From: Fusobacteriota bacterium | Lineage (GTDB): Bacteria > Bacillota > TC1 | Direction of reading: 5' to 3' | Assembly: GCA_022615965.1 (NCBI GenBank) | Contig: JAKEGG010000007.1 | Span: 28,067 to 92,066, forward strand | Length of the DNA: 64,000 bases | Shown here: piece by piece, positions 1 through 64,000 of the stretch | Numbering within the stretch: the stretch's first letter is position 1 | Layout: the number at the start of each line of letters is the position of its first letter | The notes under the pieces: model-generated | Database searches by the model: none | What the model was told of the DNA's origin: nothing | Seen by the model: only the letters and a program-made list of their open reading frames with translations | Made by a program: the position numbers and the translations under genes

Positions 1-41
1 TTTATGCCAAAAGAACCAACTATTTTACCTATCTTAATCAT
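1..41 (-). CDS. rimM: 16S rRNA processing protein RimM, first 13 codons only (runs off window start)
   Basis: ATG at 41..39, one nt after the KH-protein stop. Reads MIKIGKIVGSFGI, a typical RimM N-terminus. Canonical ffh-rpsP-KH-rimM order. Confidence 0.55.
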   Translation of the reverse strand, partial: MIKIGKIVGSFGI

Positions 42-42
42 A

Positions 43-285
43 TTAACTTTCTTTTGCAACTATATTGATATATACTTTTTTAGTTTCTGTGGATAATTTA
101 GAATTGGCAATAAGTCTCATTGCTTTGGCTATTCTACCATTTTTACCAATGACCTTACCCATATGTTCCTCAGGTACAGTTATAGTAATTTCTTCATTTC
201 CACTTTCTTTTTTACTTTCAATATCAATATTTACTGATTCATCAACAATATTATCAATAATATAACTTATTAATTTGACCATCAT
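43..285 (-). CDS. KH-domain RNA-binding protein (YlqC/UPF0109 family)
   Basis: 80 aa with KH GxxG loop VIGKNGRIAKAMR. Conserved position between rpsP and rimM. Confidence 0.8.
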   Translation of the reverse strand: MMVKLISYIIDNIVDESVNIDIESKKESGNEEITITVPEEHMGKVIGKNGRIAKAMRLIANSKLSTETKKVYINIVAKES

Positions 286-292
286 GCTCTCC

Positions 293-556
293 TTAGTCGT
301 TTAATTTAGCTAAAACTCCAGCTTTTTTCAACAAACTTTTAACAGTTTCAGATGGTTTAGCTCCAGTTTTTAACCAGTAAATAGCTCTTTCTTCGTCAAT
401 TTTTAAATTGTTTTCATCTTCTTTACCAATAGGATTAAAGTAACCAATCTCTTCTATGCTTCTACCATCTCTTGGAGAACGAGAGTCAGCTACAACAACT
501 CTATAAAAAGGCGCTTTCTTAGCTCCCATTCTGCGTAATCTGATTTTTGTTGCCAT
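293..556 (-). CDS. rpsP: 30S ribosomal protein bS16
   Basis: 87 aa. [32 protein letters not shown] is the near-invariant S16 N-terminus. Confidence 0.97.
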
Positions 557-592
557 ATAATTTCACCTCCTAAAAATATTTATATCAAAAAG

Positions 593-1924
593 CTAAAAAA
601 ATTTAGGCATAAAACCTTTTCTTTTTTTGCTCATTGTACCAAATTGTTTCATCATTGTTTTAGTATTTTCAAACTGTTTTAGCAGCCTGTTGATATCCTG
701 TACCTGAGTACCACTACCTTTTGCTATTCTTTTTTTTCTACTTGCATCAATAATTCCAGGTCTTTGCCTTTCATCCTTGGTCATAGAAAAAATTATTGCT
801 TCTATTTTATCTATATCCTTTTCATCTACAGAAACATTTTTTAGCTTATTGCCTCCAGGGAGCATCCCCAATATTTCTTCAAGTGAACCAAGATTTCTAA
901 TTTGTTTTATTTGAGAAAGAAAGTCTTCAAAAGTAAAAGATGCTTCCAATATTTTTTTTTGGACCTCTGCAGCCTCTTTTTCATCTATTTGCTGGTGTGC
1001 CTTTTCAATAAGAGTTAAGACATCTCCCATACCTAATATACGACTAGCTATTCTGTCTGGATGAAACTGTTCCAACTGATCTATTCTCTCGCCCATACCA
1101 ATAAATCTTATAGGTTTGCCAGTAACTGCTTTTAGAGAAATAACTGCTCCTCCTCTGGCATCACCATCAAGTTTGGTAACAGTTAAGGAGTCTATTCCTA
1201 CCTTATCATTGAACTCTTTACCAATATTTACTGCATCCTGACCTGTCATGCCATCAACGACTAATATTGTTTCATCAGGTTTGACAAAATTCTTTACTTT
1301 GATCAACTCTGACATCATATCATCATCTAAATGTAATCTACCTGCAGTATCGATGATAATTACCTCTGTATCATGTTGTTTCCATGACTTTAAACCTTGA
1401 TCAATAATTTCTATGATGTTTTTATTATCATATTCGAAATATATAGGTGCAGATAATTTACTGGCTAGTGTTCTTAATTGATCTATTGCCGCCGGTCTGT
1501 ATATATCTGCAGCAATGAAGAAAGTCTTTTTATTCAGACTTTTTAATAAATATGCCAATTTAGCAGCAGTAGTTGTCTTACCAGAACCTTGTAAACCAGC
1601 CATCAAAATCATATATGGCTTTTTGCCAGTTATGTTCAAACTTGTATCTTGTGATCCACCAAGAACCTCAATCAATTCCTGGTTAACTATATCGATAACT
1701 TGTTGTCCTGGTGTCAGGCTTTCAAGTATATCCTTACCTACTGCTTTTTCCTTGATTTTACCAATTAGATCTTTTACTATCTTAAAGTTAACATCTGCTT
1801 CTAAAAGTGCTATTTGCACTTCTTTTAAGGCGCTTAAAACATCTTCTTCTGATAAGCGACCTTTTCCTGTGATTTTAGCAAAGGTTTTTTGAAGTTTTTC
1901 AGTTAAACTGCTAAAAGCTCCCAT
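593..1924 (-). CDS. ffh: Signal recognition particle protein Ffh (SRP54)
   Basis: 443 aa. GLQGSGKTTTAAKLA P-loop, DTAGR, TKLDGDARGG, and a Met-rich C-terminal M domain. Confidence 0.97.
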   Translation of the reverse strand: MGAFSSLTEKLQKTFAKITGKGRLSEEDVLSALKEVQIALLEADVNFKIVKDLIGKIKEKAVGKDILESLTPGQQVIDIVNQELIEVLGGSQDTSLNITGKKPYMILMAGLQGSGKTTTAAKLAYLLKSLNKKTFFIAADIYRPAAIDQLRTLASKLSAPIYFEYDNKNIIEIIDQGLKSWKQHDTEVIIIDTAGRLHLDDDMMSELIKVKNFVKPDETILVVDGMTGQDAVNIGKEFNDKVGIDSLTVTKLDGDARGGAVISLKAVTGKPIRFIGMGERIDQLEQFHPDRIASRILGMGDVLTLIEKAHQQIDEKEAAEVQKKILEASFTFEDFLSQIKQIRNLGSLEEILGMLPGGNKLKNVSVDEKDIDKIEAIIFSMTKDERQRPGIIDASRKKRIAKGSGTQVQDINRLLKQFENTKTMMKQFGTMSKKRKGFMPKFF

Positions 1925-1925
1925 T

Positions 1926-2246
1926 TTATTCTCCTGTGTAGTAAATTAATTGTTTTATCTCATTTTTAATAATATCTATATCCTTCAACTGTAATATTTC
2001 ATGAATTTTATTATCCAGATAAAACTTTTCTTTTAGTATTCCTAAGGCAGATTCATAAGTTTGCAGCTCATTTTCACCTTTTACTAAAAAGTCTCTTACA
2101 CCTTGTTTGGTAATACCATAGATTTCTGCTATTTCTGTAAGTGAATAATCTTCATTGTAATGAAGATTCAACACTTCTTTTCTTCTGCCCTTTATTAAAT
2201 TTCCATAAACATCCAGCAATAATGCTATTTTAGTGAATTTCTCCAT
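1926..2246 (-). CDS. ylxM: YlxM/UPF0122 putative helix-turn-helix protein of the ffh operon
   Basis: 106 aa with a sigma-70 region-4-like HTH (YSLTEIAEIYGITKQGVRDFL). Lies immediately upstream of ffh, as in Firmicutes. Confidence 0.85.
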   Translation of the reverse strand: MEKFTKIALLLDVYGNLIKGRRKEVLNLHYNEDYSLTEIAEIYGITKQGVRDFLVKGENELQTYESALGILKEKFYLDNKIHEILQLKDIDIIKNEIKQLIYYTGE

Positions 2247-2282
2247 TTTTACCTCGTAAAGTTATTTAGCTTTACCTATGTC

Positions 2283-2311
2283 ATTATATATGATATCGGG
2301 GTTTAAGTCAA
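2283..2311 (-). promoter_or_regulatory. Consensus sigma-A promoter for ylxM-ffh
   Basis: Minus strand reads TTGACT, a 17 nt spacer, then TATAAT. It is about 37 nt upstream of the ylxM ATG and starts 5 nt after the stop of the preceding gene. Confidence 0.7.
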
Positions 2312-2315
2312 GAAC

Positions 2316-2876
2316 TTATATAGTATCTTTTAGAAAAGCAAAAGGCTTCTTTCCTTCTCTGACCATTCTATCAAACTGTTTAAAGGTAAAAGTGTATATC
2401 TGATCATATAGAGTTAAATGGTACTCATCAAGCTGAAACCTGGAATTATACCTCATCTGAAGAACATCAGAAGGATTTTTATTACCGTTGTAAATAACAA
2501 TGCCCACTTTAGGAAGTTTAAAAAAGTCTAATTTATTGAATTGTATATTCTTGTTTTTTAATATTTTAGCCAGAATAATATATGGACCTTCAGCAAATTT
2601 CAACCTTAGATTTCTCTTTTTATCAGGAGTATCCAGCCTTCCATTTTTAAACTCAATAAAATAGACCTTATCAGCAATATATATAGCATCAGGTGAACAA
2701 GGCATCAATTCCTGGTTCAAGCTATATACGCTGTTTGCAATAGCATCAAAATTGAACATTTTGTTTCTAAGATTGCTTGGATATTCATTATTAGCTGAAT
2801 CAAAAGCTATTTCCTTTAAGGACATATAATATTTATGATAATGTTTATAAAAGATAGTATTGATTTCTTTCAACAA
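2316..2876 (-). CDS. Hypothetical protein with PD-(D/E)xK (restriction-endonuclease-fold) catalytic motif; partner of the upstream ATPase
   Basis: The ORF track gives 2316..2933. I prefer the TTG at 2876: it has GGAGGG 8 nt upstream and lies 1 nt after the ATPase stop. Motif E-x6-PD-x11-E-x-K in NQELMPCSPDAIYIADKVYFIEFK (2646..2711). I recognise no named family. Confidence 0.6.
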   Translation of the reverse strand: MLKEINTIFYKHYHKYYMSLKEIAFDSANNEYPSNLRNKMFNFDAIANSVYSLNQELMPCSPDAIYIADKVYFIEFKNGRLDTPDKKRNLRLKFAEGPYIILAKILKNKNIQFNKLDFFKLPKVGIVIYNGNKNPSDVLQMRYNSRFQLDEYHLTLYDQIYTFTFKQFDRMVREGKKPFAFLKDTI

Positions 2877-2877
2877 C

Positions 2878-3834
2878 TTATTTACCCTCCGTATAATAGA
2901 GTTTAAGATCATCAAGTTTTTCATATGGTTCAAGTAAGGTTGAATAAATTAATTGTAAGTTATTATTCTGGTTAGTAAAAGTATAGCCGTTTTCCAGTTT
3001 TTCACCTAAATAATAATCAGTATTTAATTCATAACTTTTACTATACATTTCTAAAGCTTCAATAAAATAAAGGCTACAGGTATTGATCATCACCTTAACT
3101 TTAAAATACTTGATTATCTTGCTGATAATATGAGCATAGATCAATTGCCATGAAGCATGTGATAGAATTTCTGGTTCATCTAAGATTAATACCATATCTT
3201 CTTGAAGATATCCATTATTTAGAAGTTCCTTTAATATCAAGAATGATTTTATTCCATTCGGCGACTTGTTCATAGAAAGAATAAACTTATTAGAAAGCTG
3301 TAAACCTAAACTATTTGTTTCATCTATATAAACTAATTTGTGTTCTTCGATCACTTCATCAAATAAAAGATTCAATTCTGCTATTTTTTCTAAATCAGCT
3401 TTATTGGTGATAGGAACCTTATTGATTAATTTACATTTCAAATCATTATCATGATCGATTTCACATTTGCTAATTAAAGGCTCATTGACAATCAAAGGTC
3501 CACCAACATAGGTGACGCATTTAATTTCGTTAGATAAGGTTGATTTTATTCTTAAAGGATTGAATGTCAAATTTAATCTTTCATCATTATCAATTAATAA
3601 TGAAACTGAAATATTTTCCGAATCACTATACAGCTGGGGCTTATAAACTTCAGCGTTAATCAATTCTGTAAAACTATCATCATCAAGGTTTAAACCTCTC
3701 AGTGTGATGTAGGTACTTTTGCTGATTAAGCTTTTACCAATTGAATTTGCGCCAACAATAATTGAAAGATTCTTTAAATTTACTTTCGCTTTTGTTATTG
3801 GTCCGATATTTTCCAGTAATAGTTGAATTTTCAT
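2878..3834 (-). CDS. ABC/SMC-like (AAA_15/AAA_21-type) ATPase with no fused effector domain
   Basis: 318 aa. N-terminal strand plus Walker A (LLLENIGPI..IIVGANSIGKS), signature-like SPNGIKS, and Walker B/H-loop MVLILDEPEILSH. ATG lies 9 nt after the purH stop, with GGAGA in between. Confidence 0.8.
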   Translation of the reverse strand: MKIQLLLENIGPITKAKVNLKNLSIIVGANSIGKSLISKSTYITLRGLNLDDDSFTELINAEVYKPQLYSDSENISVSLLIDNDERLNLTFNPLRIKSTLSNEIKCVTYVGGPLIVNEPLISKCEIDHDNDLKCKLINKVPITNKADLEKIAELNLLFDEVIEEHKLVYIDETNSLGLQLSNKFILSMNKSPNGIKSFLILKELLNNGYLQEDMVLILDEPEILSHASWQLIYAHIISKIIKYFKVKVMINTCSLYFIEALEMYSKSYELNTDYYLGEKLENGYTFTNQNNNLQLIYSTLLEPYEKLDDLKLYYTEGK

Positions 3835-3843
3835 ATTTTCTCC

Positions 3844-5343
3844 TTAATGTTTAAAATGTCTTCGATTAGTAAAAACCATTTTAATTTTATTTTTATTGCA
3901 GAATTCAATCAAAGAAGAATCGTTTTTAGACCCTCCAGGTTGAATAATTGATTTTATACCATTATTGCTGGCAAATTCAACACTATCATTAAATGGGAAA
4001 AATGCATCTGATGCCAGAACTGAACCTGAAATATCTAAAAGTGAATTATCTATTGCAGCTTTTAATGCATATACTCTGGCTGTTTGTCCACCTGATACCC
4101 CGGTTAAAACCTTGTCTCTGACTAAAGCAATACCATTTGATTTGATATTTTTAACAATTTTATAGGCAAAAAGTAAATCATCCATTTCAGAATCGCTAGG
4201 CTTATTGACAGTTACATATTTTAATTCTTCATATAAATCAAAATCTCTTGTTTGTTTAAGGAGATATCCATCTAAATCTTTATAGGAAGATTTGTTGAAA
4301 TAATCTAGAGAAAAATATTTAAGTATCCTGATATTTTTTTTAGTTTTTAAGACATCCAGTGCTTCTTTGGTAAAATCTGGTGCAATAAGTATTTCTATGA
4401 AAATTTTATTGATTTCAATAGCAACAGCTTCATCAACCTTATAATTTAAGGCAACAATACCTCCAAATATACCTATAGAGTCACTTTGATAACATTTTTG
4501 ATAACTATCAAGATCATTTATTCCTGCAGCAGCTCCACAAACAGTACTATGTTTTATTGAACATGAAAAGTATTTTTCATCTTTAAAATCATGTAACAGT
4601 TCTAATGCTGCAAAAGTATCATTATAATTGTTATAGGACATTTCTTTTCCCCATAACTGCTCTAAATCCATCATGGACTGTTTATTGAAATCAAGCTTAT
4701 ATATTTCTGCTTCCTGATGAGGATTCTCACCATAACTTAGTTTTTTATTCTCCTCCAACTGCAGATATTCCATATTTTTATTAAAATAACTTGAAATACT
4801 TATATCATAGTTAGCAATTAATTTAAAAGCCTTAGCTGCAAGTCCTCTTCTATATGTTAAATCCAAAGTATTGTTTTGTATCTTATTGATAATATCTGGA
4901 TAATCCTTAGTATCTGTAACTACCACTACATCCTTGTAATTTTTAGCAGCAGCCCTGATTAAGGTTGGACCTCCAATATCAATTTCTTCAATCAGCTTTT
5001 CTTCTTCCAACTTTTGTTCTACAGCTTCCTGGAATTTATAGAGATTTACACAAACCAAATCTATACTTTCAATACCAAATTCCTTAATAGTATGTTGATC
5101 TTTTTCTAAATCACGTCTATATAGTATTCCACCATGTACAAAGGGGTTTAGTGTTTTGACCCTTCCATCTAATATTTCTGGAAATTTAGTTATATCTTCA
5201 ATATTTATAACTGCAATACCAGCCTTATTTAATACAGCAAAGGTTCCTCCAGTAGAAATTATTTCATACCCAGAGTCTATCAGACCCTTGGCAAATTCTA
5301 TGATATTTTCTTTATCAGTTACGCTTATAATTGCTTTTTTCAT
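3844..5343 (-). CDS. purH: Bifunctional AICAR transformylase / IMP cyclohydrolase
   Basis: 499 aa. MGS-like N-domain (ISVTDKENIIEFAKGL..STGGT, DGRVKTLNP) and AICARFT C-domain ending QPGGSKND..RHFKH. Confidence 0.95.
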   Translation of the reverse strand: MKKAIISVTDKENIIEFAKGLIDSGYEIISTGGTFAVLNKAGIAVINIEDITKFPEILDGRVKTLNPFVHGGILYRRDLEKDQHTIKEFGIESIDLVCVNLYKFQEAVEQKLEEEKLIEEIDIGGPTLIRAAAKNYKDVVVVTDTKDYPDIINKIQNNTLDLTYRRGLAAKAFKLIANYDISISSYFNKNMEYLQLEENKKLSYGENPHQEAEIYKLDFNKQSMMDLEQLWGKEMSYNNYNDTFAALELLHDFKDEKYFSCSIKHSTVCGAAAGINDLDSYQKCYQSDSIGIFGGIVALNYKVDEAVAIEINKIFIEILIAPDFTKEALDVLKTKKNIRILKYFSLDYFNKSSYKDLDGYLLKQTRDFDLYEELKYVTVNKPSDSEMDDLLFAYKIVKNIKSNGIALVRDKVLTGVSGGQTARVYALKAAIDNSLLDISGSVLASDAFFPFNDSVEFASNNGIKSIIQPGGSKNDSSLIEFCNKNKIKMVFTNRRHFKH

Positions 5344-5363
5344 AAAAACCTCCTTATACTAAT

Positions 5364-5393
5364 AGGAAGTAATAACAAGAGTTACTACTTCCT
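5364..5393 (-). terminator. Imperfect 13-bp hairpin between galU and purH (weak terminator or processing site)
   Basis: AGGAAGTAATAAC/GTTACTACTTCCT stem with one mismatch and a 4-nt loop. No clean U-tract follows. Confidence 0.3.
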
Positions 5394-5406
5394 AAAACAT
5401 AACAAA

Positions 5407-6270
5407 TTAAATTTTTTCTTTCAAGTATTTCAACAAATCCTCTTTTATATCTTCTCTTCGCAATCCAAAATCTACAATGGTCTTCAGATATCCTAGAAGA
5501 TTCCCAGTATCATACCTTTCTCCTGGAAATATATAACCATACATCTTTTCAAAGGCAACTAAATTATTCATCGCATCTGTAAGTTGTATTTCTCCTCCTT
5601 TTCCAGGCTTTGTTTCTTCGATCAAATCAAATATTTTAGAAGTAAAAACATATCTTCCCATCACAGCTAAATTAGTTGGGGCTGACATTGGATCTGGCTT
5701 TTCTACCAGAGACTTTATTTCATAGGTAGACTCATCAATTTTATAACCATCTATGATCCCATATTTATTGACATCTGAAAAATCAACCTTCAGCAAAGCA
5801 AAAACACTACTTTTCCTTTTTTCATATTCAGAAATTAAGGCTCCAAGACAGTTTTTTTCTTGATGATAATAGAGATCGTCTCCTAATAATACAGCAAAAG
5901 GTTCATTTTTAACAAACTCTTTAGCTATACCAACTGCATGACCCAACCCTTTAGGTTGCTGTTGTCTGATAAAATATATCTTAGCTAATTTACTGATAGG
6001 CTTTATAATATTTAATAATTCTTCATTACCTTTTTCTGCTAATATATTTTCTAATTCATAGGAAACATCAAAATGATTTTCAATAGCTTCCTTGCCTCTG
6101 TTTGTAATAATTAGTATTTCTTCAATACCTGCCTCAACTGCCTCTTCAACAATATATTGAATAGCTGGTTTATCTAAAATTGGTAGCATTTCTTTAGGTA
6201 CTGCCTTGGTTGCAGGTAATACTCTTGTTCCAAGTCCAGCGGCAGGGATAATTGCTTTTCTTACTTTCAT
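5407..6270 (-). CDS. galU: UTP-glucose-1-phosphate uridylyltransferase
   Basis: 287 aa. KAIIPAAGLGTRVLPATKAVPKEMLP is the GalU/GtaB signature. Confidence 0.93.
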   Translation of the reverse strand: MKVRKAIIPAAGLGTRVLPATKAVPKEMLPILDKPAIQYIVEEAVEAGIEEILIITNRGKEAIENHFDVSYELENILAEKGNEELLNIIKPISKLAKIYFIRQQQPKGLGHAVGIAKEFVKNEPFAVLLGDDLYYHQEKNCLGALISEYEKRKSSVFALLKVDFSDVNKYGIIDGYKIDESTYEIKSLVEKPDPMSAPTNLAVMGRYVFTSKIFDLIEETKPGKGGEIQLTDAMNNLVAFEKMYGYIFPGERYDTGNLLGYLKTIVDFGLRREDIKEDLLKYLKEKI

Positions 6271-6271
6271 C

Positions 6272-7495
6272 TTATTTATTTTTATCTCCTAATTTAAATT
6301 TATCATGAATGATTTTTACAGCATCTTTGGCATTGGCGGCATCAACAATACAAGATACCTTGATTTCAGAAGTACTGATTAATTCAATATTAATCCCAGC
6401 ATTTGCCAAGGCTTCGAACATAGTGGCTGCAACCCCAGGATTTGACTGCATACCTGCTCCAACAATACTGATTTTTGCTAATTTATCTCTTGTATTAATA
6501 CCTTCAGCATTAACCTCTTCCTTGATCTTTTCAACAACCTGAACTGCCTTTTTTTGCTCTTCTTGACTTACTGTAAAAGAAATGTCATTTATTGTACCTC
6601 TAGGATTGCTTTGAACGATCATATCAACATTGATATTATTATCTGCTAGGGCTCTAAAAAGGCTTCCTGCTATTCCTGGAACATCTGGTACTCCATATAT
6701 TGTAATTTTAGCCACATTTAAATCATGAGCTACCCCACTAACCAATCTAACTCTTTCCATTGCTGAACCCTCCTCTACTATTGTACCTTCATTGTTGTTA
6801 AAACTTGACTTTACAGCTACTCTTACTTTATGTTGTTTTGCATATTCAACTGCTCTGGTTTGTAGTACCAATGCTCCAAGACTAGCTAATTCAAGCATTT
6901 CATCATAAGAAACAAAGTCTAACTTACTGGCATTTGGGACAATTCTTGGATCAGCTGTATATACTCCATCTACATCAGTATATATTTCACAAACATCTGC
7001 TTTTACTGCTGCTGCAACTGCAACTGCTGTAGTATCAGAACCACCTCTGCCCAGAGTAGTAATTTCACCACCTTCTGTTTTACCTTGAAAGCCTGCTACT
7101 ATAACTATTTTTCCAGCTTCTATTTCTCTTTTTAATCTAGTATTATCTATTCTGGTTATTTTGGCCTTTTTATGTACAGTATCAGTATATATTCCTGCCT
7201 GTGCTCCTGTCAGTGATACCACCTCATAGCCTTTTTCTTTAATTGCCATTGAAAGCAGGGAAATTGAAACCTGTTCACCTGTAGCCAGTAACATATCCAT
7301 TTCTCTACTTGAAGGATTTCTAGTAATTTGGGCAGCTAAATCTAATAGTTCATCAGTTGAATCACCCATAGCTGAAACTACTGTAATTACAGAATTACCT
7401 TTATTTTTAGTAGCAATTATTCTTTCAGCTACATTAATAATTCTTTCTGGTGAACCTACAGATGTTCCCCCATATTTCTGTACTATTATTCCCAT
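6272..7495 (-). CDS. lysC: Aspartate kinase
   Basis: 407 aa. VQKYGGTSV N-terminus, GRGGSDTTA, and two C-terminal ACT domains. Confidence 0.93.
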   Translation of the reverse strand: MGIIVQKYGGTSVGSPERIINVAERIIATKNKGNSVITVVSAMGDSTDELLDLAAQITRNPSSREMDMLLATGEQVSISLLSMAIKEKGYEVVSLTGAQAGIYTDTVHKKAKITRIDNTRLKREIEAGKIVIVAGFQGKTEGGEITTLGRGGSDTTAVAVAAAVKADVCEIYTDVDGVYTADPRIVPNASKLDFVSYDEMLELASLGALVLQTRAVEYAKQHKVRVAVKSSFNNNEGTIVEEGSAMERVRLVSGVAHDLNVAKITIYGVPDVPGIAGSLFRALADNNINVDMIVQSNPRGTINDISFTVSQEEQKKAVQVVEKIKEEVNAEGINTRDKLAKISIVGAGMQSNPGVAATMFEALANAGINIELISTSEIKVSCIVDAANAKDAVKIIHDKFKLGDKNK

Positions 7496-7506
7496 TTTTC
7501 AACTCC

Positions 7507-8817
7507 TTAATATTCTTTTTCTGATCTTATCAATGATTTAATTTCTTTTACAACTTCCAGGTTTTCAATTTGAACTTTTGCATTCATCATATTTTTGTTT
7601 AAGACTTTATCAGTTAAAATAACTAGCTCAGCTAGATTATTTTCTAGTTTTTTCTGAATAACAGAATCGATGCTCACATCATTATCTGCAAAAGCTTCAG
7701 TGATTTTACTTAAGACTCTGGTTCTATCTAGAACTATCATCCTGATATAGAAATGTGTCAAAGTATCTTCAATTTCCATGATTTCTGTATCCAGATAACA
7801 TGATCTGTTTTCATAGCTGAAAATATTTCTGTTCATATCTTTGACAATTGATAATAAGTCAGCAACAACAGCGCTTGCTGTAGGCAGACTTCCAGCTCCT
7901 TTGCCAATTAAGGTCAAGTCACCAAATGCGTTTCCTTCAATGTATATGGCATTATAGACATCATCTACTTTAGCTAAAGGATGAGACATAGGTAAAAGAG
8001 TTGGATGTACTCTTACTTCTATGCCTTGTTCATTGTTGACAGCAATACCTAATAGCTTGATTGTACTATTGAATAATTTAGCATAATTAACATCATCCAC
8101 ACTAATTGCAGTAATACCTTCTACATAAACATCATTTAGTACCACACTTCTATTAAAAGCAATTGAGGCTAACACCGCAATTTTCCTTGCTGCATCCAAA
8201 CCTTCTATATCTGAAGTTGGATCTGCTTCCGCATAACCTAATTCCTGAGCTTCTTTAAGTACGTCCTTTAAATCTCTATCTTCATTGAACATCTTAGTCA
8301 GGATAAAGTTGGTAGTTCCATTTATTATGCCCATTACTTTGGTGATCTTATTGCTGAGAATATTCTCTTTTATTGTGCTGATGATAGGAATAGCACCAGC
8401 AACACTAGCCTCGTAACGAATTTGTCTACCTGCCTTATTTCCTAAGTCCAGTAATTCCTGGGCATTTATTGCCATAAGATCTTTATTTGCTGTTACTATG
8501 TGTTTACCATTTAATAAGGCTTTTTTTATATAATCCTGGGCTTTGGTTGTGCCTCCGATAACTTCAATTATTATATCGATATTTTCATCATTTAAAATTT
8601 CATCAGGATCAGTAGTTAAGAGCTCCTGAGGTATATTTGGTCTTTTTTTATTAATATCATTAACCAATATTTTTGTGATTTCCAAATTAGTATTATTTAA
8701 CACTGGTTGATACTTATCTCTATTCATCTGTAGAAGATTGTAAACACCTTGGCCAACTGTTCCACAGCCTAATAAACCTATTTTAATATTTTGAACCTTA
8801 TTCATCTTATTACTCAC
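7507..8817 (-). CDS. hom: Homoserine dehydrogenase
   Basis: 436 aa. GLLGCGTVG NAD-binding site, catalytic domain, and C-terminal ACT domain. Confidence 0.9.
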   Translation of the reverse strand: MSNKMNKVQNIKIGLLGCGTVGQGVYNLLQMNRDKYQPVLNNTNLEITKILVNDINKKRPNIPQELLTTDPDEILNDENIDIIIEVIGGTTKAQDYIKKALLNGKHIVTANKDLMAINAQELLDLGNKAGRQIRYEASVAGAIPIISTIKENILSNKITKVMGIINGTTNFILTKMFNEDRDLKDVLKEAQELGYAEADPTSDIEGLDAARKIAVLASIAFNRSVVLNDVYVEGITAISVDDVNYAKLFNSTIKLLGIAVNNEQGIEVRVHPTLLPMSHPLAKVDDVYNAIYIEGNAFGDLTLIGKGAGSLPTASAVVADLLSIVKDMNRNIFSYENRSCYLDTEIMEIEDTLTHFYIRMIVLDRTRVLSKITEAFADNDVSIDSVIQKKLENNLAELVILTDKVLNKNMMNAKVQIENLEVVKEIKSLIRSEKEY

Positions 8818-9799
8818 TTTCCATTTTCATTTCCCTGCTCATCAAATCTTTAAAGCTGATAAGAGGGTTTTTACCCTCGTATATAGTTTTATATACTTCC
8901 TCTGTTATAGGAAGCTCAATATTTTTTTTCTTGGCAATTAAATAAAAGGCTTTGGTAGCGTATACACCTTCTGTAACCATTGAAGTATTAGCTAATATCT
9001 CCTCACTTTTTAAGCCTGAGCCAATCTTTTCACCAAAACCTCTGTTTCTGCTATGTTTACTCATACAGGTTACAATCAAATCTCCAACACCAGTAAGACC
9101 ATTAAAAGTATTTTCATCTGCTCCTAATATTCTACCTAATACTTTCATTTCATGAAGTCCTCTGGTTATCAAAGCAGCCTTAGCATTATCACCAAACCTT
9201 AGTCCATCAACTGCACCTGCGGCTATGGCTACTACATTTTTAAATGATCCACCTAATTCTACACCTATGGTATCTGTGCTAGTATAAACTCTTAGAACAT
9301 TATTATTGAAAATCATCTGTATTTTTTTGGCAATATTGATATCATCACTGGCTGATACAATTGCTGCAGGTAATTCTCTGGCAACTTCTTCAGCATGAGT
9401 TGGCCCAGAAAGTACACAGTACTTATATTTATTATCAGATACTTCTGATACAATCTCTGAAATTCTCTTGCCTGATTCAATTTCAAAGCCTTTGGCTACG
9501 TTGATAATTATCTTATCTTTACTGGTTATATTAACAATTTTGCTTATAAATTCTCTAATGTATGGTGATGGAACAGCAATAACCAAATATTCATTTTCAA
9601 CTGCCTCTGCTAAGTTAGTTGTGATATTTATTTCACTTGGTATGTTGATCCCCGGTAAAAAAGGATGACTTTTTGTTTCTCTGATCATCTCTGTATTATC
9701 TTCAACTCTACCGTAGAGACAAACCTCATGACCATTTTTTTGAAGATGAATAGCCAGTGCCGTACCCCAGGTGCCAATACCTATTACTGTAAGCTTCAT
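8810..9799 (-). CDS. gpsA: NAD(P)H-dependent glycerol-3-phosphate dehydrogenase
   Basis: 329 aa. GIGTWGTALA Rossmann motif plus GDLIVTCMSKHSRNRGFG. Confidence 0.93.
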   Translation of the reverse strand: MKLTVIGIGTWGTALAIHLQKNGHEVCLYGRVEDNTEMIRETKSHPFLPGINIPSEINITTNLAEAVENEYLVIAVPSPYIREFISKIVNITSKDKIIINVAKGFEIESGKRISEIVSEVSDNKYKYCVLSGPTHAEEVARELPAAIVSASDDINIAKKIQMIFNNNVLRVYTSTDTIGVELGGSFKNVVAIAAGAVDGLRFGDNAKAALITRGLHEMKVLGRILGADENTFNGLTGVGDLIVTCMSKHSRNRGFGEKIGSGLKSEEILANTSMVTEGVYATKAFYLIAKKKNIELPITEEVYKTIYEGKNPLISFKDLMSREMKMESE

Positions 9800-9801
9800 T
9801 T

Positions 9802-11127
9802 CTATTTTTCTCCCTTTTTATTCTGAAAAAACAATCTTATTGGCGTTCCTTTAAAACTAAAGGCTTCTCTAAATTTATTTTCAATATATCTTTTATAGGA
9901 AAAATGTACCAAATTATCATCATTGACAAACAAGGCAAAAGAAGGTGGCTTGATTTTAATTTGCGTAACATAATATATTTTAAGATTTTTACCTTTATCC
10001 TTTGATGGTGGATTATATGATACTATCTCTCGAATCAATTGATTCAATAATGAAGTTTCAATCTTTCTATTACAATTCTCATTTACTTCATCAATCAAAG
10101 GAAATAAATCATAAATTCTTTTACCTGATAATGCTGATATAAAGACTATTGGAGCATAGCTTAAAAATTTCAATTCATCTCTTATGTCTTCTTCAAAGGC
10201 TTTCATGGTTTTACTATCTTTAGTTACCAGATCCCATTTATTAACAACTATAATGATACCTTTACCTTTTTCAAAAGCAAAGCCTGCAACCTTTTTATCC
10301 TGCTCTGTAACTCCTTCAAGTGCGTCAATTAAAAGTAAAGTGATGTCTGATCTTTCTATAGCCTTTAATGATCTGATGATAGTATACCTTTCTATAGGAT
10401 CTCCAACTTTAGATTTTCTTCTGATACCAGCTGTATCAATAAAGGTATACGGTTTGTTAAAATACATTATCTTTTGGTCAACAGCATCTCTGGTCGTTCC
10501 TGAAATATTGCTGACAATTACTCTGTCTTCATTAGATAATTTATTTACTAATGAAGATTTACCGACATTTGGTCTGCCTATGATAGCTACTTTTAATGAT
10601 GGATCATCATCTTCATTTTTATCTATTTCAAAGAAATGGCTGGTTATCTCATCTAATAAATCACCCATATTTGCTCCATGAACAGCAGAGATAGGAATTG
10701 GTTCTCCAAGTCCTAAGGAGTAAAATTCATAGGCATTGCTTTTATTGAAGTTATCCGTTTTATTTACAGTAAGAACAACAGGTTTATTAGTTTTCTTTAA
10801 AATATTGGCTATCTTTTGGTCATCTGATGTGATACCAATAGTATTATCAACAACCATCAAAATTACATCTGCTTCAGTTATAGCTATTTCAGCCTGCTTA
10901 GTAATCGATAAACTAATATCTTCTTTTTCCCATTGGATTCCACCAGTATCTATTACTATAAAGTTATGCTTTTGCCAATTTGCTTCATCATATAATCTAT
11001 CTCTGGTCACACCTGGAAAATCATCTACAATTGACTTTCTTTCACCAACAAATCTATTGAATATCGTTGACTTTCCTACATTTGGCCTTCCTACTATAGC
11101 TAATACTGGTTTCATTTTTTTCTCCAC
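9802..11127 (-). CDS. der: Ribosome-associated GTPase Der (EngA)
   Basis: 441 aa with tandem G domains (GRPNVGKST twice, DTGG/DTAG, NKxD) and a KH-like C-terminus. The start may be the internal MKPVLAIVG. Confidence 0.95.
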   Translation of the reverse strand: MEKKMKPVLAIVGRPNVGKSTIFNRFVGERKSIVDDFPGVTRDRLYDEANWQKHNFIVIDTGGIQWEKEDISLSITKQAEIAITEADVILMVVDNTIGITSDDQKIANILKKTNKPVVLTVNKTDNFNKSNAYEFYSLGLGEPIPISAVHGANMGDLLDEITSHFFEIDKNEDDDPSLKVAIIGRPNVGKSSLVNKLSNEDRVIVSNISGTTRDAVDQKIMYFNKPYTFIDTAGIRRKSKVGDPIERYTIIRSLKAIERSDITLLLIDALEGVTEQDKKVAGFAFEKGKGIIIVVNKWDLVTKDSKTMKAFEEDIRDELKFLSYAPIVFISALSGKRIYDLFPLIDEVNENCNRKIETSLLNQLIREIVSYNPPSKDKGKNLKIYYVTQIKIKPPSFALFVNDDNLVHFSYKRYIENKFREAFSFKGTPIRLFFQNKKGEK

Positions 11128-11188
11128 TTCATTTATTCATACTATATAATTGTATCATAATTTTCTATATTTTCACATAAGCAAAAAC

Positions 11189-12487
11189 TTAACTAATGAC
11201 CTTGTAAATTAGTTTTTCACAATTGTTTTTTGTTATTGCAATAGCAAAGGCTCTGCTATAAATTTCCTCGCATTCTCCTATGTCAATTAAGTTAGAGCTA
11301 TAATACAGCCTACCCATCAGCTCTCCCTTTTCAATCTGTTCTCCTACTTTTTTAGGTATAAAAATTCCTGCTCCATAATCTATTTGATCTTCTTTGGTCG
11401 ATCTGCCAGCACCTAATCTAACACTTACTTCTCCAATCAGCTGGCTGTTTATTTTATTTATATATCCTGATTCCACAGAATATATTTCTTTAACATATGC
11501 TCCTTGAGGCATCTTTTTGTAGTCTGCTATAACCTCTTTTTCTCCACCTTGAAACTCTATTAATTCAGCTAGTTTCTTGAGTCCTTGTCCGTTATCAATA
11601 AGCTTGCCAATTATTGATTTTCCTTCTTCATGATCCTTAACAATACCTCCGACCGTAAGCATATAGCTACCAATTTCTTTAGTAAGCTCAACTAAGTCAG
11701 ATGGTCCATTACCTTTTAAGGTTTCCAACACTTCCATGATTTCTAATGAATTACCTATATAATGACCTAAAGGAGAGTCCATATTGGTAATAACTGCAAC
11801 ACTTTTGCCACCAAACATCTCAACCAGTTTTGCCAAGGTTTTAGCTAATATTTCTGCTTCAGATAAATTTTTCATAAAGGCACCTGAGCCTGTTTTAACA
11901 TCAAAGACAATATTTCTATTACCAGAAGCAATTTTTTTTGAAACTATAGATGAAGCAATTAAAGGAATGCTTTCAACTGTACCTGTAACATCTCTTAAGG
12001 CATAAAGCTTTTTATCTGCTAATGCTACCTCTGTACTTTGTCCGATTATAGCTATTCTGATTTTTTTTATCTGTTCTTCTAATTCAGTCTCTTTTATGGT
12101 AGTTTTAAATCCTGGTATACTTGCTAGTTTGTCTATAGTACCACCAGAAAAGCCAAGTCCTTTACCTGACATTTTACATACAGTGAGTCCAGCTGCCACA
12201 ACTAAAGGAACAACAGTCAAGGTTAACTTATCTCCAATACCTCCTGTACTGTGTTTATCAACAAAGTTATCATCCTGGTAGAATGCTATAGTATCACCAA
12301 CCATATATTTAGTTAATAAATAGGTTTCTTGTTCTGTCATCCCATTTAGATAAATAGCCATCATCAAGGCTGAAATCTGATAATCTGGTATACTATCCTC
12401 TAATATACCTTGAATAAAATATGAAATATCTTTATCGTTTAGTGCAAATTTATCTCTTTTTTTCTTGATTATATCAATGAAATTCAT
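11189..12487 (-). CDS. pdp: Pyrimidine-nucleoside (thymidine) phosphorylase
   Basis: 432 aa. KHSTGGIGDK and SGKGLGFSGGTIDKL motifs. Confidence 0.92.
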   Translation of the reverse strand: MNFIDIIKKKRDKFALNDKDISYFIQGILEDSIPDYQISALMMAIYLNGMTEQETYLLTKYMVGDTIAFYQDDNFVDKHSTGGIGDKLTLTVVPLVVAAGLTVCKMSGKGLGFSGGTIDKLASIPGFKTTIKETELEEQIKKIRIAIIGQSTEVALADKKLYALRDVTGTVESIPLIASSIVSKKIASGNRNIVFDVKTGSGAFMKNLSEAEILAKTLAKLVEMFGGKSVAVITNMDSPLGHYIGNSLEIMEVLETLKGNGPSDLVELTKEIGSYMLTVGGIVKDHEEGKSIIGKLIDNGQGLKKLAELIEFQGGEKEVIADYKKMPQGAYVKEIYSVESGYINKINSQLIGEVSVRLGAGRSTKEDQIDYGAGIFIPKKVGEQIEKGELMGRLYYSSNLIDIGECEEIYSRAFAIAITKNNCEKLIYKVIS

Positions 12488-13305
12488 AATTTTATTTCCT
12501 CAATTACTGAAGCTAATAGTTTGCTGAAATCCTGACTTACTTTAGCTGTTGTAGCTACTACTTCTTCATGTGATAAAGGCATTTTACTTATACCTGCAGC
12601 TGAATTGGTAATACAAGAGATCCCTAAAACTCTAATACCACAATGTTTGGCGACAATAGCTTCTGGAACAGTGGACATGCCTACTCCTCCCACTCCTATC
12701 ATTTTCAGAAAACTAATATCGAAAGGGGTCTCATATGAAGGTCCAGTTAAATAGGCATAGACTCCGGTTTTAGCACTAATATTTAATTGCTTGGCTTTAT
12801 TAATTGTCATTTCTATAAGTTCTTTTGAATATATCTGACTCATATCAGGAAATCTTGTACCTTGCTTATCTATATTCGAACCTATTAGTGGGTTTGGACA
12901 AAATACATCTAAATGATCTTTAATAACCATTAATTCACCTGATAAACCTTGTATTCCACCTGCAGAATTTGTTAATATCAAAGTGTTGATCCCCAATTCC
13001 TTCATCACTCTAATAGGAAAAGTAACTTCCTGCATATTATACCCTTCATAGTAGTGAATGCGACCTTCCATCACTAAAATCTTCTTGCTGCCAACATATC
13101 CTGTTGCCAACCTGTTATTATGACCTATTACTTTAGATAGATTAAAACCTGGTATCAGATCAAAACCAACTGCTCTTTTTTCTTTTAAAGAATCCGTAAA
13201 AAAACTTAGACCTGAACCTAATACCAAAGCCAGAGATACATTATCTAAGTCCAGATTTTCACTGATGAAGCGAGCGCTATTTAATATTTTATTATAATAT
13301 TCCAT
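12484..13305 (-). CDS. punA: Purine nucleoside phosphorylase (PunA type)
   Basis: 273 aa. GRIHYYEG and SNSAGG-like motifs. Overlaps the pdp start by 4 nt. Confidence 0.9.
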   Translation of the reverse strand: MEYYNKILNSARFISENLDLDNVSLALVLGSGLSFFTDSLKEKRAVGFDLIPGFNLSKVIGHNNRLATGYVGSKKILVMEGRIHYYEGYNMQEVTFPIRVMKELGINTLILTNSAGGIQGLSGELMVIKDHLDVFCPNPLIGSNIDKQGTRFPDMSQIYSKELIEMTINKAKQLNISAKTGVYAYLTGPSYETPFDISFLKMIGVGGVGMSTVPEAIVAKHCGIRVLGISCITNSAAGISKMPLSHEEVVATTAKVSQDFSKLLASVIEEIKL

Positions 13306-13315
13306 TCTGATCTCC

Positions 13316-14209
13316 TTATGCTCTAGGATGAGTATTATTATATATTTTTTTCATATGTTTGATTGTGAGATGTGTATACAGTTCAGTTGTAGATATATCT
13401 GAATGTCCAAGCATTTCTTGGACACTTCTTAAATCAGCACCATTTTCTATTAGATGTGTAGCAAAGGAATGTCTTAAAGTATGTGGTGATATTTGTTTGC
13501 TGATGCCTGCTTTTTTACCATAATGTACTAAAATTTTATAAAAACCCTGTCGACTCATTTTATTTCCTCTAATATTTAAAAACAAGGTTCTTTCTCTATT
13601 GTTTTTTAGTAATGCTGGTCTATATTTTTGAATATACTCTAAGAGATGATCTAAAGCTATTTCACCTATAGGGATAATACGTTCTTTACTGCCTTTACCA
13701 ATACATTTTATAAAGCCTAGTTCTAAATTAATGTCATCCATTTTCAGTGAAAGTAGTTCAGAAACCCTTAGACCAGAGCCATAGGCTACTTCTAACATTG
13801 CTTTATCTCTATTACCTATTGTAGTCTGAAGATCAGGACAATCAAGTAAGCGGTCAATTTCTGATATTGTTAATATTCCTGGTAATTTTCTAGAAGTTTT
13901 TGGACTTTCAATAGTTGAAGTAGGGTCTAAGGTTATAAGCTTTTCTCTGATTTGATATCTAAAAAAGCTTTTGATTGCTGCCAGAAATCTGCTTTGGCTT
14001 TTTTCACTTATACCCTTTTTTTCAAGTTGTTTAAGATATTTTATGATAGCTTCTTTTTCAATATTATTTAAGCTATCCTTTATATTGAATTCTAAATCTA
14101 AATATCTTAAAAATGCCTCAATATCCCTTAAATAAGCTTCAATAGTATTGTCACTTAAACCCTTTTCTATTGCTAAGTAATGAACATAGTCATCTAAGTT
14201 AACTATCAT
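13316..14209 (-). CDS. xerD: Tyrosine recombinase XerD/XerC family (chromosome dimer resolution)
   Basis: 297 aa. SAM-like N-domain, HTLRHSFATHL and LGHSDISTTELYTH catalytic box. Sits next to scpAB. Confidence 0.85.
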   Translation of the reverse strand: MIVNLDDYVHYLAIEKGLSDNTIEAYLRDIEAFLRYLDLEFNIKDSLNNIEKEAIIKYLKQLEKKGISEKSQSRFLAAIKSFFRYQIREKLITLDPTSTIESPKTSRKLPGILTISEIDRLLDCPDLQTTIGNRDKAMLEVAYGSGLRVSELLSLKMDDINLELGFIKCIGKGSKERIIPIGEIALDHLLEYIQKYRPALLKNNRERTLFLNIRGNKMSRQGFYKILVHYGKKAGISKQISPHTLRHSFATHLIENGADLRSVQEMLGHSDISTTELYTHLTIKHMKKIYNNTHPRA

Positions 14210-14211
14210 AT

Positions 14212-14796
14212 CTATACCTTACTTAAGATTTCCATCTCTAAAGCATTATTGCTTTTTTCAATATCATCATTGCTGATGTTATCTTCTTCGAGAATCAATT
14301 CAGGTAAATCCTCCAAAGAATTTAGACCTAGCTGAATCAAAAACTTATCTGTTGTTCCATAGAGATTAGGGTGTCCAGGAACTTCCTTCCTGCCAACTTC
14401 AATAATCAGCTCTTTTTCTAATAGCTTATGAACCATAGCATCAACATTGACTCCTCTTATCTCTTCAATTTCACTTCTGGTAATAGGTTGCTTATAGGCG
14501 ATTATAGCTAATGTTTCCAGAGCGGGTTTTGAGAGCTGTCCTCCTTGTGGCTTGACAACTTTTTCCAAAATATTGCTATAACAGTTTTTAGTCATAAGTT
14601 TATATCCTCCTGCAACATTAGTCAGGACGATACCTCTTCCTGGTAAAAGCAGTAGCTCCTTAAATTCACTTATTATATCCTTGGCTTCATTTTGATTAAT
14701 TCCAAGTATTTCTGATATTTTACTGATATCAAGTGGTTCTACTGAAACAAAAAGTGCAGCTTCAAGTATACCAAAAAGGTCTTCTTTAAATAACAT
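14212..14796 (-). CDS. scpB: Segregation and condensation protein B
   Basis: 194 aa. ILEAALFVSVEPL start and tandem winged helices. Follows scpA. Confidence 0.9.
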   Translation of the reverse strand: MLFKEDLFGILEAALFVSVEPLDISKISEILGINQNEAKDIISEFKELLLLPGRGIVLTNVAGGYKLMTKNCYSNILEKVVKPQGGQLSKPALETLAIIAYKQPITRSEIEEIRGVNVDAMVHKLLEKELIIEVGRKEVPGHPNLYGTTDKFLIQLGLNSLEDLPELILEEDNISNDDIEKSNNALEMEILSKV

Positions 14797-15523
14797 GATC
14801 AGCTCCTGTATTCTTGGTGATTTTTAATGGTGAAAAATTATCGATTTGAAAAAAATCTATCTTCTCTTGTTTATATAAGCTTAGAATAGCTAAAAAACTG
14901 ATTACAATTTCATTTTTGCTTTTTGTGTTGATAATATCATCGAAATATATAATTTCACACTCCATCAAAAGATTTAACAATTCACTTATTTTTTCTGTTA
15001 TAGTGATTTTTTTACTTTTTATTTCATATGGAGGCAATTGACTTTCTTTATGTCTTGTCAATATATATTCCATAATATTTAAAAAATGGTTAGTATCAAT
15101 GTTTTCCAGCGGATTTGTATTTTTGGAAATTTCTTCATAAAGCTTTTCATCTTTATTTCTAAAGTAGTTTTTACCTTGACTGAGAAAAATTTTTCCTATC
15201 TCATCAGCAGCTTTTTTGAATTTTTCATATTCAAGAAGTCTTCTGACCAACTCAGAACGTGGATCTTCTTCCTCTTCCTTATTCTCTAAATCATCATCTT
15301 TAGGTAATAACATTTTTACTTTTATATTGATTAAAGTTGAAGCTAAAACAAGAAACTCGCTGGCAATTTCAATGTTGTATTCATTCATTTTATTTAAATA
15401 ATTAAGATATTGTCTTGTAATGTCAGAAATAGGTATATCATAGATATTGATTTTATGTTCTTTAATCAGATGTAGCAATAAATCTAATGGTCCTTCAAAG
15501 GATTGTAGTATAACTTTTTCCAT
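14786..15523 (-). CDS. scpA: Segregation and condensation protein A (kleisin)
   Basis: 245 aa. FEGPLDLLLHLIKEHKINIYDIPI signature. Confidence 0.9.
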   Translation of the reverse strand: MEKVILQSFEGPLDLLLHLIKEHKINIYDIPISDITRQYLNYLNKMNEYNIEIASEFLVLASTLINIKVKMLLPKDDDLENKEEEEDPRSELVRRLLEYEKFKKAADEIGKIFLSQGKNYFRNKDEKLYEEISKNTNPLENIDTNHFLNIMEYILTRHKESQLPPYEIKSKKITITEKISELLNLLMECEIIYFDDIINTKSKNEIVISFLAILSLYKQEKIDFFQIDNFSPLKITKNTGADHVI

Positions 15524-16509
15524 TATATTAGATTCATAGCCTCCTTAATCTTTGTCATAGTTTCTTGAGCCTTTTGACCTGCTCTTTTATTACCATCTGC
15601 AATAACATCATCAATGTAATCAGGGTTATTTTCTATCTCAAGCCTTCTCTCTCTTATTGGTAAAAGATGAGTGTTTAATTTTTCAAACAAAAGTTTTTTA
15701 CATTCCATACAGCCAATTTTCCCTGCCTTACAGTTTTCGGAAATAACTCCTGAAATATCTTCATTATAGATTTTTTGGTATTGATATACTATACAGATAT
15801 CTGGATGACCATGGTCATCTTTTCTTATACGCTCTGGATCTGTTATCATAGATTTAACTTTTTTGTTTAGTTCATCTTCTGTTGACATGATATTAATGTA
15901 GTTATTATAGCTTTTTGACATCTTTCTGCCATCAGTACCTAAAAGTAAAGGAATTTTAGCTAGCAAACCTTCTGGTTCTGGAAAAAGCTTAGTCCTGAAG
16001 ATAAAATTGAATCTCCTGGCAATTTCCCTGGTTATTTCTATATGCGGTAACTGATCTTCACCTACTGGAACATAATTTGCCAGGTAAAGTAGAATATCAG
16101 CTCCTTGTAGCAACGGATAACCTAAAAATCCATGTGTAGTTATATCCTTACCACTTTGTTCTCTGAATTGTTCAACCTGACCTTTATAGGTAGGACATCT
16201 TTCAAGCCAGGATAACGGTGTTATCATAGAAAAAAGTAAATATAGTTCTGCATGCTCAGGTATTTTTGATTGGATAAATAGTGTTGATTTTTCTGGAGAT
16301 AATCCTATTGCCAGCCAATCTATCATCATATTTCTGATATTTTTCTGAAGCATAGCTGTATCATCAAACTGAGTTGTCAAAGCATGATAATCAGCAATAA
16401 AAAAATTAGTTTCATATTTTTCCTGGAGTTTCACCCAGTTTTCAATGACACTTAAATGTCCGATATGTAATTTTCCAGTTGGTCTCATTCCACTTAAGAC
16501 TTTTTTCAT
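15523..16509 (-). CDS. trpS: Tryptophan-tRNA ligase with a C-terminal four-Cys cluster
   Basis: 328 aa. HIGH (KLHIGH) and KMSKS motifs, plus Cys239-x20-Cys260-x6-Cys267-x2-Cys270. Confidence 0.95.
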   Translation of the reverse strand: MKKVLSGMRPTGKLHIGHLSVIENWVKLQEKYETNFFIADYHALTTQFDDTAMLQKNIRNMMIDWLAIGLSPEKSTLFIQSKIPEHAELYLLFSMITPLSWLERCPTYKGQVEQFREQSGKDITTHGFLGYPLLQGADILLYLANYVPVGEDQLPHIEITREIARRFNFIFRTKLFPEPEGLLAKIPLLLGTDGRKMSKSYNNYINIMSTEDELNKKVKSMITDPERIRKDDHGHPDICIVYQYQKIYNEDISGVISENCKAGKIGCMECKKLLFEKLNTHLLPIRERRLEIENNPDYIDDVIADGNKRAGQKAQETMTKIKEAMNLI

Positions 16510-16524
16510 TTCTTTCTCCTGTCC

Positions 16525-17151
16525 TTAAAATATATTAGCTACATATAGTAGTAAAATACTAAATAAATTATATATTGGATACCAAAGAGTAGACAATGCT
16601 CCAGTAATCAGTAAAACCAATAGCAAGATAAATCCATACTTTCTTTCAAATTCATCAACTTTATAAAACCAGCTGTCAGGTAATACTCTACATAGAACCT
16701 TAAAGCCATCTAATGGAGGTATTGGTAAAATATTAAATGTAGCCAAAATAAGATTAAGCATAATAAAATACTGAACAAAGGTATTAATTGGTTCAGGAAT
16801 ATTGAAATTTAATAATAATGAACCCAATACAGCTAACAAAAAATTAGATAAAGGTCCTGCAAGTGCAGTTAACATTATACCATCTCGTAAATGTTTAAAT
16901 TTATAAGGATTCATCATAACAGGTTTAGCCCAACCAAAGCCTACTAACATAATAGCTATAAATCCAAATGGATCGATATGATGCAAAGGATTCACAGACA
17001 ATCTTCCTTGGCTTTTAGCAGTATCATCACCTAGCTTATAGGCCACAAAACCATGACTAAACTCATGAATAGTCAATCCTATTATCAGACTGATAAGAAT
17101 ATAAATCAAATTTAAAGTTGAGAGATCTCCATTGATCCATTGGAATATCAT
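16525..17151 (-). CDS. Site-2 protease family (peptidase M50) membrane metalloprotease
   Basis: 208 aa, polytopic, with an HEFSHG zinc motif in TM1. Confidence 0.8.
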   Translation of the reverse strand: MIFQWINGDLSTLNLIYILISLIIGLTIHEFSHGFVAYKLGDDTAKSQGRLSVNPLHHIDPFGFIAIMLVGFGWAKPVMMNPYKFKHLRDGIMLTALAGPLSNFLLAVLGSLLLNFNIPEPINTFVQYFIMLNLILATFNILPIPPLDGFKVLCRVLPDSWFYKVDEFERKYGFILLLVLLITGALSTLWYPIYNLFSILLLYVANIF

Positions 17152-18464
17152 TATTTTAGTCTTTCTAGAAAAATATGATTAGTCATTAAATCATCATATG
17201 ATTGTCTTTTAATAATCAGGTCACTTTTGCCATCCTTTACTAACACAACGGCAGATTTGCCTATCATATTATAATTGCTGGCCATAGAATAGCCATAAGC
17301 ACCTGTTGATGTCATTACCAGAGTATCTCCAGATTCAATAATTGGCAGTTCGATATCTCTGGCTAAAATATCTCCAGATTCACATAGTTTTCCTGAAATA
17401 GTAATTACTTCTGAGTTGCTGTTGGCATTCATTCTGTTTCCTATACCTACTTCATATTTCGCACCATAAAGTGCTGGTCTTATATTATCAGACATTCCTC
17501 CATCAACAGCTACATATTTTCTTATTCCTGGAATATCTTTAATAGAACCAACAGAGTATAAATTACTACCACATGGTCCTATGATCGATCTTCCTGGTTC
17601 AATATATATCTTTGGCATGTTAAGTTTATACTCATTGACCTTATTTTTTAGTACTGTAAAGATAGCTTGACTATATTCTTTGATTGGTGTTGGATCATCT
17701 CCTTGTGTATAATAGATGCCTCTGCCTCCTCCAATATCAAGATCAGTTACCTCCAGCATCAATTCATTGTTGATTTCAGCTATAAATTTAACCATTACAT
17801 CTACAGCATGTTCAAATGACTCTGTACCAAATATTTGTGAGCCTATATGACAATGTAGCCCTTTAAAAATCAAATTGGAATAATTAGCAGTTTTAGCAAC
17901 ACCAGCAAGTGCATCTCCATTTTGTAGGGTAAAACCAAACTTAGAATCAATATGACCTGTCTTAATGAAGTCGTGAGTATGAGCATCAATACCAGGAGTA
18001 ATCCTTAATAATACCTCAACTTTCTTATCTTGTTCGATTGCCACTCTATTCACATGATCTATTTCAAAATCATTATCTAGTACAATTCTACCTACTCCAT
18101 ATTCTATAGCCATTTTGATTTCTTCATCAGTTTTATTATTTCCATGGAAAAACACTTTACTCATTGGAAAACCAGATTTATAGGCCATATATAGTTCTCC
18201 ACCTGAAACGGTATCAAGTCCCAGTCCATTTTTATTGATTATGCCTAGTATACTTGGGCTTAAAAAAGCTTTGCTGGCATATAAAACTAAGGAATCTTCC
18301 TTACCTGTAAAATTATTATAGTAATCCTTACAAATTTCTGTTAGCTGATCTTCGTCGATAACAACTAAAGGTGTTCCAAAATTATTTGCCAAACTTACTA
18401 CATCACATCCACCTATTTCCAAATGTCCGTTTTCATTGATTTTCATAGTTCCTTGTAATTTCAT
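17151..18464 (-). CDS. lysA: Diaminopimelate decarboxylase
   Basis: 437 aa fold-III PLP decarboxylase (YASKAF, HCHIGSQ, GGGxG, CESGD). Confidence 0.93.
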   Translation of the reverse strand: MKLQGTMKINENGHLEIGGCDVVSLANNFGTPLVVIDEDQLTEICKDYYNNFTGKEDSLVLYASKAFLSPSILGIINKNGLGLDTVSGGELYMAYKSGFPMSKVFFHGNNKTDEEIKMAIEYGVGRIVLDNDFEIDHVNRVAIEQDKKVEVLLRITPGIDAHTHDFIKTGHIDSKFGFTLQNGDALAGVAKTANYSNLIFKGLHCHIGSQIFGTESFEHAVDVMVKFIAEINNELMLEVTDLDIGGGRGIYYTQGDDPTPIKEYSQAIFTVLKNKVNEYKLNMPKIYIEPGRSIIGPCGSNLYSVGSIKDIPGIRKYVAVDGGMSDNIRPALYGAKYEVGIGNRMNANSNSEVITISGKLCESGDILARDIELPIIESGDTLVMTSTGAYGYSMASNYNMIGKSAVVLVKDGKSDLIIKRQSYDDLMTNHIFLERLK

Positions 18465-18477
18465 ATTTATTGCTCCT

Positions 18478-19083
18478 TTACTTCTTTAAACATATTAATA
18501 GTCCATCTCCTATATTTAAAAAACATTTTTCAACTCTATTGTCTTCAAGTATCATCTTATTCAACTCATCCATCATTACCTTCTGTATCTGTCTTTTCTC
18601 TAAAGATGGAAACAATACATCTTCAAAGATGATCAAGCCACCGGATTTTAGTTTATTTATTGATTTTTCATATAAAAACTTGTAGCTTTTAGTTGAACTA
18701 TCTATGAAGATCAAATCATATGTTTTTTTTAATGTGTTAATTATTTCTTCACCAAATCCTACGTGAAAATCCACATATTCACCTAAGTCTAAAGCATTGA
18801 TATTTAGCTTTGCCTCACTAGATAAACGTTCTGAAGCTTCAATAGTATCAATTTTTCCATTGAAGTCCTTTATAGCATATGCCAGCCAAATAGTTGAATA
18901 ACCAATGCTGGTACCAATTTCCATGATATTTTTTGCTTTAGTTAATTTTGTCAAAAAATAAAGAAGCTGTCCAGCTTCTTTACCAATTGATGGACAAATA
19001 TCATTGCGAACCTTTTCTGACTCTCTTATAAATTTTTGCAGAGCGAAAGGTTCACATATTAATTCATCTATATATTCATTCAC
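18478..19083 (-). CDS. Class I SAM-dependent O-methyltransferase (family 3, YrrM/TrmR-like)
   Basis: 201 aa. EIGTSIGYS SAM-binding motif and a caffeoyl-CoA O-MT-like layout. Confidence 0.7.
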   Translation of the reverse strand: MNEYIDELICEPFALQKFIRESEKVRNDICPSIGKEAGQLLYFLTKLTKAKNIMEIGTSIGYSTIWLAYAIKDFNGKIDTIEASERLSSEAKLNINALDLGEYVDFHVGFGEEIINTLKKTYDLIFIDSSTKSYKFLYEKSINKLKSGGLIIFEDVLFPSLEKRQIQKVMMDELNKMILEDNRVEKCFLNIGDGLLICLKK

Positions 19084-19603
19084 TTAACAAATCCCTGCCT
19101 TGATATAAGTACTCAAAACCAGATAATACTGTTGTAATAACTGCAATCCAGTAAATAATTATACCAGCTAATAATAGCCAAGATGAAATTGGTGAAAATA
19201 TCAATATAATTATACTTAATAGTTGAGTAGTTGTTTTGATTTTACCTAAATAGCTGGCTGAAATCACTATTCCTTTTTCAATAGCTATTAATCTAAAGCC
19301 GTTGATCAATATTTCTCGACCAATTATTAAAATTACTGACCAGCTAGGGACTATTCCTGCTACAGCAAGCAACACTAAAGCAGATGTAACCAGTACCTTA
19401 TCAGCTACTGGATCTAAAAATGCTCCTAAATTTGTTGTTTCATTTCTTTTTCTAGCCAAATAGCCATCTAATAAATCAGTTAAGGAAGCTAGTATAAATA
19501 TAGCTCCACTAATTAGATATCCAGTATCCTGGATATAATAAGTTATAATGAATACTGGTATTAATAAAAGTCTGAAAACAGTTATTTTAGTAGGTAAATT
19601 CAT
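19076..19603 (-). CDS. pgsA: CDP-diacylglycerol-glycerol-3-phosphate 3-phosphatidyltransferase
   Basis: 175 aa. CDP-alcohol phosphatidyltransferase motif DLLDGYLAR..G..LDPVADK. Confidence 0.92.
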   Translation of the reverse strand: MNLPTKITVFRLLLIPVFIITYYIQDTGYLISGAIFILASLTDLLDGYLARKRNETTNLGAFLDPVADKVLVTSALVLLAVAGIVPSWSVILIIGREILINGFRLIAIEKGIVISASYLGKIKTTTQLLSIIILIFSPISSWLLLAGIIIYWIAVITTVLSGFEYLYQGRDLLSE

Positions 19604-19612
19604 ATTTTCTCC

Positions 19613-20413
19613 TTATCTATTGATTATCGCCGTGATTATAATATATAGCAAAACAATAATTGCAATACCTAATAAAACTAAAATCATTATATTGCCACCA
19701 TTTTTTTTGTTAACCTCAAGATTTAACGATTTCTTATTTTTCATTCTGTTTTTAGTCATATTGATATTTCTTTCAGTTTCCTGTTTCCTCAGCTTTTGAG
19801 TATTGAATCTTTCCTCTTCTCTCATTAGCTCTTCAAATTCAAGCATTATCTTAGTTGTTGGATAGGTATTATCCATCCCATCAGTAGCTCCTTCAATATT
19901 GTTTGTATCTGATGAAAAGTTAGTAGAAATATCTTTTAATTCATTTTGACTTTTTTGAATATAGTCATCGATCATGCTTAATGAATTTTCATAGTTTTCA
20001 TCCTTATCAATAGATAACTCTTTAATTTTATCAAAGGAATAATTATTATCTTCAAGTAAATCATTTTCTGACTTTTTTGTTTGATAATCGATTTCAGGAA
20101 AATTATTTACAGGTTTGATTTCTTCTGAATAGGTTAAATCTTTACCTAAACCTTTAAATGTGCTTTTATTCTTCACCTGACCATTTTTCAAGTTGTCGTA
20201 AGCTAAGATCAAGTCAACTGCCGACAATTCATATAGATCTGCGAGGTTTTTCAGAAATCCTACCGTATAGACTCTAGCTGGCAGATTCTCCATAATATCT
20301 TCTTCCAGGGCAGATATATAATGCTCTTTGATTTTAGTTATTCTAGAAACTTCTTCTATTGTCAAGAATTTCTTGTTTCTGCTGTTTTTTAAAATTTTTC
20401 CTAATTCTGTCAA
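19613..20413 (-). CDS. RodZ-like XRE-HTH membrane protein
   Basis: 266 aa. N-terminal HTH (LGKILKNSRNKKFLTIEEVSRITKI), an acidic linker, and a single C-terminal TM helix. Confidence 0.65.
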   Translation of the reverse strand: MTELGKILKNSRNKKFLTIEEVSRITKIKEHYISALEEDIMENLPARVYTVGFLKNLADLYELSAVDLILAYDNLKNGQVKNKSTFKGLGKDLTYSEEIKPVNNFPEIDYQTKKSENDLLEDNNYSFDKIKELSIDKDENYENSLSMIDDYIQKSQNELKDISTNFSSDTNNIEGATDGMDNTYPTTKIMLEFEELMREEERFNTQKLRKQETERNINMTKNRMKNKKSLNLEVNKKNGGNIMILVLLGIAIIVLLYIIITAIINR

Positions 20414-20424
20414 AATCCCACCTC

Positions 20425-21459
20425 CTACACAAAGTCCTTCATTATACTGTTAATACATGCATCCATATCATTTGTATCATAGGTATGCTTGTATCTATTG
20501 TTATTTTTTCTATTTTTATTATATAAAATATCATAATAGTTTATTAATAAGTAAGAAACTACATTTTCTGCTCCCAAATTATTAAAACTATCAACTAATT
20601 CATCTACAACTTTTTTGCCTAAAAAATCTTTCAAGACATTGATACTACGAACTATCTCATCTTTATTTTCATCTAGAAAACCACCATAATCTTTGATTAT
20701 TCGTTTAGTTCTATTGTTTATATTACTTTCAATCAGATAACTTTCTCCGTTTATCATTTTATCATAAAAACCATTTGGAATATATAACCTGCCGATTTTT
20801 TTGCTTTCTCCCTCAACAATAATATATTTACTCTCAATACTTATAATCGAATTAAATAAATCACTATCAAATTTTTTCTGGCTTGGTTGTTCTCCTAGAC
20901 CTATATGGCCAAAAACAGAACCTCTATTATTTGCCAAACCTTCAAGATCGATAACCGGCATCTTCTTTTCTTTGAGTAGTTTTAGTAATTCAGTTTTCCC
21001 ACACCCAGTTAAGCCATATAAGACTCTTATTTTTTTATTAAAATCTTTTTCAAAGTAATTCAGAATATAGTTTCGATAACTCTTATATCCTCCGGATAAC
21101 TTATACACATTATCTAATTCTATAGAGAGAAGTGTAGCAGTTACTTCGCTCCTATCTCCCCCTCTGGCACAGTATATAATTATTTTACTATTGTCTTTGG
21201 CTGACTTGTGAAAACTATTTAAATAAGCTAAAGATCTTGGTAAAACCATTTCTCTGGCCTTTTCTTTAGCTAACTTATTGCCTTTTTCTTTATATATGGT
21301 TCCTATTATTTTTCTCTCATTATCATCAAGTAAAGGGAGGTTAACAGCTCCTAAAATATGATCTTCAGCAAATTCAGATTCACTTCTGACATCAAAAAAT
21401 ATATATTCAGACTTATTTACCATAGCTTCTTCTATACTTATATGTTTGAATTTAGCCAT
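20425..21459 (-). CDS. selU: tRNA 2-selenouridine synthase (SelU/MnmH)
   Basis: Rhodanese domain with IIIYCARGGDRS active-site loop, plus P-loop GLTGCGKT. The start is taken at MAKFKHISIEE (the track start 21483 would overlap ftsK). Confidence 0.85.
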   Translation of the reverse strand: MAKFKHISIEEAMVNKSEYIFFDVRSESEFAEDHILGAVNLPLLDDNERKIIGTIYKEKGNKLAKEKAREMVLPRSLAYLNSFHKSAKDNSKIIIYCARGGDRSEVTATLLSIELDNVYKLSGGYKSYRNYILNYFEKDFNKKIRVLYGLTGCGKTELLKLLKEKKMPVIDLEGLANNRGSVFGHIGLGEQPSQKKFDSDLFNSIISIESKYIIVEGESKKIGRLYIPNGFYDKMINGESYLIESNINNRTKRIIKDYGGFLDENKDEIVRSINVLKDFLGKKVVDELVDSFNNLGAENVVSYLLINYYDILYNKNRKNNNRYKHTYDTNDMDACINSIMKDFV

Positions 21460-23776
21460 CAATATCACCAAATATTTTACCAAACTCTTCCCAATTAGCG
21501 ATTACATCTCTACTTTTTGTTCCTTCAAATGGACCAACTATTCCCTTGGCTTCCAAATCATCAATTAATCTGGCTGCTCGGCTATAGCCAATCCTCAGTT
21601 TTCTTTGTAGCATAGAAATAGAAGCCTGATCAGTTTCGAGCACCAATTTTGCTGCTTCCTTTAAAAGGTCATCTTCTTTATCGTTGTTTCTATATGAAAC
21701 TGTATCCTCCTCATCATCAATATCTACATCAATCATTTCTGAACCTTGAAGATATTCGGGAGCTCCTTGTTTTTTAAGAAACTTGGTGATATTTACTATT
21801 TCTTCTTCGGATATATATGCTCCTTGGATTCTTTGAAGTTTTCCACCCTTTAAAGTAAAAAGCATATCTCCCTTACCTAATAATTTTTCTGCCCCAGTAG
21901 AATCTAATATAGTTCTGGCATCAATTTGTGAAAAAACAGCAAAGGCAATACGCATAGGTATGTTAGATTTTATATCACCGGTAATTACCTGAACTGAAGG
22001 TCTTTGAGTAGCTACGATCAAATGAAGTCCTGCAGCCCTGGCCTTTTGAGCTAATCTGCAAATATATGTTTCAACATCGACAGGAGCCGCCATCATCAAA
22101 TCAGCTAGCTCATCGATGATTATAACTACATAAGGAATTCTTTCTGTCGTCTTAACATTAGAATTAAAGGTTTTAATGTCCTTTACTCCTACATCTGAAA
22201 GCAGCTGATATCTTCTTTCCATTTCATTGACCATCCATTTTAAAGCAGTTGCAGCTTTTTTTGGTTCAGTGACAACTGGTGCTACTAGATGTGGAATATC
22301 ATTATATAAATTAAGTTCAACTTTTTTAGGGTCGATCATTAAAAATTTAAGTTCATCTGGAGTATATTTAAACAACAGGCTACATATTATTGTATTTAAA
22401 CAAACACTTTTACCTGATCCAGTAGAACCTGCAATCAGCAAATGAGGCATTTCGGCTAAACTTGTAGTTACCGTTTTACCAGTTATATCTTTTCCAATCC
22501 CCATTGTTAAAGGTAAATTACTATCTTTAAAGGCGGTTGACATAATGATTTCCTTAAATGAAACAGGTAGAACCTTTTTGTTTGGAATTTCAAACCCAAC
22601 AGCTGATTTACCAGGTATAGGAGCTTCTATTCGAACACTAGTTGCAGCAAGTGCCAAAGCAATATCTTCTGACAGTCCTTGTATTTTACTAACCTTGGTA
22701 CCTGGTTCTAAAACTGCTTCATAACGAGTTATAGAAGGTCCACAATTAACATCTTTAACCTGTATATTAACGCCAAAGCTCCTTAATGTTTCTTCAAGTC
22801 TTAAAGCAGTAGCTTCTAATTCAGATTTTTTACCATACTCTTTATCTTTCTTTAATGAATTCAACAATACTGTACCTGGCAGGATCCATTTAACTGGATG
22901 ATGTGACTTTAAACTGCCTTTAAAATCATTTTCTTCAATATTATCTTCTGAATTTATAATTGATACTACAGGTTTATCATTAGTGTTTTTATCAATATTA
23001 AATTGAGGTGGTTCTTCATCCTTAAAATTGAATTTTATTTTATTTTCTTCCTGTTTTTTTGATTCATCTGTTGTTTTTTTGGCAAAGTCTTCTTTATCTA
23101 AAGTAGCATTTAGCCATAATTGTTTTTCATAATCCTTAAGTCTGTCTTTTTTTTCCTCTTCCCTTATTTTTTCTTTATGTTTATATAATATTTCTTTTTT
23201 GGCTTGTCGTTCTTCTTGTAAATCACTGATTACTTTAGTTGAATAACTTTTAATACGACTTAAAGCTGTGATTTCATTAACAAGTAAAACTGTTCCTATA
23301 ATCAGCAATGCTAAAAAAACCAGCCAATAACCTACTATCCCAAAGCTATAATAAATTATATCACCAAAAAAAGCACCAATTATTCCTCCACCTTTTTGTA
23401 ACAAAAAAGCCTCCTGTAAAGACTGAAAGGAGAGTTTTTCTACATAGTTTATCTGGAAGATCATAAACATGCTTAAGTTTATCAACACAAGTGCATAGTA
23501 GAATGATATTCTGACTTTTTCTTTATTGATCAGTCGGTATACACCAATAAAAATCAATGACAATGAAACCAGTATCAAGACATTACCGAAAAAACCTTTA
23601 AAAATATATAAAAAAGCTCCCCCTAATACTCCAATATAGTTATCATAATCTGCAGAAAAGATAGTGGAAATAAAAAATACACCAGTAATTATCAGAAAAA
23701 AACTAATAAATGTATTCCTATTAGCACTAGTATTCTTTGTATTTTTATTTTTGATATTTTTCTTTTTTCTAGCCAT
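21452..23776 (-). CDS. ftsK: DNA translocase FtsK/SpoIIIE
   Basis: N-terminal TM helices, motor domain with GSTGSGKS, and a gamma winged helix (ISMLQRKLRIGYSRAARLIDDLE). The start is taken at MARKKK (ATG 23776; GGAG 5 nt upstream) rather than the track start 23857. Confidence 0.93.
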   Translation of the reverse strand: MARKKKNIKNKNTKNTSANRNTFISFFLIITGVFFISTIFSADYDNYIGVLGGAFLYIFKGFFGNVLILVSLSLIFIGVYRLINKEKVRISFYYALVLINLSMFMIFQINYVEKLSFQSLQEAFLLQKGGGIIGAFFGDIIYYSFGIVGYWLVFLALLIIGTVLLVNEITALSRIKSYSTKVISDLQEERQAKKEILYKHKEKIREEEKKDRLKDYEKQLWLNATLDKEDFAKKTTDESKKQEENKIKFNFKDEEPPQFNIDKNTNDKPVVSIINSEDNIEENDFKGSLKSHHPVKWILPGTVLLNSLKKDKEYGKKSELEATALRLEETLRSFGVNIQVKDVNCGPSITRYEAVLEPGTKVSKIQGLSEDIALALAATSVRIEAPIPGKSAVGFEIPNKKVLPVSFKEIIMSTAFKDSNLPLTMGIGKDITGKTVTTSLAEMPHLLIAGSTGSGKSVCLNTIICSLLFKYTPDELKFLMIDPKKVELNLYNDIPHLVAPVVTEPKKAATALKWMVNEMERRYQLLSDVGVKDIKTFNSNVKTTERIPYVVIIIDELADLMMAAPVDVETYICRLAQKARAAGLHLIVATQRPSVQVITGDIKSNIPMRIAFAVFSQIDARTILDSTGAEKLLGKGDMLFTLKGGKLQRIQGAYISEEEIVNITKFLKKQGAPEYLQGSEMIDVDIDDEEDTVSYRNNDKEDDLLKEAAKLVLETDQASISMLQRKLRIGYSRAARLIDDLEAKGIVGPFEGTKSRDVIANWEEFGKIFGDIDG

Positions 23777-23922
23777 ACTTCTCCTCTTCCTAATTTTAAT
23801 TATTATATCAAATTTATAGTTTCTTTCATAGTATGAAGGGGATTTAATTTCTTTCAACAGTATTAATAAATAATGATATTTATGTTATTATTAAAAGGTA
23901 TTAATTTTTGTTGGAGGTTAAA

Positions 23923-25848
23923 ATGGTTACAAATATTGTTAAGAGTCTTGGTTCAGATTTACTATACTATTTAGATAAGAAAAATCATTCATTAGAGGAG
24001 ATCAAAAGAATCATCAACTTATATCCGGAAATTAAATTTGTTTCACTGGTTGGAGTAGATTTAGGTGGTAATGATACTGATGAAAAGATACCGATCAGTA
24101 TATTTTTAGAGGATTTAGATAAATTTTTAGAAGAAGGAATTCAAACTGATGGTTCAAGTGTAGTTTTACCTGGTATTGCTTCTTTAAATAATGGTAAGGT
24201 AGATATTATTCCAGATAATGATGTTAAATGGTTTGTCGACTATAATTATGATAATATTGATCTGTCTACTGATAAGCCAGTAGGAACTTTAAGAATACCT
24301 TGTTTTTTAAAACATAAAGGTGAATTTATTGATTCTCGTTCTATTTTAAAGAAAGTTGTAACTAATTTTAAAGAAGAGGTTATTGAATTATTCTCTAATA
24401 ATAATATGTCTAAAGCTTTCAATATTTCTAAGGATGAAATAATTGACGTCATATTGACTTCTGCTACTGAACTTGAATTTTGGGTCAGAACACCTGAAAA
24501 CAACAATGTAAAGGTTAAAGAATTATCTACTTCTCAGGTCATGCAAGAGCAGTATTGGAAGAGAACCAAAGGAACTGTAAGAACAGCTCTTGAAAGATCA
24601 TTATTAATACTTGATAAATATGGTCTTGAAGCAGAAATGGGACATAAAGAAGTTGGTGGAGTCAAAGCAAAACTAACTAGTGACGGTACTACCACTAATA
24701 TTATGGAACAATTAGAAATCGACTGGAAATATGCTGAATCTTTACAAACAGCTGATAATGAATTATTAGCCAGAACTTTTGTGAAAGAGATTTTTCAGCA
24801 TCACGGACTAGATGTTTCTTTTAAAGCTAAGCCGATCGAGGGTGTAGCAGGCAGTGGTGAACATACCCATGTTGGTGTAAGTTTGAAATTGAAGAATGGT
24901 AAAATCATCAACCTTTTCACCCCTGAAAACATGACTAAGGAATATTTGTCTATTCCTGGTTGGGGAGCTTTAATGGGTATTTTAAATAATTATGAAATCA
25001 TCAATCCATTTATTAGCGCTACCAATGATTCCTTAGAAAGATTAAAACCAGGTTTCGAAGCCCCTGTGTCAATAGTAGCCTCCATTGGAAATGACATCGC
25101 TACACCATCTCGAAACAGAACAGTATTATTAGGTTTAATAAGAGATTTGAATAATCCATTTGCTACCAGATTTGAGGTTAGATCACCTAATCCACATAGC
25201 AATACTTATCTGGTGATAGCAACTTTATATCAATGTATGCTAGAGGGAATAAAATATGCTGTAGAATCTTCAAAAACTGAAAAAGAATTGGAAGCTGAAT
25301 TTAACAAAAAACAAGGTGAATCTGCAGATTATCTGGCTAAAGACAGAGAGTATAGAAGCGAATTAGATGTATTTGATGAATATACTGAAGAAGAACGTAA
25401 TTCATTATTCGGAAAGCCTCCAAGTACTGTATGGGAAAATCTAAAAGGTTTTAAAGATTATCCAGCAAAACTCCAAACCTTATATTATGGTGGGATTTTT
25501 AATGATAATATCATCAATTCATACTACCTTGGTGTTTTACGTAGATGGTATACAGAAATAAATAGCAGGATATTGCCACAAAGTGCCAAGCTGATCAAAA
25601 ACTTCAAAAAGATACATAATGAAGATTATGAAATCAGCCATTTAGATGAAAAACGTTGGAATGAAATATTGATGCTGAAGGTAGAACTATTAAAAGACAC
25701 TGATAATTCTATTTCCCTATTTACTCAACTTAGAAATGCAATAGAACAAGGATCTTATGATCAGGTCTCTGAACTTCAACTAGAAGTTTATGAAAAAGTA
25801 AAAAAAATAAAAGAACTTTATACAATATATAAGAGAAACATATTATAA
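23923..25848 (+). CDS. Glutamine synthetase family protein (long, type III-like)
   Basis: About 641 aa. GS-like motifs GSGEHTHVG, NRTVLLGL, RFEVRSPNPHSNTYL. The ATG at 23923 is preceded by GGAGG. The track's upstream TTG start at 23908 is unlikely because the GGAGG RBS lies within that extension. Confidence 0.65.
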   Translation: MVTNIVKSLGSDLLYYLDKKNHSLEEIKRIINLYPEIKFVSLVGVDLGGNDTDEKIPISIFLEDLDKFLEEGIQTDGSSVVLPGIASLNNGKVDIIPDNDVKWFVDYNYDNIDLSTDKPVGTLRIPCFLKHKGEFIDSRSILKKVVTNFKEEVIELFSNNNMSKAFNISKDEIIDVILTSATELEFWVRTPENNNVKVKELSTSQVMQEQYWKRTKGTVRTALERSLLILDKYGLEAEMGHKEVGGVKAKLTSDGTTTNIMEQLEIDWKYAESLQTADNELLARTFVKEIFQHHGLDVSFKAKPIEGVAGSGEHTHVGVSLKLKNGKIINLFTPENMTKEYLSIPGWGALMGILNNYEIINPFISATNDSLERLKPGFEAPVSIVASIGNDIATPSRNRTVLLGLIRDLNNPFATRFEVRSPNPHSNTYLVIATLYQCMLEGIKYAVESSKTEKELEAEFNKKQGESADYLAKDREYRSELDVFDEYTEEERNSLFGKPPSTVWENLKGFKDYPAKLQTLYYGGIFNDNIINSYYLGVLRRWYTEINSRILPQSAKLIKNFKKIHNEDYEISHLDEKRWNEILMLKVELLKDTDNSISLFTQLRNAIEQGSYDQVSELQLEVYEKVKKIKELYTIYKRNIL

Positions 25849-25928
25849 GTTTTATTTTGTTAACAAGTATTGAATTATCTATAAAATAATGTAAACTATA
25901 ATAAGTATGTCAGGTAGGAGGTGTTTTC

Positions 25929-26096
25929 ATGTATATGATCACAGACAGATGTGTTTCTTGTGGAGTTTGTGCTGATGAATGTCCAGTAAGCTGCATTAGC
26001 GAAGGAGAAACAAAGTACATTATCAATCAAGATGATTGCATTCAATGTGGAACTTGTCAAAGTGTTTGTCCAAACGAAGCTATTGACGAGCAATAA
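25929..26096 (+). CDS. 2x[4Fe-4S] ferredoxin, 55 aa (below the ORF-track size cut-off)
   Basis: My translation: MYMITDRCVSCGVCADECPVSCISEGETKYIINQDDCIQCGTCQSVCPNEAIDEQ. Two CxxCxxCxxxCP motifs, with GGAGG 7 nt upstream. Confidence 0.85.
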   Translation: MYMITDRCVSCGVCADECPVSCISEGETKYIINQDDCIQCGTCQSVCPNEAIDEQ

Positions 26097-26103
26097 TTCA
26101 AAT

Positions 26104-26137
26104 AAAAAAAGGTTATCATTTATGATAACCTTTTTTT
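26104..26137. terminator. Bidirectional intrinsic terminator between ferredoxin (+) and corA (-)
   Basis: AAAAAAAGGTTATCA / TGATAACCTTTTTTT stem with a TTTA loop and A/T tracts on both sides. Confidence 0.8.
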
Positions 26138-27071
26138 ATAACATATTCTTTTTACGCATCAGATACCAAACTGAAATAGTCGTAGATATACTAAATAGTA
26201 AGACCAAAAGCGTTAGCCATGGAAGGCTATCCCCTGGTATAGGGAGGTTCATCCCAAAAAATGAAAATATCATAGTTGGGATAGCTAAAATAATCGTTAA
26301 ACCAGCCAAAACCTTCATAACATTATTTAGATTATTGGAAATAATAGAGGCGAAAGCATCCATTAACCCAGAAAGAATATTACTGTTGATTTCACTCATA
26401 TCAATCGCCTGCCTTGTTTCAGTCAATGCATCTTCAAGTAAATCTTCATCTTCCTCATACATAGGTAGCAACTTGGTTCTGAATATTTTTTTCATAACCA
26501 ACTCATTAGACCTTAATGATGTGGTGAAGTATAACAAACTTTTTTCTAAGCCTAACAGCTTAATTAGTTGTTCATTTTGCATTGAACCATGAAGTGCTCT
26601 TTCTAACTCACTAGTTTTACGATCTATATGTTTTAAAAATTTCAAATAATATATTGCTGCTTTATAAAATATTTGAAGTGCAAATCTGGTTTTTTTATAA
26701 GTTGACATCGACTTAACACCTCTTAATATAAAGTCCTGTAAAAGACTTATATCCTCTAATGATACTGTAATAAAATGATCCTCCAAGATTATCATACCTA
26801 AAGGGATGGTATTGTATATTATGCCATTATCTCCTTCTTCTTCTTCAATAGGAACATTGATGATAAGTAGAATCTGATCATCTTCCACATCGATTCTTGG
26901 TCTTTCTTCAGAATCCAAAGGAGCTTCCAGGTATTCCAGCAAAATGCCAGTATCCTCGGCAACATTTTGTAATTCTTCCCTGCTTGGATTAACAATGTTG
27001 ATCCAATTATTATTATCTTTTACTGAGGCTGTTTCAAGTTTTCCATCTATAGTTTTGTAAGCAGTGATCAC
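26136..27071 (-). CDS. corA: CorA-family magnesium/cobalt transporter
   Basis: 311 aa. FFGMNLP (GMN) motif between two C-terminal TM helices. GTG start with GGAGG 7 nt upstream. Confidence 0.9.
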   Translation of the reverse strand: MITAYKTIDGKLETASVKDNNNWINIVNPSREELQNVAEDTGILLEYLEAPLDSEERPRIDVEDDQILLIINVPIEEEEGDNGIIYNTIPLGMIILEDHFITVSLEDISLLQDFILRGVKSMSTYKKTRFALQIFYKAAIYYLKFLKHIDRKTSELERALHGSMQNEQLIKLLGLEKSLLYFTTSLRSNELVMKKIFRTKLLPMYEEDEDLLEDALTETRQAIDMSEINSNILSGLMDAFASIISNNLNNVMKVLAGLTIILAIPTMIFSFFGMNLPIPGDSLPWLTLLVLLFSISTTISVWYLMRKKNML

Positions 27072-27085
27072 CGCAGACCTCCTTC

Positions 27086-27163
27086 CTAGGCTGTCTGGAT
27101 ATATACAACAAACAACCCTAATGTATTATTATTATTTAATTTCGATGTTCCAGGGTCGTCCAT
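27086..27163 (-). CDS. Candidate 25-codon leader ORF upstream of corA
   Basis: An ATG preceded by GGAGGTG (8-10 nt spacing) encodes MDDPGTSKLNNNNTLGLFVVYIQTA. Its TAG lies 14 nt before the corA GTG, inside a small hairpin that encloses the corA SD. Confidence 0.3.
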   Translation of the reverse strand: MDDPGTSKLNNNNTLGLFVVYIQTA

Positions 27164-27194
27164 GTATCTTTCACCTCCTACTCTAACCTTTAGT

Positions 27195-28877
27195 TTACAC
27201 TTTTTTACTATTGTTTGCAAATTTCAACATTTCCATACTTTGCTCTCTGGCAGTTGTAAAGTTATCTGATCCACCTTGCATTCTACTTAATTCATCTATG
27301 ATTTCTAATTCATTTAAAAGAGGATAGATATTCACTAGTATTCTACCATCTGACTCTACTTTCCTTACTGAATTTATTTTATCTGCAAAGGCAGCAATAA
27401 TTGGAGAATGAGTGACACAGATAACCTGTTTATTTAGACTGATCAAATTTAATGCTTCTGCAATTTTAAGTAAGGTCTCTCCCCCTATGCCAGCATCGAT
27501 TTCATCGAATATTAAAGTAGATATATAATCTAATTCTGCAAACAGCTCTTTAAAAGCCAGCATTACTCTTGAAACTTCTCCACCTGAGGCTATTTTACGT
27601 AAAGGCATCAGGTTTTCACCTTTGTTGGCAGAGAATAAAAACTCAACTTCAACAGAACCATTTATAGTTGATTTATCTAATCTATCTATTTTGATTCTAA
27701 ATCCATCTTTATAGATATTTAATCTGCCAAGTTTATCTTTTATACTATTTTCAATTTCTTCTTTGCCCTTAACTCTTAATTCAAATATTCTTTTCGCAAG
27801 TTCAAAATATTCGTCCTGATATAAGTTGATTTTTTCTTGTAACTGATTTAAATAGCTATTCTTATCTTCATATTTATTAATCAAATCCTTCATTTCCAAT
27901 AATTTGCTGTTGATATCATTTATATTTTTACCATATTTTAATTTTAAATTACTTATTTCATTTAAACGTATTTCAATTTCATTTAACTTCTCTTCATCAT
28001 ATTCTAAATTTTGAGAATATACTCTGAATTCTTTATATATATCTTCAAATTCATATAAAATATTTTCAGTTCTTGCTAAAAGTGGCTCCATTGAAGAATC
28101 TACTTTTTCCATTTCTTGCATGGAAAAAATCACAGTATTGAGACTATCTAATAATTTACCATGAACCTCCTGATTTACAGTAGCAGACAACTTATATAGT
28201 TTTTCCGAATTAGCTATTCTGTTTCTTTCTTCCTTTAATTGTAGATCTTCATCTACCTTTAACTCAGCAGCAGAGATTTCTTTAACAGCATATTGATAAT
28301 AATCGTACAAGTCATTTTTCCTATTTTCCTGTTGATTTATTTCATCAAATTCAGATGTTAGTTTATAAATATTAAGATAATTGATTTTTATCTCATCAAG
28401 AAAATCTTTGACTTTTTCATCCTTAGAAATATATTTATCAAGAAGTTCAAGTTGCTTTTCTTTTTTCATAATACTTTGTTCTTGATTTTGTCCATGTATT
28501 TCAAATAAGTTTGACCCAAACTCCTGATAGATATTCAAGGGAACTGTTTTATAATTGATTTTACATTTATTGCTGCCATTTGTAGTGATTTCTCTGGACA
28601 TAACTAAAGTATCATCAGAAATATGAAGATAATCAAGTTTGTTCAACTTATCTTTCACTTCAGTATCTAATTCAAAAATACCTTCTACTAAAGCTTTTTC
28701 AGATCCCTTTCTAATGAAGTCACTGTTAGCTCTATTGCCACAAAGCAAGCCAATTGAATCTAATAATAATGATTTTCCAGCACCAGTTTCTCCAGTTAAA
28801 ACATTCAGTCCTGAATCAAATTCTACTAATATATTATCTATTAAGGCAAAGCTTTCTATTTTTAATTCTTTTAACAT
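27195..28877 (-). CDS. recN: DNA repair protein RecN
   Basis: SMC-like: LTGETGAGKSLLLDSI Walker A, a long coiled coil, and C-terminal signature/Walker B (FDEIDAGIGG). The start is taken at MLKELKIESF (the track start 28898 would overlap argR). Confidence 0.93.
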   Translation of the reverse strand: MLKELKIESFALIDNILVEFDSGLNVLTGETGAGKSLLLDSIGLLCGNRANSDFIRKGSEKALVEGIFELDTEVKDKLNKLDYLHISDDTLVMSREITTNGSNKCKINYKTVPLNIYQEFGSNLFEIHGQNQEQSIMKKEKQLELLDKYISKDEKVKDFLDEIKINYLNIYKLTSEFDEINQQENRKNDLYDYYQYAVKEISAAELKVDEDLQLKEERNRIANSEKLYKLSATVNQEVHGKLLDSLNTVIFSMQEMEKVDSSMEPLLARTENILYEFEDIYKEFRVYSQNLEYDEEKLNEIEIRLNEISNLKLKYGKNINDINSKLLEMKDLINKYEDKNSYLNQLQEKINLYQDEYFELAKRIFELRVKGKEEIENSIKDKLGRLNIYKDGFRIKIDRLDKSTINGSVEVEFLFSANKGENLMPLRKIASGGEVSRVMLAFKELFAELDYISTLIFDEIDAGIGGETLLKIAEALNLISLNKQVICVTHSPIIAAFADKINSVRKVESDGRILVNIYPLLNELEIIDELSRMQGGSDNFTTAREQSMEMLKFANNSKKV

Positions 28878-28882
28878 GATCT

Positions 28883-29332
28883 CTAGCTTATTCTCCATTT
28901 ATTATAGATATCCAGTGCGATTTCCTTGCTATTAGTTATTATTAAAACAGTATCATCACCAGCTAGTGTTCCAACTATTCCAGTGATCTTATTTTGATCT
29001 AAATAAAAGGCAACAACTGGTGCTCCTCCAGGATTAGTATGTAAGACTAGTAAAAATTCAGCAAGATCTATCTTGACAACATTATCAATAATTATTGTGC
29101 TAAGACTTTCTGCTTTGGATATTAAAGGCTTCCTGTCTGAATTATATACATAATAGCTTCCTTCAACATCATGTTCTTTAATGAGCTTTAATTCTTTTAT
29201 ATCTCTGGAAACTGTAGCCTGTGTAATATTAAAATTTAGTAAAACTAATTTATCAACCAACTGTTGCTGTGTTGATATCCTGTTATTTTCTATTATATTG
29301 ATTATTTGATTTAGACGTTCTTTTCTTTTCAT
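28883..29332 (-). CDS. argR: Arginine repressor
   Basis: 149 aa. wHTH TQATVSRDIKEL and C-terminal GTLAGDDT oligomerisation/arginine-binding motif. Confidence 0.92.
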   Translation of the reverse strand: MKRKERLNQIINIIENNRISTQQQLVDKLVLLNFNITQATVSRDIKELKLIKEHDVEGSYYVYNSDRKPLISKAESLSTIIIDNVVKIDLAEFLLVLHTNPGGAPVVAFYLDQNKITGIVGTLAGDDTVLIITNSKEIALDIYNKWRIS

Positions 29333-29339
29333 GTTACAC

Positions 29340-29915
29340 CTATATTTTCTCTATCAAAATTGGATACGGGCTATTATTGATTCTGTTTAAGTACTTCCAA
29401 CTCATAGTTATAAATTCCTTTTGATTTAAGGCAGTAAGAAAAGAATGAAGACTTTCTTCTTCTTTCTTTCCTTCTTGATGACCTGGATAAATTATCAAAA
29501 GAACTATACCATTCTTATTTAAAATTTTTAATATTTTGTTTAAAGCTACTATTGTTGATTTTGCTTTTGTCGTAATTTTCTTATTGCCCCTTGGGAGATA
29601 GCCAAGATTAAAAATTGCACCATCGATCTTTTCTTTTATGTAATAGTCAATTTTTTCATGTGAATCAAAAATCAACCTGACTGAATTTTCGGTCGTCAGT
29701 TTATCCTTGGTTCTTTCAATAGCTTCAGCTTGTATATCAAAGCTATAGACAAAGCCAAGCTGAGCTAAAAATAAAGTGTCTTCACCATTACCGCAGGTAG
29801 CATCTATAAAAACATTATTAAATGTATCTTTAAACCTAGCGTTGAATATACTTCTAAAAATCGTTATAGCATTATTAAAATCAATAATCTTATTTTCTTT
29901 TTCCAATTTTTTCAC
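29340..29915 (-). CDS. mnmM: YtqB/MnmM-family SAM-dependent methyltransferase
   Basis: 191 aa. DATCGNGEDT and FNLGYLPRGNKKITT motifs typical of the YtqB family. Confidence 0.7.
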   Translation of the reverse strand: MKKLEKENKIIDFNNAITIFRSIFNARFKDTFNNVFIDATCGNGEDTLFLAQLGFVYSFDIQAEAIERTKDKLTTENSVRLIFDSHEKIDYYIKEKIDGAIFNLGYLPRGNKKITTKAKSTIVALNKILKILNKNGIVLLIIYPGHQEGKKEEESLHSFLTALNQKEFITMSWKYLNRINNSPYPILIEKI

Positions 29916-30696
29916 CTAGCACTTCAAAAAATAAACGATCATTAAATCTAACTGTTTTAGTAACAACATCAGATTTTCTAATTACTAAAGCACTATTGTT
30001 ATTTAAAGGATAATGTCTTTGACCATCTACCGATATTATACTTTCCCTACCTACACTAGTTAATGTAATTTTGATATTCGCACTACCATCTACAACTATT
30101 GGTCTGGCATATAGTGTATGAGGACAAACAGGTGTTAAAAGTATTGCTTCCATTGTAGGGGTCAGAATAGGTCCACCTGCAGAAAGAGAATATGCAGTTG
30201 AACCAGTTGGAGTTGAAATAATATAACCATCAGCAAAAAATTCATCAACTTTTGTATCAGATATTTCAACCTTGAAGCCTAACATACCTTCAAGATAATT
30301 TCTAGACAAAACTACATCATTCAAGGCAACATCCTTATAAGTAATTTTATCGTCATAATATATTTCAAGATCCAGCATGATACGTTCATCAATAACATAA
30401 TTATTTTTATCCAAGGTCTTTGCTAAATATGTATCAATATTTTCCTTTTCGACAGATGTCAAGAAGCCTAGTCTTCCTAAGTTTATTCCTATAATAGGTA
30501 TTTGAAGTGGATAAATTTCTTTGGCTGTACCCAGTATTGTTCCATCACCACCAAGAACCATAACAAAATCAATAGATAAATCTATTGATTTGATATTAGT
30601 TATTACCTCATGACCCCTTGTGGTATACCATTCATAAATATAATTATAGAGTTCTAATGCACCTTTTTTATTTTTATTATAGATCAAAGCTATCAA
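29890..30696 (-). CDS. nadK: NAD kinase
   Basis: GGDGT motif and a conserved C-terminal domain. The start is taken at TTG 30696 (AAGGAG 7 nt upstream; product begins MIALIYNKNKKG) rather than the track start 30753. Confidence 0.9.
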   Translation of the reverse strand: MIALIYNKNKKGALELYNYIYEWYTTRGHEVITNIKSIDLSIDFVMVLGGDGTILGTAKEIYPLQIPIIGINLGRLGFLTSVEKENIDTYLAKTLDKNNYVIDERIMLDLEIYYDDKITYKDVALNDVVLSRNYLEGMLGFKVEISDTKVDEFFADGYIISTPTGSTAYSLSAGGPILTPTMEAILLTPVCPHTLYARPIVVDGSANIKITLTSVGRESIISVDGQRHYPLNNNSALVIRKSDVVTKTVRFNDRLFFEVLGEKIGKRK

Positions 30697-30753
30697 ATTG
30701 CTACTCCTTAAGTATATTAATATTATTGTAATATTAAATGAATATTTATGCAA

Positions 30754-30788
30754 TAAAAAAAGATACAGTTGAACTGTATCTTTTTTTT
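30754..30788 (-). terminator. Intrinsic terminator after the 62-aa ferredoxin gene
   Basis: AGATACAG/CTGTATCT stem with a 4-nt loop, followed by a long U-tract on the minus strand. Confidence 0.75.
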
Positions 30789-30793
30789 GTGAA

Positions 30794-30982
30794 TTATTTA
30801 ATTGAAATTGCTTCTACCGGACATGCATCTAGTGCGCTATTAGCTGAATCCATTAAATCATCGCTAATTTCTAAATCTTTGCCAACTGCTAATCCATCAT
30901 CTTCCATTTCGAATAACTCAGGACATTCATTTACACAGTTTTCACAACCAATACAAGTTTCCTTATCAACATATGCTTTCAT
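30794..30982 (-). CDS. Small single-cluster ferredoxin
   Basis: 62 aa. CIGCENC..ECP plus a distal ACP Cys. AGGAGG RBS. Confidence 0.85.
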   Translation of the reverse strand: MKAYVDKETCIGCENCVNECPELFEMEDDGLAVGKDLEISDDLMDSANSALDACPVEAISIK

Positions 30983-31030
30983 TCTGTTCCTCCTTATAGG
31001 TTTCTTTAATTAAATGATATAATATAACAA

Positions 31031-31942
31031 CTATAAAAACAACATCTTTTTATTAATTTGGTAATTAAGGCAACCGACTCCTTCTTCAAGAAATGAGCCC
31101 TTGCCTATTGTGCAATCAATATTCTTTAAATAAGAAGATGCTTCATACATTTCAACAGACAACTTATTTCTGTACACTTGAGACAAAATTATAACAGGCT
31201 TCCTCATAGCTTCATAAGCTGATATTCTATCTTTCAGCTTTTGATCATCCGGAATCGTTCCCTGCCCATAGGTCAAAACTATCAGTCCATCTTTAAATTT
31301 ACTCTCTTCAATGCTAATAAAGGGGTTTAAATGTATAACTTCAATTTGCAAATTTTCTTTATAAGTATATACCTGTAATTGATCCTTTCCTTTCAGTAGC
31401 TTTTTTCTATAATTTTCTAAACTGGAGTTAATTGATTCAATATAGGGATTTTTACTATAACTGTTAAATTTGGTTGTTGGCTTTTTCAGTAATTTATTAT
31501 TCATAGCTATTGCTATGATACCTTTATTTCTATTATCAATAATTTCTTTAAGAGCAAATAAAATATTATTTATCCCTTCTTTTGGATCATAATCAATAGT
31601 GTTAATAGCACCAGTTAAAATAATAGGCTTATGTAAGGCTTCTATAGCCCATTTAAGACAGCTCTGCAGATAGGACATTGTATCAGTACCTGAAATAATC
31701 AAAAAGCCTGTATAAGCTAAATATTCCTTTTCAATAATTGATAATATTTCATTTATTACTTTGGGTCTTAGCTGACTGGAATCTATTATCTGAGAAATAG
31801 ATATCAACTCTACATTACTATTTGAATTATTTTGAACTTCACTGATTAACCTTTTGAAAATATCATCAGAATTTTCATAAGTAACATTTTTTTTCATTCC
31901 TATAGTACCACCAGTGTATATTATTAATATTTTGTTTTTCAT
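31031..31942 (-). CDS. ansA: L-asparaginase (type I family)
   Basis: 303 aa. ILIIYTGGTIGM and ISGTDTM active-site motifs. Confidence 0.8.
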   Translation of the reverse strand: MKNKILIIYTGGTIGMKKNVTYENSDDIFKRLISEVQNNSNSNVELISISQIIDSSQLRPKVINEILSIIEKEYLAYTGFLIISGTDTMSYLQSCLKWAIEALHKPIILTGAINTIDYDPKEGINNILFALKEIIDNRNKGIIAIAMNNKLLKKPTTKFNSYSKNPYIESINSSLENYRKKLLKGKDQLQVYTYKENLQIEVIHLNPFISIEESKFKDGLIVLTYGQGTIPDDQKLKDRISAYEAMRKPVIILSQVYRNKLSVEMYEASSYLKNIDCTIGKGSFLEEGVGCLNYQINKKMLFL

Positions 31943-31968
31943 TTAAAAGACCTCTTTTCAATAGACAC

Positions 31969-31997
31969 TTGACTATTTGCCATAAAATAGATATAAT
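31969..31997 (+). promoter_or_regulatory. Consensus sigma-A promoter for tRNA-Trp
   Basis: TTGACT, a 17 nt spacer, then TATAAT, ending 17 nt before the mature tRNA 5' end. Confidence 0.75.
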
Positions 31998-32014
31998 TTT
32001 TTATGTGCTTATTT

Positions 32015-32090
32015 AGGGGAGTAGCTCAACTGGTAGAGTAGTGGTCTCCAAAACCATTGGTTGCGGGTTCGATTCCTGTCTCCCCTGCCA
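32015..32090 (+). tRNA. trnW: tRNA-Trp (anticodon CCA), CCA-encoded
   Basis: Hand-folded cloverleaf: acceptor AGGGGAG/CTCCCCT, anticodon loop CTCCAAA, T-loop GGTTCGATTCC, discriminator G, then CCA. Confidence 0.93.
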
Positions 32091-32098
32091 CATTTATT

Positions 32099-32131
32099 AA
32101 AAGGAGTAGTGATTTTGCTACTCCTTTTTTT
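32099..32131. terminator. Bidirectional intrinsic terminator shared by tRNA-Trp (+) and tlyA (-)
   Basis: 9-bp stem AAGGAGTAG/CTACTCCTT flanked by A and T tracts. The 3' arm contains the last codons and stop of tlyA. Confidence 0.75.
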
Positions 32132-32927
32132 CATCAGTATTATTTACTATGGAATAGATACTGTCCTCATCTATTCTATTCTGCTTAACTTGCTCTTTGA
32201 TAAACAAAATCAAATATTCATCATTTCCTTTTGTACCTGAAATAGGTGATTTTTCTAAAGCCATTGGAGAAAAACCGACCTTAACTGCAAAATCTACGAT
32301 GTTCCTTATTACCTCTTGGTGCACATTTTTATCCTTGACTATACCCTTTTGGATTACTGCATCTTTACCAGCCTCAAATTGAGGTTTTATCAATGCTATC
32401 ATTATACCTTTATCTTTTAAAACATCAAATGCAGGTTGTAAAATTTTATCTAATGAAATAAACGATACATCTGTAACTATAATATCCATTAATATATTAT
32501 CTAAGATATCACTAGTTAAATATCTGGCATTGACCTTTTCTTTAGATATTACTCTCGGATCATTTCTTAACTTAAATGCCAACTGATTATGTCCAACATC
32601 AATGCTATATACTTTTTTTGCTCCTCTTAATAAAAGAATTTCTGTAAACCCACCCGTAGATGCTCCGATATCCAGACAAATTTTATTGTCAACTTTAATA
32701 TCAAATTCATCCAATGCCTTTAAAAGCTTTAGAGCTCCACGACTTACATAAGGAAAGCTTTTTTTGATTATCTTAACAATTGCAGTATCTTTAATTAAAG
32801 CTCCCGCCTTTTCAATCTTACAATTATCTACCAGAATATTTCCTGCCATAATTTCAGCTCTAGCTCTTTGTCTTGTTTCAAAATATCCATTTTCTACAAG
32901 ATAAACATCTAATCTGGTTTTAGACAT
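32118..32927 (-). CDS. tlyA: TlyA-family rRNA 2'-O-methyltransferase
   Basis: 269 aa. S4 domain (RLDVYLV) plus FtsJ-type MTase (LDIGASTGGFTE). Confidence 0.9.
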   Translation of the reverse strand: MSKTRLDVYLVENGYFETRQRARAEIMAGNILVDNCKIEKAGALIKDTAIVKIIKKSFPYVSRGALKLLKALDEFDIKVDNKICLDIGASTGGFTEILLLRGAKKVYSIDVGHNQLAFKLRNDPRVISKEKVNARYLTSDILDNILMDIIVTDVSFISLDKILQPAFDVLKDKGIMIALIKPQFEAGKDAVIQKGIVKDKNVHQEVIRNIVDFAVKVGFSPMALEKSPISGTKGNDEYLILFIKEQVKQNRIDEDSIYSIVNNTDEKKE

Positions 32928-34758
32928 TTAAGATAGCCTCTATATTATTTAGTATTCTTTCTTTTGTAAAACCTACATCATGTCTTAATTCACTTATTGA
33001 ACCATGTTCAATAAATTCATTAGGCAAACCATAGCAATAAACCATAGGTTTCTGTAACTGACTTTTTAATAGTGAACCGAAGCCCCCTAAAACCACATGG
33101 TTTTCAATGGTAAATATTTTTTCATATTTTTCAAGTGAAGCTAACATGTCTTGATTCAAAGGAGTAATAAATCTACTATTAATTAAATCAACATTTATAC
33201 CTTTAATCTCTAAGTGTTCTTTAATATATTGAGCTGCAATGAATTCATTACCTAAACTAATGATTCCAATCTTATTATCTTCAGATTGATTGATATATTC
33301 CATCTTGCCTAATTCAATAGGTTGAATCTGATCATCTTTTTCCATATAGCTATTACCTTTAGGAAATCTGATCATTACTGGACCATTAAAATGTACTGCA
33401 TAATCTAACATATCCTGAAGCTCGTTACCATCTTTAGGCTCCATAAAAATTAAATTAGGAATATTTCCAAATAAATTAATATCAAAAACACCATGGTGGG
33501 TCTCACCATCTTCTCCTACCAATCCAGCTCTATCTAAAACCATAGTTACCGGTAAATTTTGCATACAGATATCATGAATGACCTGATCCACTCCTCTTTG
33601 CATAAATGTAGAATATATAGCTATTACTGGATGAAATCCTGCAATTGCTTGTCCTGCTGCAAAAGTTAGACCATGTTGTTCTGCAATACTTACATCAAAA
33701 AACCTATCTGGTAACTTTTCTCTGAACTTCTCAAGTCCTGTTCCAGTACACATTGCAGCTGTAATAGCTGTTATGTTTTCGTTTTTCTGAGCTAGTCTTA
33801 ATAAATGTTCTCCAAAAATATTTGTAAAACTCTTCAGCTTTTTATTACCTGCCGGAGCTATTCCATGATACTTTTCAGGATCATCTTCTGCATGTAAAAC
33901 TCCTTTGCCTTTAGTAGTGATAACATGGATCAAAGTTGGTTGGTGGATACTTTTCGCTATTTTAAAACCTTCCTCCAGACCGATGATGTCGTGCCCATCA
34001 TATGGTCCTAAGTAAGTAAAGCCAAAATTTTCAAAGAAAATACCTTTAGAAGATAGCCAGTACTTAATCAAACCTTTTACTCTGCTTAAACCTCTTCTAA
34101 CATATCTACCTGAAGATGTTTTGATCAACTCGGAAGTAAGTTTATATTTCATATTCCGATAATAGCTTCCTGAGCTGATTTTTGTAAGTTGTTTAGCTAT
34201 CGCTCCAATGGGTTCTGAAATGGACATTTCATTATCATTTAATACAATAATAATATTTTTATTGATATGACCTTCATGGTTTAAAGCTTCTAAAGCCATA
34301 CCTCCACTTAAGGCACCATCTCCAATATTTACTATGATATCGTATTTTTCACCTTTTAGATCTCTGACTGTGGCCATACCTAAAGCAGCAGATATAGATG
34401 TACTGCTGTGTCCAGTATCAAGTATATCGTGAGAGCTTTCCTTTCTCTTTGGAAAACCGCTTAAACCTTTGAATTGTCTGATAGTCTTAAAAGCTTCATA
34501 CCTGCCAGTCAATATTTTATGGGTATAGCTTTGATGACCAACATCAAATATTATTTTATCCTTTGGGGAGTTAAATATTCTGTGTTGAGCCACTGTAAGT
34601 TCAACTGCACCTAGATTTGATGCTAAATGACCACCATTTTTTTTGACTACTTCTTCAATGTATTCTCTTATTTCCTGACATAAAGGTATCAGGTCTTTTT
34701 CTTCAATTTGCCTTAAATCCTCTGGAGAATTAATCTTTTCTAACATATTATTTACCAA
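32920..34758 (-). CDS. dxs: 1-deoxy-D-xylulose-5-phosphate synthase
   Basis: 612 aa. GHSSTSISAALG, the GDGALSGGMALEALN TPP motif, and a transketolase-like C-terminus. Confidence 0.96.
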   Translation of the reverse strand: MVNNMLEKINSPEDLRQIEEKDLIPLCQEIREYIEEVVKKNGGHLASNLGAVELTVAQHRIFNSPKDKIIFDVGHQSYTHKILTGRYEAFKTIRQFKGLSGFPKRKESSHDILDTGHSSTSISAALGMATVRDLKGEKYDIIVNIGDGALSGGMALEALNHEGHINKNIIIVLNDNEMSISEPIGAIAKQLTKISSGSYYRNMKYKLTSELIKTSSGRYVRRGLSRVKGLIKYWLSSKGIFFENFGFTYLGPYDGHDIIGLEEGFKIAKSIHQPTLIHVITTKGKGVLHAEDDPEKYHGIAPAGNKKLKSFTNIFGEHLLRLAQKNENITAITAAMCTGTGLEKFREKLPDRFFDVSIAEQHGLTFAAGQAIAGFHPVIAIYSTFMQRGVDQVIHDICMQNLPVTMVLDRAGLVGEDGETHHGVFDINLFGNIPNLIFMEPKDGNELQDMLDYAVHFNGPVMIRFPKGNSYMEKDDQIQPIELGKMEYINQSEDNKIGIISLGNEFIAAQYIKEHLEIKGINVDLINSRFITPLNQDMLASLEKYEKIFTIENHVVLGGFGSLLKSQLQKPMVYCYGLPNEFIEHGSISELRHDVGFTKERILNNIEAILNV

Positions 34759-35278
34759 CTACCTTTTTAAATATATAAATAACTTTACCACAAATAATCA
34801 TTAACTTATTTGCATGATTCATGGCATAGTATTTTCCTATAGCTTTACCAAAGACAGTTAAAGCTACAATAATTGCTGTAATTATCAATGTATAGCTGTC
34901 TTGTCTTTTGATATCTGATGTGATTGCTATAACGATCCCGACACCAAAAACTCCACTTAAAGTATTTAATACATCACCTATTACATCCTGACAAATATTT
35001 GCAAATCTATCTGCCTTTTTAATAATTATAACAGCTTCTTTGGCACCTATTTCTTTTTTTGCTGCTAATGCATTGACAGGCTTTAAGCTTGCCGCAGCTG
35101 CTGCTGTACCTAAAGCATCCGCAATAATGCCAAAAATTATGATTACAATTAATACTAGAATCATAATACCAACAGCACCAGAGCTTGCTATTATAAAATT
35201 GGAAAAAAGTCCTACTAATATAGCAATAATAATTGCTATTATTGCTATAACTAATGCATTCTTAACATTCTTAATAAT
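34748..35278 (-). CDS. oapA: Small polytopic membrane protein in the OapA (OLE-associated protein A) position; probable AUU start
   Basis: The track ORF (34748..35164) starts at an internal ATG without an SD. The frame stays open 120 nt further up to a TGA at 35285..35287. GAGGTG at 35286..35291 is followed 7 nt later by ATT (35278). The extension IIKNVKNALVIAIIAIIIAILVGLF.. is a typical first TM helix. The OapA identity rests on position (RNA, membrane protein, dxs, tlyA). Confidence 0.55.
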   Translation of the reverse strand: MIKNVKNALVIAIIAIIIAILVGLFSNFIIASSGAVGIMILVLIVIIIFGIIADALGTAAAAASLKPVNALAAKKEIGAKEAVIIIKKADRFANICQDVIGDVLNTLSGVFGVGIVIAITSDIKRQDSYTLIITAIIVALTVFGKAIGKYYAMNHANKLMIICGKVIYIFKKVVGK

Positions 35279-35302
35279 GTTTATTCACCTCTAAAAATAA
35301 TT

Positions 35303-35845
35303 TGGTGGTAGTATATACAGTAAATTTTGCGGCTTAGGTCAAGTAGGCTTTCCCACTATTCTACAATCTGTTACCAAAATTGCAATTTCTTTTTAAAGAA
35401 TAGCTTGTCTGTCACCATAAACAAAACTTGATTACCACTTAGCTTGCACTTTAATCCCATATATACATCAGCCTAGAAGTTTTCCTTAACAGCAATTATA
35501 AATTCTTATCCTCTTTTGCAAATAGAATTTCATCGTCTATCTTCCAACTTCGGCCTGACGTCGAAAGACAGCTTGTTAGAATCCCTTCTGATTCGCTCAA
35601 GGCGAGCTACACTGTTTTTAGGTTAGCTCCCCACAAACAGGTTTACTTAAGTTTCCTTAAGCCTCCACGGTAGTAGGGACAAGTTTTACATGCCATTGCA
35701 AGTTGCCCTAGCTGCCTTAACCTCCAATACAACCCTAAACTGGGCGTCTAAAGCTAATATCAGAGACTTCATCGTTATGCTCTTTAGTGGATTTTTAGCC
35801 CCACCTTCCAAATAAATAATACTGACTAGGATACTGTAACCACCA
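35303..35845 (-). ncRNA. ole: Probable OLE (ornate, large, extremophilic) RNA
   Basis: About 540 nt with no ORF and visibly more G+C than its flanks. The 5' TGGTGGT-TACAGTA pairs with the 3' TACTGTA-(6 nt)-ACCACCA. Internal helices include CTTAAG-GAAA-CTTAAG (35646..35661) and TAGGG.CAA/TTG.CCCTA (35674..35710). Synteny with oapA-like-dxs-tlyA...nadK-argR-recN matches the published OLE locus. Not verified with a covariance model. Confidence 0.7.
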
Positions 35846-35847
35846 TA

Positions 35848-35883
35848 TTTTTTAAAACAAAAAGAAGCTGGTTAACCAGCTTC
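35848..35883 (-). terminator. Intrinsic terminator after rpmF
   Basis: Perfect 8-bp stem GAAGCTGG/CCAGCTTC around the palindromic TTAA tetraloop (20-nt palindrome GAAGCTGGTTAACCAGCTTC), followed by TTTTTGTTTT. Confidence 0.8.
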
Positions 35884-35899
35884 ATACAATCAATAATTA

Positions 35900-36085
35900 T
35901 TACTTTTCTTTGATAGTAATAACAGCTTTCCCTTTGTAATAGCCACAAGTTGGACAAGCTTTATGGGGCTCTTTTAATTCGTGACATTGTCCACATTCAG
36001 TTAAAGCTGGAACATCAACTTTTCTCCAAGCTGCTCTTCTGACATTAGTTCTTGAATTTCCTTGCCTTCTTTTAGGTACTCCCAT
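35900..36085 (-). CDS. rpmF: 50S ribosomal protein bL32
   Basis: 61 aa. MGVPKRRQGNSRTNVRRA and a CxxC..CxxC zinc ribbon. Confidence 0.95.
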   Translation of the reverse strand: MGVPKRRQGNSRTNVRRAAWRKVDVPALTECGQCHELKEPHKACPTCGYYKGKAVITIKEK

Positions 36086-36179
36086 TTCTTTCCTCCTCCT
36101 CTCTTATAGCTATATAATATTTAATAAAGCTGAATTTTTAAATAAAGCTGATTATCTTTATTGTTCCGTCCACTATATA

Positions 36180-36207
36180 ATTATATACTATTTCTTGACT
36201 ATTTCAA
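36180..36207 (-). promoter_or_regulatory. Sigma-A promoter upstream of rpmF
   Basis: TTGAAA, a 16 nt spacer, then TATAAT on the minus strand, about 95 nt upstream of the rpmF ATG. Confidence 0.6.
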
Positions 36208-36214
36208 GTATTTT

Positions 36215-37408
36215 TTAGCTAATAATTCTTTTTACTTCCCTGGCAATTACCAGCTCCTCATTTGTTGGAATCACCAAAACCTTTACTTTATTATTTAAAG
36301 GGGATATTATTCTTTCCTCACCTTTAAAATCATTTTTCTCAAGGTCTATTATTATCCCTAAATCTTCCAAATCTTTACAAATCGCATGTCTTAATCTTGA
36401 TGAATTTTCACCTATACCACCTGTAAATACTAAAGCATCGATCCCATTTAAAACTGCATTGTAAGCTCCAATATAGAATTTAACTTTATATATAAACATT
36501 TTTAATGCCATCTGACATCTTTCATTTCCAGCATCTGCAGCTTTTTCTATATCTCTGAAGTCACTAGAAATACCTGTAACTCCGAGTATACCACTTTTTT
36601 TATTGAGGATATCTGTCATCTCATCTACGTTATAGTTTTCTCTTTTCATTATATATGGAATAATTGCTGGATCTATATCACCACACCTGGTACCCATGAT
36701 CAAACCTTGTAGCGGAGTAAAACCCATAGTTGTATCTATGGTTTCTCCATTTTTAACTGCAGCAACACTAGCACCATTGCCAAGATGGCAAGTAATCAAC
36801 TTTAATTGTTTCCAATCAGTATTGAATATTTCCCCCACCCTTCTGGAAACATAACTATAAGAAAGTCCATGAAAACCATATTTTCTGATATTATATTTTT
36901 CCAACCATTCATATGGCAAGCCATAAGTTGAAATATGCTCAGGTATGTCCTTATGAAATACTGTATCAAATGATGCTACATTTGGAACACCAGGCAATAC
37001 ATCCTCTATTGCTAAAATCCCCTTATACTGAGGTGGATTATGCAAGGGTGCTATTTCACAGGTTTTTTTGATTTTTTCTTTAACATCATCATCAATCAAA
37101 ACAGAATCGGTAAAATATTTAGCTCCTTGAGCAACTCTATGACCAACTCCAACTATTTCATCGATATTTTCTATAACACCATTTTCTGTATCAGTAATAT
37201 AGTCTAGTATAACTTGGATGCCGTCCTGATGATTAGTTATCACTTTATTCAACTTAAACTTTATACCTTTATAATTTTCATAGCCTACTGTGCTATCTTT
37301 GAATCCAATTTTATCGACAACACCTTTGGCAATCAGCTTCTCATTATTCATATCCAAAAGCTGATATTTAATTGATGAGCTACCTGAATTAAGCACTAAT
37401 ATTTTCAT
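36215..37408 (-). CDS. ackA: Acetate kinase
   Basis: 397 aa. MKILVLNSGSSSIKYQL, and the GFHGLS and GGIGEN motifs. Confidence 0.96.
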   Translation of the reverse strand: MKILVLNSGSSSIKYQLLDMNNEKLIAKGVVDKIGFKDSTVGYENYKGIKFKLNKVITNHQDGIQVILDYITDTENGVIENIDEIVGVGHRVAQGAKYFTDSVLIDDDVKEKIKKTCEIAPLHNPPQYKGILAIEDVLPGVPNVASFDTVFHKDIPEHISTYGLPYEWLEKYNIRKYGFHGLSYSYVSRRVGEIFNTDWKQLKLITCHLGNGASVAAVKNGETIDTTMGFTPLQGLIMGTRCGDIDPAIIPYIMKRENYNVDEMTDILNKKSGILGVTGISSDFRDIEKAADAGNERCQMALKMFIYKVKFYIGAYNAVLNGIDALVFTGGIGENSSRLRHAICKDLEDLGIIIDLEKNDFKGEERIISPLNNKVKVLVIPTNEELVIAREVKRIIS

Positions 37409-37423
37409 GATTAAACCTGCTAT

Positions 37424-37885
37424 CTATTGATTCTTTTTAGTTTTAACTGCTGTCAGCTGTCTCTTTGCTTCTTTGATGTTTACTGAACACTTATTTATAT
37501 AATTATCAAGTGTATTCAGTATTTCTTCTGAATAATTTTCACTTTGAGTAGCCAATTGACCAGCTTTTTTCAATGCATCTTCTTCAATTTCAGCTGCTCT
37601 TTGTTCTGCTTTTCTTTTAACAGCCATATCACTGATCATATTCTCTATATTAGCTTCTACTCCTTTGATAATCATGTCAGCTTCTCTTTTGGCGCTTTCT
37701 ATCATCTGTTCTCTTTCTCTAACGATTTGGCGAGCCTTTTTTACTTCTTCATGAAATGAATCTCTTATTTCATTGATTAATTCCAGCACCTCATCTCCTT
37801 TTACCATAATGGAGTTTGTTAATGGAACCTTGTGGGATGATTCCAACATTTCTTCCAAGGAATCGATAAGCTTTAAAGTATTCAT
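37424..37885 (-). CDS. Conserved coiled-coil protein (family often annotated ATPase / V-ATPase subunit H-like), function unknown
   Basis: 153 aa, charged heptad-rich. It sits in the rsmD neighbourhood, as in many Firmicutes. Confidence 0.5.
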   Translation of the reverse strand: MNTLKLIDSLEEMLESSHKVPLTNSIMVKGDEVLELINEIRDSFHEEVKKARQIVREREQMIESAKREADMIIKGVEANIENMISDMAVKRKAEQRAAEIEEDALKKAGQLATQSENYSEEILNTLDNYINKCSVNIKEAKRQLTAVKTKKNQ

Positions 37886-38451
37886 ATTCTTCCCTCCTGT
37901 TTTTCTTTATAAAACCAAATTTTTGTATTTCCATAAGTTATATTTCTATAACATAAAAAGTAATCATTAACCAGAGGTATTTCTTGATTTTCCTTGCTTT
38001 CGACTATAATTATTCCTTCATTAGCCAGAACCTTATAGTTGCCAATTAAATTCAAACACTCCTCATATGCCTCTAGTTCATATGGAGGATCTATATAGAT
38101 CAGATCAAACTTATCAATTGATCTTTTTAAATAATCTTTATAATCAGAATTTATTGCTATCACCTTGTCATTTGTTTTAGTTTTATCAATATTGGCTTTA
38201 ACGACTGCAAAAGCCTTCTTATCCTTTTCAACAAGTACAGCTCTAGCGGCTCCTCTGGAAATAGATTCAAGTGCTATTCCTCCAGAACCAGCAAATAAAT
38301 CCAAGAAGTTTGAATTCACTACTTTTTCTCTGATGATATTAAATACATTTTCTTTTATTCTGTTTAATGTCGGTCTTGTTGAAAGACCTTCCTTTGTTTT
38401 AAGAATAAAACCTTTATTGCTTCCAGCAATTATTTTAATAATTATAAACAC
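37882..38451 (-). CDS. rsmD: 16S rRNA (guanine966-N2)-methyltransferase
   Basis: 189 aa. LDLFAGSGGIALE and IYIDPPY motifs. Confidence 0.9.
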   Translation of the reverse strand: MFIIIKIIAGSNKGFILKTKEGLSTRPTLNRIKENVFNIIREKVVNSNFLDLFAGSGGIALESISRGAARAVLVEKDKKAFAVVKANIDKTKTNDKVIAINSDYKDYLKRSIDKFDLIYIDPPYELEAYEECLNLIGNYKVLANEGIIIVESKENQEIPLVNDYFLCYRNITYGNTKIWFYKEKQEGRI

Positions 38452-38469
38452 TCCTATTATAACATAGTA

Positions 38470-39081
38470 TTAGTTTTTTAACAAGTGAGAGGTATCATTC
38501 AGACACTTCAATACAAATCTGCCATCCTCATAGTTTAAAACATTGACACAGGTATTACCAAAAGTAAGTCTCCAGTAATAGGATAAAGGTAAGTCCATTG
38601 CACCTAAAATAGCTAATCTGATTATGCCTGCATGACTTACTATTAGATTTGGAAATGTATGTGGATTACTTAAAGCAATTTCTTTCAGCTTTTCTTTTAA
38701 TCGCTTTTTCTCAAATTCCATATCATCTCCATTTGGAATTTGATGATTACCTGGATTAATGAACCATTCCTTAGCCCAGTTATATTTATTTTCAATTTCT
38801 GTAGTTGTCAGCCCTTCCCAATCACCAAAACTGATTTCTTTAAAATCATCTGTTAATATAACATCTTTATTGACCATCTCCCCTATATATCCGGCTGTTA
38901 TTTTCGCTCTATCAAGAGGACTGGCATAAATGTTACTGATTTTTTTATTTTTAAATCTTTCTGCCAATTGTTTACCTTGCTGCATACCCTTTTCTGTTAG
39001 CTCTGTATTGGTTATTCCTTGGAATCGTTCTTCAAGATTCCATTTGGTTTCACCATGTCTTATTAAATAAATAGTGCTCAT
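38470..39081 (-). CDS. Histidine phosphatase family protein (phosphoglycerate-mutase-like)
   Basis: 203 aa. The LIRHGETKWN catalytic motif and a distal H in SHAG. Confidence 0.8.
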   Translation of the reverse strand: MSTIYLIRHGETKWNLEERFQGITNTELTEKGMQQGKQLAERFKNKKISNIYASPLDRAKITAGYIGEMVNKDVILTDDFKEISFGDWEGLTTTEIENKYNWAKEWFINPGNHQIPNGDDMEFEKKRLKEKLKEIALSNPHTFPNLIVSHAGIIRLAILGAMDLPLSYYWRLTFGNTCVNVLNYEDGRFVLKCLNDTSHLLKN

Positions 39082-39123
39082 AAATCCTCCAATTTTATCA
39101 CTATCTTAATTATACCTAAATAT

Positions 39124-39166
39124 ATAAAAAAAGCTACTAAAGTGCCTTTATTAGTAGCTTTTTTCT
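39124..39166 (-). terminator. Intrinsic terminator after ribU
   Basis: AAGCTACTAA/TTAGTAGCTT 10-bp stem followed by a U-tract on the minus strand. Confidence 0.75.
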
Positions 39167-39173
39167 TTATAAC

Positions 39174-39722
39174 TTATTTGTTGATTCTTTTATCTATTTG
39201 TTTTTTTATCAGCATATATATGCCAATTGAAATAACAGAAGATAAAATCCCTTTGATAATATTGAATGGTATTATAGCAGTTATTAGCATTGTAGCAACC
39301 TGATCGGATTGTATACCGTAAAGTGGTAGAAAAACAAAATAATTTAATAATGTCATTGTTACGGTTAATAATAACGAACCAACAAGTACTGCTAGTACTT
39401 TGGAAAGAATTTTTTCTCCTTTTCTGATAAAGAAAACTGTTCCTAAAACTAGCGATAATCCTGATACCAAGCTAGCCAGTGCACCTATCCAACCTCCATC
39501 CTTTGGTCCTAACACAAAATATAATACAGCTTTGACTATTACTATAAATATTCCTGGAATTGGACCTAAGACAAATGCACCTATCATAGCTACAACTTCA
39601 CTTAAATCATAGGTTAAGAATGTTGCTGAAGGTATCAGTGGCACTTTTAAATACATCAATATAAAACTAATTGCTGCTAATATTGCTACTGTTACCATTA
39701 TTTTCAGTTCTTTACTTTTCAT
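39174..39722 (-). CDS. ribU: ECF-transporter S component, riboflavin-specific (assigned from the FMN riboswitch)
   Basis: 182 aa with six TM helices of ECF S-component type. It lies directly behind an FMN riboswitch. Confidence 0.8.
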   Translation of the reverse strand: MKSKELKIMVTVAILAAISFILMYLKVPLIPSATFLTYDLSEVVAMIGAFVLGPIPGIFIVIVKAVLYFVLGPKDGGWIGALASLVSGLSLVLGTVFFIRKGEKILSKVLAVLVGSLLLTVTMTLLNYFVFLPLYGIQSDQVATMLITAIIPFNIIKGILSSVISIGIYMLIKKQIDKRINK

Positions 39723-39743
39723 GTTTTATCCTTTCTTATCCAT

Positions 39744-39905
39744 AAAAAAACCCTCAGGAACGTTTCCTAAGGGTTTTGAATGCTAAAAACATATCTTCTC
39801 TCATCCAGACTTTACTGTCGGCTCTAGAATTTCACTAGATCAGCATTTGCTCGCGGGCTTTACCGCCGGTAAGGAATTACACCTAACCCTGAAGAAACTA
39901 TTATT
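39744..39905 (-). promoter_or_regulatory. FMN riboswitch (RFN element) with intrinsic terminator
   Basis: Minus strand reads CTTCAGGGTTAGGTGTAATTCCTTACCGGCGGTAAAGCCCGCGAGC...AGCCGACAGTAAAGTCTGGATGAGAGAAGA, which matches the RFN core. It is followed by the terminator AAAACCCTTAGGAAACGTTCCTGAGGGTTTTTTT. Confidence 0.92.
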
Positions 39906-39948
39906 CATTTTCTTTTTTCATTTTATCATCATTATAATAATAAAACAA

Positions 39949-40599
39949 TTATTTTATTGCCTTTTCCAAATCAATATAGGCTTTGGAAATATCTTCAGCT
40001 CCAAAAACAGCTGAACCTGCTACTAAGATATCAGCACCTGCATCTTTGATTAATTTAGCATTATCCAAACATACACCACCATCAACCTGGATCAGAACAT
40101 CAACATTTTTATTGATAATCATCATTTTAAGATCCATAATTTTATTTATCATACTATGAATGAATTTTTGTCCACCAAAACCAGGATTAACAGTCATGAT
40201 CAAAACTAAATGCACCTTATCCAATACCCATTCAATCGATGATAAAGGAGTGCTTGGGTTTAATACTACTCCAGTCATCATTCCTTGTTCTTTTATCTGA
40301 GATAGAACTCTATCAAGATGTACACAGGTCTCAACTTGAACGCTAATAAGGTCTACACCAGCCTTTTTAAAATCATTGATATATTTTTCAGGATGTTCAA
40401 TCATCAGATGACAATCAAAAAAAAGCTTGGAATGTGGCCTGATTTTCTTTATCAAATCAGGTCCAAAAGTTATATTAGGCACAAAATGTCCATCCATAAT
40501 ATCAAGATGTAGCCATTTAGCTCCACTATTTTCTATTAGGGCAATTTCATCTCTTAAATTAGAGAAATCAGCTGACAACAAAGATGGGGCTATCATCAT
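39949..40599 (-). CDS. rpe: Ribulose-phosphate 3-epimerase
   Basis: 216 aa. IAPSLLSADF, HLDIMDGHFVPN and VDGG motifs. Confidence 0.95.
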   Translation of the reverse strand: MMIAPSLLSADFSNLRDEIALIENSGAKWLHLDIMDGHFVPNITFGPDLIKKIRPHSKLFFDCHLMIEHPEKYINDFKKAGVDLISVQVETCVHLDRVLSQIKEQGMMTGVVLNPSTPLSSIEWVLDKVHLVLIMTVNPGFGGQKFIHSMINKIMDLKMMIINKNVDVLIQVDGGVCLDNAKLIKDAGADILVAGSAVFGAEDISKAYIDLEKAIK

Positions 40600-41477
40600 T
40601 TATACCTTCTTTCTTCTATTTCTTTTAATTCATTTAAAAAATATATATATCTGTCATATCTATCTTGAGATAGCAAACCTTCACTAACTAAGCTTTTTAC
40701 TGCACAATTCTTTTCGTGATAATGTAAGCAACCATTAAATTTACAGTCTTGACTGACTATTTTATATTCATGATATAGTTCTGGTAATTCTCTCATCTTC
40801 ATATCTTTAGGAAAATCCACACGGCTAAAGCCAGGTGTATCTGCAATAAGACCTTCGGCAACATTATATAGTTGGCTTATACGTGTTGTGTGTTTACCTC
40901 TATGGATTTTTAACCCCAGGCTCCCGGTAAGATTCATTATTTTCCCACAAATTACATTTAAGAGACTTGATTTACCAACACCTGATGGTCCAGCAAATAC
41001 ACTTAGTTTCCCCTTGATAAAAGACTTAAGCTCTTCAATGCCTTCACCTGTTTTGGTAGAAGTGAAAAGGAGGTCATAATCCTTATATATTATTTTGATT
41101 TCAATTAATTCAGCTTCTACACCTTGATCATACTTGTTGAATATAATAACTGGCTTTACACCCTGTCTTCTGCTTAATATCAATATCCTATCTAAAACAT
41201 TATAATCTATCTTTGGATATCCAAGGCTCATAACAATAAATAGTTGATCGACATTGGCTATTTTGGGCCTATCAATAAGATTGTTCCTTTTAAGAATTTT
41301 TTCAATTATGCCATAATTATTATCAAAAATGGTAAATTCCGCATTATCTCCCACATAAAGATTATCATTGGCAACTTTTAATTTACCTCTTAATTTACAT
41401 TCATAAATATGGTCTTCTCTATATATATAGAAAAAGCCACTATCTATTTTAATTATTCGACCTTGTAATTTAAACAC
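40596..41477 (-). CDS. rsgA: Ribosome small-subunit-dependent GTPase A
   Basis: 293 aa. OB fold, circularly permuted GTPase (NKYD, GPSGVGKSSL), and a zinc knuckle CKFNGCLHYHEKNC. Confidence 0.93.
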   Translation of the reverse strand: MFKLQGRIIKIDSGFFYIYREDHIYECKLRGKLKVANDNLYVGDNAEFTIFDNNYGIIEKILKRNNLIDRPKIANVDQLFIVMSLGYPKIDYNVLDRILILSRRQGVKPVIIFNKYDQGVEAELIEIKIIYKDYDLLFTSTKTGEGIEELKSFIKGKLSVFAGPSGVGKSSLLNVICGKIMNLTGSLGLKIHRGKHTTRISQLYNVAEGLIADTPGFSRVDFPKDMKMRELPELYHEYKIVSQDCKFNGCLHYHEKNCAVKSLVSEGLLSQDRYDRYIYFLNELKEIEERRYK

Positions 41478-41480
41478 CCC

Positions 41481-43325
41481 TTAATTTAAATTTATAGTAT
41501 TAATAACTGTTCCGTTACTATCTTTAACTACAGCTGTACCGGTACCATAATATGTCAAAGAAACAGATACTGAGGTTGAACCTACTGGTATAGAAGCATT
41601 TTGGACCCTGCTACCTTTACTGTCAGTGATATTTATAGTGTAAGTTGCTTCCTTTGTCGTATCAGTCCTGCTTATATCTAAAGTAACAACTTTAGAAGTA
41701 TACTCCTTAGCAATTACTATATCTATTGCAGTGCCTTGCATTACACTGCTACCAGCCTTAACTGATTGACTTATAACCTGTCCTGGAGGATAATCGCTTG
41801 TTTCTTTATTTGTTATACTTCCTAAAATCAGTTTATTAGAGTTTAAGGTCTCTTCTGCTGAGCTTTGTGTTTTCCCTATAAGGTTAGGCATATTTATATT
41901 TGTTAATTCTTTACCTTTGCTGACAGTAATAGTCACAGTATTTCCAGGTAATAATTTAGTTCCTGCTGCTGGGTTTTGATTTAAAACTTTTCCAACTGCC
42001 TTGTCATTGTCAAATTCTTGCTTTACCTCTACAACAAAACCCTGGGTAGTCAGCTTATTTTTTGCCTCTTTTTCACTTAAATCAACTACATTTACAATTG
42101 CTACCTCTTCAAGTCCTTTACTAACCTGTATTGTAACAGTTTTGTTGATAGAATATAGAGTGCTCCCTGCTGGATTTTGTTTTGCCACTTTGCCCACCTC
42201 TACATCTTTAGATGCAATATTTTCTACTTTATACTTGAATCCAGCTTCTTTCAGTTTGGTAATTGCTTCTTCCTGAGTTAAGCCTACCACAGTTGGTACA
42301 ATTTTTTTAGGTACATTCAATAGGGATAATAAACCTACTACTACTGCTAGTACAACAAAAACAGCAACAGTAATAAGTGCTATTTTTTTATAGTCCTTGG
42401 TTTTTTCTTTATCTCTATTCCCATTTTTCAGATCTTCAATGCTTTTAGAATTATCTGGTTCATCAACTGGTATTCTTTTTACCTTGTTGACATGGCCTTC
42501 TTCAATAAGTATCCTGGCTTTTTCAATGAAGATGTTCATTTCCAATGCTGATTTAAATCTTTTTTGAGGATCTCTCATTGTAGCTTTTAAAACAATATTT
42601 TCGATTTCCTGAGGGATATCGTTAATAATATCTTTTGGTGGAATCAAACCACCTTGAATATGATTTACTGCAACAGAAACAGGATTCTGTCCATCATAAG
42701 GCAGTTTGCCAGTAAGCATCTCATAAAATACAATACCACATGAATACACATCTGATAATTCAGTTATTTCTGAGCCTGATGCCTGCTCTGGGGAAAGATA
42801 ATGCACAGAGCCTACAATGTCGTTGGTGATTGTCATAGTATTTGCCTGATCAGTTATTCTGGCAATACCAAAATCCATGACCTTGACTTCACCTGACTTA
42901 TTGATCATAATATTATGTGGTTTTATATCTCTATGTATAATACCTTTTTTATGTGAGTGTATCAGGGCAGCAAGCACGCCTTCCATAACATATACAGCAA
43001 AAGTTGAAGTTAATGGGGCCTTTTCCCTGATGATTTCCTTTAAGGTTTTACCTTCGACATATTCCATGACAATAAAAGGATGACCCTCTGCCATTCCTAC
43101 ATCATATACTTCAACTATATTTGGATGTGATAAATGAGATATTACCTCTGCTTCATTCTGAAAATATCTTATACTTTCCCTATTATTGATTAGTTCTTTT
43201 TTAAGAATCTTAATGGCTATATATTTTTCCAACATAATATCTTCTGCTAAATATACATCAGCCATACCACCAGTTCCTAATATTTTGATTAGCTTATATC
43301 TATCCGCGAATACTTTTCCTAACAT
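41481..43325 (-). CDS. prkC: Ser/Thr protein kinase with PASTA repeats (PrkC)
   Basis: Hanks kinase (HRDIKPHN, DFG), a TM helix, three PASTA repeats and a C-terminal beta domain. The start is taken at MLGKVFADRYKL (the track start 43391 would overlap prpC). Confidence 0.92.
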   Translation of the reverse strand: MLGKVFADRYKLIKILGTGGMADVYLAEDIMLEKYIAIKILKKELINNRESIRYFQNEAEVISHLSHPNIVEVYDVGMAEGHPFIVMEYVEGKTLKEIIREKAPLTSTFAVYVMEGVLAALIHSHKKGIIHRDIKPHNIMINKSGEVKVMDFGIARITDQANTMTITNDIVGSVHYLSPEQASGSEITELSDVYSCGIVFYEMLTGKLPYDGQNPVSVAVNHIQGGLIPPKDIINDIPQEIENIVLKATMRDPQKRFKSALEMNIFIEKARILIEEGHVNKVKRIPVDEPDNSKSIEDLKNGNRDKEKTKDYKKIALITVAVFVVLAVVVGLLSLLNVPKKIVPTVVGLTQEEAITKLKEAGFKYKVENIASKDVEVGKVAKQNPAGSTLYSINKTVTIQVSKGLEEVAIVNVVDLSEKEAKNKLTTQGFVVEVKQEFDNDKAVGKVLNQNPAAGTKLLPGNTVTITVSKGKELTNINMPNLIGKTQSSAEETLNSNKLILGSITNKETSDYPPGQVISQSVKAGSSVMQGTAIDIVIAKEYTSKVVTLDISRTDTTKEATYTINITDSKGSRVQNASIPVGSTSVSVSLTYYGTGTAVVKDSNGTVINTINLN

Positions 43326-43335
43326 TTCCAGCCCC

Positions 43336-44040
43336 CTACAAATGATCAATGATAATATATGAATAATTATCAGTTGAACCTCTTGATTCAATTAATGAGT
43401 TAATAGCTTTAATAGCATTTTTACCTTTTTTTTGAAGAATAATATTTAATAGTTCCTCATTTTTCAATAAATTATGTACTCCATCTGAACACATAAAAAC
43501 TATATCTCCATGTAAAATTTGGAACTCAAGCACCTGTGGATTTATTGTTTTTTCACTACCCAAGGCCTTTAATAAAATGTTTTTTTTTGGATGAATCAGA
43601 TATTCTTCATATGTAATCAAACCTTCTTGATACAGCTTTTCAACATAGGTATGATCTTCTGTTAGCTTGATTATTTCTTGGTTTCTGATTAAATAAATTC
43701 TACTATCACCTACATGTCCTATATATCCTCTATGTTCTTTTATAATAAATACCGAGAGAGTAGTTCCCATACTTAACCTTTGATCTTTGTAACAGCTTTT
43801 TTCTGAGATTATTTTATTCGTTTCCTCAAAAGCTTTTTCCATCTCACCATCAGAAACAATATTTTTCTCTTCTAGTTCTATTCTAACTTTTTCAATAGCC
43901 AAACTACTGGCAATTTCACCTGCCTCGTGGCCACCCATACCGTCAGCTATAGCAAAAAAACCATTATCAATGTTATAGTATAAGGCATCTTCATTATTAC
44001 CTCTAACGCTGCCTTGTTCACATACTGCAACTGCTCTCAT
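43336..44040 (-). CDS. prpC: PP2C-family Ser/Thr phosphatase
   Basis: 234 aa. RGNNEDA, ADGMGGH and CSDG motifs. Confidence 0.92.
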   Translation of the reverse strand: MRAVAVCEQGSVRGNNEDALYYNIDNGFFAIADGMGGHEAGEIASSLAIEKVRIELEEKNIVSDGEMEKAFEETNKIISEKSCYKDQRLSMGTTLSVFIIKEHRGYIGHVGDSRIYLIRNQEIIKLTEDHTYVEKLYQEGLITYEEYLIHPKKNILLKALGSEKTINPQVLEFQILHGDIVFMCSDGVHNLLKNEELLNIILQKKGKNAIKAINSLIESRGSTDNYSYIIIDHL

Positions 44041-45088
44041 TACTACCTCTTTTCTTATTTCTTAATTGTCCACAAGCACCATCGATTTCCACACCCTTTT
44101 CTTCTCTGATCGAAAAGCTTAAGCCTGATTCCTGGCACCAGTTTTTAAAGTTATATATTTTATTTCTAGATGGCCTGATAAAGTCAGTTCCCGGTACAGT
44201 ATTTATTGGAATACCGTTTATATGACAGTCTATACCTTTCAAGAGCTCTGACAACTCAAGAGCATCTCTTTTGCTAATATTAAGCTTATCTATCATTATA
44301 TATTCAAAAGTTATTCTTTTTCTAGTTTTAATTTGATAATACTTAACTATCTCTATCAATTTTTCCAAATTTTTAGCTTTGTTAATAGGAACTAAAAAAT
44401 CTCTCAAATCATTTCTGGAACCATGTAAAGAAATTGCCAGAACATATTTTAAATCGTTATCAGCTAAAAATTTTATTCCCTCAATTATACCACTGGTAGA
44501 AATTGTAATTCTTCTGCTACTGATATTATAGTCCTTATTAAATATTTCAGCTGCTTTAAGTACATTATTTCTATTAAGCAATGGTTCTCCCATACCCATA
44601 AAGACAACATTATTTACCTTGGCATCAAAATTTTTTAAATATTCATTAGCTATTTGTATCTGTTCAACTATCTCTTCACATTCTAAATTTCTTATAAATC
44701 CTGCTTTACCAGTAGCACAAAAGGGACAGCCTACAGAACAGCCTACCTGGCTAGAAATACAGAGTGTATTTCTGTTTTTGGAATGATCTTTATCAGTATA
44801 TCGCATGATAACCATTTCTATTGTATTTCCATCTTGAAGTTCTAACAGGATTTTGATAGTTGAATTATCGGAATTACTTATTTTATCCAACACTTTCAAC
44901 TTAGAAAAAAAATAGTTTTCACTTAAATATTTCTTGAAATCTTTAGGTAAATTTGACATTTCCTCAAGATTTTTGATATTTTTATTTATCAGCCAATCGT
45001 ATAGCTGTTCTCCTCTGTATTTTGGATAACCATCATCTTTTATCTTAGTTATTAATTCATATTTGTTTAAAGTATAAATATTTATCAT
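44018..45088 (-). CDS. rlmN: 23S rRNA/tRNA (adenine-C2)-methyltransferase RlmN (radical SAM)
   Basis: 356 aa. CSVGCPFCATG cluster motif and MGMGEPL. Confidence 0.93.
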   Translation of the reverse strand: MINIYTLNKYELITKIKDDGYPKYRGEQLYDWLINKNIKNLEEMSNLPKDFKKYLSENYFFSKLKVLDKISNSDNSTIKILLELQDGNTIEMVIMRYTDKDHSKNRNTLCISSQVGCSVGCPFCATGKAGFIRNLECEEIVEQIQIANEYLKNFDAKVNNVVFMGMGEPLLNRNNVLKAAEIFNKDYNISSRRITISTSGIIEGIKFLADNDLKYVLAISLHGSRNDLRDFLVPINKAKNLEKLIEIVKYYQIKTRKRITFEYIMIDKLNISKRDALELSELLKGIDCHINGIPINTVPGTDFIRPSRNKIYNFKNWCQESGLSFSIREEKGVEIDGACGQLRNKKRGSNESSCSM

Positions 45089-45780
45089 TAATTTCTTGAT
45101 CTCAAAACTAACAATCTGAATAATGTAATCAAGGCTGATGCTAAGGCTGCAATATATGTTAATGCAGCAGCAGATAATACTGCTTTTGCTCCTTTTATTT
45201 CACCTTCATTCAGATAATTGCCTTCCTTAAGCATTTTTATGCCTCTGCTTGAAGCATTTATTTCAAGTGGTAAAGTTAACAGGTAAAAGCCACTAACAAG
45301 TGCAAATAAGATAATACCAATATCCATGAAAATAGGTAATCTAAAAAGCAATCCAATAAAAAATAGAGGTATCGCTGCATTAGATGCTATATTAGCTACT
45401 GGAAATACTGAATTTCTAATTTTAAGTATTACCATCTTTTCCGCATCCTGTCGGGCATGACCCATTTCATGAGCAACAATAGCAAGAGAGGCAATCGAAC
45501 TATTATCTGCAACTCCTTCGCTTAGTCCTAGTGACTTATCTTTATGATTATAGTGGTCACTTAATGATCCTGGTACTTTATTGATATTAAGATAATCCAT
45601 AGCAAAATGTCCTTTTAACTGATAAGCTGCATTTAAACCAGTTAAACCGATAGAATTAGCAATTTTTGAATACTTATTATATGCTGTATTTACTCTAATT
45701 TGGGCAAATATTGAAAATATAATACCTGCAAAAAACAATATATCTATCCATATATTGCCACTAAAAAAACTAAAAAACAT
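45088..45780 (-). CDS. YugP-like membrane zinc metallopeptidase
   Basis: HEMGHA motif with flanking TM helices. The start is taken at MFFSFFSG (AAGGAG 7 nt upstream) rather than the track start 45813. Confidence 0.75.
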   Translation of the reverse strand: MFFSFFSGNIWIDILFFAGIIFSIFAQIRVNTAYNKYSKIANSIGLTGLNAAYQLKGHFAMDYLNINKVPGSLSDHYNHKDKSLGLSEGVADNSSIASLAIVAHEMGHARQDAEKMVILKIRNSVFPVANIASNAAIPLFFIGLLFRLPIFMDIGIILFALVSGFYLLTLPLEINASSRGIKMLKEGNYLNEGEIKGAKAVLSAAALTYIAALASALITLFRLLVLRSRN

Positions 45781-46726
45781 TATGTATCTCCTTATGTAAA
45801 ATTTTTTCTCCAACTTTTATATGAGTACCATTGATAAAATCAAGATGACTCATTTCTTTTTTACCTTCTGGCTTTACTCCTAAAATCCAAATACCATTTT
45901 CAAGGCATTTCACTAAAATACCTTTTTTCTTATCTATTTTAAGAACTTCTCCAATTTTACCAGTTAAATTCAACTCTCTTTCAACTTTAACCTTAGTAAT
46001 GCCTAAATAATGATTATTATAAATAGCTGTAGGTGTCAAGATAGGATATAGACCTCTGACTTTATTGGCCACAACATCTGCCTTAAAATTAAAATCAAGA
46101 TACTTTTCATCCTTTTTTATTTTTTTAGCATATGTATAATGCTCTGATTGTTTAGTTTTGATGACCTTGTTATTTTGTATTTTTTCTAAAGCTAAAAGAA
46201 GCAGTTTGCTACCTATGGCTGAAAGCTTACTACTTAAATCTCCATAATTCCATTCATCATCAATTTCTAACTTAACCTGCTCAAGCATATCTCCAGCATC
46301 TAGCTTTTCAGTGATTTCTATTACGGTAGCTCCAGTGATAGTATCACCATTCATAAGTGTTCTCTGGATTGGTGCTGCACCTCTATATAAAGGTAGTAGT
46401 GATGGATGTAGGTTAATACTCTTATATTTTGTTATATTTAAAAGCTCATTTTTTAGGAGACTCCCATATGAAACAACAATAAAAATATCAGCATTGGTAG
46501 CTCTGAGTTTTGCAATAGAATCTATATTATTGACATCAACTGGTTGAAAAACTTCAAGACCAAGCTCAAGAGCTTTTGACTTAACTGGTGATGGCTTATA
46601 GTTATGTCCCCTTCCTTGTTTAGAATCAGGCTGAGTTACTACCATTAAAATATTATGATTACTCAAATGTAATTTAACAAGACTTTCAACTGCAAATTGA
46701 CCAGTACCAAAAAAAATTATATACAT
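45770..46726 (-). CDS. fmt: Methionyl-tRNA formyltransferase
   Basis: 318 aa. IIFFGTGQFAV, and HPSLLPLYRGAAPIQ. Confidence 0.95.
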   Translation of the reverse strand: MYIIFFGTGQFAVESLVKLHLSNHNILMVVTQPDSKQGRGHNYKPSPVKSKALELGLEVFQPVDVNNIDSIAKLRATNADIFIVVSYGSLLKNELLNITKYKSINLHPSLLPLYRGAAPIQRTLMNGDTITGATVIEITEKLDAGDMLEQVKLEIDDEWNYGDLSSKLSAIGSKLLLLALEKIQNNKVIKTKQSEHYTYAKKIKKDEKYLDFNFKADVVANKVRGLYPILTPTAIYNNHYLGITKVKVERELNLTGKIGEVLKIDKKKGILVKCLENGIWILGVKPEGKKEMSHLDFINGTHIKVGEKILHKEIHNVF

Positions 46727-47187
46727 TAATTAATTTCCTCAATATTTTCTGCTTTATCAATAAATAAGATTCCATTGAGATGATCGATCTCATGCTGAAG
46801 AATTCTTGCAAACATATCTGTTGCAATTATTCTAATATCTTCACCCCTTTTATTTTTACCTTCAACTACAATTTTGGTAAATCTATTTACATCTCCAATT
46901 TTACCAGGAACACTTAAACAACCCTCTTTACCTAGACATTCTCCTTCTGATTCTACTATTACAGGATTTATCACTTCTATCAGTCTATCTTCTTCTTCTT
47001 TATAGGCAATGATTACTCTCTTTGAAATGCCTATCTGTGGAGCAGCTAATCCTACTCCATCTTCTTCATTTAATGTTTCAATCATATTTCTGATTAATTT
47101 ATCTATTCTGTCATCAAATTTCGTTACTTCCTTGGCATTTGACTTCAAAATTTCATCACCAACAGTAACTACATTATATATTGCCAT
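46726..47187 (-). CDS. def: Peptide deformylase
   Basis: 153 aa. GVGLAAPQIG, EGCLSVPG and HEIDHLNG motifs. Confidence 0.96.
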   Translation of the reverse strand: MAIYNVVTVGDEILKSNAKEVTKFDDRIDKLIRNMIETLNEEDGVGLAAPQIGISKRVIIAYKEEEDRLIEVINPVIVESEGECLGKEGCLSVPGKIGDVNRFTKIVVEGKNKRGEDIRIIATDMFARILQHEIDHLNGILFIDKAENIEEIN

Positions 47188-47195
47188 TTTACCTC

Positions 47196-49364
47196 CTAAT
47201 GAATTAATGGATTTAGTTCAATAAACAATAAGTATTGCGTATTCATCTCCATCATATGTTTAAAATATAGCTTTCCTAAAGTTTCTATTTGTTTTTTGTC
47301 ACTTGTTTTAATGACTACCTGCCATTTGTACTTATTTTTACTTTTCTCAATTCGTGATGGCTTTGGCCTGAAAATATTTTCTTTAACAAATACTTTTGAT
47401 AAATCATCATATATTGTCCAGATCATTGAAATCACTTTATCTCGGTCAGGTCCTATTAGGTTAAGTACAAAGATATCTGAAAAAGGCGGATAATTAAACC
47501 GTTTCCTAAAATTTATTTCCTTTTGATAAAAGCTGTCATAATTAAATTTTGCTATATCTTTATATATTATATCAAATGGTTGATAGGTTTGTAATAATAC
47601 TGTTCCTTTTTTTTCCCTACGGCTTGTTCTTCCAGCAATTTGCATTAAAGATTGAAATGTCCATTCTCTGGATCTATAATCTGGGATATTCAAGGTTATA
47701 TCTCCTAATATTATACCTATTAGAGAAACATTAGGGAAATCCAGTCCTTTAGATAATATCTGTGTTCCTACTAAAATATCTATCTGATTAGCTTTAAACT
47801 TTTCTAAGATCATTTTTCTTCTCGATAATCCTCCTGCTAAGTCACTATCCAATCTTTCAATAATTTTCTCAGGAAATTCATTTTTAATAATTTCTACAAT
47901 TTTTTCAGTGCCTGAACCTATACCTCTTATTCTGCTGCTTTGACATTCAGGACATATTTTATGAAAAGTTTCATTATAATTGCAATAATGACAAATCAAC
48001 ATATTGTTTTTTTCATGATAGGTCAAGGGGATTTTACAGTCAGGACACTCAATTACATTACCACAATCTCTGCAAATAATAAAATTATTATATCCTCTTC
48101 TATTTAAGTATAATATTACTTTTTCGCCCTTAATCATACAGTCATTGATTTTAGTTTTAAGTTGTTTACTGATTACTGAAAAATTGCCTTCTTTAAGTTC
48201 ATTTCTCATGTCGACAACTTCAATAAATGGATCTTTTTGTCCAAAATATTTATTTTTTAATTCAATTAGTCTGTAATCACCTGATGTGGCCTTATAGTAT
48301 GAATCAACAGATGGTGTCGCAGTTCCAAGAACCACAACTGACTGGCTGATTTCTCCTCTATAAATAGCTACTTCCCTGGCATGGTAGTTTGGATTAGTAC
48401 TTTGATAATAACTATTATCATGTTCTTCATCTACAATTATTAATCCTAAATCAGCAAATCTGGTAAATACTGCAGATCTAGGTCCAATGATTATATTTTT
48501 TTCACCATTCATTAATTCATCTAAGGATAGATTTTTTACACCACTAGATATTTTACTATGCCATTTAGCTACGTTATCTGGAAAAGCAGCGTTAAACCTA
48601 TCAATCAATTCTTCAGTTAAATTTATTTCTGGCATTAACACCAATGCTTGTTTGCCTTTTTCAAGACATTCTGTGATTAGTTTGAAATATATCTCTGTTT
48701 TACCACTACCAGTAACTCCTTTAAGTAAAAAAACCTCACTTTTCTCTTTATCAATACTAGCAGAGATCTGATTATAGGCTTTCTTTTGTTCTTCATTTAA
48801 TATAATATCAGTATTTCTTTGCTTAAATATTTCTCTCTTAATCAGATTTTCTTTTAAAAGCCTGTTGATCAATTGCTTGTTATATCCAGCTTCTAATAAT
48901 TGAGTAAAGCTTATTATACCTTCATTATTAAGCAAAGTTAATAATTCTTTTCCTTTAGATTTTCTTAGATCAGATATATTGCCTGAATAATTTTCATTAA
49001 TTTTAAAATGAAATTTATTAATATTTTTTTTAACTTTGGTTTTTTTAATATTCATCAATTTTAAAACACTTGCCATAGGAAGGAAATATCTTTCTTTGAT
49101 AAAAGAAGCTAATTTTAATAATTCCTTGTCTATTATTGTTTTAGTATTATCGATTCCTTGTATATTTTTAATATTTATCTCTAAAATATCAACTTCATTT
49201 TTTACTTCTAAGACATATCCTTTTGTACTTCTATTTGTTTTTCCAAATGGGAAAATAACTGTTTGACCCACTTCAATTAAATCTTTAAGTTCTTCTGGCA
49301 CCTTATAAGTATATAAACAGTTTAGTTTTCTTGTTTCTAGGGTAGTGATAACTTCTACGTACAT
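47196..49364 (-). CDS. priA: Primosomal replication restart helicase PriA
   Basis: 722 aa. GVTGSGKTE, DEEHD, and a Cys-rich zinc-binding insertion (CRDCG..CPDC..CHYC..CPEC). Confidence 0.95.
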   Translation of the reverse strand: MYVEVITTLETRKLNCLYTYKVPEELKDLIEVGQTVIFPFGKTNRSTKGYVLEVKNEVDILEINIKNIQGIDNTKTIIDKELLKLASFIKERYFLPMASVLKLMNIKKTKVKKNINKFHFKINENYSGNISDLRKSKGKELLTLLNNEGIISFTQLLEAGYNKQLINRLLKENLIKREIFKQRNTDIILNEEQKKAYNQISASIDKEKSEVFLLKGVTGSGKTEIYFKLITECLEKGKQALVLMPEINLTEELIDRFNAAFPDNVAKWHSKISSGVKNLSLDELMNGEKNIIIGPRSAVFTRFADLGLIIVDEEHDNSYYQSTNPNYHAREVAIYRGEISQSVVVLGTATPSVDSYYKATSGDYRLIELKNKYFGQKDPFIEVVDMRNELKEGNFSVISKQLKTKINDCMIKGEKVILYLNRRGYNNFIICRDCGNVIECPDCKIPLTYHEKNNMLICHYCNYNETFHKICPECQSSRIRGIGSGTEKIVEIIKNEFPEKIIERLDSDLAGGLSRRKMILEKFKANQIDILVGTQILSKGLDFPNVSLIGIILGDITLNIPDYRSREWTFQSLMQIAGRTSRREKKGTVLLQTYQPFDIIYKDIAKFNYDSFYQKEINFRKRFNYPPFSDIFVLNLIGPDRDKVISMIWTIYDDLSKVFVKENIFRPKPSRIEKSKNKYKWQVVIKTSDKKQIETLGKLYFKHMMEMNTQYLLFIELNPLIH

Positions 49365-50077
49365 TATATGATTCCTTTAAAATAATTAATCAACAGAATG
49401 ATTCCTCCATACAATATAGGAACAAAAACTCCTGGGAGCAGGTTAACTACATTTATTTTTTTCTTAGATAAATTCAGCATATTAATACCAATAGCAACAA
49501 TCAACAAGCTACCTATAACTGACATAGAAGTAATAATATCTGTAGTTAAGTAATCTTTAAGAAAAGTTGCCAGCAAAGAAATCACGCCTTGATATATTAA
49601 AACACTACCAGCTGACAGCAAAACTGATATACCAAAACTTGAAGCAAAAATAAAGGCTGTTACTCCATCTAAGGCTGACTTGATATACAATATATCAAAG
49701 TCATTTTTTAAAACTGCATCAAAGGGACCAACTATAGACATGGCACCAATACAAAATAATATGGTTGTACTGATAAAACCTTCTTTAAAATTATCTTCAT
49801 CTTTGGTCTTCATCTTATCCTTTAAAAAATGGGTAAAATCATTTAGTTTTCTGTCTAAATTCAATACCTCTCCTATTATTGCTCCAATCATGATTGAAAA
49901 AATATAAAGTATAGGATTATCACCTTCCATTGCTCCTGATATTCCTACTACTATAACGAATAGGCTAAAGCCTTCCATTATTCTATCTCCTATTATTTTG
50001 GGAGTTTTTTTATGGAACATTAAACCTATAGCTCCACCAATTAGTATTGCTATTACATTAATTATAGTTCCGTACAT
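49364..50077 (-). CDS. DUF554-family membrane protein
   Basis: 237 aa, polytopic. The N-terminus GTIINVIAILIGGAIGL is typical of the YdfK/YqgA-like family. Confidence 0.7.
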   Translation of the reverse strand: MYGTIINVIAILIGGAIGLMFHKKTPKIIGDRIMEGFSLFVIVVGISGAMEGDNPILYIFSIMIGAIIGEVLNLDRKLNDFTHFLKDKMKTKDEDNFKEGFISTTILFCIGAMSIVGPFDAVLKNDFDILYIKSALDGVTAFIFASSFGISVLLSAGSVLIYQGVISLLATFLKDYLTTDIITSMSVIGSLLIVAIGINMLNLSKKKINVVNLLPGVFVPILYGGIILLINYFKGII

Positions 50078-50119
50078 GTTTCACCTACTTCTATTATTTG
50101 GTATAATTAGCTAAAAACC

Positions 50120-50794
50120 ATGGAGGCCACCATGCAACAATATGATTTCAGCCAGTATTTCGATCATACAAATTTAAAAAATGATTTTGATTATATTCAA
50201 CTTAATAATTTAATTGATGAAGCCAAAGAATATGGCTTTAATACTATTTGTATTCCTCCTATTTATGTTTCCAAGGCAAAGGAAATATACAAGGATATTA
50301 AAATAACAACAGTAATTGATTTTCCCTTTGGATACTCAAATTTTAATAGTAAAATTTCCCAATTAGATGCTGCTTTTCATGATGGTGCTGATGAGTTCGA
50401 TTTAGTTATGGCACCAATGATAATTAAAAACAAAGAATATTTGTATTATGAAAATGTTATTGCTTCAGCTAAAAAAACAATAGGTAGTAAAGTTTTAAAA
50501 ATCATTATTGAAACTAGTCAGTTAGATAATTCAGAAATCATTGATGTCAGTAAAATATGTGAAAGTACAAATGCTGACTATATTAAAACCTCATCAGGCT
50601 ATGGGTCACGTGGCGCTGACCTGAAAGATATTGAGTTGATCAAACTTGGTGCACCAAACACAAAAATAAAAGCATCAGGAGGTATTAAAACTCTTGCTGA
50701 TGCTTTAAGTTTTATTGATATGGGAGTATCTCGTATTGGCTCTAGTAATTCTGTAGAAATTCTAAAGAGCTTTGTAGTTGCCAATAGAATTTAA
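50120..50794 (+). CDS. deoC: Deoxyribose-phosphate aldolase
   Basis: DHTNLK, ADYIKTSSGYG (Schiff-base Lys) and KASGGI motifs. The true start may be the second ATG at 50132, because GGAGG lies inside the first codons. Confidence 0.92.
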   Translation: MEATMQQYDFSQYFDHTNLKNDFDYIQLNNLIDEAKEYGFNTICIPPIYVSKAKEIYKDIKITTVIDFPFGYSNFNSKISQLDAAFHDGADEFDLVMAPMIIKNKEYLYYENVIASAKKTIGSKVLKIIIETSQLDNSEIIDVSKICESTNADYIKTSSGYGSRGADLKDIELIKLGAPNTKIKASGGIKTLADALSFIDMGVSRIGSSNSVEILKSFVVANRI

Positions 50795-51925
50795 TACTTC
50801 TATTACATAATCTATTTCTTCTTTTTTAGTATAATGACCTATTGAAAAACGGATACTACCAGAAGGACTTTTAAAGGTTTTATGAGCTAATGGACTGCAA
50901 TGCAAACCACTTCTGCACATTATCCCATGTTGATAATCAAGGATTCCTGCTAATTCACCACTATCGATGCCTTTGATATTAAATGATATCAATGGTAGTT
51001 TTTCTCCGTACATATCACCATAAAAACTAATGCCAGGTATATTCTTTATCCCTTCATATAATCTATCATGTAAATGCATTTCTCTTTCATATGCATCTCT
51101 TATATTAATACTAAGCAAATATTCTAAGGCTCCATGAAGTCCTGCAATACCTATAACATTTAGTGTTCCTGCTTCAAATCTATCTGGTAGCATTTCAGGC
51201 ATCTTTGCTTCTTCAGAAAAACTTCCTGTACCTCCATCAATTAAGGTATTAATAGAATTACCAATCTCTTCCTTTAAAATAAATCCACCAATACCCATAG
51301 GACCCATAAGGTGTTTATGTCCTGTAAAGGTAAAAACATCACAATAAAGCTCCTTAAAATCAACTGGAATAGAACCTGCTGATTGGGCTCCATCAACAAT
51401 CAAGAAACATTCCTTTGTTTTACAAATCTTTCCTATTTCTCTTATTGGTAAAATATGACCAGAAACATTTGAAGCATGGTTCATAATACATAGTTTTGTA
51501 TTTTCTTTAAAATACTTTGGAAATTTATCAAGAGGAAAAACACCATCAGAATCAACTTCCACAATATCATAATCAATTATTCCATCTATTTTCAAATGCT
51601 CAACTACTCTTAAAACACTATTGTGCTCCAAAGAAGATATCAACAAATGATCGCCCTTTTCTACCATACCCTTGATCGTTACGTTTAATGATTCAGTAAC
51701 ATTTTTGGTGAAGATAACATGGTCTTTAAGAGAGGCATTAAAGAATTCTTTGATCTTATGCCTGGTATTAAACACAAGCTTTCCAGCTTCAAGTGCCAGC
51801 TGATATCCACCTCTTCCAGGATTAGTATTATTAGATTTATAAAATTCTTCAATTCGCTTAAATACTTCATTTGGTTTTTTAAAGCTAGTTGCACCATAAT
51901 CTAAATAAACTTTCATTTTTATCAT
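50762..51925 (-). CDS. Class V aminotransferase-fold cysteine desulfurase / selenocysteine lyase-like protein
   Basis: 387 aa. PLP Lys in FTGHKHLMGP and an active-site Cys loop RSGLHCSP. Distinct from the nifS at 58070. Confidence 0.8.
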   Translation of the reverse strand: MIKMKVYLDYGATSFKKPNEVFKRIEEFYKSNNTNPGRGGYQLALEAGKLVFNTRHKIKEFFNASLKDHVIFTKNVTESLNVTIKGMVEKGDHLLISSLEHNSVLRVVEHLKIDGIIDYDIVEVDSDGVFPLDKFPKYFKENTKLCIMNHASNVSGHILPIREIGKICKTKECFLIVDGAQSAGSIPVDFKELYCDVFTFTGHKHLMGPMGIGGFILKEEIGNSINTLIDGGTGSFSEEAKMPEMLPDRFEAGTLNVIGIAGLHGALEYLLSINIRDAYEREMHLHDRLYEGIKNIPGISFYGDMYGEKLPLISFNIKGIDSGELAGILDYQHGIMCRSGLHCSPLAHKTFKSPSGSIRFSIGHYTKKEEIDYVIEVLNSIGNYKAL

Positions 51926-51964
51926 CTCCTATGTATAATTATTATATGAAAAGGGGTGAAATAA

Positions 51965-52186
51965 TTGACATATATATACGTAACTTTCAAAACAACCAAT
52001 GATGCATTAAATTTCGAAGAGCATTTTAAAAATGTATTGCCTTTTTGGCTCATACCTGTTCCCAGGGAACTTTCACATAGTTGTGGAATATCTGCTAGAT
52101 TTAAGGATATCGAGGTCGATGAACTGGAAAAGCTTATTATTTCAAATCAATTAAATTTTGATCAGATACATAAAATTACCAGATAG
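51965..52186 (+). CDS. DUF3343 (putative Se/S carrier-like) small protein
   Basis: 73 aa. LIPVPRELSHSCGISARF matches the conserved Cys loop of the family. TTG start with GGGGTG upstream. Confidence 0.75.
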   Translation: MTYIYVTFKTTNDALNFEEHFKNVLPFWLIPVPRELSHSCGISARFKDIEVDELEKLIISNQLNFDQIHKITR

Positions 52187-52187
52187 T

Positions 52188-54098
52188 CTACCATGAGCCT
52201 CCACCGCCACCTCCGAAGCCTCCACCTGAAAAACCTCCGCCTCCGGAAAAGCCTCCACCACCAAAACTGGATTTTGAAGCTTGCATTACGCTTGTGTAGC
52301 TTGTTCTTGCCACTGTATCAATATTGTGCAAATAGCTATAAAGAAATATATAATTTAAGGTGTTTATTCCAGAACCATAATAAGTTTCTGGAATATTCAT
52401 TTTTATATCACTGAATTTTTCTGTAAATATTTTAGAAACTCCTAAAATATGAGCATAAGGTAATATATCAAAGAAATAACTTGGTTGCTCTTTAACAAGC
52501 ATTTCCAGCTCATTTTTTTTAGCAATAAGCATAAATTCTCTGAAACCCTCTATTCTGCCGAGCATATTGATATGTTCATCATTTCTCTTTTTTATAAAGA
52601 AACTGAAGCTATAGGCTATTTCCAACAAAAATATAAGAATAAGTAAACTCAGATTATTACTTAATAATTGGATTAAAGACAATCCAAAAATATTCGTAAA
52701 AGCAAGTAAAATAAAATAAATATAACTGTGTTTTTTAGTACCTGAAATTGATTTTTCCAGCTTATTACTTAAGATCAAATTGATGATGGAATAATTTATC
52801 AGTACAATTATTACAGGTAAAAATATCATAAAGCTATAGTGATCGAACAAGGTAAACCCTGCTAATCCTAAGATAAATGTTGTACCAATAATCATCATGA
52901 CTTTAAATAAATTTGACTTTTTGTCTGTTTGATTATAGCCAGTAATGTTAATAACAGCTGCTTGACCTGCAGAATAAAAAATTTCTTCTAAATCCTTTTT
53001 AGTCAACTCGCTCTTATTTTTAAATAAATTATTGTAAAACTGTATAATATGATTTTTTTCTTTTAATAATTGCTTTTCTGTCTTTTTAATATTGAAATTT
53101 TTATCGTCTAAAAATTCAATTGTCAGATAACCTTTATTGGCAAGATAATATATCAAAGAGCTTGCTTCCTTGATACCCTTGTTGCCTCCAAGATTGCCAT
53201 CGATCTCATTATAAATGAAATAAATTTCCAAAGGTGTTAAATCATCTGGAGGTCTAAATTCTAAGACTCTGATAATTTTTTTATCTCTGCCATAAAAATA
53301 CCATATTATCCCAACAAACAGTAGATTGACTATAGCAAGAATGAAAAATATAGGTGTGAACATCTGAAAATTAGACTTTAATATTGGAGCAGTTGAAAAA
53401 TAATCATCTGGTACAGGTAGAAAGATTGTCAGATATTCATTGTTTGATATTGGTTTATTAATCGAACCTTTGATAACAAAGCGACCATCACTTAAAGTTT
53501 CAGTTGCATAACTAGCACTGGAAATATCTGAACTACCTACACCACCCTGATAAAATTTCATTTGGCTAATATCAATTTTTGATGGTAAAACTATTCTAAA
53601 GCTCCCTTTATTAATATTAGTTTCCATATTTCCCATTATATTATAATAAACAAATTGTTTTTCAGGTAATTTTCCTATTTGATACTCATAATTTATCAAA
53701 TAGTTTACCTTACCAATAACATAACTATCCGGGTCACCTATTCTAAGATTAACAAATTTATAATTATTAGTTTCATCATATGAAACTTTTAATTCTTTGT
53801 CTTTAACCTTGATATCTTTAACCTTGATAAAAAGTTGTGAATAATCATATGTCTGGTTTTCAAAAACTGTTTTATTATAATAACGATAAGGAATATAACG
53901 ATAGATACCATGTTGATAATTTGTAAATTCAACATCTATATTTTCAGTAACCTTATAAAAGTTATTTTGATCAATTTCAATATTAACATCGTAGTTATCA
54001 ATAATATAGTTGGAATTAGCACTAACACTATGCCCAAAACATAGTGTTAGAAAAAAAACTATTATTATTGAAAAAATAATGCTAATAAATCTTTGCAT
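52188..54098 (-). CDS. DUF2207-domain membrane protein with Gly-rich C-terminal tail
   Basis: 636 aa. Signal/TM, an extracytoplasmic beta-rich domain, several TM helices, and the tail GGGGFSGGGGFSGGGFGGGGGGSW. Sits immediately behind lemA. Confidence 0.8.
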   Translation of the reverse strand: MQRFISIIFSIIIVFFLTLCFGHSVSANSNYIIDNYDVNIEIDQNNFYKVTENIDVEFTNYQHGIYRYIPYRYYNKTVFENQTYDYSQLFIKVKDIKVKDKELKVSYDETNNYKFVNLRIGDPDSYVIGKVNYLINYEYQIGKLPEKQFVYYNIMGNMETNINKGSFRIVLPSKIDISQMKFYQGGVGSSDISSASYATETLSDGRFVIKGSINKPISNNEYLTIFLPVPDDYFSTAPILKSNFQMFTPIFFILAIVNLLFVGIIWYFYGRDKKIIRVLEFRPPDDLTPLEIYFIYNEIDGNLGGNKGIKEASSLIYYLANKGYLTIEFLDDKNFNIKKTEKQLLKEKNHIIQFYNNLFKNKSELTKKDLEEIFYSAGQAAVINITGYNQTDKKSNLFKVMMIIGTTFILGLAGFTLFDHYSFMIFLPVIIVLINYSIINLILSNKLEKSISGTKKHSYIYFILLAFTNIFGLSLIQLLSNNLSLLILIFLLEIAYSFSFFIKKRNDEHINMLGRIEGFREFMLIAKKNELEMLVKEQPSYFFDILPYAHILGVSKIFTEKFSDIKMNIPETYYGSGINTLNYIFLYSYLHNIDTVARTSYTSVMQASKSSFGGGGFSGGGGFSGGGFGGGGGGSW

Positions 54099-54650
54099 TT
54101 AGAATTTGACCTCTGGGACCGTTTTACTTTCTTCTTCTGTTTCAAAAAATTCTGCTTGTTTAAATCCAGCAAGAGCTGCAACTATATTGGCAGGAATCTT
54201 TTGTATACTGGTATTATATTCTCTGACTGCTCCATTGTAATATTTTCTACTCATAGATATATCATCTTCCAGTTTACTTAGTTGAGACTGTAAGTCTAAA
54301 AAATTAGTATTGGCTTTAAGATCTGGATAGCTTTCAGATAATGCAAATAATGTTTTTAAAGTTGCTGATAGTTGATTGTTTGCAACTTGCTCTGCTTCCA
54401 TGCTGCCTGCATTCATTGCAGTTGCTCTGGCAGCAACAACTTTTTCTAAGGTTTCTTTTTCATGACTTGCATAACCTTTTACTGTTTCAACCAGATTAGG
54501 CACCAAATCATACCTTTTTTTCAAAAAAACATCAATCGAAGATAATGCCTCTTCAACATTGACCTTATTCCTGATTAGGCTGTTATATATGCCTACTCCA
54601 AAAATAATTATTACAAAAAGAACTACAACAACAGCTATGGCAATCCACAT
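54099..54650 (-). CDS. lemA: LemA family protein
   Basis: 183 aa. N-terminal TM helix, then [33 protein letters not shown]-type LemA core. Confidence 0.88.
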   Translation of the reverse strand: [183 protein letters not shown]

Positions 54651-54698
54651 TATATTCCCACCTTTCTTACTATTGATTATATCATATTTATATACTAA

Positions 54699-55826
54699 TT
54701 AATCTAAAAAGTCTTTTAACTTTTTACTTCTGCTAGGATGTTTAAGCTTTCTCAAAGCCTTTGCTTCAATCTGTCTTATTCTTTCTCTTGTTACACCAAA
54801 TTCTTTGCCAACTTCTTCCAAAGTTCTACTACGTCCATCATCAAGACCAAATCTCAATGCCAACACCTTTTTTTCTCTGTCAGTCAGAGTATCCAACACT
54901 TCTTCCAGCTGTTTCTTTAAAAGCATAAAAGCAGCACTTTCAGGAGGTGACAGGGCTCCTTCATCTTCAACAAAATCACCTAAATGACTGTCTTCTTCCT
55001 CTCCTATTGGGGTTTCCAAGGAAACTGGATCCAAAGATATTTTTTGAATTTCTCTTATTTTTTCTATCGTGATACCCATTCTCTCAGCAATTTCTTCAGG
55101 CTTTGGATCTCGACCTAACTCCTGAAGTAATTGTCTTGAAATACGTACATATTTATTAATAGTCTCGACCATGTGAACAGGTATTCTTATTGTACGAGCC
55201 TGATCAGCTATAGCTCTGGTAATAGCCTGTCTGATCCACCAGGTTGCATAGGTACTAAATTTAAATCCTTTTTTATAGTCGAATTTATCGATCGCTTTGA
55301 TAAGACCTAGGTTGCCTTCCTGAATCAAATCAAGGAATAGCATGCCTCTTCCTACATATCTTTTAGCAATGCTTACAACAAGCCTCAAGTTTGCTTCTGC
55401 CAACTTACGCTTGGCATTTTCATCCCCAGCAGCCATTTTTTTTGCCAAATCAACTTCTTCCTCAGAGGTCAGCAAATTGACCCTACCAATTTCTTTCAGG
55501 TACATCCTGACTGGATCATCGATAGCCACACCATCGGAGACAGTTAAATCTAGTTTTCCTACAATTTCATTTTCGATTTCTTCGATTTCTTCATCAATCA
55601 AATCTATTCCTTGTTTTTCCAATTCATCGTATATGAAAGAAAAATCTTCCAAAGATAGATCCAGATCCTGATAAGCATCCTTTATTTCATCCTTAGATGT
55701 CAAATGGATGTCATTATTCCCACCAAGAATGTCTGATACTATTCCGTTTAAAGCATCTTGTTTTGCTTTATCCTTTGCTTCTATATCAACTGGTTCTGCT
55801 TTTTTTGCTTTACTTATTTTCGCCAT
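54699..55826 (-). CDS. rpoD: Primary RNA polymerase sigma factor
   Basis: 375 aa. Regions 1.2-4.2, including [27 protein letters not shown] and [20 protein letters not shown]. Confidence 0.97.
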
Positions 55827-57624
55827 ATTTGCCCCCTTGTATCTCTTTTTTTTTCTCCATGTAAAATTCCCACTTTTTTTGTAGTTCGTTAAGCTTATCT
55901 ATATTTCCTTTTTTATCCTCAAAATTTATTTCTTCATTAATTTTTTTTATACGATTTTCATAATCAAGTTCTATAACTTTATTTACATATTGATGAAAAT
56001 CATTTTCAGTTAGTTTGATTTCATCCTTAAAAGATAAACCTGCTAAATATTCTTTAATATCATCATCGCCTATTTGTTCAAGCATTTCAGCTATTTTCAT
56101 ATAACCATCTTTATATAATTCTTCGATTTTCTTTAATATTTTGATTACCAGTTCATTGGTGAAATACTTCAGTTTATCATTAAACGAATAATTATCTAAA
56201 AAAGTTAGGTGATTCACTAAATGTTGTACTACTTCAAATTCAGCTTTATCTTTTCGGACAGAATCTGCAGTATTATGAAGTTTACTGATCGTTGATGGTT
56301 TTATAACAGTATTATTTATGACACTATTATTATGAAAAATAATATTTTCCAAATCTTTTTTGTCGACATTGAATTCCTGGCTGATAATATGGAGATACTC
56401 TTTTTTTAAAAGCTCATCTTCTTTGGACATTATTTCTGGTATCAGATATCTGATAGCCTTGATTTTTTCTTCTGGAATTGTTAAATCCATTTTATCCTTA
56501 ATTAAATCCAATAAATAGATAAAGGAGCTTTTACTTACTCTTATTCTTTCCAGAAAAGCATTTAAGCCATATTTAATAATATATTCATCTGGGTCTTTGG
56601 CTCCAGTTAACTGGGCAACCCTAATTTCAGCTTTTAATGGTCTGAACATTTCTATTGCTCTGATAGTAGCCTTATTACCAGCATTGTCATTATCATATAC
56701 CAAAACAATTTCATTGCTATATCTTAGCATCAGCTTACACTGTTCTTCAGTAAGTGCAGTACCTAAAGATGCAATTGCATTATATACTCCTTTTTGCCAT
56801 ACTGATATAACATCCATATAGCCTTCCATAAGAATTATTTGATTGGTTTTTCTGATTTCATCCTTAGCATTAAATAAGCCATATAAATTGTTTTTTTTCT
56901 TAAAAATCAATGTTTCTGGGGAGTTTAAATATTTAGGTTCCCCTTCTCCTAATATTCTGCCTCCAAAACCTATAATCTTGTTTTTAATATTATCTATAGG
57001 AAAAATCAACCTATTGAAAAATTTACTATATATTCTCCCATCCATACTTTTGGAAAAAATACCACTTTCAATCAGCTCTTCATCCATATAACCTAGCTTT
57101 TGTAACTGTTGCACCAGTTCATGGCTTTTATAGGGAGCATAACCGATTTTAAATTTATCAAGTGTATCTTTTGAAAGACCTCTGTTTCTAGCATAGGCCA
57201 AGGCTTCCTTGCCATATTCATCATATATTTTTTTATAAAAATATCTGGCCACAAACTGATGTATGTTATATAGTCTTTCTTTTTTATCATCAATTTCTCT
57301 GTTTCCTTGATATCCCTTATATGTATATTCATCACGTAACTCTATGCTATATTTATCAGCAAGATATTTTAAAGCTTCTGGGAAAGACAAATGCTCATGT
57401 TCCATCAAAAAAGTAAATACATTACCTGATGCGTTACATCCAAAACAATGATATATTTGCTTTTCAGGACTAACTGTAAAGGAAGCAGTTTTTTCATTAT
57501 GAAAGGGACAATTAGTAATAAAGTTTCTACCCCTTTTTTTAAGGGGTAGAAACTCTCCTATTACATTTACTATATCAGCCTTTAATTTGATTTCTTCAAT
57601 AACGTTTTCGTTATGAAAACTCAT
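55810..57624 (-). CDS. dnaG: DNA primase
   Basis: 604 aa. Zinc ribbon [18 protein letters not shown] and TOPRIM (EGYMDV, DNDNAG). Confidence 0.96.
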
Positions 57625-57626
57625 AC

Positions 57627-58067
57627 CTATTCCTCTTCTTCATCTATTTCATCTTCATGAATGTCTTCTTTTGGAGGCTTTAATCCTTTAATGTCTAAAT
57701 TATTTTTTTTGGCATAGTCCCATAAAGCTGCATTTATAGCTTCTTCAGCCAATAAGGAACAGTGAACCTTATTAGCTGGCAAACCATCTAATGCCTCAGC
57801 GACAGCCTTGTTAGTGATTTTCAAGGCTTCCTCAACTGTTTTACCGATTACAAGTTCGGTTGCCATACTGCTAGTGGCAATTGCCGCTCCACATCCAAAA
57901 GTTTTGAACTTTACATCTTGTATTATACCATTTTCATCGATTTTAAGAAACATTCTCATAATATCTCCACATTTGGCATTACCAACTGTGCCTACTCCAG
58001 AAGCATCTTCAATTTCTCCCATATTTCTTGGATTCATAAAATAATCCATAACTTTTTGTGAATACAT
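57627..58067 (-). CDS. nifU: Fe-S cluster assembly scaffold (NifU/IscU type)
   Basis: 146 aa. GNAKCGD, FKTFGCGAAIA and HCS motifs. Confidence 0.93.
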   Translation of the reverse strand: MYSQKVMDYFMNPRNMGEIEDASGVGTVGNAKCGDIMRMFLKIDENGIIQDVKFKTFGCGAAIATSSMATELVIGKTVEEALKITNKAVAEALDGLPANKVHCSLLAEEAINAALWDYAKKNNLDIKGLKPPKEDIHEDEIDEEEE

Positions 58068-58069
58068 AA

Positions 58070-59263
58070 TTACACCTCTTTATTTTTTATAAAGTCTTCA
58101 TATAATGGAGACATTATTCTTAAATTTTCAATGATACCAGGAAGCTTAGCTAATAAATAATCTATTTCTTCCTTTGTTGAATACTGACTTAAAGACACTC
58201 TTAAAGAACCATGGGCTATTTCATGGGGCAACCCAATCGCTAGTAGTACATGTGATGGATCAAGTGAACCTGAGGTACAGGCAGAACCACTTGAAGTACA
58301 AATTCCATACATATCCAAGGCTAATAACATTGATTCTCCTTCAATAAACCTAAAACTAAAGTTGGCATTACCTGGAATTCTTTTATTTCTAGAACCATTA
58401 AGTCTTACATGAGGTACTCTCTTTAATACTTCATCTATCAAATATTCTCTTAGCTCTAAGATTTGTTTTTCCTTTTCATCGAAATTAGTTAAAGTAATTT
58501 CTAAAGCCTTAGCTAACCCAATTATACCTGCAACATTTTCAGTACCAGGACGTTTTTTACGTTCTTGTCCTCCACCATGAAGTAGATTATCAATAATCAA
58601 ACCTTTACGAATATATAAGGCTCCAACACCTTTAGGTCCATGAATCTTATGAGCTGATAAAGATAACAAGTCTACACCAAGTTCTTTAATATCAACTTTT
58701 TGTTTACCAACTAATTGAACTCCATCAGTATGAACTATTATGTCTCTATTTTTGCTTTTTGCATAATCTACAATCTCTTTGATTGGCTGAATTGTTCCAA
58801 TCTCATTGTTGACAGCCATAACACTTATAAATATCGTATTATCCTTGATAGATTCTTTCAGATATTTCAAATCAACTAAACCATCTTCATCAACTGGAAC
58901 ATAGGTCACTTCAAAACCTTCCTTTGCCAAATTTTCAAAGGGATGAAGAACTGCATGATGTTCGATTTGAGTAGTAATAATATGATTACCTTTTTCTTTT
59001 AATCTTCTTACTGAACCATAAACGGCCCAATTATTGGCTTCAGTAGCGCCACTAGTAAAATAAATCTCTCTAGAATTAACACCTAGCAAATTTGCTATTT
59101 TATCTCGTGCCTCATCGATGCTATTTCTTACCTTATTACCAAAATCATAAACACTGGAAGGATTGCCATAATGTTCTTCATAATATGGCAGCATTTCTTC
59201 TATAACTTCTTTATGTAATTTAGTTGTTGCAGCATTATCGAAATAAACTATTTTTTCTTTCAT
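58070..59263 (-). CDS. nifS: Cysteine desulfurase NifS/IscS
   Basis: 397 aa. SAHKIHGPKG (PLP Lys) and SSGSACTS active-site loop. Confidence 0.95.
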   Translation of the reverse strand: MKEKIVYFDNAATTKLHKEVIEEMLPYYEEHYGNPSSVYDFGNKVRNSIDEARDKIANLLGVNSREIYFTSGATEANNWAVYGSVRRLKEKGNHIITTQIEHHAVLHPFENLAKEGFEVTYVPVDEDGLVDLKYLKESIKDNTIFISVMAVNNEIGTIQPIKEIVDYAKSKNRDIIVHTDGVQLVGKQKVDIKELGVDLLSLSAHKIHGPKGVGALYIRKGLIIDNLLHGGGQERKKRPGTENVAGIIGLAKALEITLTNFDEKEKQILELREYLIDEVLKRVPHVRLNGSRNKRIPGNANFSFRFIEGESMLLALDMYGICTSSGSACTSGSLDPSHVLLAIGLPHEIAHGSLRVSLSQYSTKEEIDYLLAKLPGIIENLRIMSPLYEDFIKNKEV

Positions 59264-59274
59264 TAATATTCTCC

Positions 59275-59709
59275 TTATCCAAGATAATATGAGCTTAGGA
59301 TATCTTCAACTGTCATATTTTCAATAGTTTCCTTGATTTTTTCATTGATTTTATCACAAACAATATTTGATATACAGCTACTTGATTTTTCACAGCTATT
59401 ACCTACTATATCTTTACCTCCACAGCCACAAACATCAAAAGGCCCCTCAAGTAAATATAAAACTTCAGAAATCTTTATTTCCTTTGGACTTTTCGCTAAA
59501 CAATATCCTCCTAAAGAACCTCTTTGGGTTTTAACTAGATCGCCTTTTTTTAATTTAGCTACTATTCTTTCTAAATATGCTTCTGATATATTTCTTTTCT
59601 TTGCTATGGTTTTCAAAACTACATAGTTTTCTTCATTAGCATCCTTGTAAGCTAGGGCTAAGTCAGCTATTGCTATCAAACCATATTTTCCTTTTGTGGA
59701 AAGTTTCAT
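59275..59709 (-). CDS. iscR: Rrf2-family transcriptional regulator (IscR-like)
   Basis: 144 aa. An Rrf2 wHTH and a Cys-rich C-terminal half (CGCGGK..C..SSC). First gene of the nifS-nifU operon. Confidence 0.88.
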   Translation of the reverse strand: MKLSTKGKYGLIAIADLALAYKDANEENYVVLKTIAKKRNISEAYLERIVAKLKKGDLVKTQRGSLGGYCLAKSPKEIKISEVLYLLEGPFDVCGCGGKDIVGNSCEKSSSCISNIVCDKINEKIKETIENMTVEDILSSYYLG

Positions 59710-59742
59710 TTTTTTATTCCAATCAATTTAGTAGGTTTTCTG

Positions 59743-59776
59743 TGATAATATTATCATTCTTAAATTATAATGTCAA
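59743..59776 (-). promoter_or_regulatory. iscR promoter with overlapping 14-bp perfect palindrome
   Basis: Minus strand reads TTGACA, a 17 nt spacer, then TAATAT. The palindrome TGATAATATTATCA (59743..59756) covers the -10 element. Confidence 0.55.
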
Positions 59777-59840
59777 CAAATTTAGTTGGTATTGTTTATC
59801 ACTTATTATTGTGCTATAAAAATACTAGAGGTGTATTAAA

Positions 59841-60455
59841 ATGAAACCAGAAGAGCATGGTATAAATTATGGGCTTTTTTTATTAGGTTGTCTTATTTCA
59901 CATAAAACCAAAAATGGTATTGTCAGTGGTATAATTTCAGAAGTTGAAGCTTATCTTGGACCTGAAGATAAAGCCAGTCATGGTTATAATAATAGGTATA
60001 CAAAGAGAACAGAAGCAATGTATAAAAAGCAAGGCACAATATATATCTATAGGATATATGGTAAGTATTACTGCTTGAATATTGTAGCTGATCCTATAAC
60101 CTATCCTTCAGCACTTCTGATTAGAAGCGTGACTTTCTTGCCTGAATATCTTGATAATGCAGCTCTTAACCGCTATCAAAAAAATTTTTCTGCTTTGACA
60201 TCATACCAAAAGAAAAACCTTGCCAATGGTCCTGGCAAGGTAACGATAGCTTTGGGTATTCCTCAAGAATATAATCTTATGGAAATAAATATTAATACAT
60301 TTATGATAAAGAAGGAGTATTCTGTTCCTGAATCAAAGATCTATAAGCTGCCAAGAATTAATATTCCTTATGCACAAGACTATGTTTCTAAGCCTTGGAG
60401 ATTTAAAATTGATCCAGACTATCTATCAAAGTTAATAGTGGATAATCATAAATAG
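59841..60455 (+). CDS. mpg: DNA-3-methyladenine glycosylase (Mpg/AAG family)
   Basis: 204 aa. EVEAYLGPEDKASHGY and GKYYCLNIV match the purine DNA glycosylase family. Confidence 0.88.
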   Translation: MKPEEHGINYGLFLLGCLISHKTKNGIVSGIISEVEAYLGPEDKASHGYNNRYTKRTEAMYKKQGTIYIYRIYGKYYCLNIVADPITYPSALLIRSVTFLPEYLDNAALNRYQKNFSALTSYQKKNLANGPGKVTIALGIPQEYNLMEININTFMIKKEYSVPESKIYKLPRINIPYAQDYVSKPWRFKIDPDYLSKLIVDNHK

Positions 60456-62055
60456 ACCTTTTTATAGTGTAGTCGATCATGTATTTATTTGCTTTACCAT
60501 TCTCATTTATTTCATAATCAACTCCATTTTGTATAACAATAAACGGTAATTCAATGACTTTATATTTGTTTATATTATCTGTTTTACCAATATAATTCTT
60601 GATATCCACATATAATTCATCTGTGAAAATTTTTGGTCTCTTTTTATCTTTAAGGTTCAAATACCAATCCAGCTTTAAGACAGCTAAAAAATGCTCATCA
60701 CTATATATAATTAAATTAGTATTAAAATATTCAAGAGTTACCTGATATAAAAAATCAAACTTATCTGAAATCGATAAAAAATCCTTTCTAAAAAAAATTT
60801 TCTGACCAATATATTGAAAAAACTCAAAAAAATCTATTCGTAATTTATCAAAATAGTTAAAGGTTTGTCGAAAGACAGAATTATTATAGAAGGTATCCAC
60901 TCCAGTTTCTACATACTTTATTTTTAGTAATTCCAAAGTACTTATCCATTTTGTAGCAATAACCTCATATGGTGGATTACTTTGATACTTTATCTCCAAT
61001 TTTTCTGCATCTTCATACATTCTGGTATTAGGAATAACTTTTAAAAAGCCAACCTGAAGCATATGTGCTTTAATACTATAAACTTCATTAAATGATTTTT
61101 TGAAAGAATTATAATCCTCAAAAGGCAATCCAGCTATTAAATCAGTATGTATGTGGATATTTCCTTTAGCTATTATTCTTTGGCAATTTTCTGCTATTTT
61201 CTCAAAATCATTATATCTGCCTATAGCTCTTAAGGTTTTCAAATTAGTAGTTTGAATACCAACTTCCAATTGAAATAACTTATCCTGACAATTTTCTAGC
61301 ATGCTAAGAAGCTTTATATTCATTTTATCTATACTGGCTTCTATATGAAAATTACAATTGTAATCGCCAAGTTTTTTCAGATTTTCAACAATATTGATCG
61401 CCCATTCAGGATTGGCATTAAAGGTTCTATCAATAAATTTTACTTGTCTTACGCCTGCTTCAACAAGTATTTTGATCTCTTCGTAAATCTTGTCTGGATT
61501 TTTTAATCTTAATTTATTATCACTACCGGATAAACAATATGAACATTGAAAAGGACAACCTCTGCTACCTTCATAATAAATGATCTTATTATTTAGTTCA
61601 TCTAAAAAGTCCTGATAAACAAAGGGGAGCTGATTTAAGTCAAGATACTCATCTTTGGTCTTCAGAATTCTTTCCTTATTAATAAAATTGCTATTGATTA
61701 GCTTTTTAAATGGAATTTCACCTTCACCTATAATCAAATAGTCAATATTAGAATTTTTTTGGTAAGTATCATTTATTTCTGGTCCTCCCAGAACTATTTT
61801 TATTTCCGGATTTAATTTTTTCAAACTATTAATGAGATTTAAGACTAGCTCCTTATTCCATAAATATACATTAAAGGCAATAACCTCAAAGGAATTAGAA
61901 TAAATGCTATAGAATATTTTATCAAAAGGCTCATTGATAGAAAATTCCATCAAGCTATATTTATTGCTATCCTCTTTTACATAGCTATACAAGGAATAAA
62001 TAGCTAGGTTTTTATGGATATATCGGCTATTAATACCTATAAGAGCTATTTTCAT
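60403..62055 (-). CDS. B12-binding-domain radical SAM protein (DUF4080-type C-terminus)
   Basis: 550 aa. N-terminal B12-like Rossmann domain, a GCPFQCSYC cluster motif, and a long uncharacterised C-terminal domain. Confidence 0.75.
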   Translation of the reverse strand: MKIALIGINSRYIHKNLAIYSLYSYVKEDSNKYSLMEFSINEPFDKIFYSIYSNSFEVIAFNVYLWNKELVLNLINSLKKLNPEIKIVLGGPEINDTYQKNSNIDYLIIGEGEIPFKKLINSNFINKERILKTKDEYLDLNQLPFVYQDFLDELNNKIIYYEGSRGCPFQCSYCLSGSDNKLRLKNPDKIYEEIKILVEAGVRQVKFIDRTFNANPEWAINIVENLKKLGDYNCNFHIEASIDKMNIKLLSMLENCQDKLFQLEVGIQTTNLKTLRAIGRYNDFEKIAENCQRIIAKGNIHIHTDLIAGLPFEDYNSFKKSFNEVYSIKAHMLQVGFLKVIPNTRMYEDAEKLEIKYQSNPPYEVIATKWISTLELLKIKYVETGVDTFYNNSVFRQTFNYFDKLRIDFFEFFQYIGQKIFFRKDFLSISDKFDFLYQVTLEYFNTNLIIYSDEHFLAVLKLDWYLNLKDKKRPKIFTDELYVDIKNYIGKTDNINKYKVIELPFIVIQNGVDYEINENGKANKYMIDYTIKRSIYDYPLLTLIDSLDQF

Positions 62056-63064
62056 CTATACTAACCTTATACCCTCTCGGCAGGAAAACTTCCTTGAATT
62101 TTTTAATTGCATAACTATCAGTCATACCTGAAACATAGTCTGTAACCTTGATAATCAAACTATCCTTTCTTACTGAAAATTCATCTGGTAATTCTGATTC
62201 ATTTTCAAGATAATATTCAAACAATTCAGTTAATAACCTTTCTACTTTAATCTCTTCAACTTTAGCCTTAGAATCAACATAGACATTTTCAAACATGAAT
62301 TTTCTCAATCTATGCATAGCTTCTAAAACTTCATCATCTATTGTAACAAAACCCTTTTCTTTACTATTATATATTATTGATTCCACCATCTTATTTATTC
62401 TTTGACTATGACTATCACCTAAAATCTTGATTGAAGTAGCAGGTAAATCAGTATTTTTGATTATTCCACCTCTAACTGCATCATCTATATCATGATTTAA
62501 GTAGGCAATTCTATCACTTAATCTAACAATTAAACCTTCTTGTGTCATAGGCTCTTCAAAGCTCCAGCTATGCCCTAAGATACCATTTTTAACTTCAAAT
62601 GTTAAATTTAAACCTTGACCATTTCTTTCAAGTTTTTCAACAACTCTTACACTTTGCACATTATGGGAAAATTTCAAGCCAGCTTTATTTAGTATTTCAT
62701 CTATGACTTTTTCCCCACTATGTCCAAATGGAGTATGTCCTAGATCATGACCTAATGAGATGGCCTCTGTTAAGTCTTCATTCATTCTTAAAGACCTGGC
62801 TATGGTTCTCGCTATAGCCGATACTTCTAAAGTATGAGTAAGTCTGGTTCTGTAATGATCTCCAGGAGAGATAAACACCTGGGTTTTATGCATCAATCTT
62901 CTAAATGCCTTGGAATGAATTATCCTATCTCTATCTCTTTGGTATTCAGTTCTGATATTGCATTTATCTTCGTCATCAACTCTTCCTTTCGAATTCTTAC
63001 TTAAGGAAGCATTAAGAGCCAGATTTTTTTCTTCAAATTTTTCCCATTCTTCTCTAATTGTCAT
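62030..63064 (-). CDS. dGTP triphosphohydrolase-like HD-domain protein
   Basis: 344 aa. RLTHTLEV, HDLGHTPFGH and DRIAYLNHDIDD motifs. Confidence 0.88.
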   Translation of the reverse strand: MTIREEWEKFEEKNLALNASLSKNSKGRVDDEDKCNIRTEYQRDRDRIIHSKAFRRLMHKTQVFISPGDHYRTRLTHTLEVSAIARTIARSLRMNEDLTEAISLGHDLGHTPFGHSGEKVIDEILNKAGLKFSHNVQSVRVVEKLERNGQGLNLTFEVKNGILGHSWSFEEPMTQEGLIVRLSDRIAYLNHDIDDAVRGGIIKNTDLPATSIKILGDSHSQRINKMVESIIYNSKEKGFVTIDDEVLEAMHRLRKFMFENVYVDSKAKVEEIKVERLLTELFEYYLENESELPDEFSVRKDSLIIKVTDYVSGMTDSYAIKKFKEVFLPRGYKVSIDENSSYRY

Positions 63065-63072
63065 TGTTCCTC

Positions 63073-64000
63073 CTAAAAATAAACCACAGTAGCACCAATG
63101 CTGCCCTCACTTGCATCTCCATATCTAAATGATGTTACATAGGGCAAGGTTTTAAGATATTCCCAAATACCCTTTTTTAAAACACCTGTTCCTATTCCAT
63201 GTATGATCCTGATACTTGGGTATCTACATAATATCGCCTGATCAAGATATCTTTCCAGATAATATAAAGCATCATCTAGATATTTCCCCCTTAAATCGAT
63301 TGCCAGAGGAACTCTTTTATTACTTATTACCTTCGCAATAGAAATCTCTTCATTATATTTTATCTTAGCTATATATTCCATATTATCATAATCAATATTG
63401 ATCTTTATTCCTTCAATATTGATTAAAGCTTTCTTTTTTTTATTATCAGCAGCAATTACTTCTCCTTCTTTAGCTAAGGATATCACTTTTACCTTATCAC
63501 CTTTAGTTAATGTACTTACTTTTTCCACCTGTCCTATTTGAAAAACTGGTTGATGTGCTTTGTTATCTGACTCTAATTGTTTTATTTTTTGGCGAATAAT
63601 ATTCGTAGCTTCTGGATTAAATGATTTTTGCTCTTTTAATTCCTTAATTATTTCTTCAGCATCTTTCCTTAGATCCTGTAATAGTTCCTGGGATTTTTCA
63701 ATATTTGACTTGATCTTCTTTTCACCCTCATTATTTAATTTATTCAGTTTGTTTTGTAATTCTCTTTTTAATTCTTGTATAACTTCATTTTCTCTAGCTA
63801 TAGTTTTACGATTTTCTTCAATTTCACCTCTGATACCTTCTAATTCTTCAATTAATCCAGCTACCTGAAGTTCTTCCTGACTAAGCTTGCTTTTTGCTTC
63901 TTCAATTATTTCAGCTTTGATACCACATCTCTTTGCAACCTCAATGCCAAGACTAGCACCAGGTGTGCCGATATTTAAAATATAAGTTGGTTCTAAGGTA
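63073..64000 (-). CDS. mutS2: Endonuclease MutS2, C-terminal part (5' end beyond the window)
   Basis: The frame is open from 64000 down to the stop at 63073. It reads ..PTYILNIGTPGASLGIEVAKRCGI.., then a coiled coil, then an Smr domain (IDLRGKYLDDAL..IIHGIGTGVLK). The track shows only the last 151 aa, from an internal GTG. Confidence 0.9.
   Translation of the reverse strand, partial: TLEPTYILNIGTPGASLGIEVAKRCGIKAEIIEEAKSKLSQEELQVAGLIEELEGIRGEIEENRKTIARENEVIQELKRELQNKLNKLNNEGEKKIKSNIEKSQELLQDLRKDAEEIIKELKEQKSFNPEATNIIRQKIKQLESDNKAHQPVFQIGQVEKVSTLTKGDKVKVISLAKEGEVIAADNKKKKALINIEGIKINIDYDNMEYIAKIKYNEEISIAKVISNKRVPLAIDLRGKYLDDALYYLERYLDQAILCRYPSIRIIHGIGTGVLKKGIWEYLKTLPYVTSFRYGDASEGSIGATVVYF

Follow-up and report, generated by a model that had tools for sequence, protein, structure and literature searches.

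In the stretch of DNA analysed here (the window, 64,000 nt of a Bacillota genome of the TC1 lineage), two adjacent genes between purH and ylxM-ffh appear, on balance, to form one defence-type module, in which an ABC-type ATPase would serve as sensor or regulator and a small protein of predicted PD-(D/E)xK fold as nuclease effector, and which became fixed anciently in its lineage. The pair is inherited vertically like a core gene in an uncultured Bacillota lineage that includes the Trimyema endosymbiont TC1, and the putative nuclease belongs to a family absent from Pfam, NCBIfam and PADLOC. The find is not categorically new, and the combination of an ATPase with a small PD-(D/E)xK nuclease is already known to be anti-phage in HEC-02 and PD-T4-4; the window pair is best regarded as a variant of such HEC-02/PD-T4-4-like pairs of an ATPase and a putative nuclease. 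An earlier note on this DNA had called the module uncharacterised, which is true of the gene 2 family, itself unannotated, and not of the architecture.

The pair represents a rare case of a defence-type module acting as a core gene, with the same locus throughout, an Ffh-like evolutionary rate and two conserved changes at catalytic positions of the ATPase. It could show how defence modules become fixed or domesticated and could be used to test whether such sensors must hydrolyse ATP or need only bind it, with the ciliate endosymbiont TC1 providing a natural loss experiment.

Locus organization

All features described below lie on the minus strand. Gene 1 (2878..3834, ATG start) encodes the 318-aa ABC-type ATPase, a short form of the AAA_15/AAA_21 family, and gene 2 (2316..2876, TTG start) the 186-aa PD-(D/E)xK-type protein, the predicted nuclease effector. 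Upstream lies purH (3844..5343), a conserved neighbour and probable operon partner of the pair. The purH TAA and the ATPase ATG are separated by 9 nt (GGAGAAAAT, 3835..3843) that hold a GGAGA ribosome-binding site, and a short spacer with GGAG is likewise found in loci L001, L002 and L056. A single G separates the ATPase TAA from the gene 2 TTG, and the GGAGGG ribosome-binding site of gene 2 (2885..2890) is located within the 3′ end of the ATPase gene, 8 nt upstream of the TTG. The distance from ATPase stop to gene 2 start is 1-3 nt throughout the lineage, and of four mobile relatives in which the junction was inspected, three have the two genes overlapping by 8 nt. A mechanical ORF call would also permit a gene 2 start at 2933; since gene 2 begins with ATG at the same ‘MLK’ position, 1-3 nt past the ATPase stop, in all relatives, the TTG at 2876 is the right start.

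The downstream limit of the transcription unit is set by the ylxM-ffh promoter (TTGACT-17-TATAAT, an 11/12 match, 2283..2311), which begins 5 nt past the gene 2 stop; six relatives retain its -35 box, and a -10-like box is present in 7/8 of those aligned. A search for a terminator-like site 3′ of gene 2 found none, and neither a promoter nor a terminator of the pair’s own is evident. The earlier note had described the two ORFs, the Walker A and B motifs, the 9-nt and 1-nt spacers, the GGAGGG and the position of the ylxM promoter accurately, and our searches agree with what it said of flanking repeats and tRNA. No tRNA was found near the pair, and the search for flanking repeats returned only short AT-rich matches that we judged to be chance, among them a 16-nt inverted pair within ylxM and purH. 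An annotation artefact or non-coding ORFs can be ruled out by conservation and dN/dS.

An ABC-type ATPase with altered signature and H-loop positions

Motif, profile and structural comparisons support the proposal of the earlier note that gene 1 is an ABC/AAA_15-type ATPase, and more closely place it with PtuA, AriA, OLD and HEC-02A among the ABC-type (AAA_15/AAA_21) ATPases. Its Walker A motif, GANSIGKS (G28 to S35, 3730..3753), can be read directly from the sequence, and G28, N30, G33, K34 and S35 are invariant in alignments of 23 and of 38 ATPases. By alignment, Walker B (LILDEPE, 3169..3189) and the following H226 make up the family DEPExxxH motif (3157..3189), with D219, E220, E222 and H226 invariant among the aligned ATPases. 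Pfam AAA_15 is matched by the window ATPase with an E-value of 2.5e-4 (21.2 bits, under the gathering cut-off of 32.1), and its lineage homologues have precomputed PF13175 and PF13304 matches. The best PADLOC match, top of 33 families and with partial coverage, is HEC-02A (PDLC04214, E 3.3e-15, 54 bits), followed by PD-T4-4_A (E 1.6e-14), and sequence-profile searches of the PDB yielded PtuA, AriA and OLD (1e-9 to 1e-6). Moreover, in Foldseek the AF2 model (pLDDT 91.8) matches the heads of PtuA, Rad50 and SMC (E 1e-10 to 1e-8), and comparison with PtuA, Rad50, SMC and GajA heads gave a probability of 1.00 with a TM-score of about 0.5.

Two positions set the lineage ATPases apart from their mobile relatives. 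At the ABC signature, aligned as P-N193-G-I-K (3247..3261), Asn stands in place of the signature Ser; PNG(I/L)K is found in 17/17 lineage ATPases, in contrast to (A/S)(S/T)GIK in six aligned mobile relatives. At the H-loop position, aligned as N-T-C253-S (3073..3084), Cys stands in place of the catalytic His, with ‘NTCS’ aligning to the ‘SHSP’/‘THS’ of mobile relatives and of retron PtuA. Cys253 is kept in 16 of the 17 lineage members, with Ser in L004, and follows the Walker B Glu by 33 residues, the canonical distance from this Glu to the H-loop His in ABC ATPases. The earlier note had assigned ‘EILSH’ to Walker B and H-loop together; the Walker B part stands, while H226 is the DEPExxxH residue and the true H-loop position is Cys253. 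Judged from these motifs, the Cys at the H-loop and the Asn at the signature Ser should slow ATP hydrolysis, making the protein an ATP-bound switch more than a motor, and could mean that it no longer works like its mobile relatives. Additionally, an insert of ~120 aa is missing from the lineage ATPases.

A family of putative PD-(D/E)xK nucleases

Gene 2 is supported as a putative nuclease of PD-(D/E)xK type, as the earlier note had suggested, by a D...ExK that is invariant or almost so in a large family and by fold and HMM affinities that are weak but consistent. The family comprises at least 626 clusters at 50% identity (E≤1e-3) and seems to be a sister of HEC-02 and PD-T4-4, both validated systems, and it is missed by current defence finders because no Pfam, NCBIfam or PADLOC model exists for it. 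Window gene 2 itself matched nothing in Pfam, NCBIfam or PADLOC, where no defence HMM was hit and HEC-02B not even at E≤1. In PADLOC, to which the earlier note had looked for an identification, the ATPase matches HEC-02A and PD-T4-4_A and gene 2 is left without a match.

The catalytic-type core, S61-P-D63 ... E75-F-K77-N78 (2646..2690), is placed on a predicted beta-hairpin by the family alignment and the model, and lies within the aligned span from K93 to D26 (2598..2801). Among 145 family representatives, D63 is present in 144 and E75, F76 and K77 in every one, and D63, E75 and K77 are also invariant in A3, the gene 2 family profile. Near-invariant as well are D26 (2799-2801; 139/145), D44 (2745-2747; 141/145, plus four with Glu) and K93 (2598-2600; 142/145). 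The conservation of D63/E75/K77, N78, D44 and K93 persists despite an overall identity of 20-40% among representatives. As to the motif E-x6-PD-x11-E-x-K that the earlier note had picked out, D63/E75/K77 hold up, and conservation of the first Glu, E56, does not extend to the wider family.

The AF2 model of gene 2 (pLDDT 87) has strands at 64-67 and 71-77 and a helix at 84-95, which puts the D63/E75/K77 motif on a predicted hairpin with the helix next. What is used here as fold evidence is that nuclease folds are enriched among the top Foldseek matches, all weak, which are endonucleases of restriction, cap-snatching and XPF type and include MunI, bunyavirus endonucleases, PspGI, XPF, HincII and T7-endoI-like proteins. 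MunI is the best PDB match (E 0.057, TM 0.24) and the best BFVD match has an E-value of 1.3e-3, with nothing at E≤1e-3 in either database. Sub-threshold Pfam matches of the family are all PD-(D/E)xK (NERD, VRR_NUC, Hjc, CoiA_nuc and L_protein_N), and HEC-02B models are matched weakly by 9 of 42 family members (best E 3.4e-7), over the catalytic core only. PD-T4-4_B models were matched neither by window gene 2 nor by the 42 family members, and the family profile returned only chance-level matches in the PDB, for example PylC at E 0.017.

Vertical inheritance and decay in an endosymbiont

The pair is found at the purH|ylxM junction in every lineage member sampled, although members were sampled via the pair itself and those without it could have been missed. 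Across this lineage, whose Ffh proteins differ by 28-35%, the identities of the pair fall in parallel with those of the neighbouring core genes and its GC resembles that of its neighbours. For gene 2 the dN/dS is 0.03-0.05 and for the ATPase it is 0.07-0.09, compared with 0.03 for Ffh and 0.10-0.11 for PurH. Given the shared junction, the divergence in step with neighbours and the equally strong purifying selection, the pair is not a recent insertion, and recent horizontal transfer is ruled out by synteny, parallel divergence and GC. The earlier note had read the layout as an insertion into a housekeeping junction, a claim not supported given the presence of the pair at the same junction in all sampled members with dN/dS like that of core genes, a pattern that it had itself named beforehand as refuting it. 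A YlxM-based metagenome contig scan, with sampling biased to carriers, yielded no informative empty purH|ylxM junction; it recovered one lineage member (L012, with the pair) and 39 distant organisms, in which YlxM identity is ≤51% and neither purH nor the pair lies upstream of ylxM.

The catalytic triad of gene 2 is intact in most lineage members, the exceptions including L004 (D63N and a frameshift) and L056 (E75K), where the flanking core genes are intact. Decay of both genes is confined to TC1, which lives in the ciliate Trimyema; there purH and the whole pair have become pseudogenes, the ATPase gene and gene 2 being frameshifted, and galU, ylxM and ffh are intact. These pseudogenes rule out an essential housekeeping role and, together with the gene 2 damage in L004 and L056, mean that the function of the pair is dispensable at least within a host cell. 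The decay is not specific evidence for defence, since purH is affected as well and the whole TC1 genome is undergoing erosion.

Distant relatives and known anti-phage systems

An ATPase is encoded directly upstream of gene 2 in all lineage loci, and distant gene 2 relatives have a 338-440 aa AAA_15/AAA_21 ATPase in the same position in 7/7 contexts examined. Co-occurring homologous pairs, with distant relatives in defence or mobile contexts, were found where the earlier note had proposed to look for them. For example, one pair lies within a BREX locus, adjoining a Septu-like PDC-M01 system, and its ATPase matches HEC-02A in PADLOC at E 1.2e-35, while others are found in Tn7-like cargo, an integrase island and an IMG/VR provirus. 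Phage carriage is limited to two weak loci in IMG/VR, one with an ATPase upstream. Further relatives sit amid housekeeping genes, between purE/grx and glyQ in L061 and after smc-ftsY in Blautia. The two-gene cassette occurs at many sites that are unrelated to one another and brings no mobility genes with it.

HEC-02 (Hma-embedded candidate 02) consists of an ABC ATPase and a NERD-like nuclease, both of which are needed for anti-phage defence in the representative studied (Payne et al., bioRxiv 10.1101/2024.01.29.577857). Its order is that of the window pair, with a short ABC ATPase first, for which the PADLOC model has about 338 positions, and then a NERD-like PD-(D/E)xK nuclease, which measures about 170 aa and has a (D/E/Q)xK motif. 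HEC-02B is not matched by window gene 2, though the window ATPase matches HEC-02A, and the window pair further differs in being chromosomally fixed, not embedded in a defence system, and in having an ATPase with Cys as its H-loop residue and Asn in place of the signature Ser. PD-T4-4, carried on an ICE-like element, pairs an AAA_15/P-loop ATPase with a PD-(D/E)xK nuclease and was experimentally selected for anti-phage activity (Vassallo et al. 2022, PMC9519451); it shares the architecture of the window pair, whereas its genomic setting differs and the PD-T4-4_A models span 460-474 positions, compared with the 318 aa of the window ATPase.

Septu PtuA-PtuB, retron I-A PtuAB, PARIS AriA-AriB and OLD/Gabija GajA contain ABC ATPases of the window ATPase’s clade, and all couple the ATPase to a nuclease effector, a logic that the window pair would share. 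Their partners are HNH (PtuB), DUF4435/TOPRIM (AriB) or fused TOPRIM (OLD, GajA), in contrast to PD-(D/E)xK here, and PtuA, AriA, OLD and GajA exceed the window ATPase by 100-250 aa and have helical inserts that it lacks. On the nuclease side, NERD, VRR-NUC, Hjc and type II restriction endonucleases carry D...(D/E)xK on a beta-hairpin followed by a helix, as predicted for gene 2, whose top Foldseek matches also belong to the PD-(D/E)xK superfamily. However, gene 2 reaches no family threshold, its TM-scores are 0.24-0.36, and its family conserves further residues that are peculiar to it (D26, N29, D44, F76/N78 of the ‘EFKN’ box, and K93).

Possible function and alternative explanations

Under the favoured reading as a defence-type module, the lineage ancestor would have acquired the cassette, which was then fixed as the translationally coupled tail of a ...galU-purH transcription unit and streamlined through loss of the ~120-aa insert from the ATPase. 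The ATPase would bind ATP via its intact Walker A and B motifs and may form a complex with the nuclease that holds or licenses it. A cue derived from phage or DNA might then shift the state of the ATPase, allowing the D63/E75/K77 site to cleave nucleic acid, whereby the invader would be stopped or the infected cell aborted. Defence systems usually turn over quickly, and long vertical retention at a core locus with housekeeping-level dN/dS is atypical of them, so that these two features of the pair weaken the defence reading.

The same features would suit a defence-type cassette that had been domesticated, that is, co-opted for a constitutive DNA or RNA task such as repair, processing or quality control and expressed with purH, an explanation that we consider possible though rather unlikely. 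It accords with the single fixed junction across 28-35% Ffh divergence, dN/dS as low as that of Ffh, the translational coupling to purH in the apparent absence of a promoter or terminator of the pair’s own, the lineage-wide remodelling of the ATPase, which has lost its insert and carries conserved replacements of the H-loop His by Cys and of the signature Ser by Asn, and the other relatives amid housekeeping genes (L061, Blautia). However, the pair is pseudogenized in TC1, gene 2 is damaged in L004 and L056 beside intact core genes, a link to a known pathway was looked for and none was found, and a position between housekeeping genes is in any case common for small cassettes of defence or toxin type. 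Spelled out in full, the cassette would have been domesticated in a deep uncultured Bacillota core genome for family-level time as the tail of the purH unit, its ATPase re-tooled to a slow switch, and would have a constitutive nucleic-acid role instead of or alongside phage defence, dispensable only in a eukaryotic host cell; this scenario, too, is possible though rather unlikely.

Somewhat more doubtful is a selfish addiction module of toxin-antitoxin type, in which the ATPase restrains a nuclease toxin and the pair is kept since loss of the ATPase kills the cell. Related ABC ATPases do restrain a toxic partner, with PARIS AriA deposited in the PDB as ‘AriA antitoxin’, and both the tight translational coupling of the two genes and the occurrence of so small a unit at many unrelated sites without its own mobility genes would suit such a module. 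Addiction alone, however, would not keep the toxin under purifying selection, and it is gene 2 that is the more conserved partner, with its triad mostly intact; moreover, the decay of both genes in TC1 means that loss is possible. We regard it as very improbable that the ATPase serves another partner, in a transporter or SMC-like function, with gene 2 as a non-catalytic accessory whose D/E/K residues are structural. The fold matches of gene 2 to nucleases are indeed below significance, and the ATPase fold also matches Rad50/SMC heads and an ABC-transporter ATPase. Yet D63/E75/K77 in 144-145/145 representatives, accompanied by N78, D44 and K93 at such low overall identity, form an active-site pattern, the locus holds no membrane component or coiled coil, and the ATPase is closest in sequence to defence ATPases, all of which have a nuclease partner.

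Organization of the locus

The two genes lie on the reverse strand directly downstream of purH (3844..5343, −), which ends in TAA. A 9-nt spacer, GGAGAAAAT, separates this stop from the ATG of the ATPase gene (gene 1; 2878..3834, −; 318 aa), whose own TAA is followed by a single G and then by the TTG start of gene 2 (2316..2876, −; 186 aa), with GGAGGG 8 nt before the TTG. A promoter-type sequence, TTGACT-17-TATAAT (2311..2283, −), begins at the fifth base after the gene 2 stop and precedes ylxM-ffh-rpsP. Reading frames, both spacers, the GGAGGG and the promoter position all read as the earlier note had described them. Mechanical ORF calling also permits a longer gene 2 frame reaching 2933; since all relatives begin at the same ‘MLK’ position (there with ATG, 1-3 nt past the ATPase stop), the TTG start originally proposed is upheld.

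Promoter-like hexamers are no commoner in this AT-rich stretch than in shuffled sequence; conservation of the boxes among relatives (the −35 box kept in six, a −10-like box in seven of eight aligned) is better evidence for a ylxM promoter than the hexamer match. No terminator-like site was found 3′ of gene 2. Downstream of the −10 box and ahead of the ribosome-binding site, the ylxM leader contains a hairpin, GTAAAG-N8-CTTTAC (2256..2275, −), whose arms are identical in nine of nine aligned loci, including one (L002) with a vanZ-like gene before ylxM, and display no covariation. It may form a stem-loop at the 5′ end of the ylxM-ffh mRNA with a stabilizing or regulatory role. A 16-nt inverted repeat (94% complementary; 2213..2228 within ylxM and 3956..3971 within purH) brackets the cassette some 90-120 nt from either end and is probably a chance occurrence in AT-rich sequence.

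A pair that behaves like a core gene

The pair behaves as a core gene of its lineage, the uncultured Bacillota relatives that carry it at the purH|ylxM junction. All members with enough flank (L001/L008, L002, L003, L004, L006, L007, L009, L010, L011, L012, L055 and L056) have the order der-gpsA-hom-ask-galU-purH-ATPase-gene2-ylxM-ffh-rpsP-khpA-rimM-trmD-rplS, the shorter contigs L003, L011 and L012 sharing it locally as far as their sequence reaches. Only L002 and L003, which form one branch, depart from this order: there a vanZ-like gene encoding 195 aa has been inserted between gene 2 and ylxM. In the same two loci (8001..9250 and 1769..3018, respectively), gene 2 carries a 34-aa low-complexity C-terminal extension, bringing it to 220 aa.

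Divergence of the pair runs parallel to that of its neighbors. Relative to the proteins of the window, identity in most relatives is 65-70% for gene 2 (73% over a partial match in L011), 48-52% for the ATPase, 62-70% for YlxM, 67-72% for Ffh and 52-59% for PurH, falling in L004, the most distant branch, to 58%, 38%, 53%, 65% and 48%. Close genome pairs with unsaturated dS (0.5-1.3) gave dN/dS of 0.03-0.05 for gene 2 and 0.07-0.09 for the ATPase, alongside 0.03 for Ffh, 0.04-0.05 for Hom and 0.10-0.11 for PurH, and GC and GC3 of the pair match those of its neighbors. The common junction, parallel divergence, housekeeping-like dN/dS and neighbor-like GC all speak against a recent insertion at purH|ylxM. 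The earlier picture of a module wedged into this junction is thus abandoned, the pair having been kept beside purH across the lineage, an outcome that the earlier note had itself named as refuting, while the biochemical type proposed for it is left standing. Lineage members were recruited through the pair itself, so losses in unsampled members are possible; an unbiased YlxM-based scan returned only one further member, with the pair present, its remaining matches being too distant and having no purH|ylxM junction at all.

Decay has nevertheless occurred. In the Trimyema compressum endosymbiont TC1 (L055; CP014606.1, 4746..7556), whose genome its authors describe as undergoing reduction and sequenced at 839x PacBio coverage (PMC5034148), the consecutive purH, ATPase and gene 2 have decayed into frameshifted pseudogenes split over 2-3 reading frames each, between flanks that are intact (galU 95%, ylxM 87% and ffh 95% identical to L056). 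L004, a related contig of 888 kb, has a frameshifted purH and a gene 2 that carries D63N, lacks 6 aa and shifts frame at its C-terminal end; in L056, gene 2 carries E75K, and a sister sequence (P0337) retains E75. Such decay shows the pair to be dispensable for a bacterium living within a host cell, which speaks against its being essential and agrees with a function of use only under some conditions, defense for example; with purH decaying alongside, it is not specific evidence for defense.

An ABC-type ATPase with altered catalytic positions

Gene 1 encodes an ABC-type ATPase of the defense-associated AAA_15/AAA_21 clade. It scores below threshold against Pfam AAA_15 (21 bits; cut-off 32) and matches nothing in NCBIfam. 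Among defense-system models (PADLOC) it matches 33 ATPase families, led by HEC-02A (3.3e-15) and PD-T4-4_A (1.6e-14), with PtuA, AriA and others behind. Its family profile matches solved structures of retron/Septu PtuA, PARIS AriA and an OLD-family protein (1e-9 to 1e-6), and its confident AlphaFold model (pLDDT 91.8, pTM 0.91) matches, at a probability of 1.00, the heads of PtuA, Rad50, SMC and GajA, in agreement with the initial SMC/RecF/ABC-like call.

Both Walker motifs are invariant in the aligned ATPases. Compared with relatives of 430-440 aa, those of the lineage are without an insert of about 120 residues after the Walker A helix and without a second, shorter one; these differences are conserved, as are two substitutions, signature Ser to Asn (PNGIK versus (A/S)(S/T)GIK) and H-loop His to Cys (NTCS versus SHSP). 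The H-loop had previously been placed in ‘EILSH’, but H226 there belongs to a family-typical DEPExxxH motif; the true position is Cys253, at the canonical spacing of 33 residues beyond the Walker B Glu. In ABC ATPases, the signature Ser and H-loop His contact the γ-phosphate or catalytic water, from which we infer that the lineage enzyme would still bind ATP and hydrolyze it slowly.

A new family of putative PD-(D/E)xK nucleases

Gene 2 matches no model in Pfam, NCBIfam or PADLOC. A word-indexed search retrieved no more than 24 clusters, all but one of them close, whereas an exhaustive profile search retrieved 626 clusters (50% identity) at E<=1e-3 and 103 at E<=1e-10, nearly all of 170-200 aa and matched over their full length. 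In an alignment of 145 of these clusters, E75, F76 and K77 are present in 145/145, D63 in 144, K93 in 142, D44 in 141 (Glu in the other four), D26 in 139 and N78 in 134. The D/E/K residues are therefore conserved among homologs, contrary to the outcome that the earlier note said would refute its reading; E56, formerly read as part of ‘E-x6-PD’, is not conserved beyond the close lineage.

In the AF2 model (pLDDT 87), D63 opens strand 64-67 and E75-x-K77 lies on strand 71-77, forming a hairpin followed by helix 84-95, an arrangement that fits the canonical PD-(D/E)xK core. Global structural likeness is weak (best PDB match MunI, E 0.057, TM 0.24; best BFVD match E 1.3e-3), yet the leading matches in both lists are mostly PD-(D/E)xK enzymes: MunI, PspGI, HincII, XPF, cap-snatching endonucleases of bunyaviruses and arenaviruses, a protein resembling T7 endonuclease I and entries carrying the name ‘restriction endonuclease’. 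Weak signals of other kinds agree. Sub-threshold Pfam matches of the family are NERD, VRR_NUC, Hjc, CoiA_nuc and L_protein_N, the sole unrelated one being a phosphatase-like domain (E 0.18). Nine of 42 members match HEC-02B models (best E 3.4e-7), and the only other nuclease family matched by the 42 is Cas4c. The nuclease fold first proposed for gene 2 is thus probable.

Distant relatives and known systems

An AAA_15/AAA_21 ATPase lies immediately upstream of the gene 2 homolog in every context examined, and of four distant junctions inspected base by base, three show an 8-nt overlap of the two genes and the fourth, L053, a 17-nt gap: the two are one unit. Defense and mobile settings were found. 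In L005 the pair (ATPase 437 aa) sits inside a BREX locus, in the interval from the pglX-type methyltransferase to pglZ, neighbored by a Septu-like PDC-M01 pair, a Fic protein and another ABC ATPase; in L054 (428 aa) it is cargo of a Tn7-like element behind TnsA/B/C/TniQ, in L053 (440 aa) it adjoins a phage-type integrase, and in L057 (about 420-430 aa) it lies on an IMG/VR provirus contig. Within the L005 locus (8601..10989, 13484..16335), PDC-M01 A and B match at E 1.8e-207 and 4e-103, and these, the Fic-domain protein and the further ABC ATPase with its small partner all lie between methyltransferase and pglZ.

Other distant pairs occur in Aliarcobacter, flanked by fecR and the gene of a TonB-dependent receptor (L052; 430 aa), in gut Blautia after smc-ftsY (L059/L060; 435 aa; pair 4707..6651) and between purE/grx (glutaredoxin) and glyQ (L061; 338 aa; pair 4992..6531). 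Some also sit among housekeeping genes, and their repeated occurrence close to SRP or purine genes may be fortuitous. The Blautia pair directly follows smc-ftsY, the SRP-receptor operon, on many contigs, in one of which the ATPase is split; in L061 the short ATPase and its 176-aa partner have overlapping gene ends.

The architecture is comparable to that of HEC-02, a system of an ABC ATPase and a NERD-like PD-(D/E)xK nuclease, which cuts plaquing by orders of magnitude and needs both genes (bioRxiv 10.1101/2024.01.29.577857), and of PD-T4-4, an AAA_15/P-loop ATPase with a PD-(D/E)xK nuclease functionally selected in E. coli (PMC9519451). Given these descriptions, it is of a known, validated kind, of which the gene 2 family is a new, unmodeled and fairly large branch. 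Unusual here are evolution in the manner of a core gene and the conservation of the substitutions at the H-loop and the signature; for specialists this is a useful addition, not a surprise.

Possible function

We somewhat favor the model already proposed for HEC-02, PD-T4-4, Septu and PARIS, in which the ATPase would act as an ATP-gated sensor or regulator and the PD-(D/E)xK nuclease under its control as effector. The lineage version has become fixed and streamlined, and presumably relies on translational coupling for its expression from the purH operon. Domestication of the pair for a constitutive nucleic-acid function, which we regard as unlikely, is favored by its long fixation, by dN/dS like that of housekeeping genes and by the substitutions conserved at catalytic positions. 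A selfish addiction pair, in which gene 1 restrains a toxic gene 2, seems a little more doubtful still, weakened in that the putative toxin is the better conserved partner. That gene 2 is a non-catalytic accessory is very improbable, set beside its near-invariant D63, E75 and K77.

Range and taxonomic label

The lineage gene 2 occurs in only 6 of 185,579 GTDB species representatives, all uncultured MAGs labeled Bacillota, ‘Eubacteriales’ or, doubtfully, Fusobacteria; NCBI labels the organism of the window ‘Fusobacteria bacterium’. The window contains a full-length OLE (ornate large extremophilic) RNA (35289..35858, −; Rfam RF01071, 396.9 bits), and because OLE RNA is, to our knowledge, restricted to certain anaerobic Firmicutes, this supports a Bacillota origin over the Fusobacteria label. 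An FMN riboswitch (39789..39900, −; 117.5 bits) and a single tRNA gene (32015..32087, +) lie distant from the pair.

Follow-up and report, generated by a model that had tools for sequence, protein, structure and literature searches.

OLE (ornate, large, extremophilic) RNAs have been known since 2006; the family is present in Rfam, and standard annotation would call a copy such as the one described here. To our knowledge, no biochemical activity of the OLE particle has been established in the literature. The RNAs of this family are stable and abundant and bind the membrane protein OapA (PMC3413148, PMC12265935), and the OLE particle is involved in stress tolerance (PMC3413148, PMC10898510, PMC12054373, PMC12265935). 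Their dimerisation involves the loops of P4, P5.1/P6.1 and P9 (PMC12265935, PMC12286853), i.e., the A-rich loop of P4 is a published dimer contact and the P5.1 and P6.1 loops have a kissing-loop role, and in the same model P3 is the stem that crosses the membrane (PMC12265935). Two further proteins have their own sites: OapC binds a k-turn formed by the joints J4a/5 and J5/6 (PMC9723947), and OapB binds the GNRA tetraloop of P13 together with a single-nucleotide bulge (PMC7936274). Beside the full-length RNAs, two natural variants have been described, variant 1 with short P7, P8 and P9 and often without the P13 site of OapB, and variant 2 without P7 and P8 (PMC11332333). The ROOL, GOLLD and raiA motif RNAs are likewise non-coding RNAs of large size and elaborate structure, with no established biochemistry, and some of them are homo-oligomeric (PMC12286853); unlike OLE, they have no OapA partner.

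The window analysed here is the whole stretch of 64,000 nucleotides, and its segment 35845..35303, on the minus strand, is with a probability of about 97% an ole gene, encoding an OLE RNA of ~545 nt. The window was compared in full with Rfam 15, with the gathering thresholds as cutoffs, and three matches were obtained, i.e., OLE, an FMN riboswitch and a tRNA, and no match to ROOL, GOLLD or the raiA motif anywhere in the window. The OLE match (RF01071, 35858..35289, minus strand) scores 396.9 bits for a gathering score of 50 (E = 4.1e-113) and spans model positions 1-616 of 616, so that it is not truncated. A search with the Rfam OLE model was the check set beforehand in the preliminary description, which had assigned the region to OLE, and its outcome, a significant full-length match on the minus strand, bears the assignment out: this is a copy of an already described RNA family, correctly identified, in an uncultured Bacillota lineage. 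When the Rfam consensus structure is mapped onto the window sequence, 128 of the 138 modelled pairs are canonical. The more general features from which the region had been singled out are also real. It lies in the longest part of the window free of open reading frames of at least 60 aa (35295..35899, 605 nt; the second longest has 226 nt), and it is richer in G+C than its surroundings (39.0% for 35303..35845, a value reached by 0.3% of 543-nt windows, against a window mean of 31.2%). Folded alone, 35303..35845 gives −151.2 kcal/mol (z = −2.89), and none of 100 dinucleotide shuffles folds as well. The locus comprises the following features:

35303..35845, minus strand: OLE RNA, from the 5' strand to the 3' strand of P1 (RF01071 match, pairs, covariation; 35858..35289 for the match with its flanks)
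34748..35278, minus strand: oapA, 176 codons if the start is ATT 35278 (CNNM match, DxxxD, AlphaFold2 fold, OLE upstream)
32920..34758, minus strand: dxs, whose start overlaps the oapA stop codon (TIGR00204, 712.9 bits)
32118..32927, minus strand: tlyA (TIGR00478, 241 bits)
32015..32090, plus strand: tRNA-Trp (CCA), between tlyA and an asparaginase-like gene (Rfam tRNA match 32015..32087)
29915..29340, minus strand: mnmM (tRNA 5-aminomethyl-2-thiouridylate methyltransferase), between nadK and argR (207 bits)
35854..35883, minus strand: rpmF intrinsic terminator, an 8-bp stem with 5 G-C pairs (35883..35864) followed by a T run
35900..36085, minus strand: rpmF (ribosomal protein L32), the upstream neighbour (TIGR01031, 70 bits)
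39900..39789, minus strand: FMN riboswitch, upstream of the S component of an ECF-type riboflavin transporter (39722..39174) (RF00050, 117.5 bits)

The secondary structure of the RNA was examined by comparison with 12 other OLE RNAs, and it is supported by them, as had been proposed for a covariation check. The 13 distinct RNAs were aligned with MAFFT, and the Rfam consensus structure was mapped on the alignment; helices P1, P2 and P3, which are absent from the Rfam model, were added by eye before the pairs were counted. One related locus (L007 in our numbering) was left out of the alignment, its OLE and oapA being broken by an N run and a duplicated segment. The helices are, from the 5' end of the RNA:

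35839..35845, minus strand: 5' strand of P1, UGGUGGU, pairing with 35303..35309 (compensatory changes in 4 of 7 pairs)
35826..35830, minus strand: 5' strand of P2, CCUAG, pairing with CUAGG at 35472..35476 (100% of cells paired)
35816..35824, minus strand: 5' strand of P3/P3.1, pairing with 35490..35499 (compensatory changes in 7 of 9 pairs)
35786..35805, minus strand: P4 hairpin with the A-rich loop GCUAAAAA (98.7% paired; loop invariant in the 13 sequences)
35721..35766, minus strand: P5/P5.1 hairpin with the loop GCCCA at 35745..35741 (Rfam structure, covariation; loop invariant)
35669..35716, minus strand: P6/P6.1 hairpin with the loop AUGGCA at 35696..35691 (Rfam structure, covariation; loop invariant)
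35646..35661, minus strand: P7, a 6-bp stem with a GAAA cap, CUUAAG-GAAA-CUUAAG (Rfam structure)
35612..35640, minus strand: P8 hairpin of 29 nt (Rfam structure; the weakest helix, 59.5% paired)
35509..35603, minus strand: P9, a long arm of 95 nt with the apical loop AGGCC at 35556..35552 (Rfam structure, covariation)
35477..35487, minus strand: P10 (a name given here), a small hairpin with a GGAAAAC loop (Rfam structure, covariation)
35310..35467, minus strand: 3' domain, P12 to P15 (Rfam structure, covariation)
35424..35405, minus strand: P13, with a GUGA tetraloop (35415..35412) closed by a G-C pair and a 2-nt bulge, the predicted OapB site
35303..35309, minus strand: 3' strand of P1, ACCACCA (covariation, duplex search)

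Over the 13 RNAs, pairing is found in 79.0% of the cells, and in 39-47% of them in slid controls, where the 3' partners were shifted by 1-3 columns; such percentages are underestimates, because the MAFFT alignment is wrong in three variable stems (P1, P8 and distal P9), and the value of P8 (59.5%, the lowest of all helices) is partly due to this misalignment. Compensatory changes on both sides are found in 93 of 159 pairs (35-57 in the slid controls), and the covariation score is 0.374 (0.10-0.17 in the controls); no observed value is reached by any of 500 column shuffles. P1, P2 and P3, which lie outside the Rfam model, also covary, and in P2 a single pair varies, C-G being replaced by U-A or U-G in 8 of the 13 sequences. 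Two local helices that had been singled out by eye also turn out to belong to the Rfam structure: the 6-bp stem capped by GAAA at 35661..35646 is P7, and the helix at 35710..35674 corresponds to upper P6 and P6.1.

The pairing of the two ends of the RNA, which had been described as one long interrupted helix, is to be divided. Its outer part, TGGTGGT with ACCACCA, is P1 and covaries. Indeed, a duplex search between the ends shows that a terminal helix is possible in all 13 OLE RNAs, with differing sequences, for instance GGGCAUAUGGC/GCCAUAGCUC in L003, GGAUGUGGC/GCCAACAUC in L008 and, as a further example, UAGUAUGGC/GCCAAACUA. The inner part, UACAGUA with UACUGUA, has to be rejected: compensatory changes are lacking, 8-9 of the 13 sequences break three of its seven pairs, and its 3' strand is used by a competing helix (alignment columns 460-469/608-618) that is 96.9% paired with seven covarying pairs. 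We conclude that this inner pairing is a coincidence of A+T-rich sequence. Four of its pairs, AGUA/UACU, adjoin P1 and are invariant in the set of 13 RNAs, and as they never vary they allow no judgement.

Compared with the full-length OLE RNAs of Halalkalibacterium halodurans, Clostridium acetobutylicum and C. botulinum, the window RNA shares the set of helices P1-P10 and P12-P15, and it also shares the A-rich loop of P4, the P5.1/P6.1 loops, the GGCC loop of P9, the k-turn joints, and the GUGA loop and bulge of P13. The cores of the P5.1 and P6.1 loops, GCC and GGC respectively, can pair with each other. J4a/5 (CGAUGAAG) and J5/6 (GGUUAAGG) match the consensus and would together form the putative k-turn site of OapC. 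In the predicted OapB site, the bulge of P13 has 2 nt where the published site has a single nucleotide (PMC7936274), and a second GNRA loop, GUAA, caps the stem neighbouring P13. The binding of bS21 to this RNA is uncertain, because the 3' strand of P6, CCCUACUACC, is not a clean anti-Shine-Dalgarno mimic. As for the apical loop of P9, its tetramer is GGCC in 10 of the 13 RNAs and AGCU in the three others (L003, L005, L025). Both are palindromes; the loop is thus self-complementary in all 13, so that the proposed kissing-loop homodimer stays possible throughout.

Two differences from the full-length RNAs concern the size of the molecule, i.e., P7 is here reduced to 6 bp and a GAAA loop (Rfam model positions 205-235, 31 positions, are replaced by 3 nt), and the small hairpin that follows P10 (model positions 424-435) is absent. 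In the five other species of the clade of the window, this hairpin is likewise missing and P7 is also short. Like variant 1, the RNA comes from uncultured Bacillota known only from metagenomes and has a shortened P7. However, P8 (29 nt) and P9 (95 nt) are here of about full length and the GNRA loop of P13, which is often missing from variant 1, is retained, and both P7 and P8 are present, unlike in variant 2. Only P7 being short, we rejected an assignment to either variant, and the most fitting description of this OLE RNA is that of a full-length type whose P7 is minimal.

The open reading frame that follows the RNA encodes an OapA-type, CNNM-like membrane protein. The preliminary description had recognised a small membrane protein at this place, and the features published for OapA (PMC11332333) are present in it. 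Its score against Pfam CNNM, 27.4 bits, is just below the gathering score of 28.4, and OapA is placed likewise relative to true CNNM proteins in published work (PMC11332333). No NCBIfam model matches the protein. The DxxxD motif typical of OapA is found at D98-V-I-G-D102 and is invariant among the OapA homologues. An AlphaFold2 model (pLDDT 81.6, pTM 0.72) contains four long helices, at 2-33, 36-62, 89-119 and 123-154, and the loop between helices 2 and 3, AAKKEIGAKEAVIIIKKADR, has the basic character of the OapA cytoplasmic loop. The only meaningful matches of the model in the PDB are the CNNM proteins MtCorB (7M1T/7M1U, TM 0.62, probability 1.00) and CorC (7CFG); for the OapA of H. halodurans, too, 7M1U came out as the best match (PMC11332333). 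The protein shares with the CNNM/CorB/MpfA Mg2+ transporters the Pfam CNNM match, the MtCorB fold and the four long helices, and differs from them in having neither a CBS nor a CorC domain. No small protein of the L7Ae or KOW type (oapB/ybzG, oapC/ybxF) was found among the window ORFs examined, a set without several at 8.8-15.5 and 52-63.5 kb. From published correlations (PMC11332333), oapB and oapC would be expected in a genome such as this one, and mpfA would not.

The start of oapA is unusual. Before Met39, the oapA frame contains no ATG, GTG or TTG, and the AlphaFold2 model places this Met39 within its predicted helix 2; the presence of all four helices requires a start at or near ATT 35278. 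A Shine-Dalgarno sequence, GAGGTG, is located at 35291..35286, 7 nt before this ATT. In relatives, the arrangement is GAGGTG-N6-ATT and the GTG is in the oapA frame, while in the window species one extra base, C at 35279, puts GTG 35288 out of frame. This extra C is identical in six independent metagenome contigs. In a further locus (L022), the arrangement is AAGGAG-N5-ATG, with the ATG aligned with ATT 35278. Codons 2-38 of oapA, i.e., those that precede Met39, have a dN/dS of 0.16-0.23, and the remaining codons 0.03-0.05. The simplest reading of these sequences is that oapA is probably initiated at AUU 35278, after GAGGUG. We also considered that the oapA frame might be reached from GTG 35288 by a programmed +1 frameshift; this is less likely, as the sequence AAA-C-ATT contains no slippery or stall motif. 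Gene callers annotate at this place a truncated OapA product of 138 aa (P0002).

The relatives of the locus were sought with the translated downstream ORF (oapA) as query. A word-seeded protein search returned nine OapA homologues, all from metagenome assemblies; the homologue contigs comprise six of the window species (98.0% identical over 12.4 kb) and several of further species, whose OapA is 42-77% identical to that of the window. A scan of bacterial genomes, one per species, added eight more distant MAGs labelled Clostridia, Bacilli, Bacillales, Clostridium sp. or Bacillota. The relatives found in this way are distant, with 30-40% identity, except for L007, a MAG labelled 'Bacillota bacterium', which is the closest named record, the remaining relatives coming from metagenome assemblies. 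The N run and duplicated segment in the OLE/oapA region of L007 (5306..6300, GTDB MAG STCSWMC_229) are an assembly artefact. Of the related loci that were scanned, 21 had sequence upstream of the oapA homologue, and in 20 of these an Rfam OLE match (170-498 bits) immediately precedes that gene; for the remaining one of these 21, on a 3-kb contig (L006), no OLE match was reported. The lower Rfam score of another locus could suggest a deletion variant (L013, 3908..4453), and this was rejected, since the score is due to 10 N in a scaffold gap.

Like the full-length OLE loci, the window has oapA directly downstream of the RNA, then dxs, tlyA, nadK, argR and recN. It differs from them by an asparaginase-like gene, a ferredoxin gene, the tRNA-Trp and mnmM, which are interspersed downstream. 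Family searches upheld the genes that the preliminary description had listed, and added mnmM, between nadK and argR, which it had missed. The differences that it had pointed out from the published context, i.e., rpmF and ackA upstream, and the asparaginase-like gene, the ferredoxin gene and the tRNA-Trp between tlyA and nadK, are real and conserved across the clade. The OLE literature searched makes no mention of rpmF or ackA adjoining ole. The order rsgA-rpe-FMN riboswitch-ECF riboflavin component-...-ackA-rpmF-OLE-oapA-dxs-tlyA-(tRNA-Trp)-asparaginase-like-ferredoxin-nadK-argR-recN is found both in the window species and in two others, whose OapA is 77% and 61% identical, and mnmM precedes argR in the compared loci with the exception of L018. 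The FMN riboswitch is conserved in L009, L015, L018 and L007, and in relatives the identity is 92-94% for the tRNA-Trp and ~75% for its flanks. The uncultured Bacillota clade in which the order rpmF-OLE-oapA-dxs-tlyA...nadK-argR-recN has been conserved is known from metagenomes alone.

Two observations were made on other genes of the window. Directly after recN lies a gene for a CorA-like Mg2+/Co2+ transporter (27071..26136, minus strand; 114 bits for an NCBIfam cutoff of 200.75). In many Clostridia, recN is followed by spoIVB/spo0A. The CorA-like neighbour deserves mention, since OLE and OapA have been linked with Mg2+ in published work. The window also encodes a tRNA 2-selenouridine synthase, MnmH (21483..20425, minus strand, 360 bits). 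Another gene (51925..50762, minus strand) encodes a cysteine desulfurase with an additional, sub-cutoff match to the model of the selenocysteine lyase SclA, and the two genes together hint at the use of selenium.

The transcription of the RNA may be organised differently from what has been described in other bacteria. In B. halodurans, ole has a dedicated promoter (PMC3413148), and likewise the distant loci L001-L005, L008 and L025 contain TG-extended −10 promoters that end a few nt before P1. In the window, on the contrary, ackA-rpmF and a terminator stand upstream in place of such a promoter. The rpmF terminator ends ~10-20 nt before P1, and a G+C-rich stem followed by a T run is found at the equivalent position in L015, L019, L022, L018 and L023. 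Between rpmF and OLE there is no sigma-70-like promoter, nothing reaching 9 of 12 matches; the best candidate found by hand, TTAACC-17-AAAAAT (8/12), was rejected because transcription would start inside P1. The nearest strong promoter match, TTGAAA-16-TATAAT at 36207..36180, is upstream of rpmF. On the other side, oapA follows 24 nt downstream on the same coding strand, and since no terminator lies between them, OLE would be on one transcript with oapA-dxs-tlyA. To judge from these motifs, this transcript probably begins at or upstream of rpmF, and read-through from the rpmF promoter may be the route by which OLE is expressed.

Such an arrangement is also what one would expect of a mere long structured 5' leader, riboswitch-like or attenuator, acting in cis on oapA-dxs-tlyA: the stretch directly precedes oapA on the coding strand without an intervening terminator, it comes after the rpmF terminator and is not preceded by any recognisable dedicated promoter, and elsewhere in the window the FMN riboswitch is a genuine cis-regulator of such a kind. 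We nevertheless regard this reading as very improbable. Indeed, the match is to the OLE family, i.e., to stable and abundant RNAs that bind OapA (PMC3413148, PMC12265935), and no riboswitch family matches the stretch in the Rfam 15 scan. Moreover, with its ~545 nt and ~20 helices it goes far beyond any known leader, and its dimerisation and protein-binding motifs are conserved. No observation speaks against the identification as an OLE RNA.

An OLE RNA that has lost its function is a different matter, and the reduction of P7, the lack of model positions 424-435, the GTG that is out of the oapA frame, and the terminator directly upstream with no promoter could be seen as signs of a decaying or non-functional remnant in a reduced genome. 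This is even less probable than the leader, to the point that we give it hardly any credence, and the conservation of the locus is what speaks against it. Between the window and five conspecific contigs (L009-L012, L014), OLE differs by one substitution in 570 nt (99.8% identical) when the surrounding 12.4 kb are 98.0% identical; this sole difference, at window position 35562 (G in the window, A in the contigs), changes a G.U pair of P9 into A-U. At least five more species of the clade have the same compact architecture, and their OLE RNAs are 77-91% identical, which exceeds the 75-77% blastn identity of the neighbouring genes (L015, L018); for L015, OLE is 91.4% identical and a blastn alignment over the neighbouring genes gives 76.9%. 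OLE is thus more conserved than its surroundings. All the invariant motifs are intact, oapA shows the low dN/dS values given above (0.16-0.23 for codons 2-38 and 0.03-0.05 for the rest), and shortened P7, P8 and P9 are known as natural variants (PMC11332333). Judged on its sequence, the functional OLE RNA that we favour has the OLE fold and all the known contact motifs, and its partner gene is intact.

The roles that the parts of this RNA would play are drawn from the work on the OLE RNAs of Halalkalibacterium halodurans and Clostridium (PMC12265935, PMC7936274, PMC9723947, PMC12054373, PMC3413148). By analogy with them, the window RNA would be stable and abundant, and two copies would dimerise by the loop contacts of P4, P5.1/P6.1 and P9. 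OapA dimers would hold the RNA at the cell membrane, next to P3, and the P3 stem itself possibly crosses the bilayer. The particle would be completed by OapB on P13, OapC on the k-turn and bS21 on P6, and it would help the cell to tolerate short-chain alcohols, cold, excess Mg2+ and poor carbon sources.

The promoter and start codon data, taken together, also lead to a tentative proposal, to which we give clearly less than even odds: the wiring of the locus may differ in this clade, in that OLE would be produced only by read-through or processing of the rpmF transcript, without a dedicated promoter, and a rare AUU codon would serve as the start of OapA. If this is true, the level of OLE would be tied to ribosome synthesis, and the AUU start would hold OapA at a much lower level than the RNA.

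In conclusion, the value of this locus is modest: it provides one more natural OLE sequence, fairly compact, from an uncultured Bacillota clade. Its short P7 and the loss of the hairpin after P10 are in line with published work, which regards P7 and P8 as dispensable, and the proposed kissing-loop dimer finds a natural test in the alternation of GGCC and AGCU at the P9 loop. The replacement of a promoter by a terminator and the probable AUU start are, for their part, small leads on how the ratio of RNA to protein is set.
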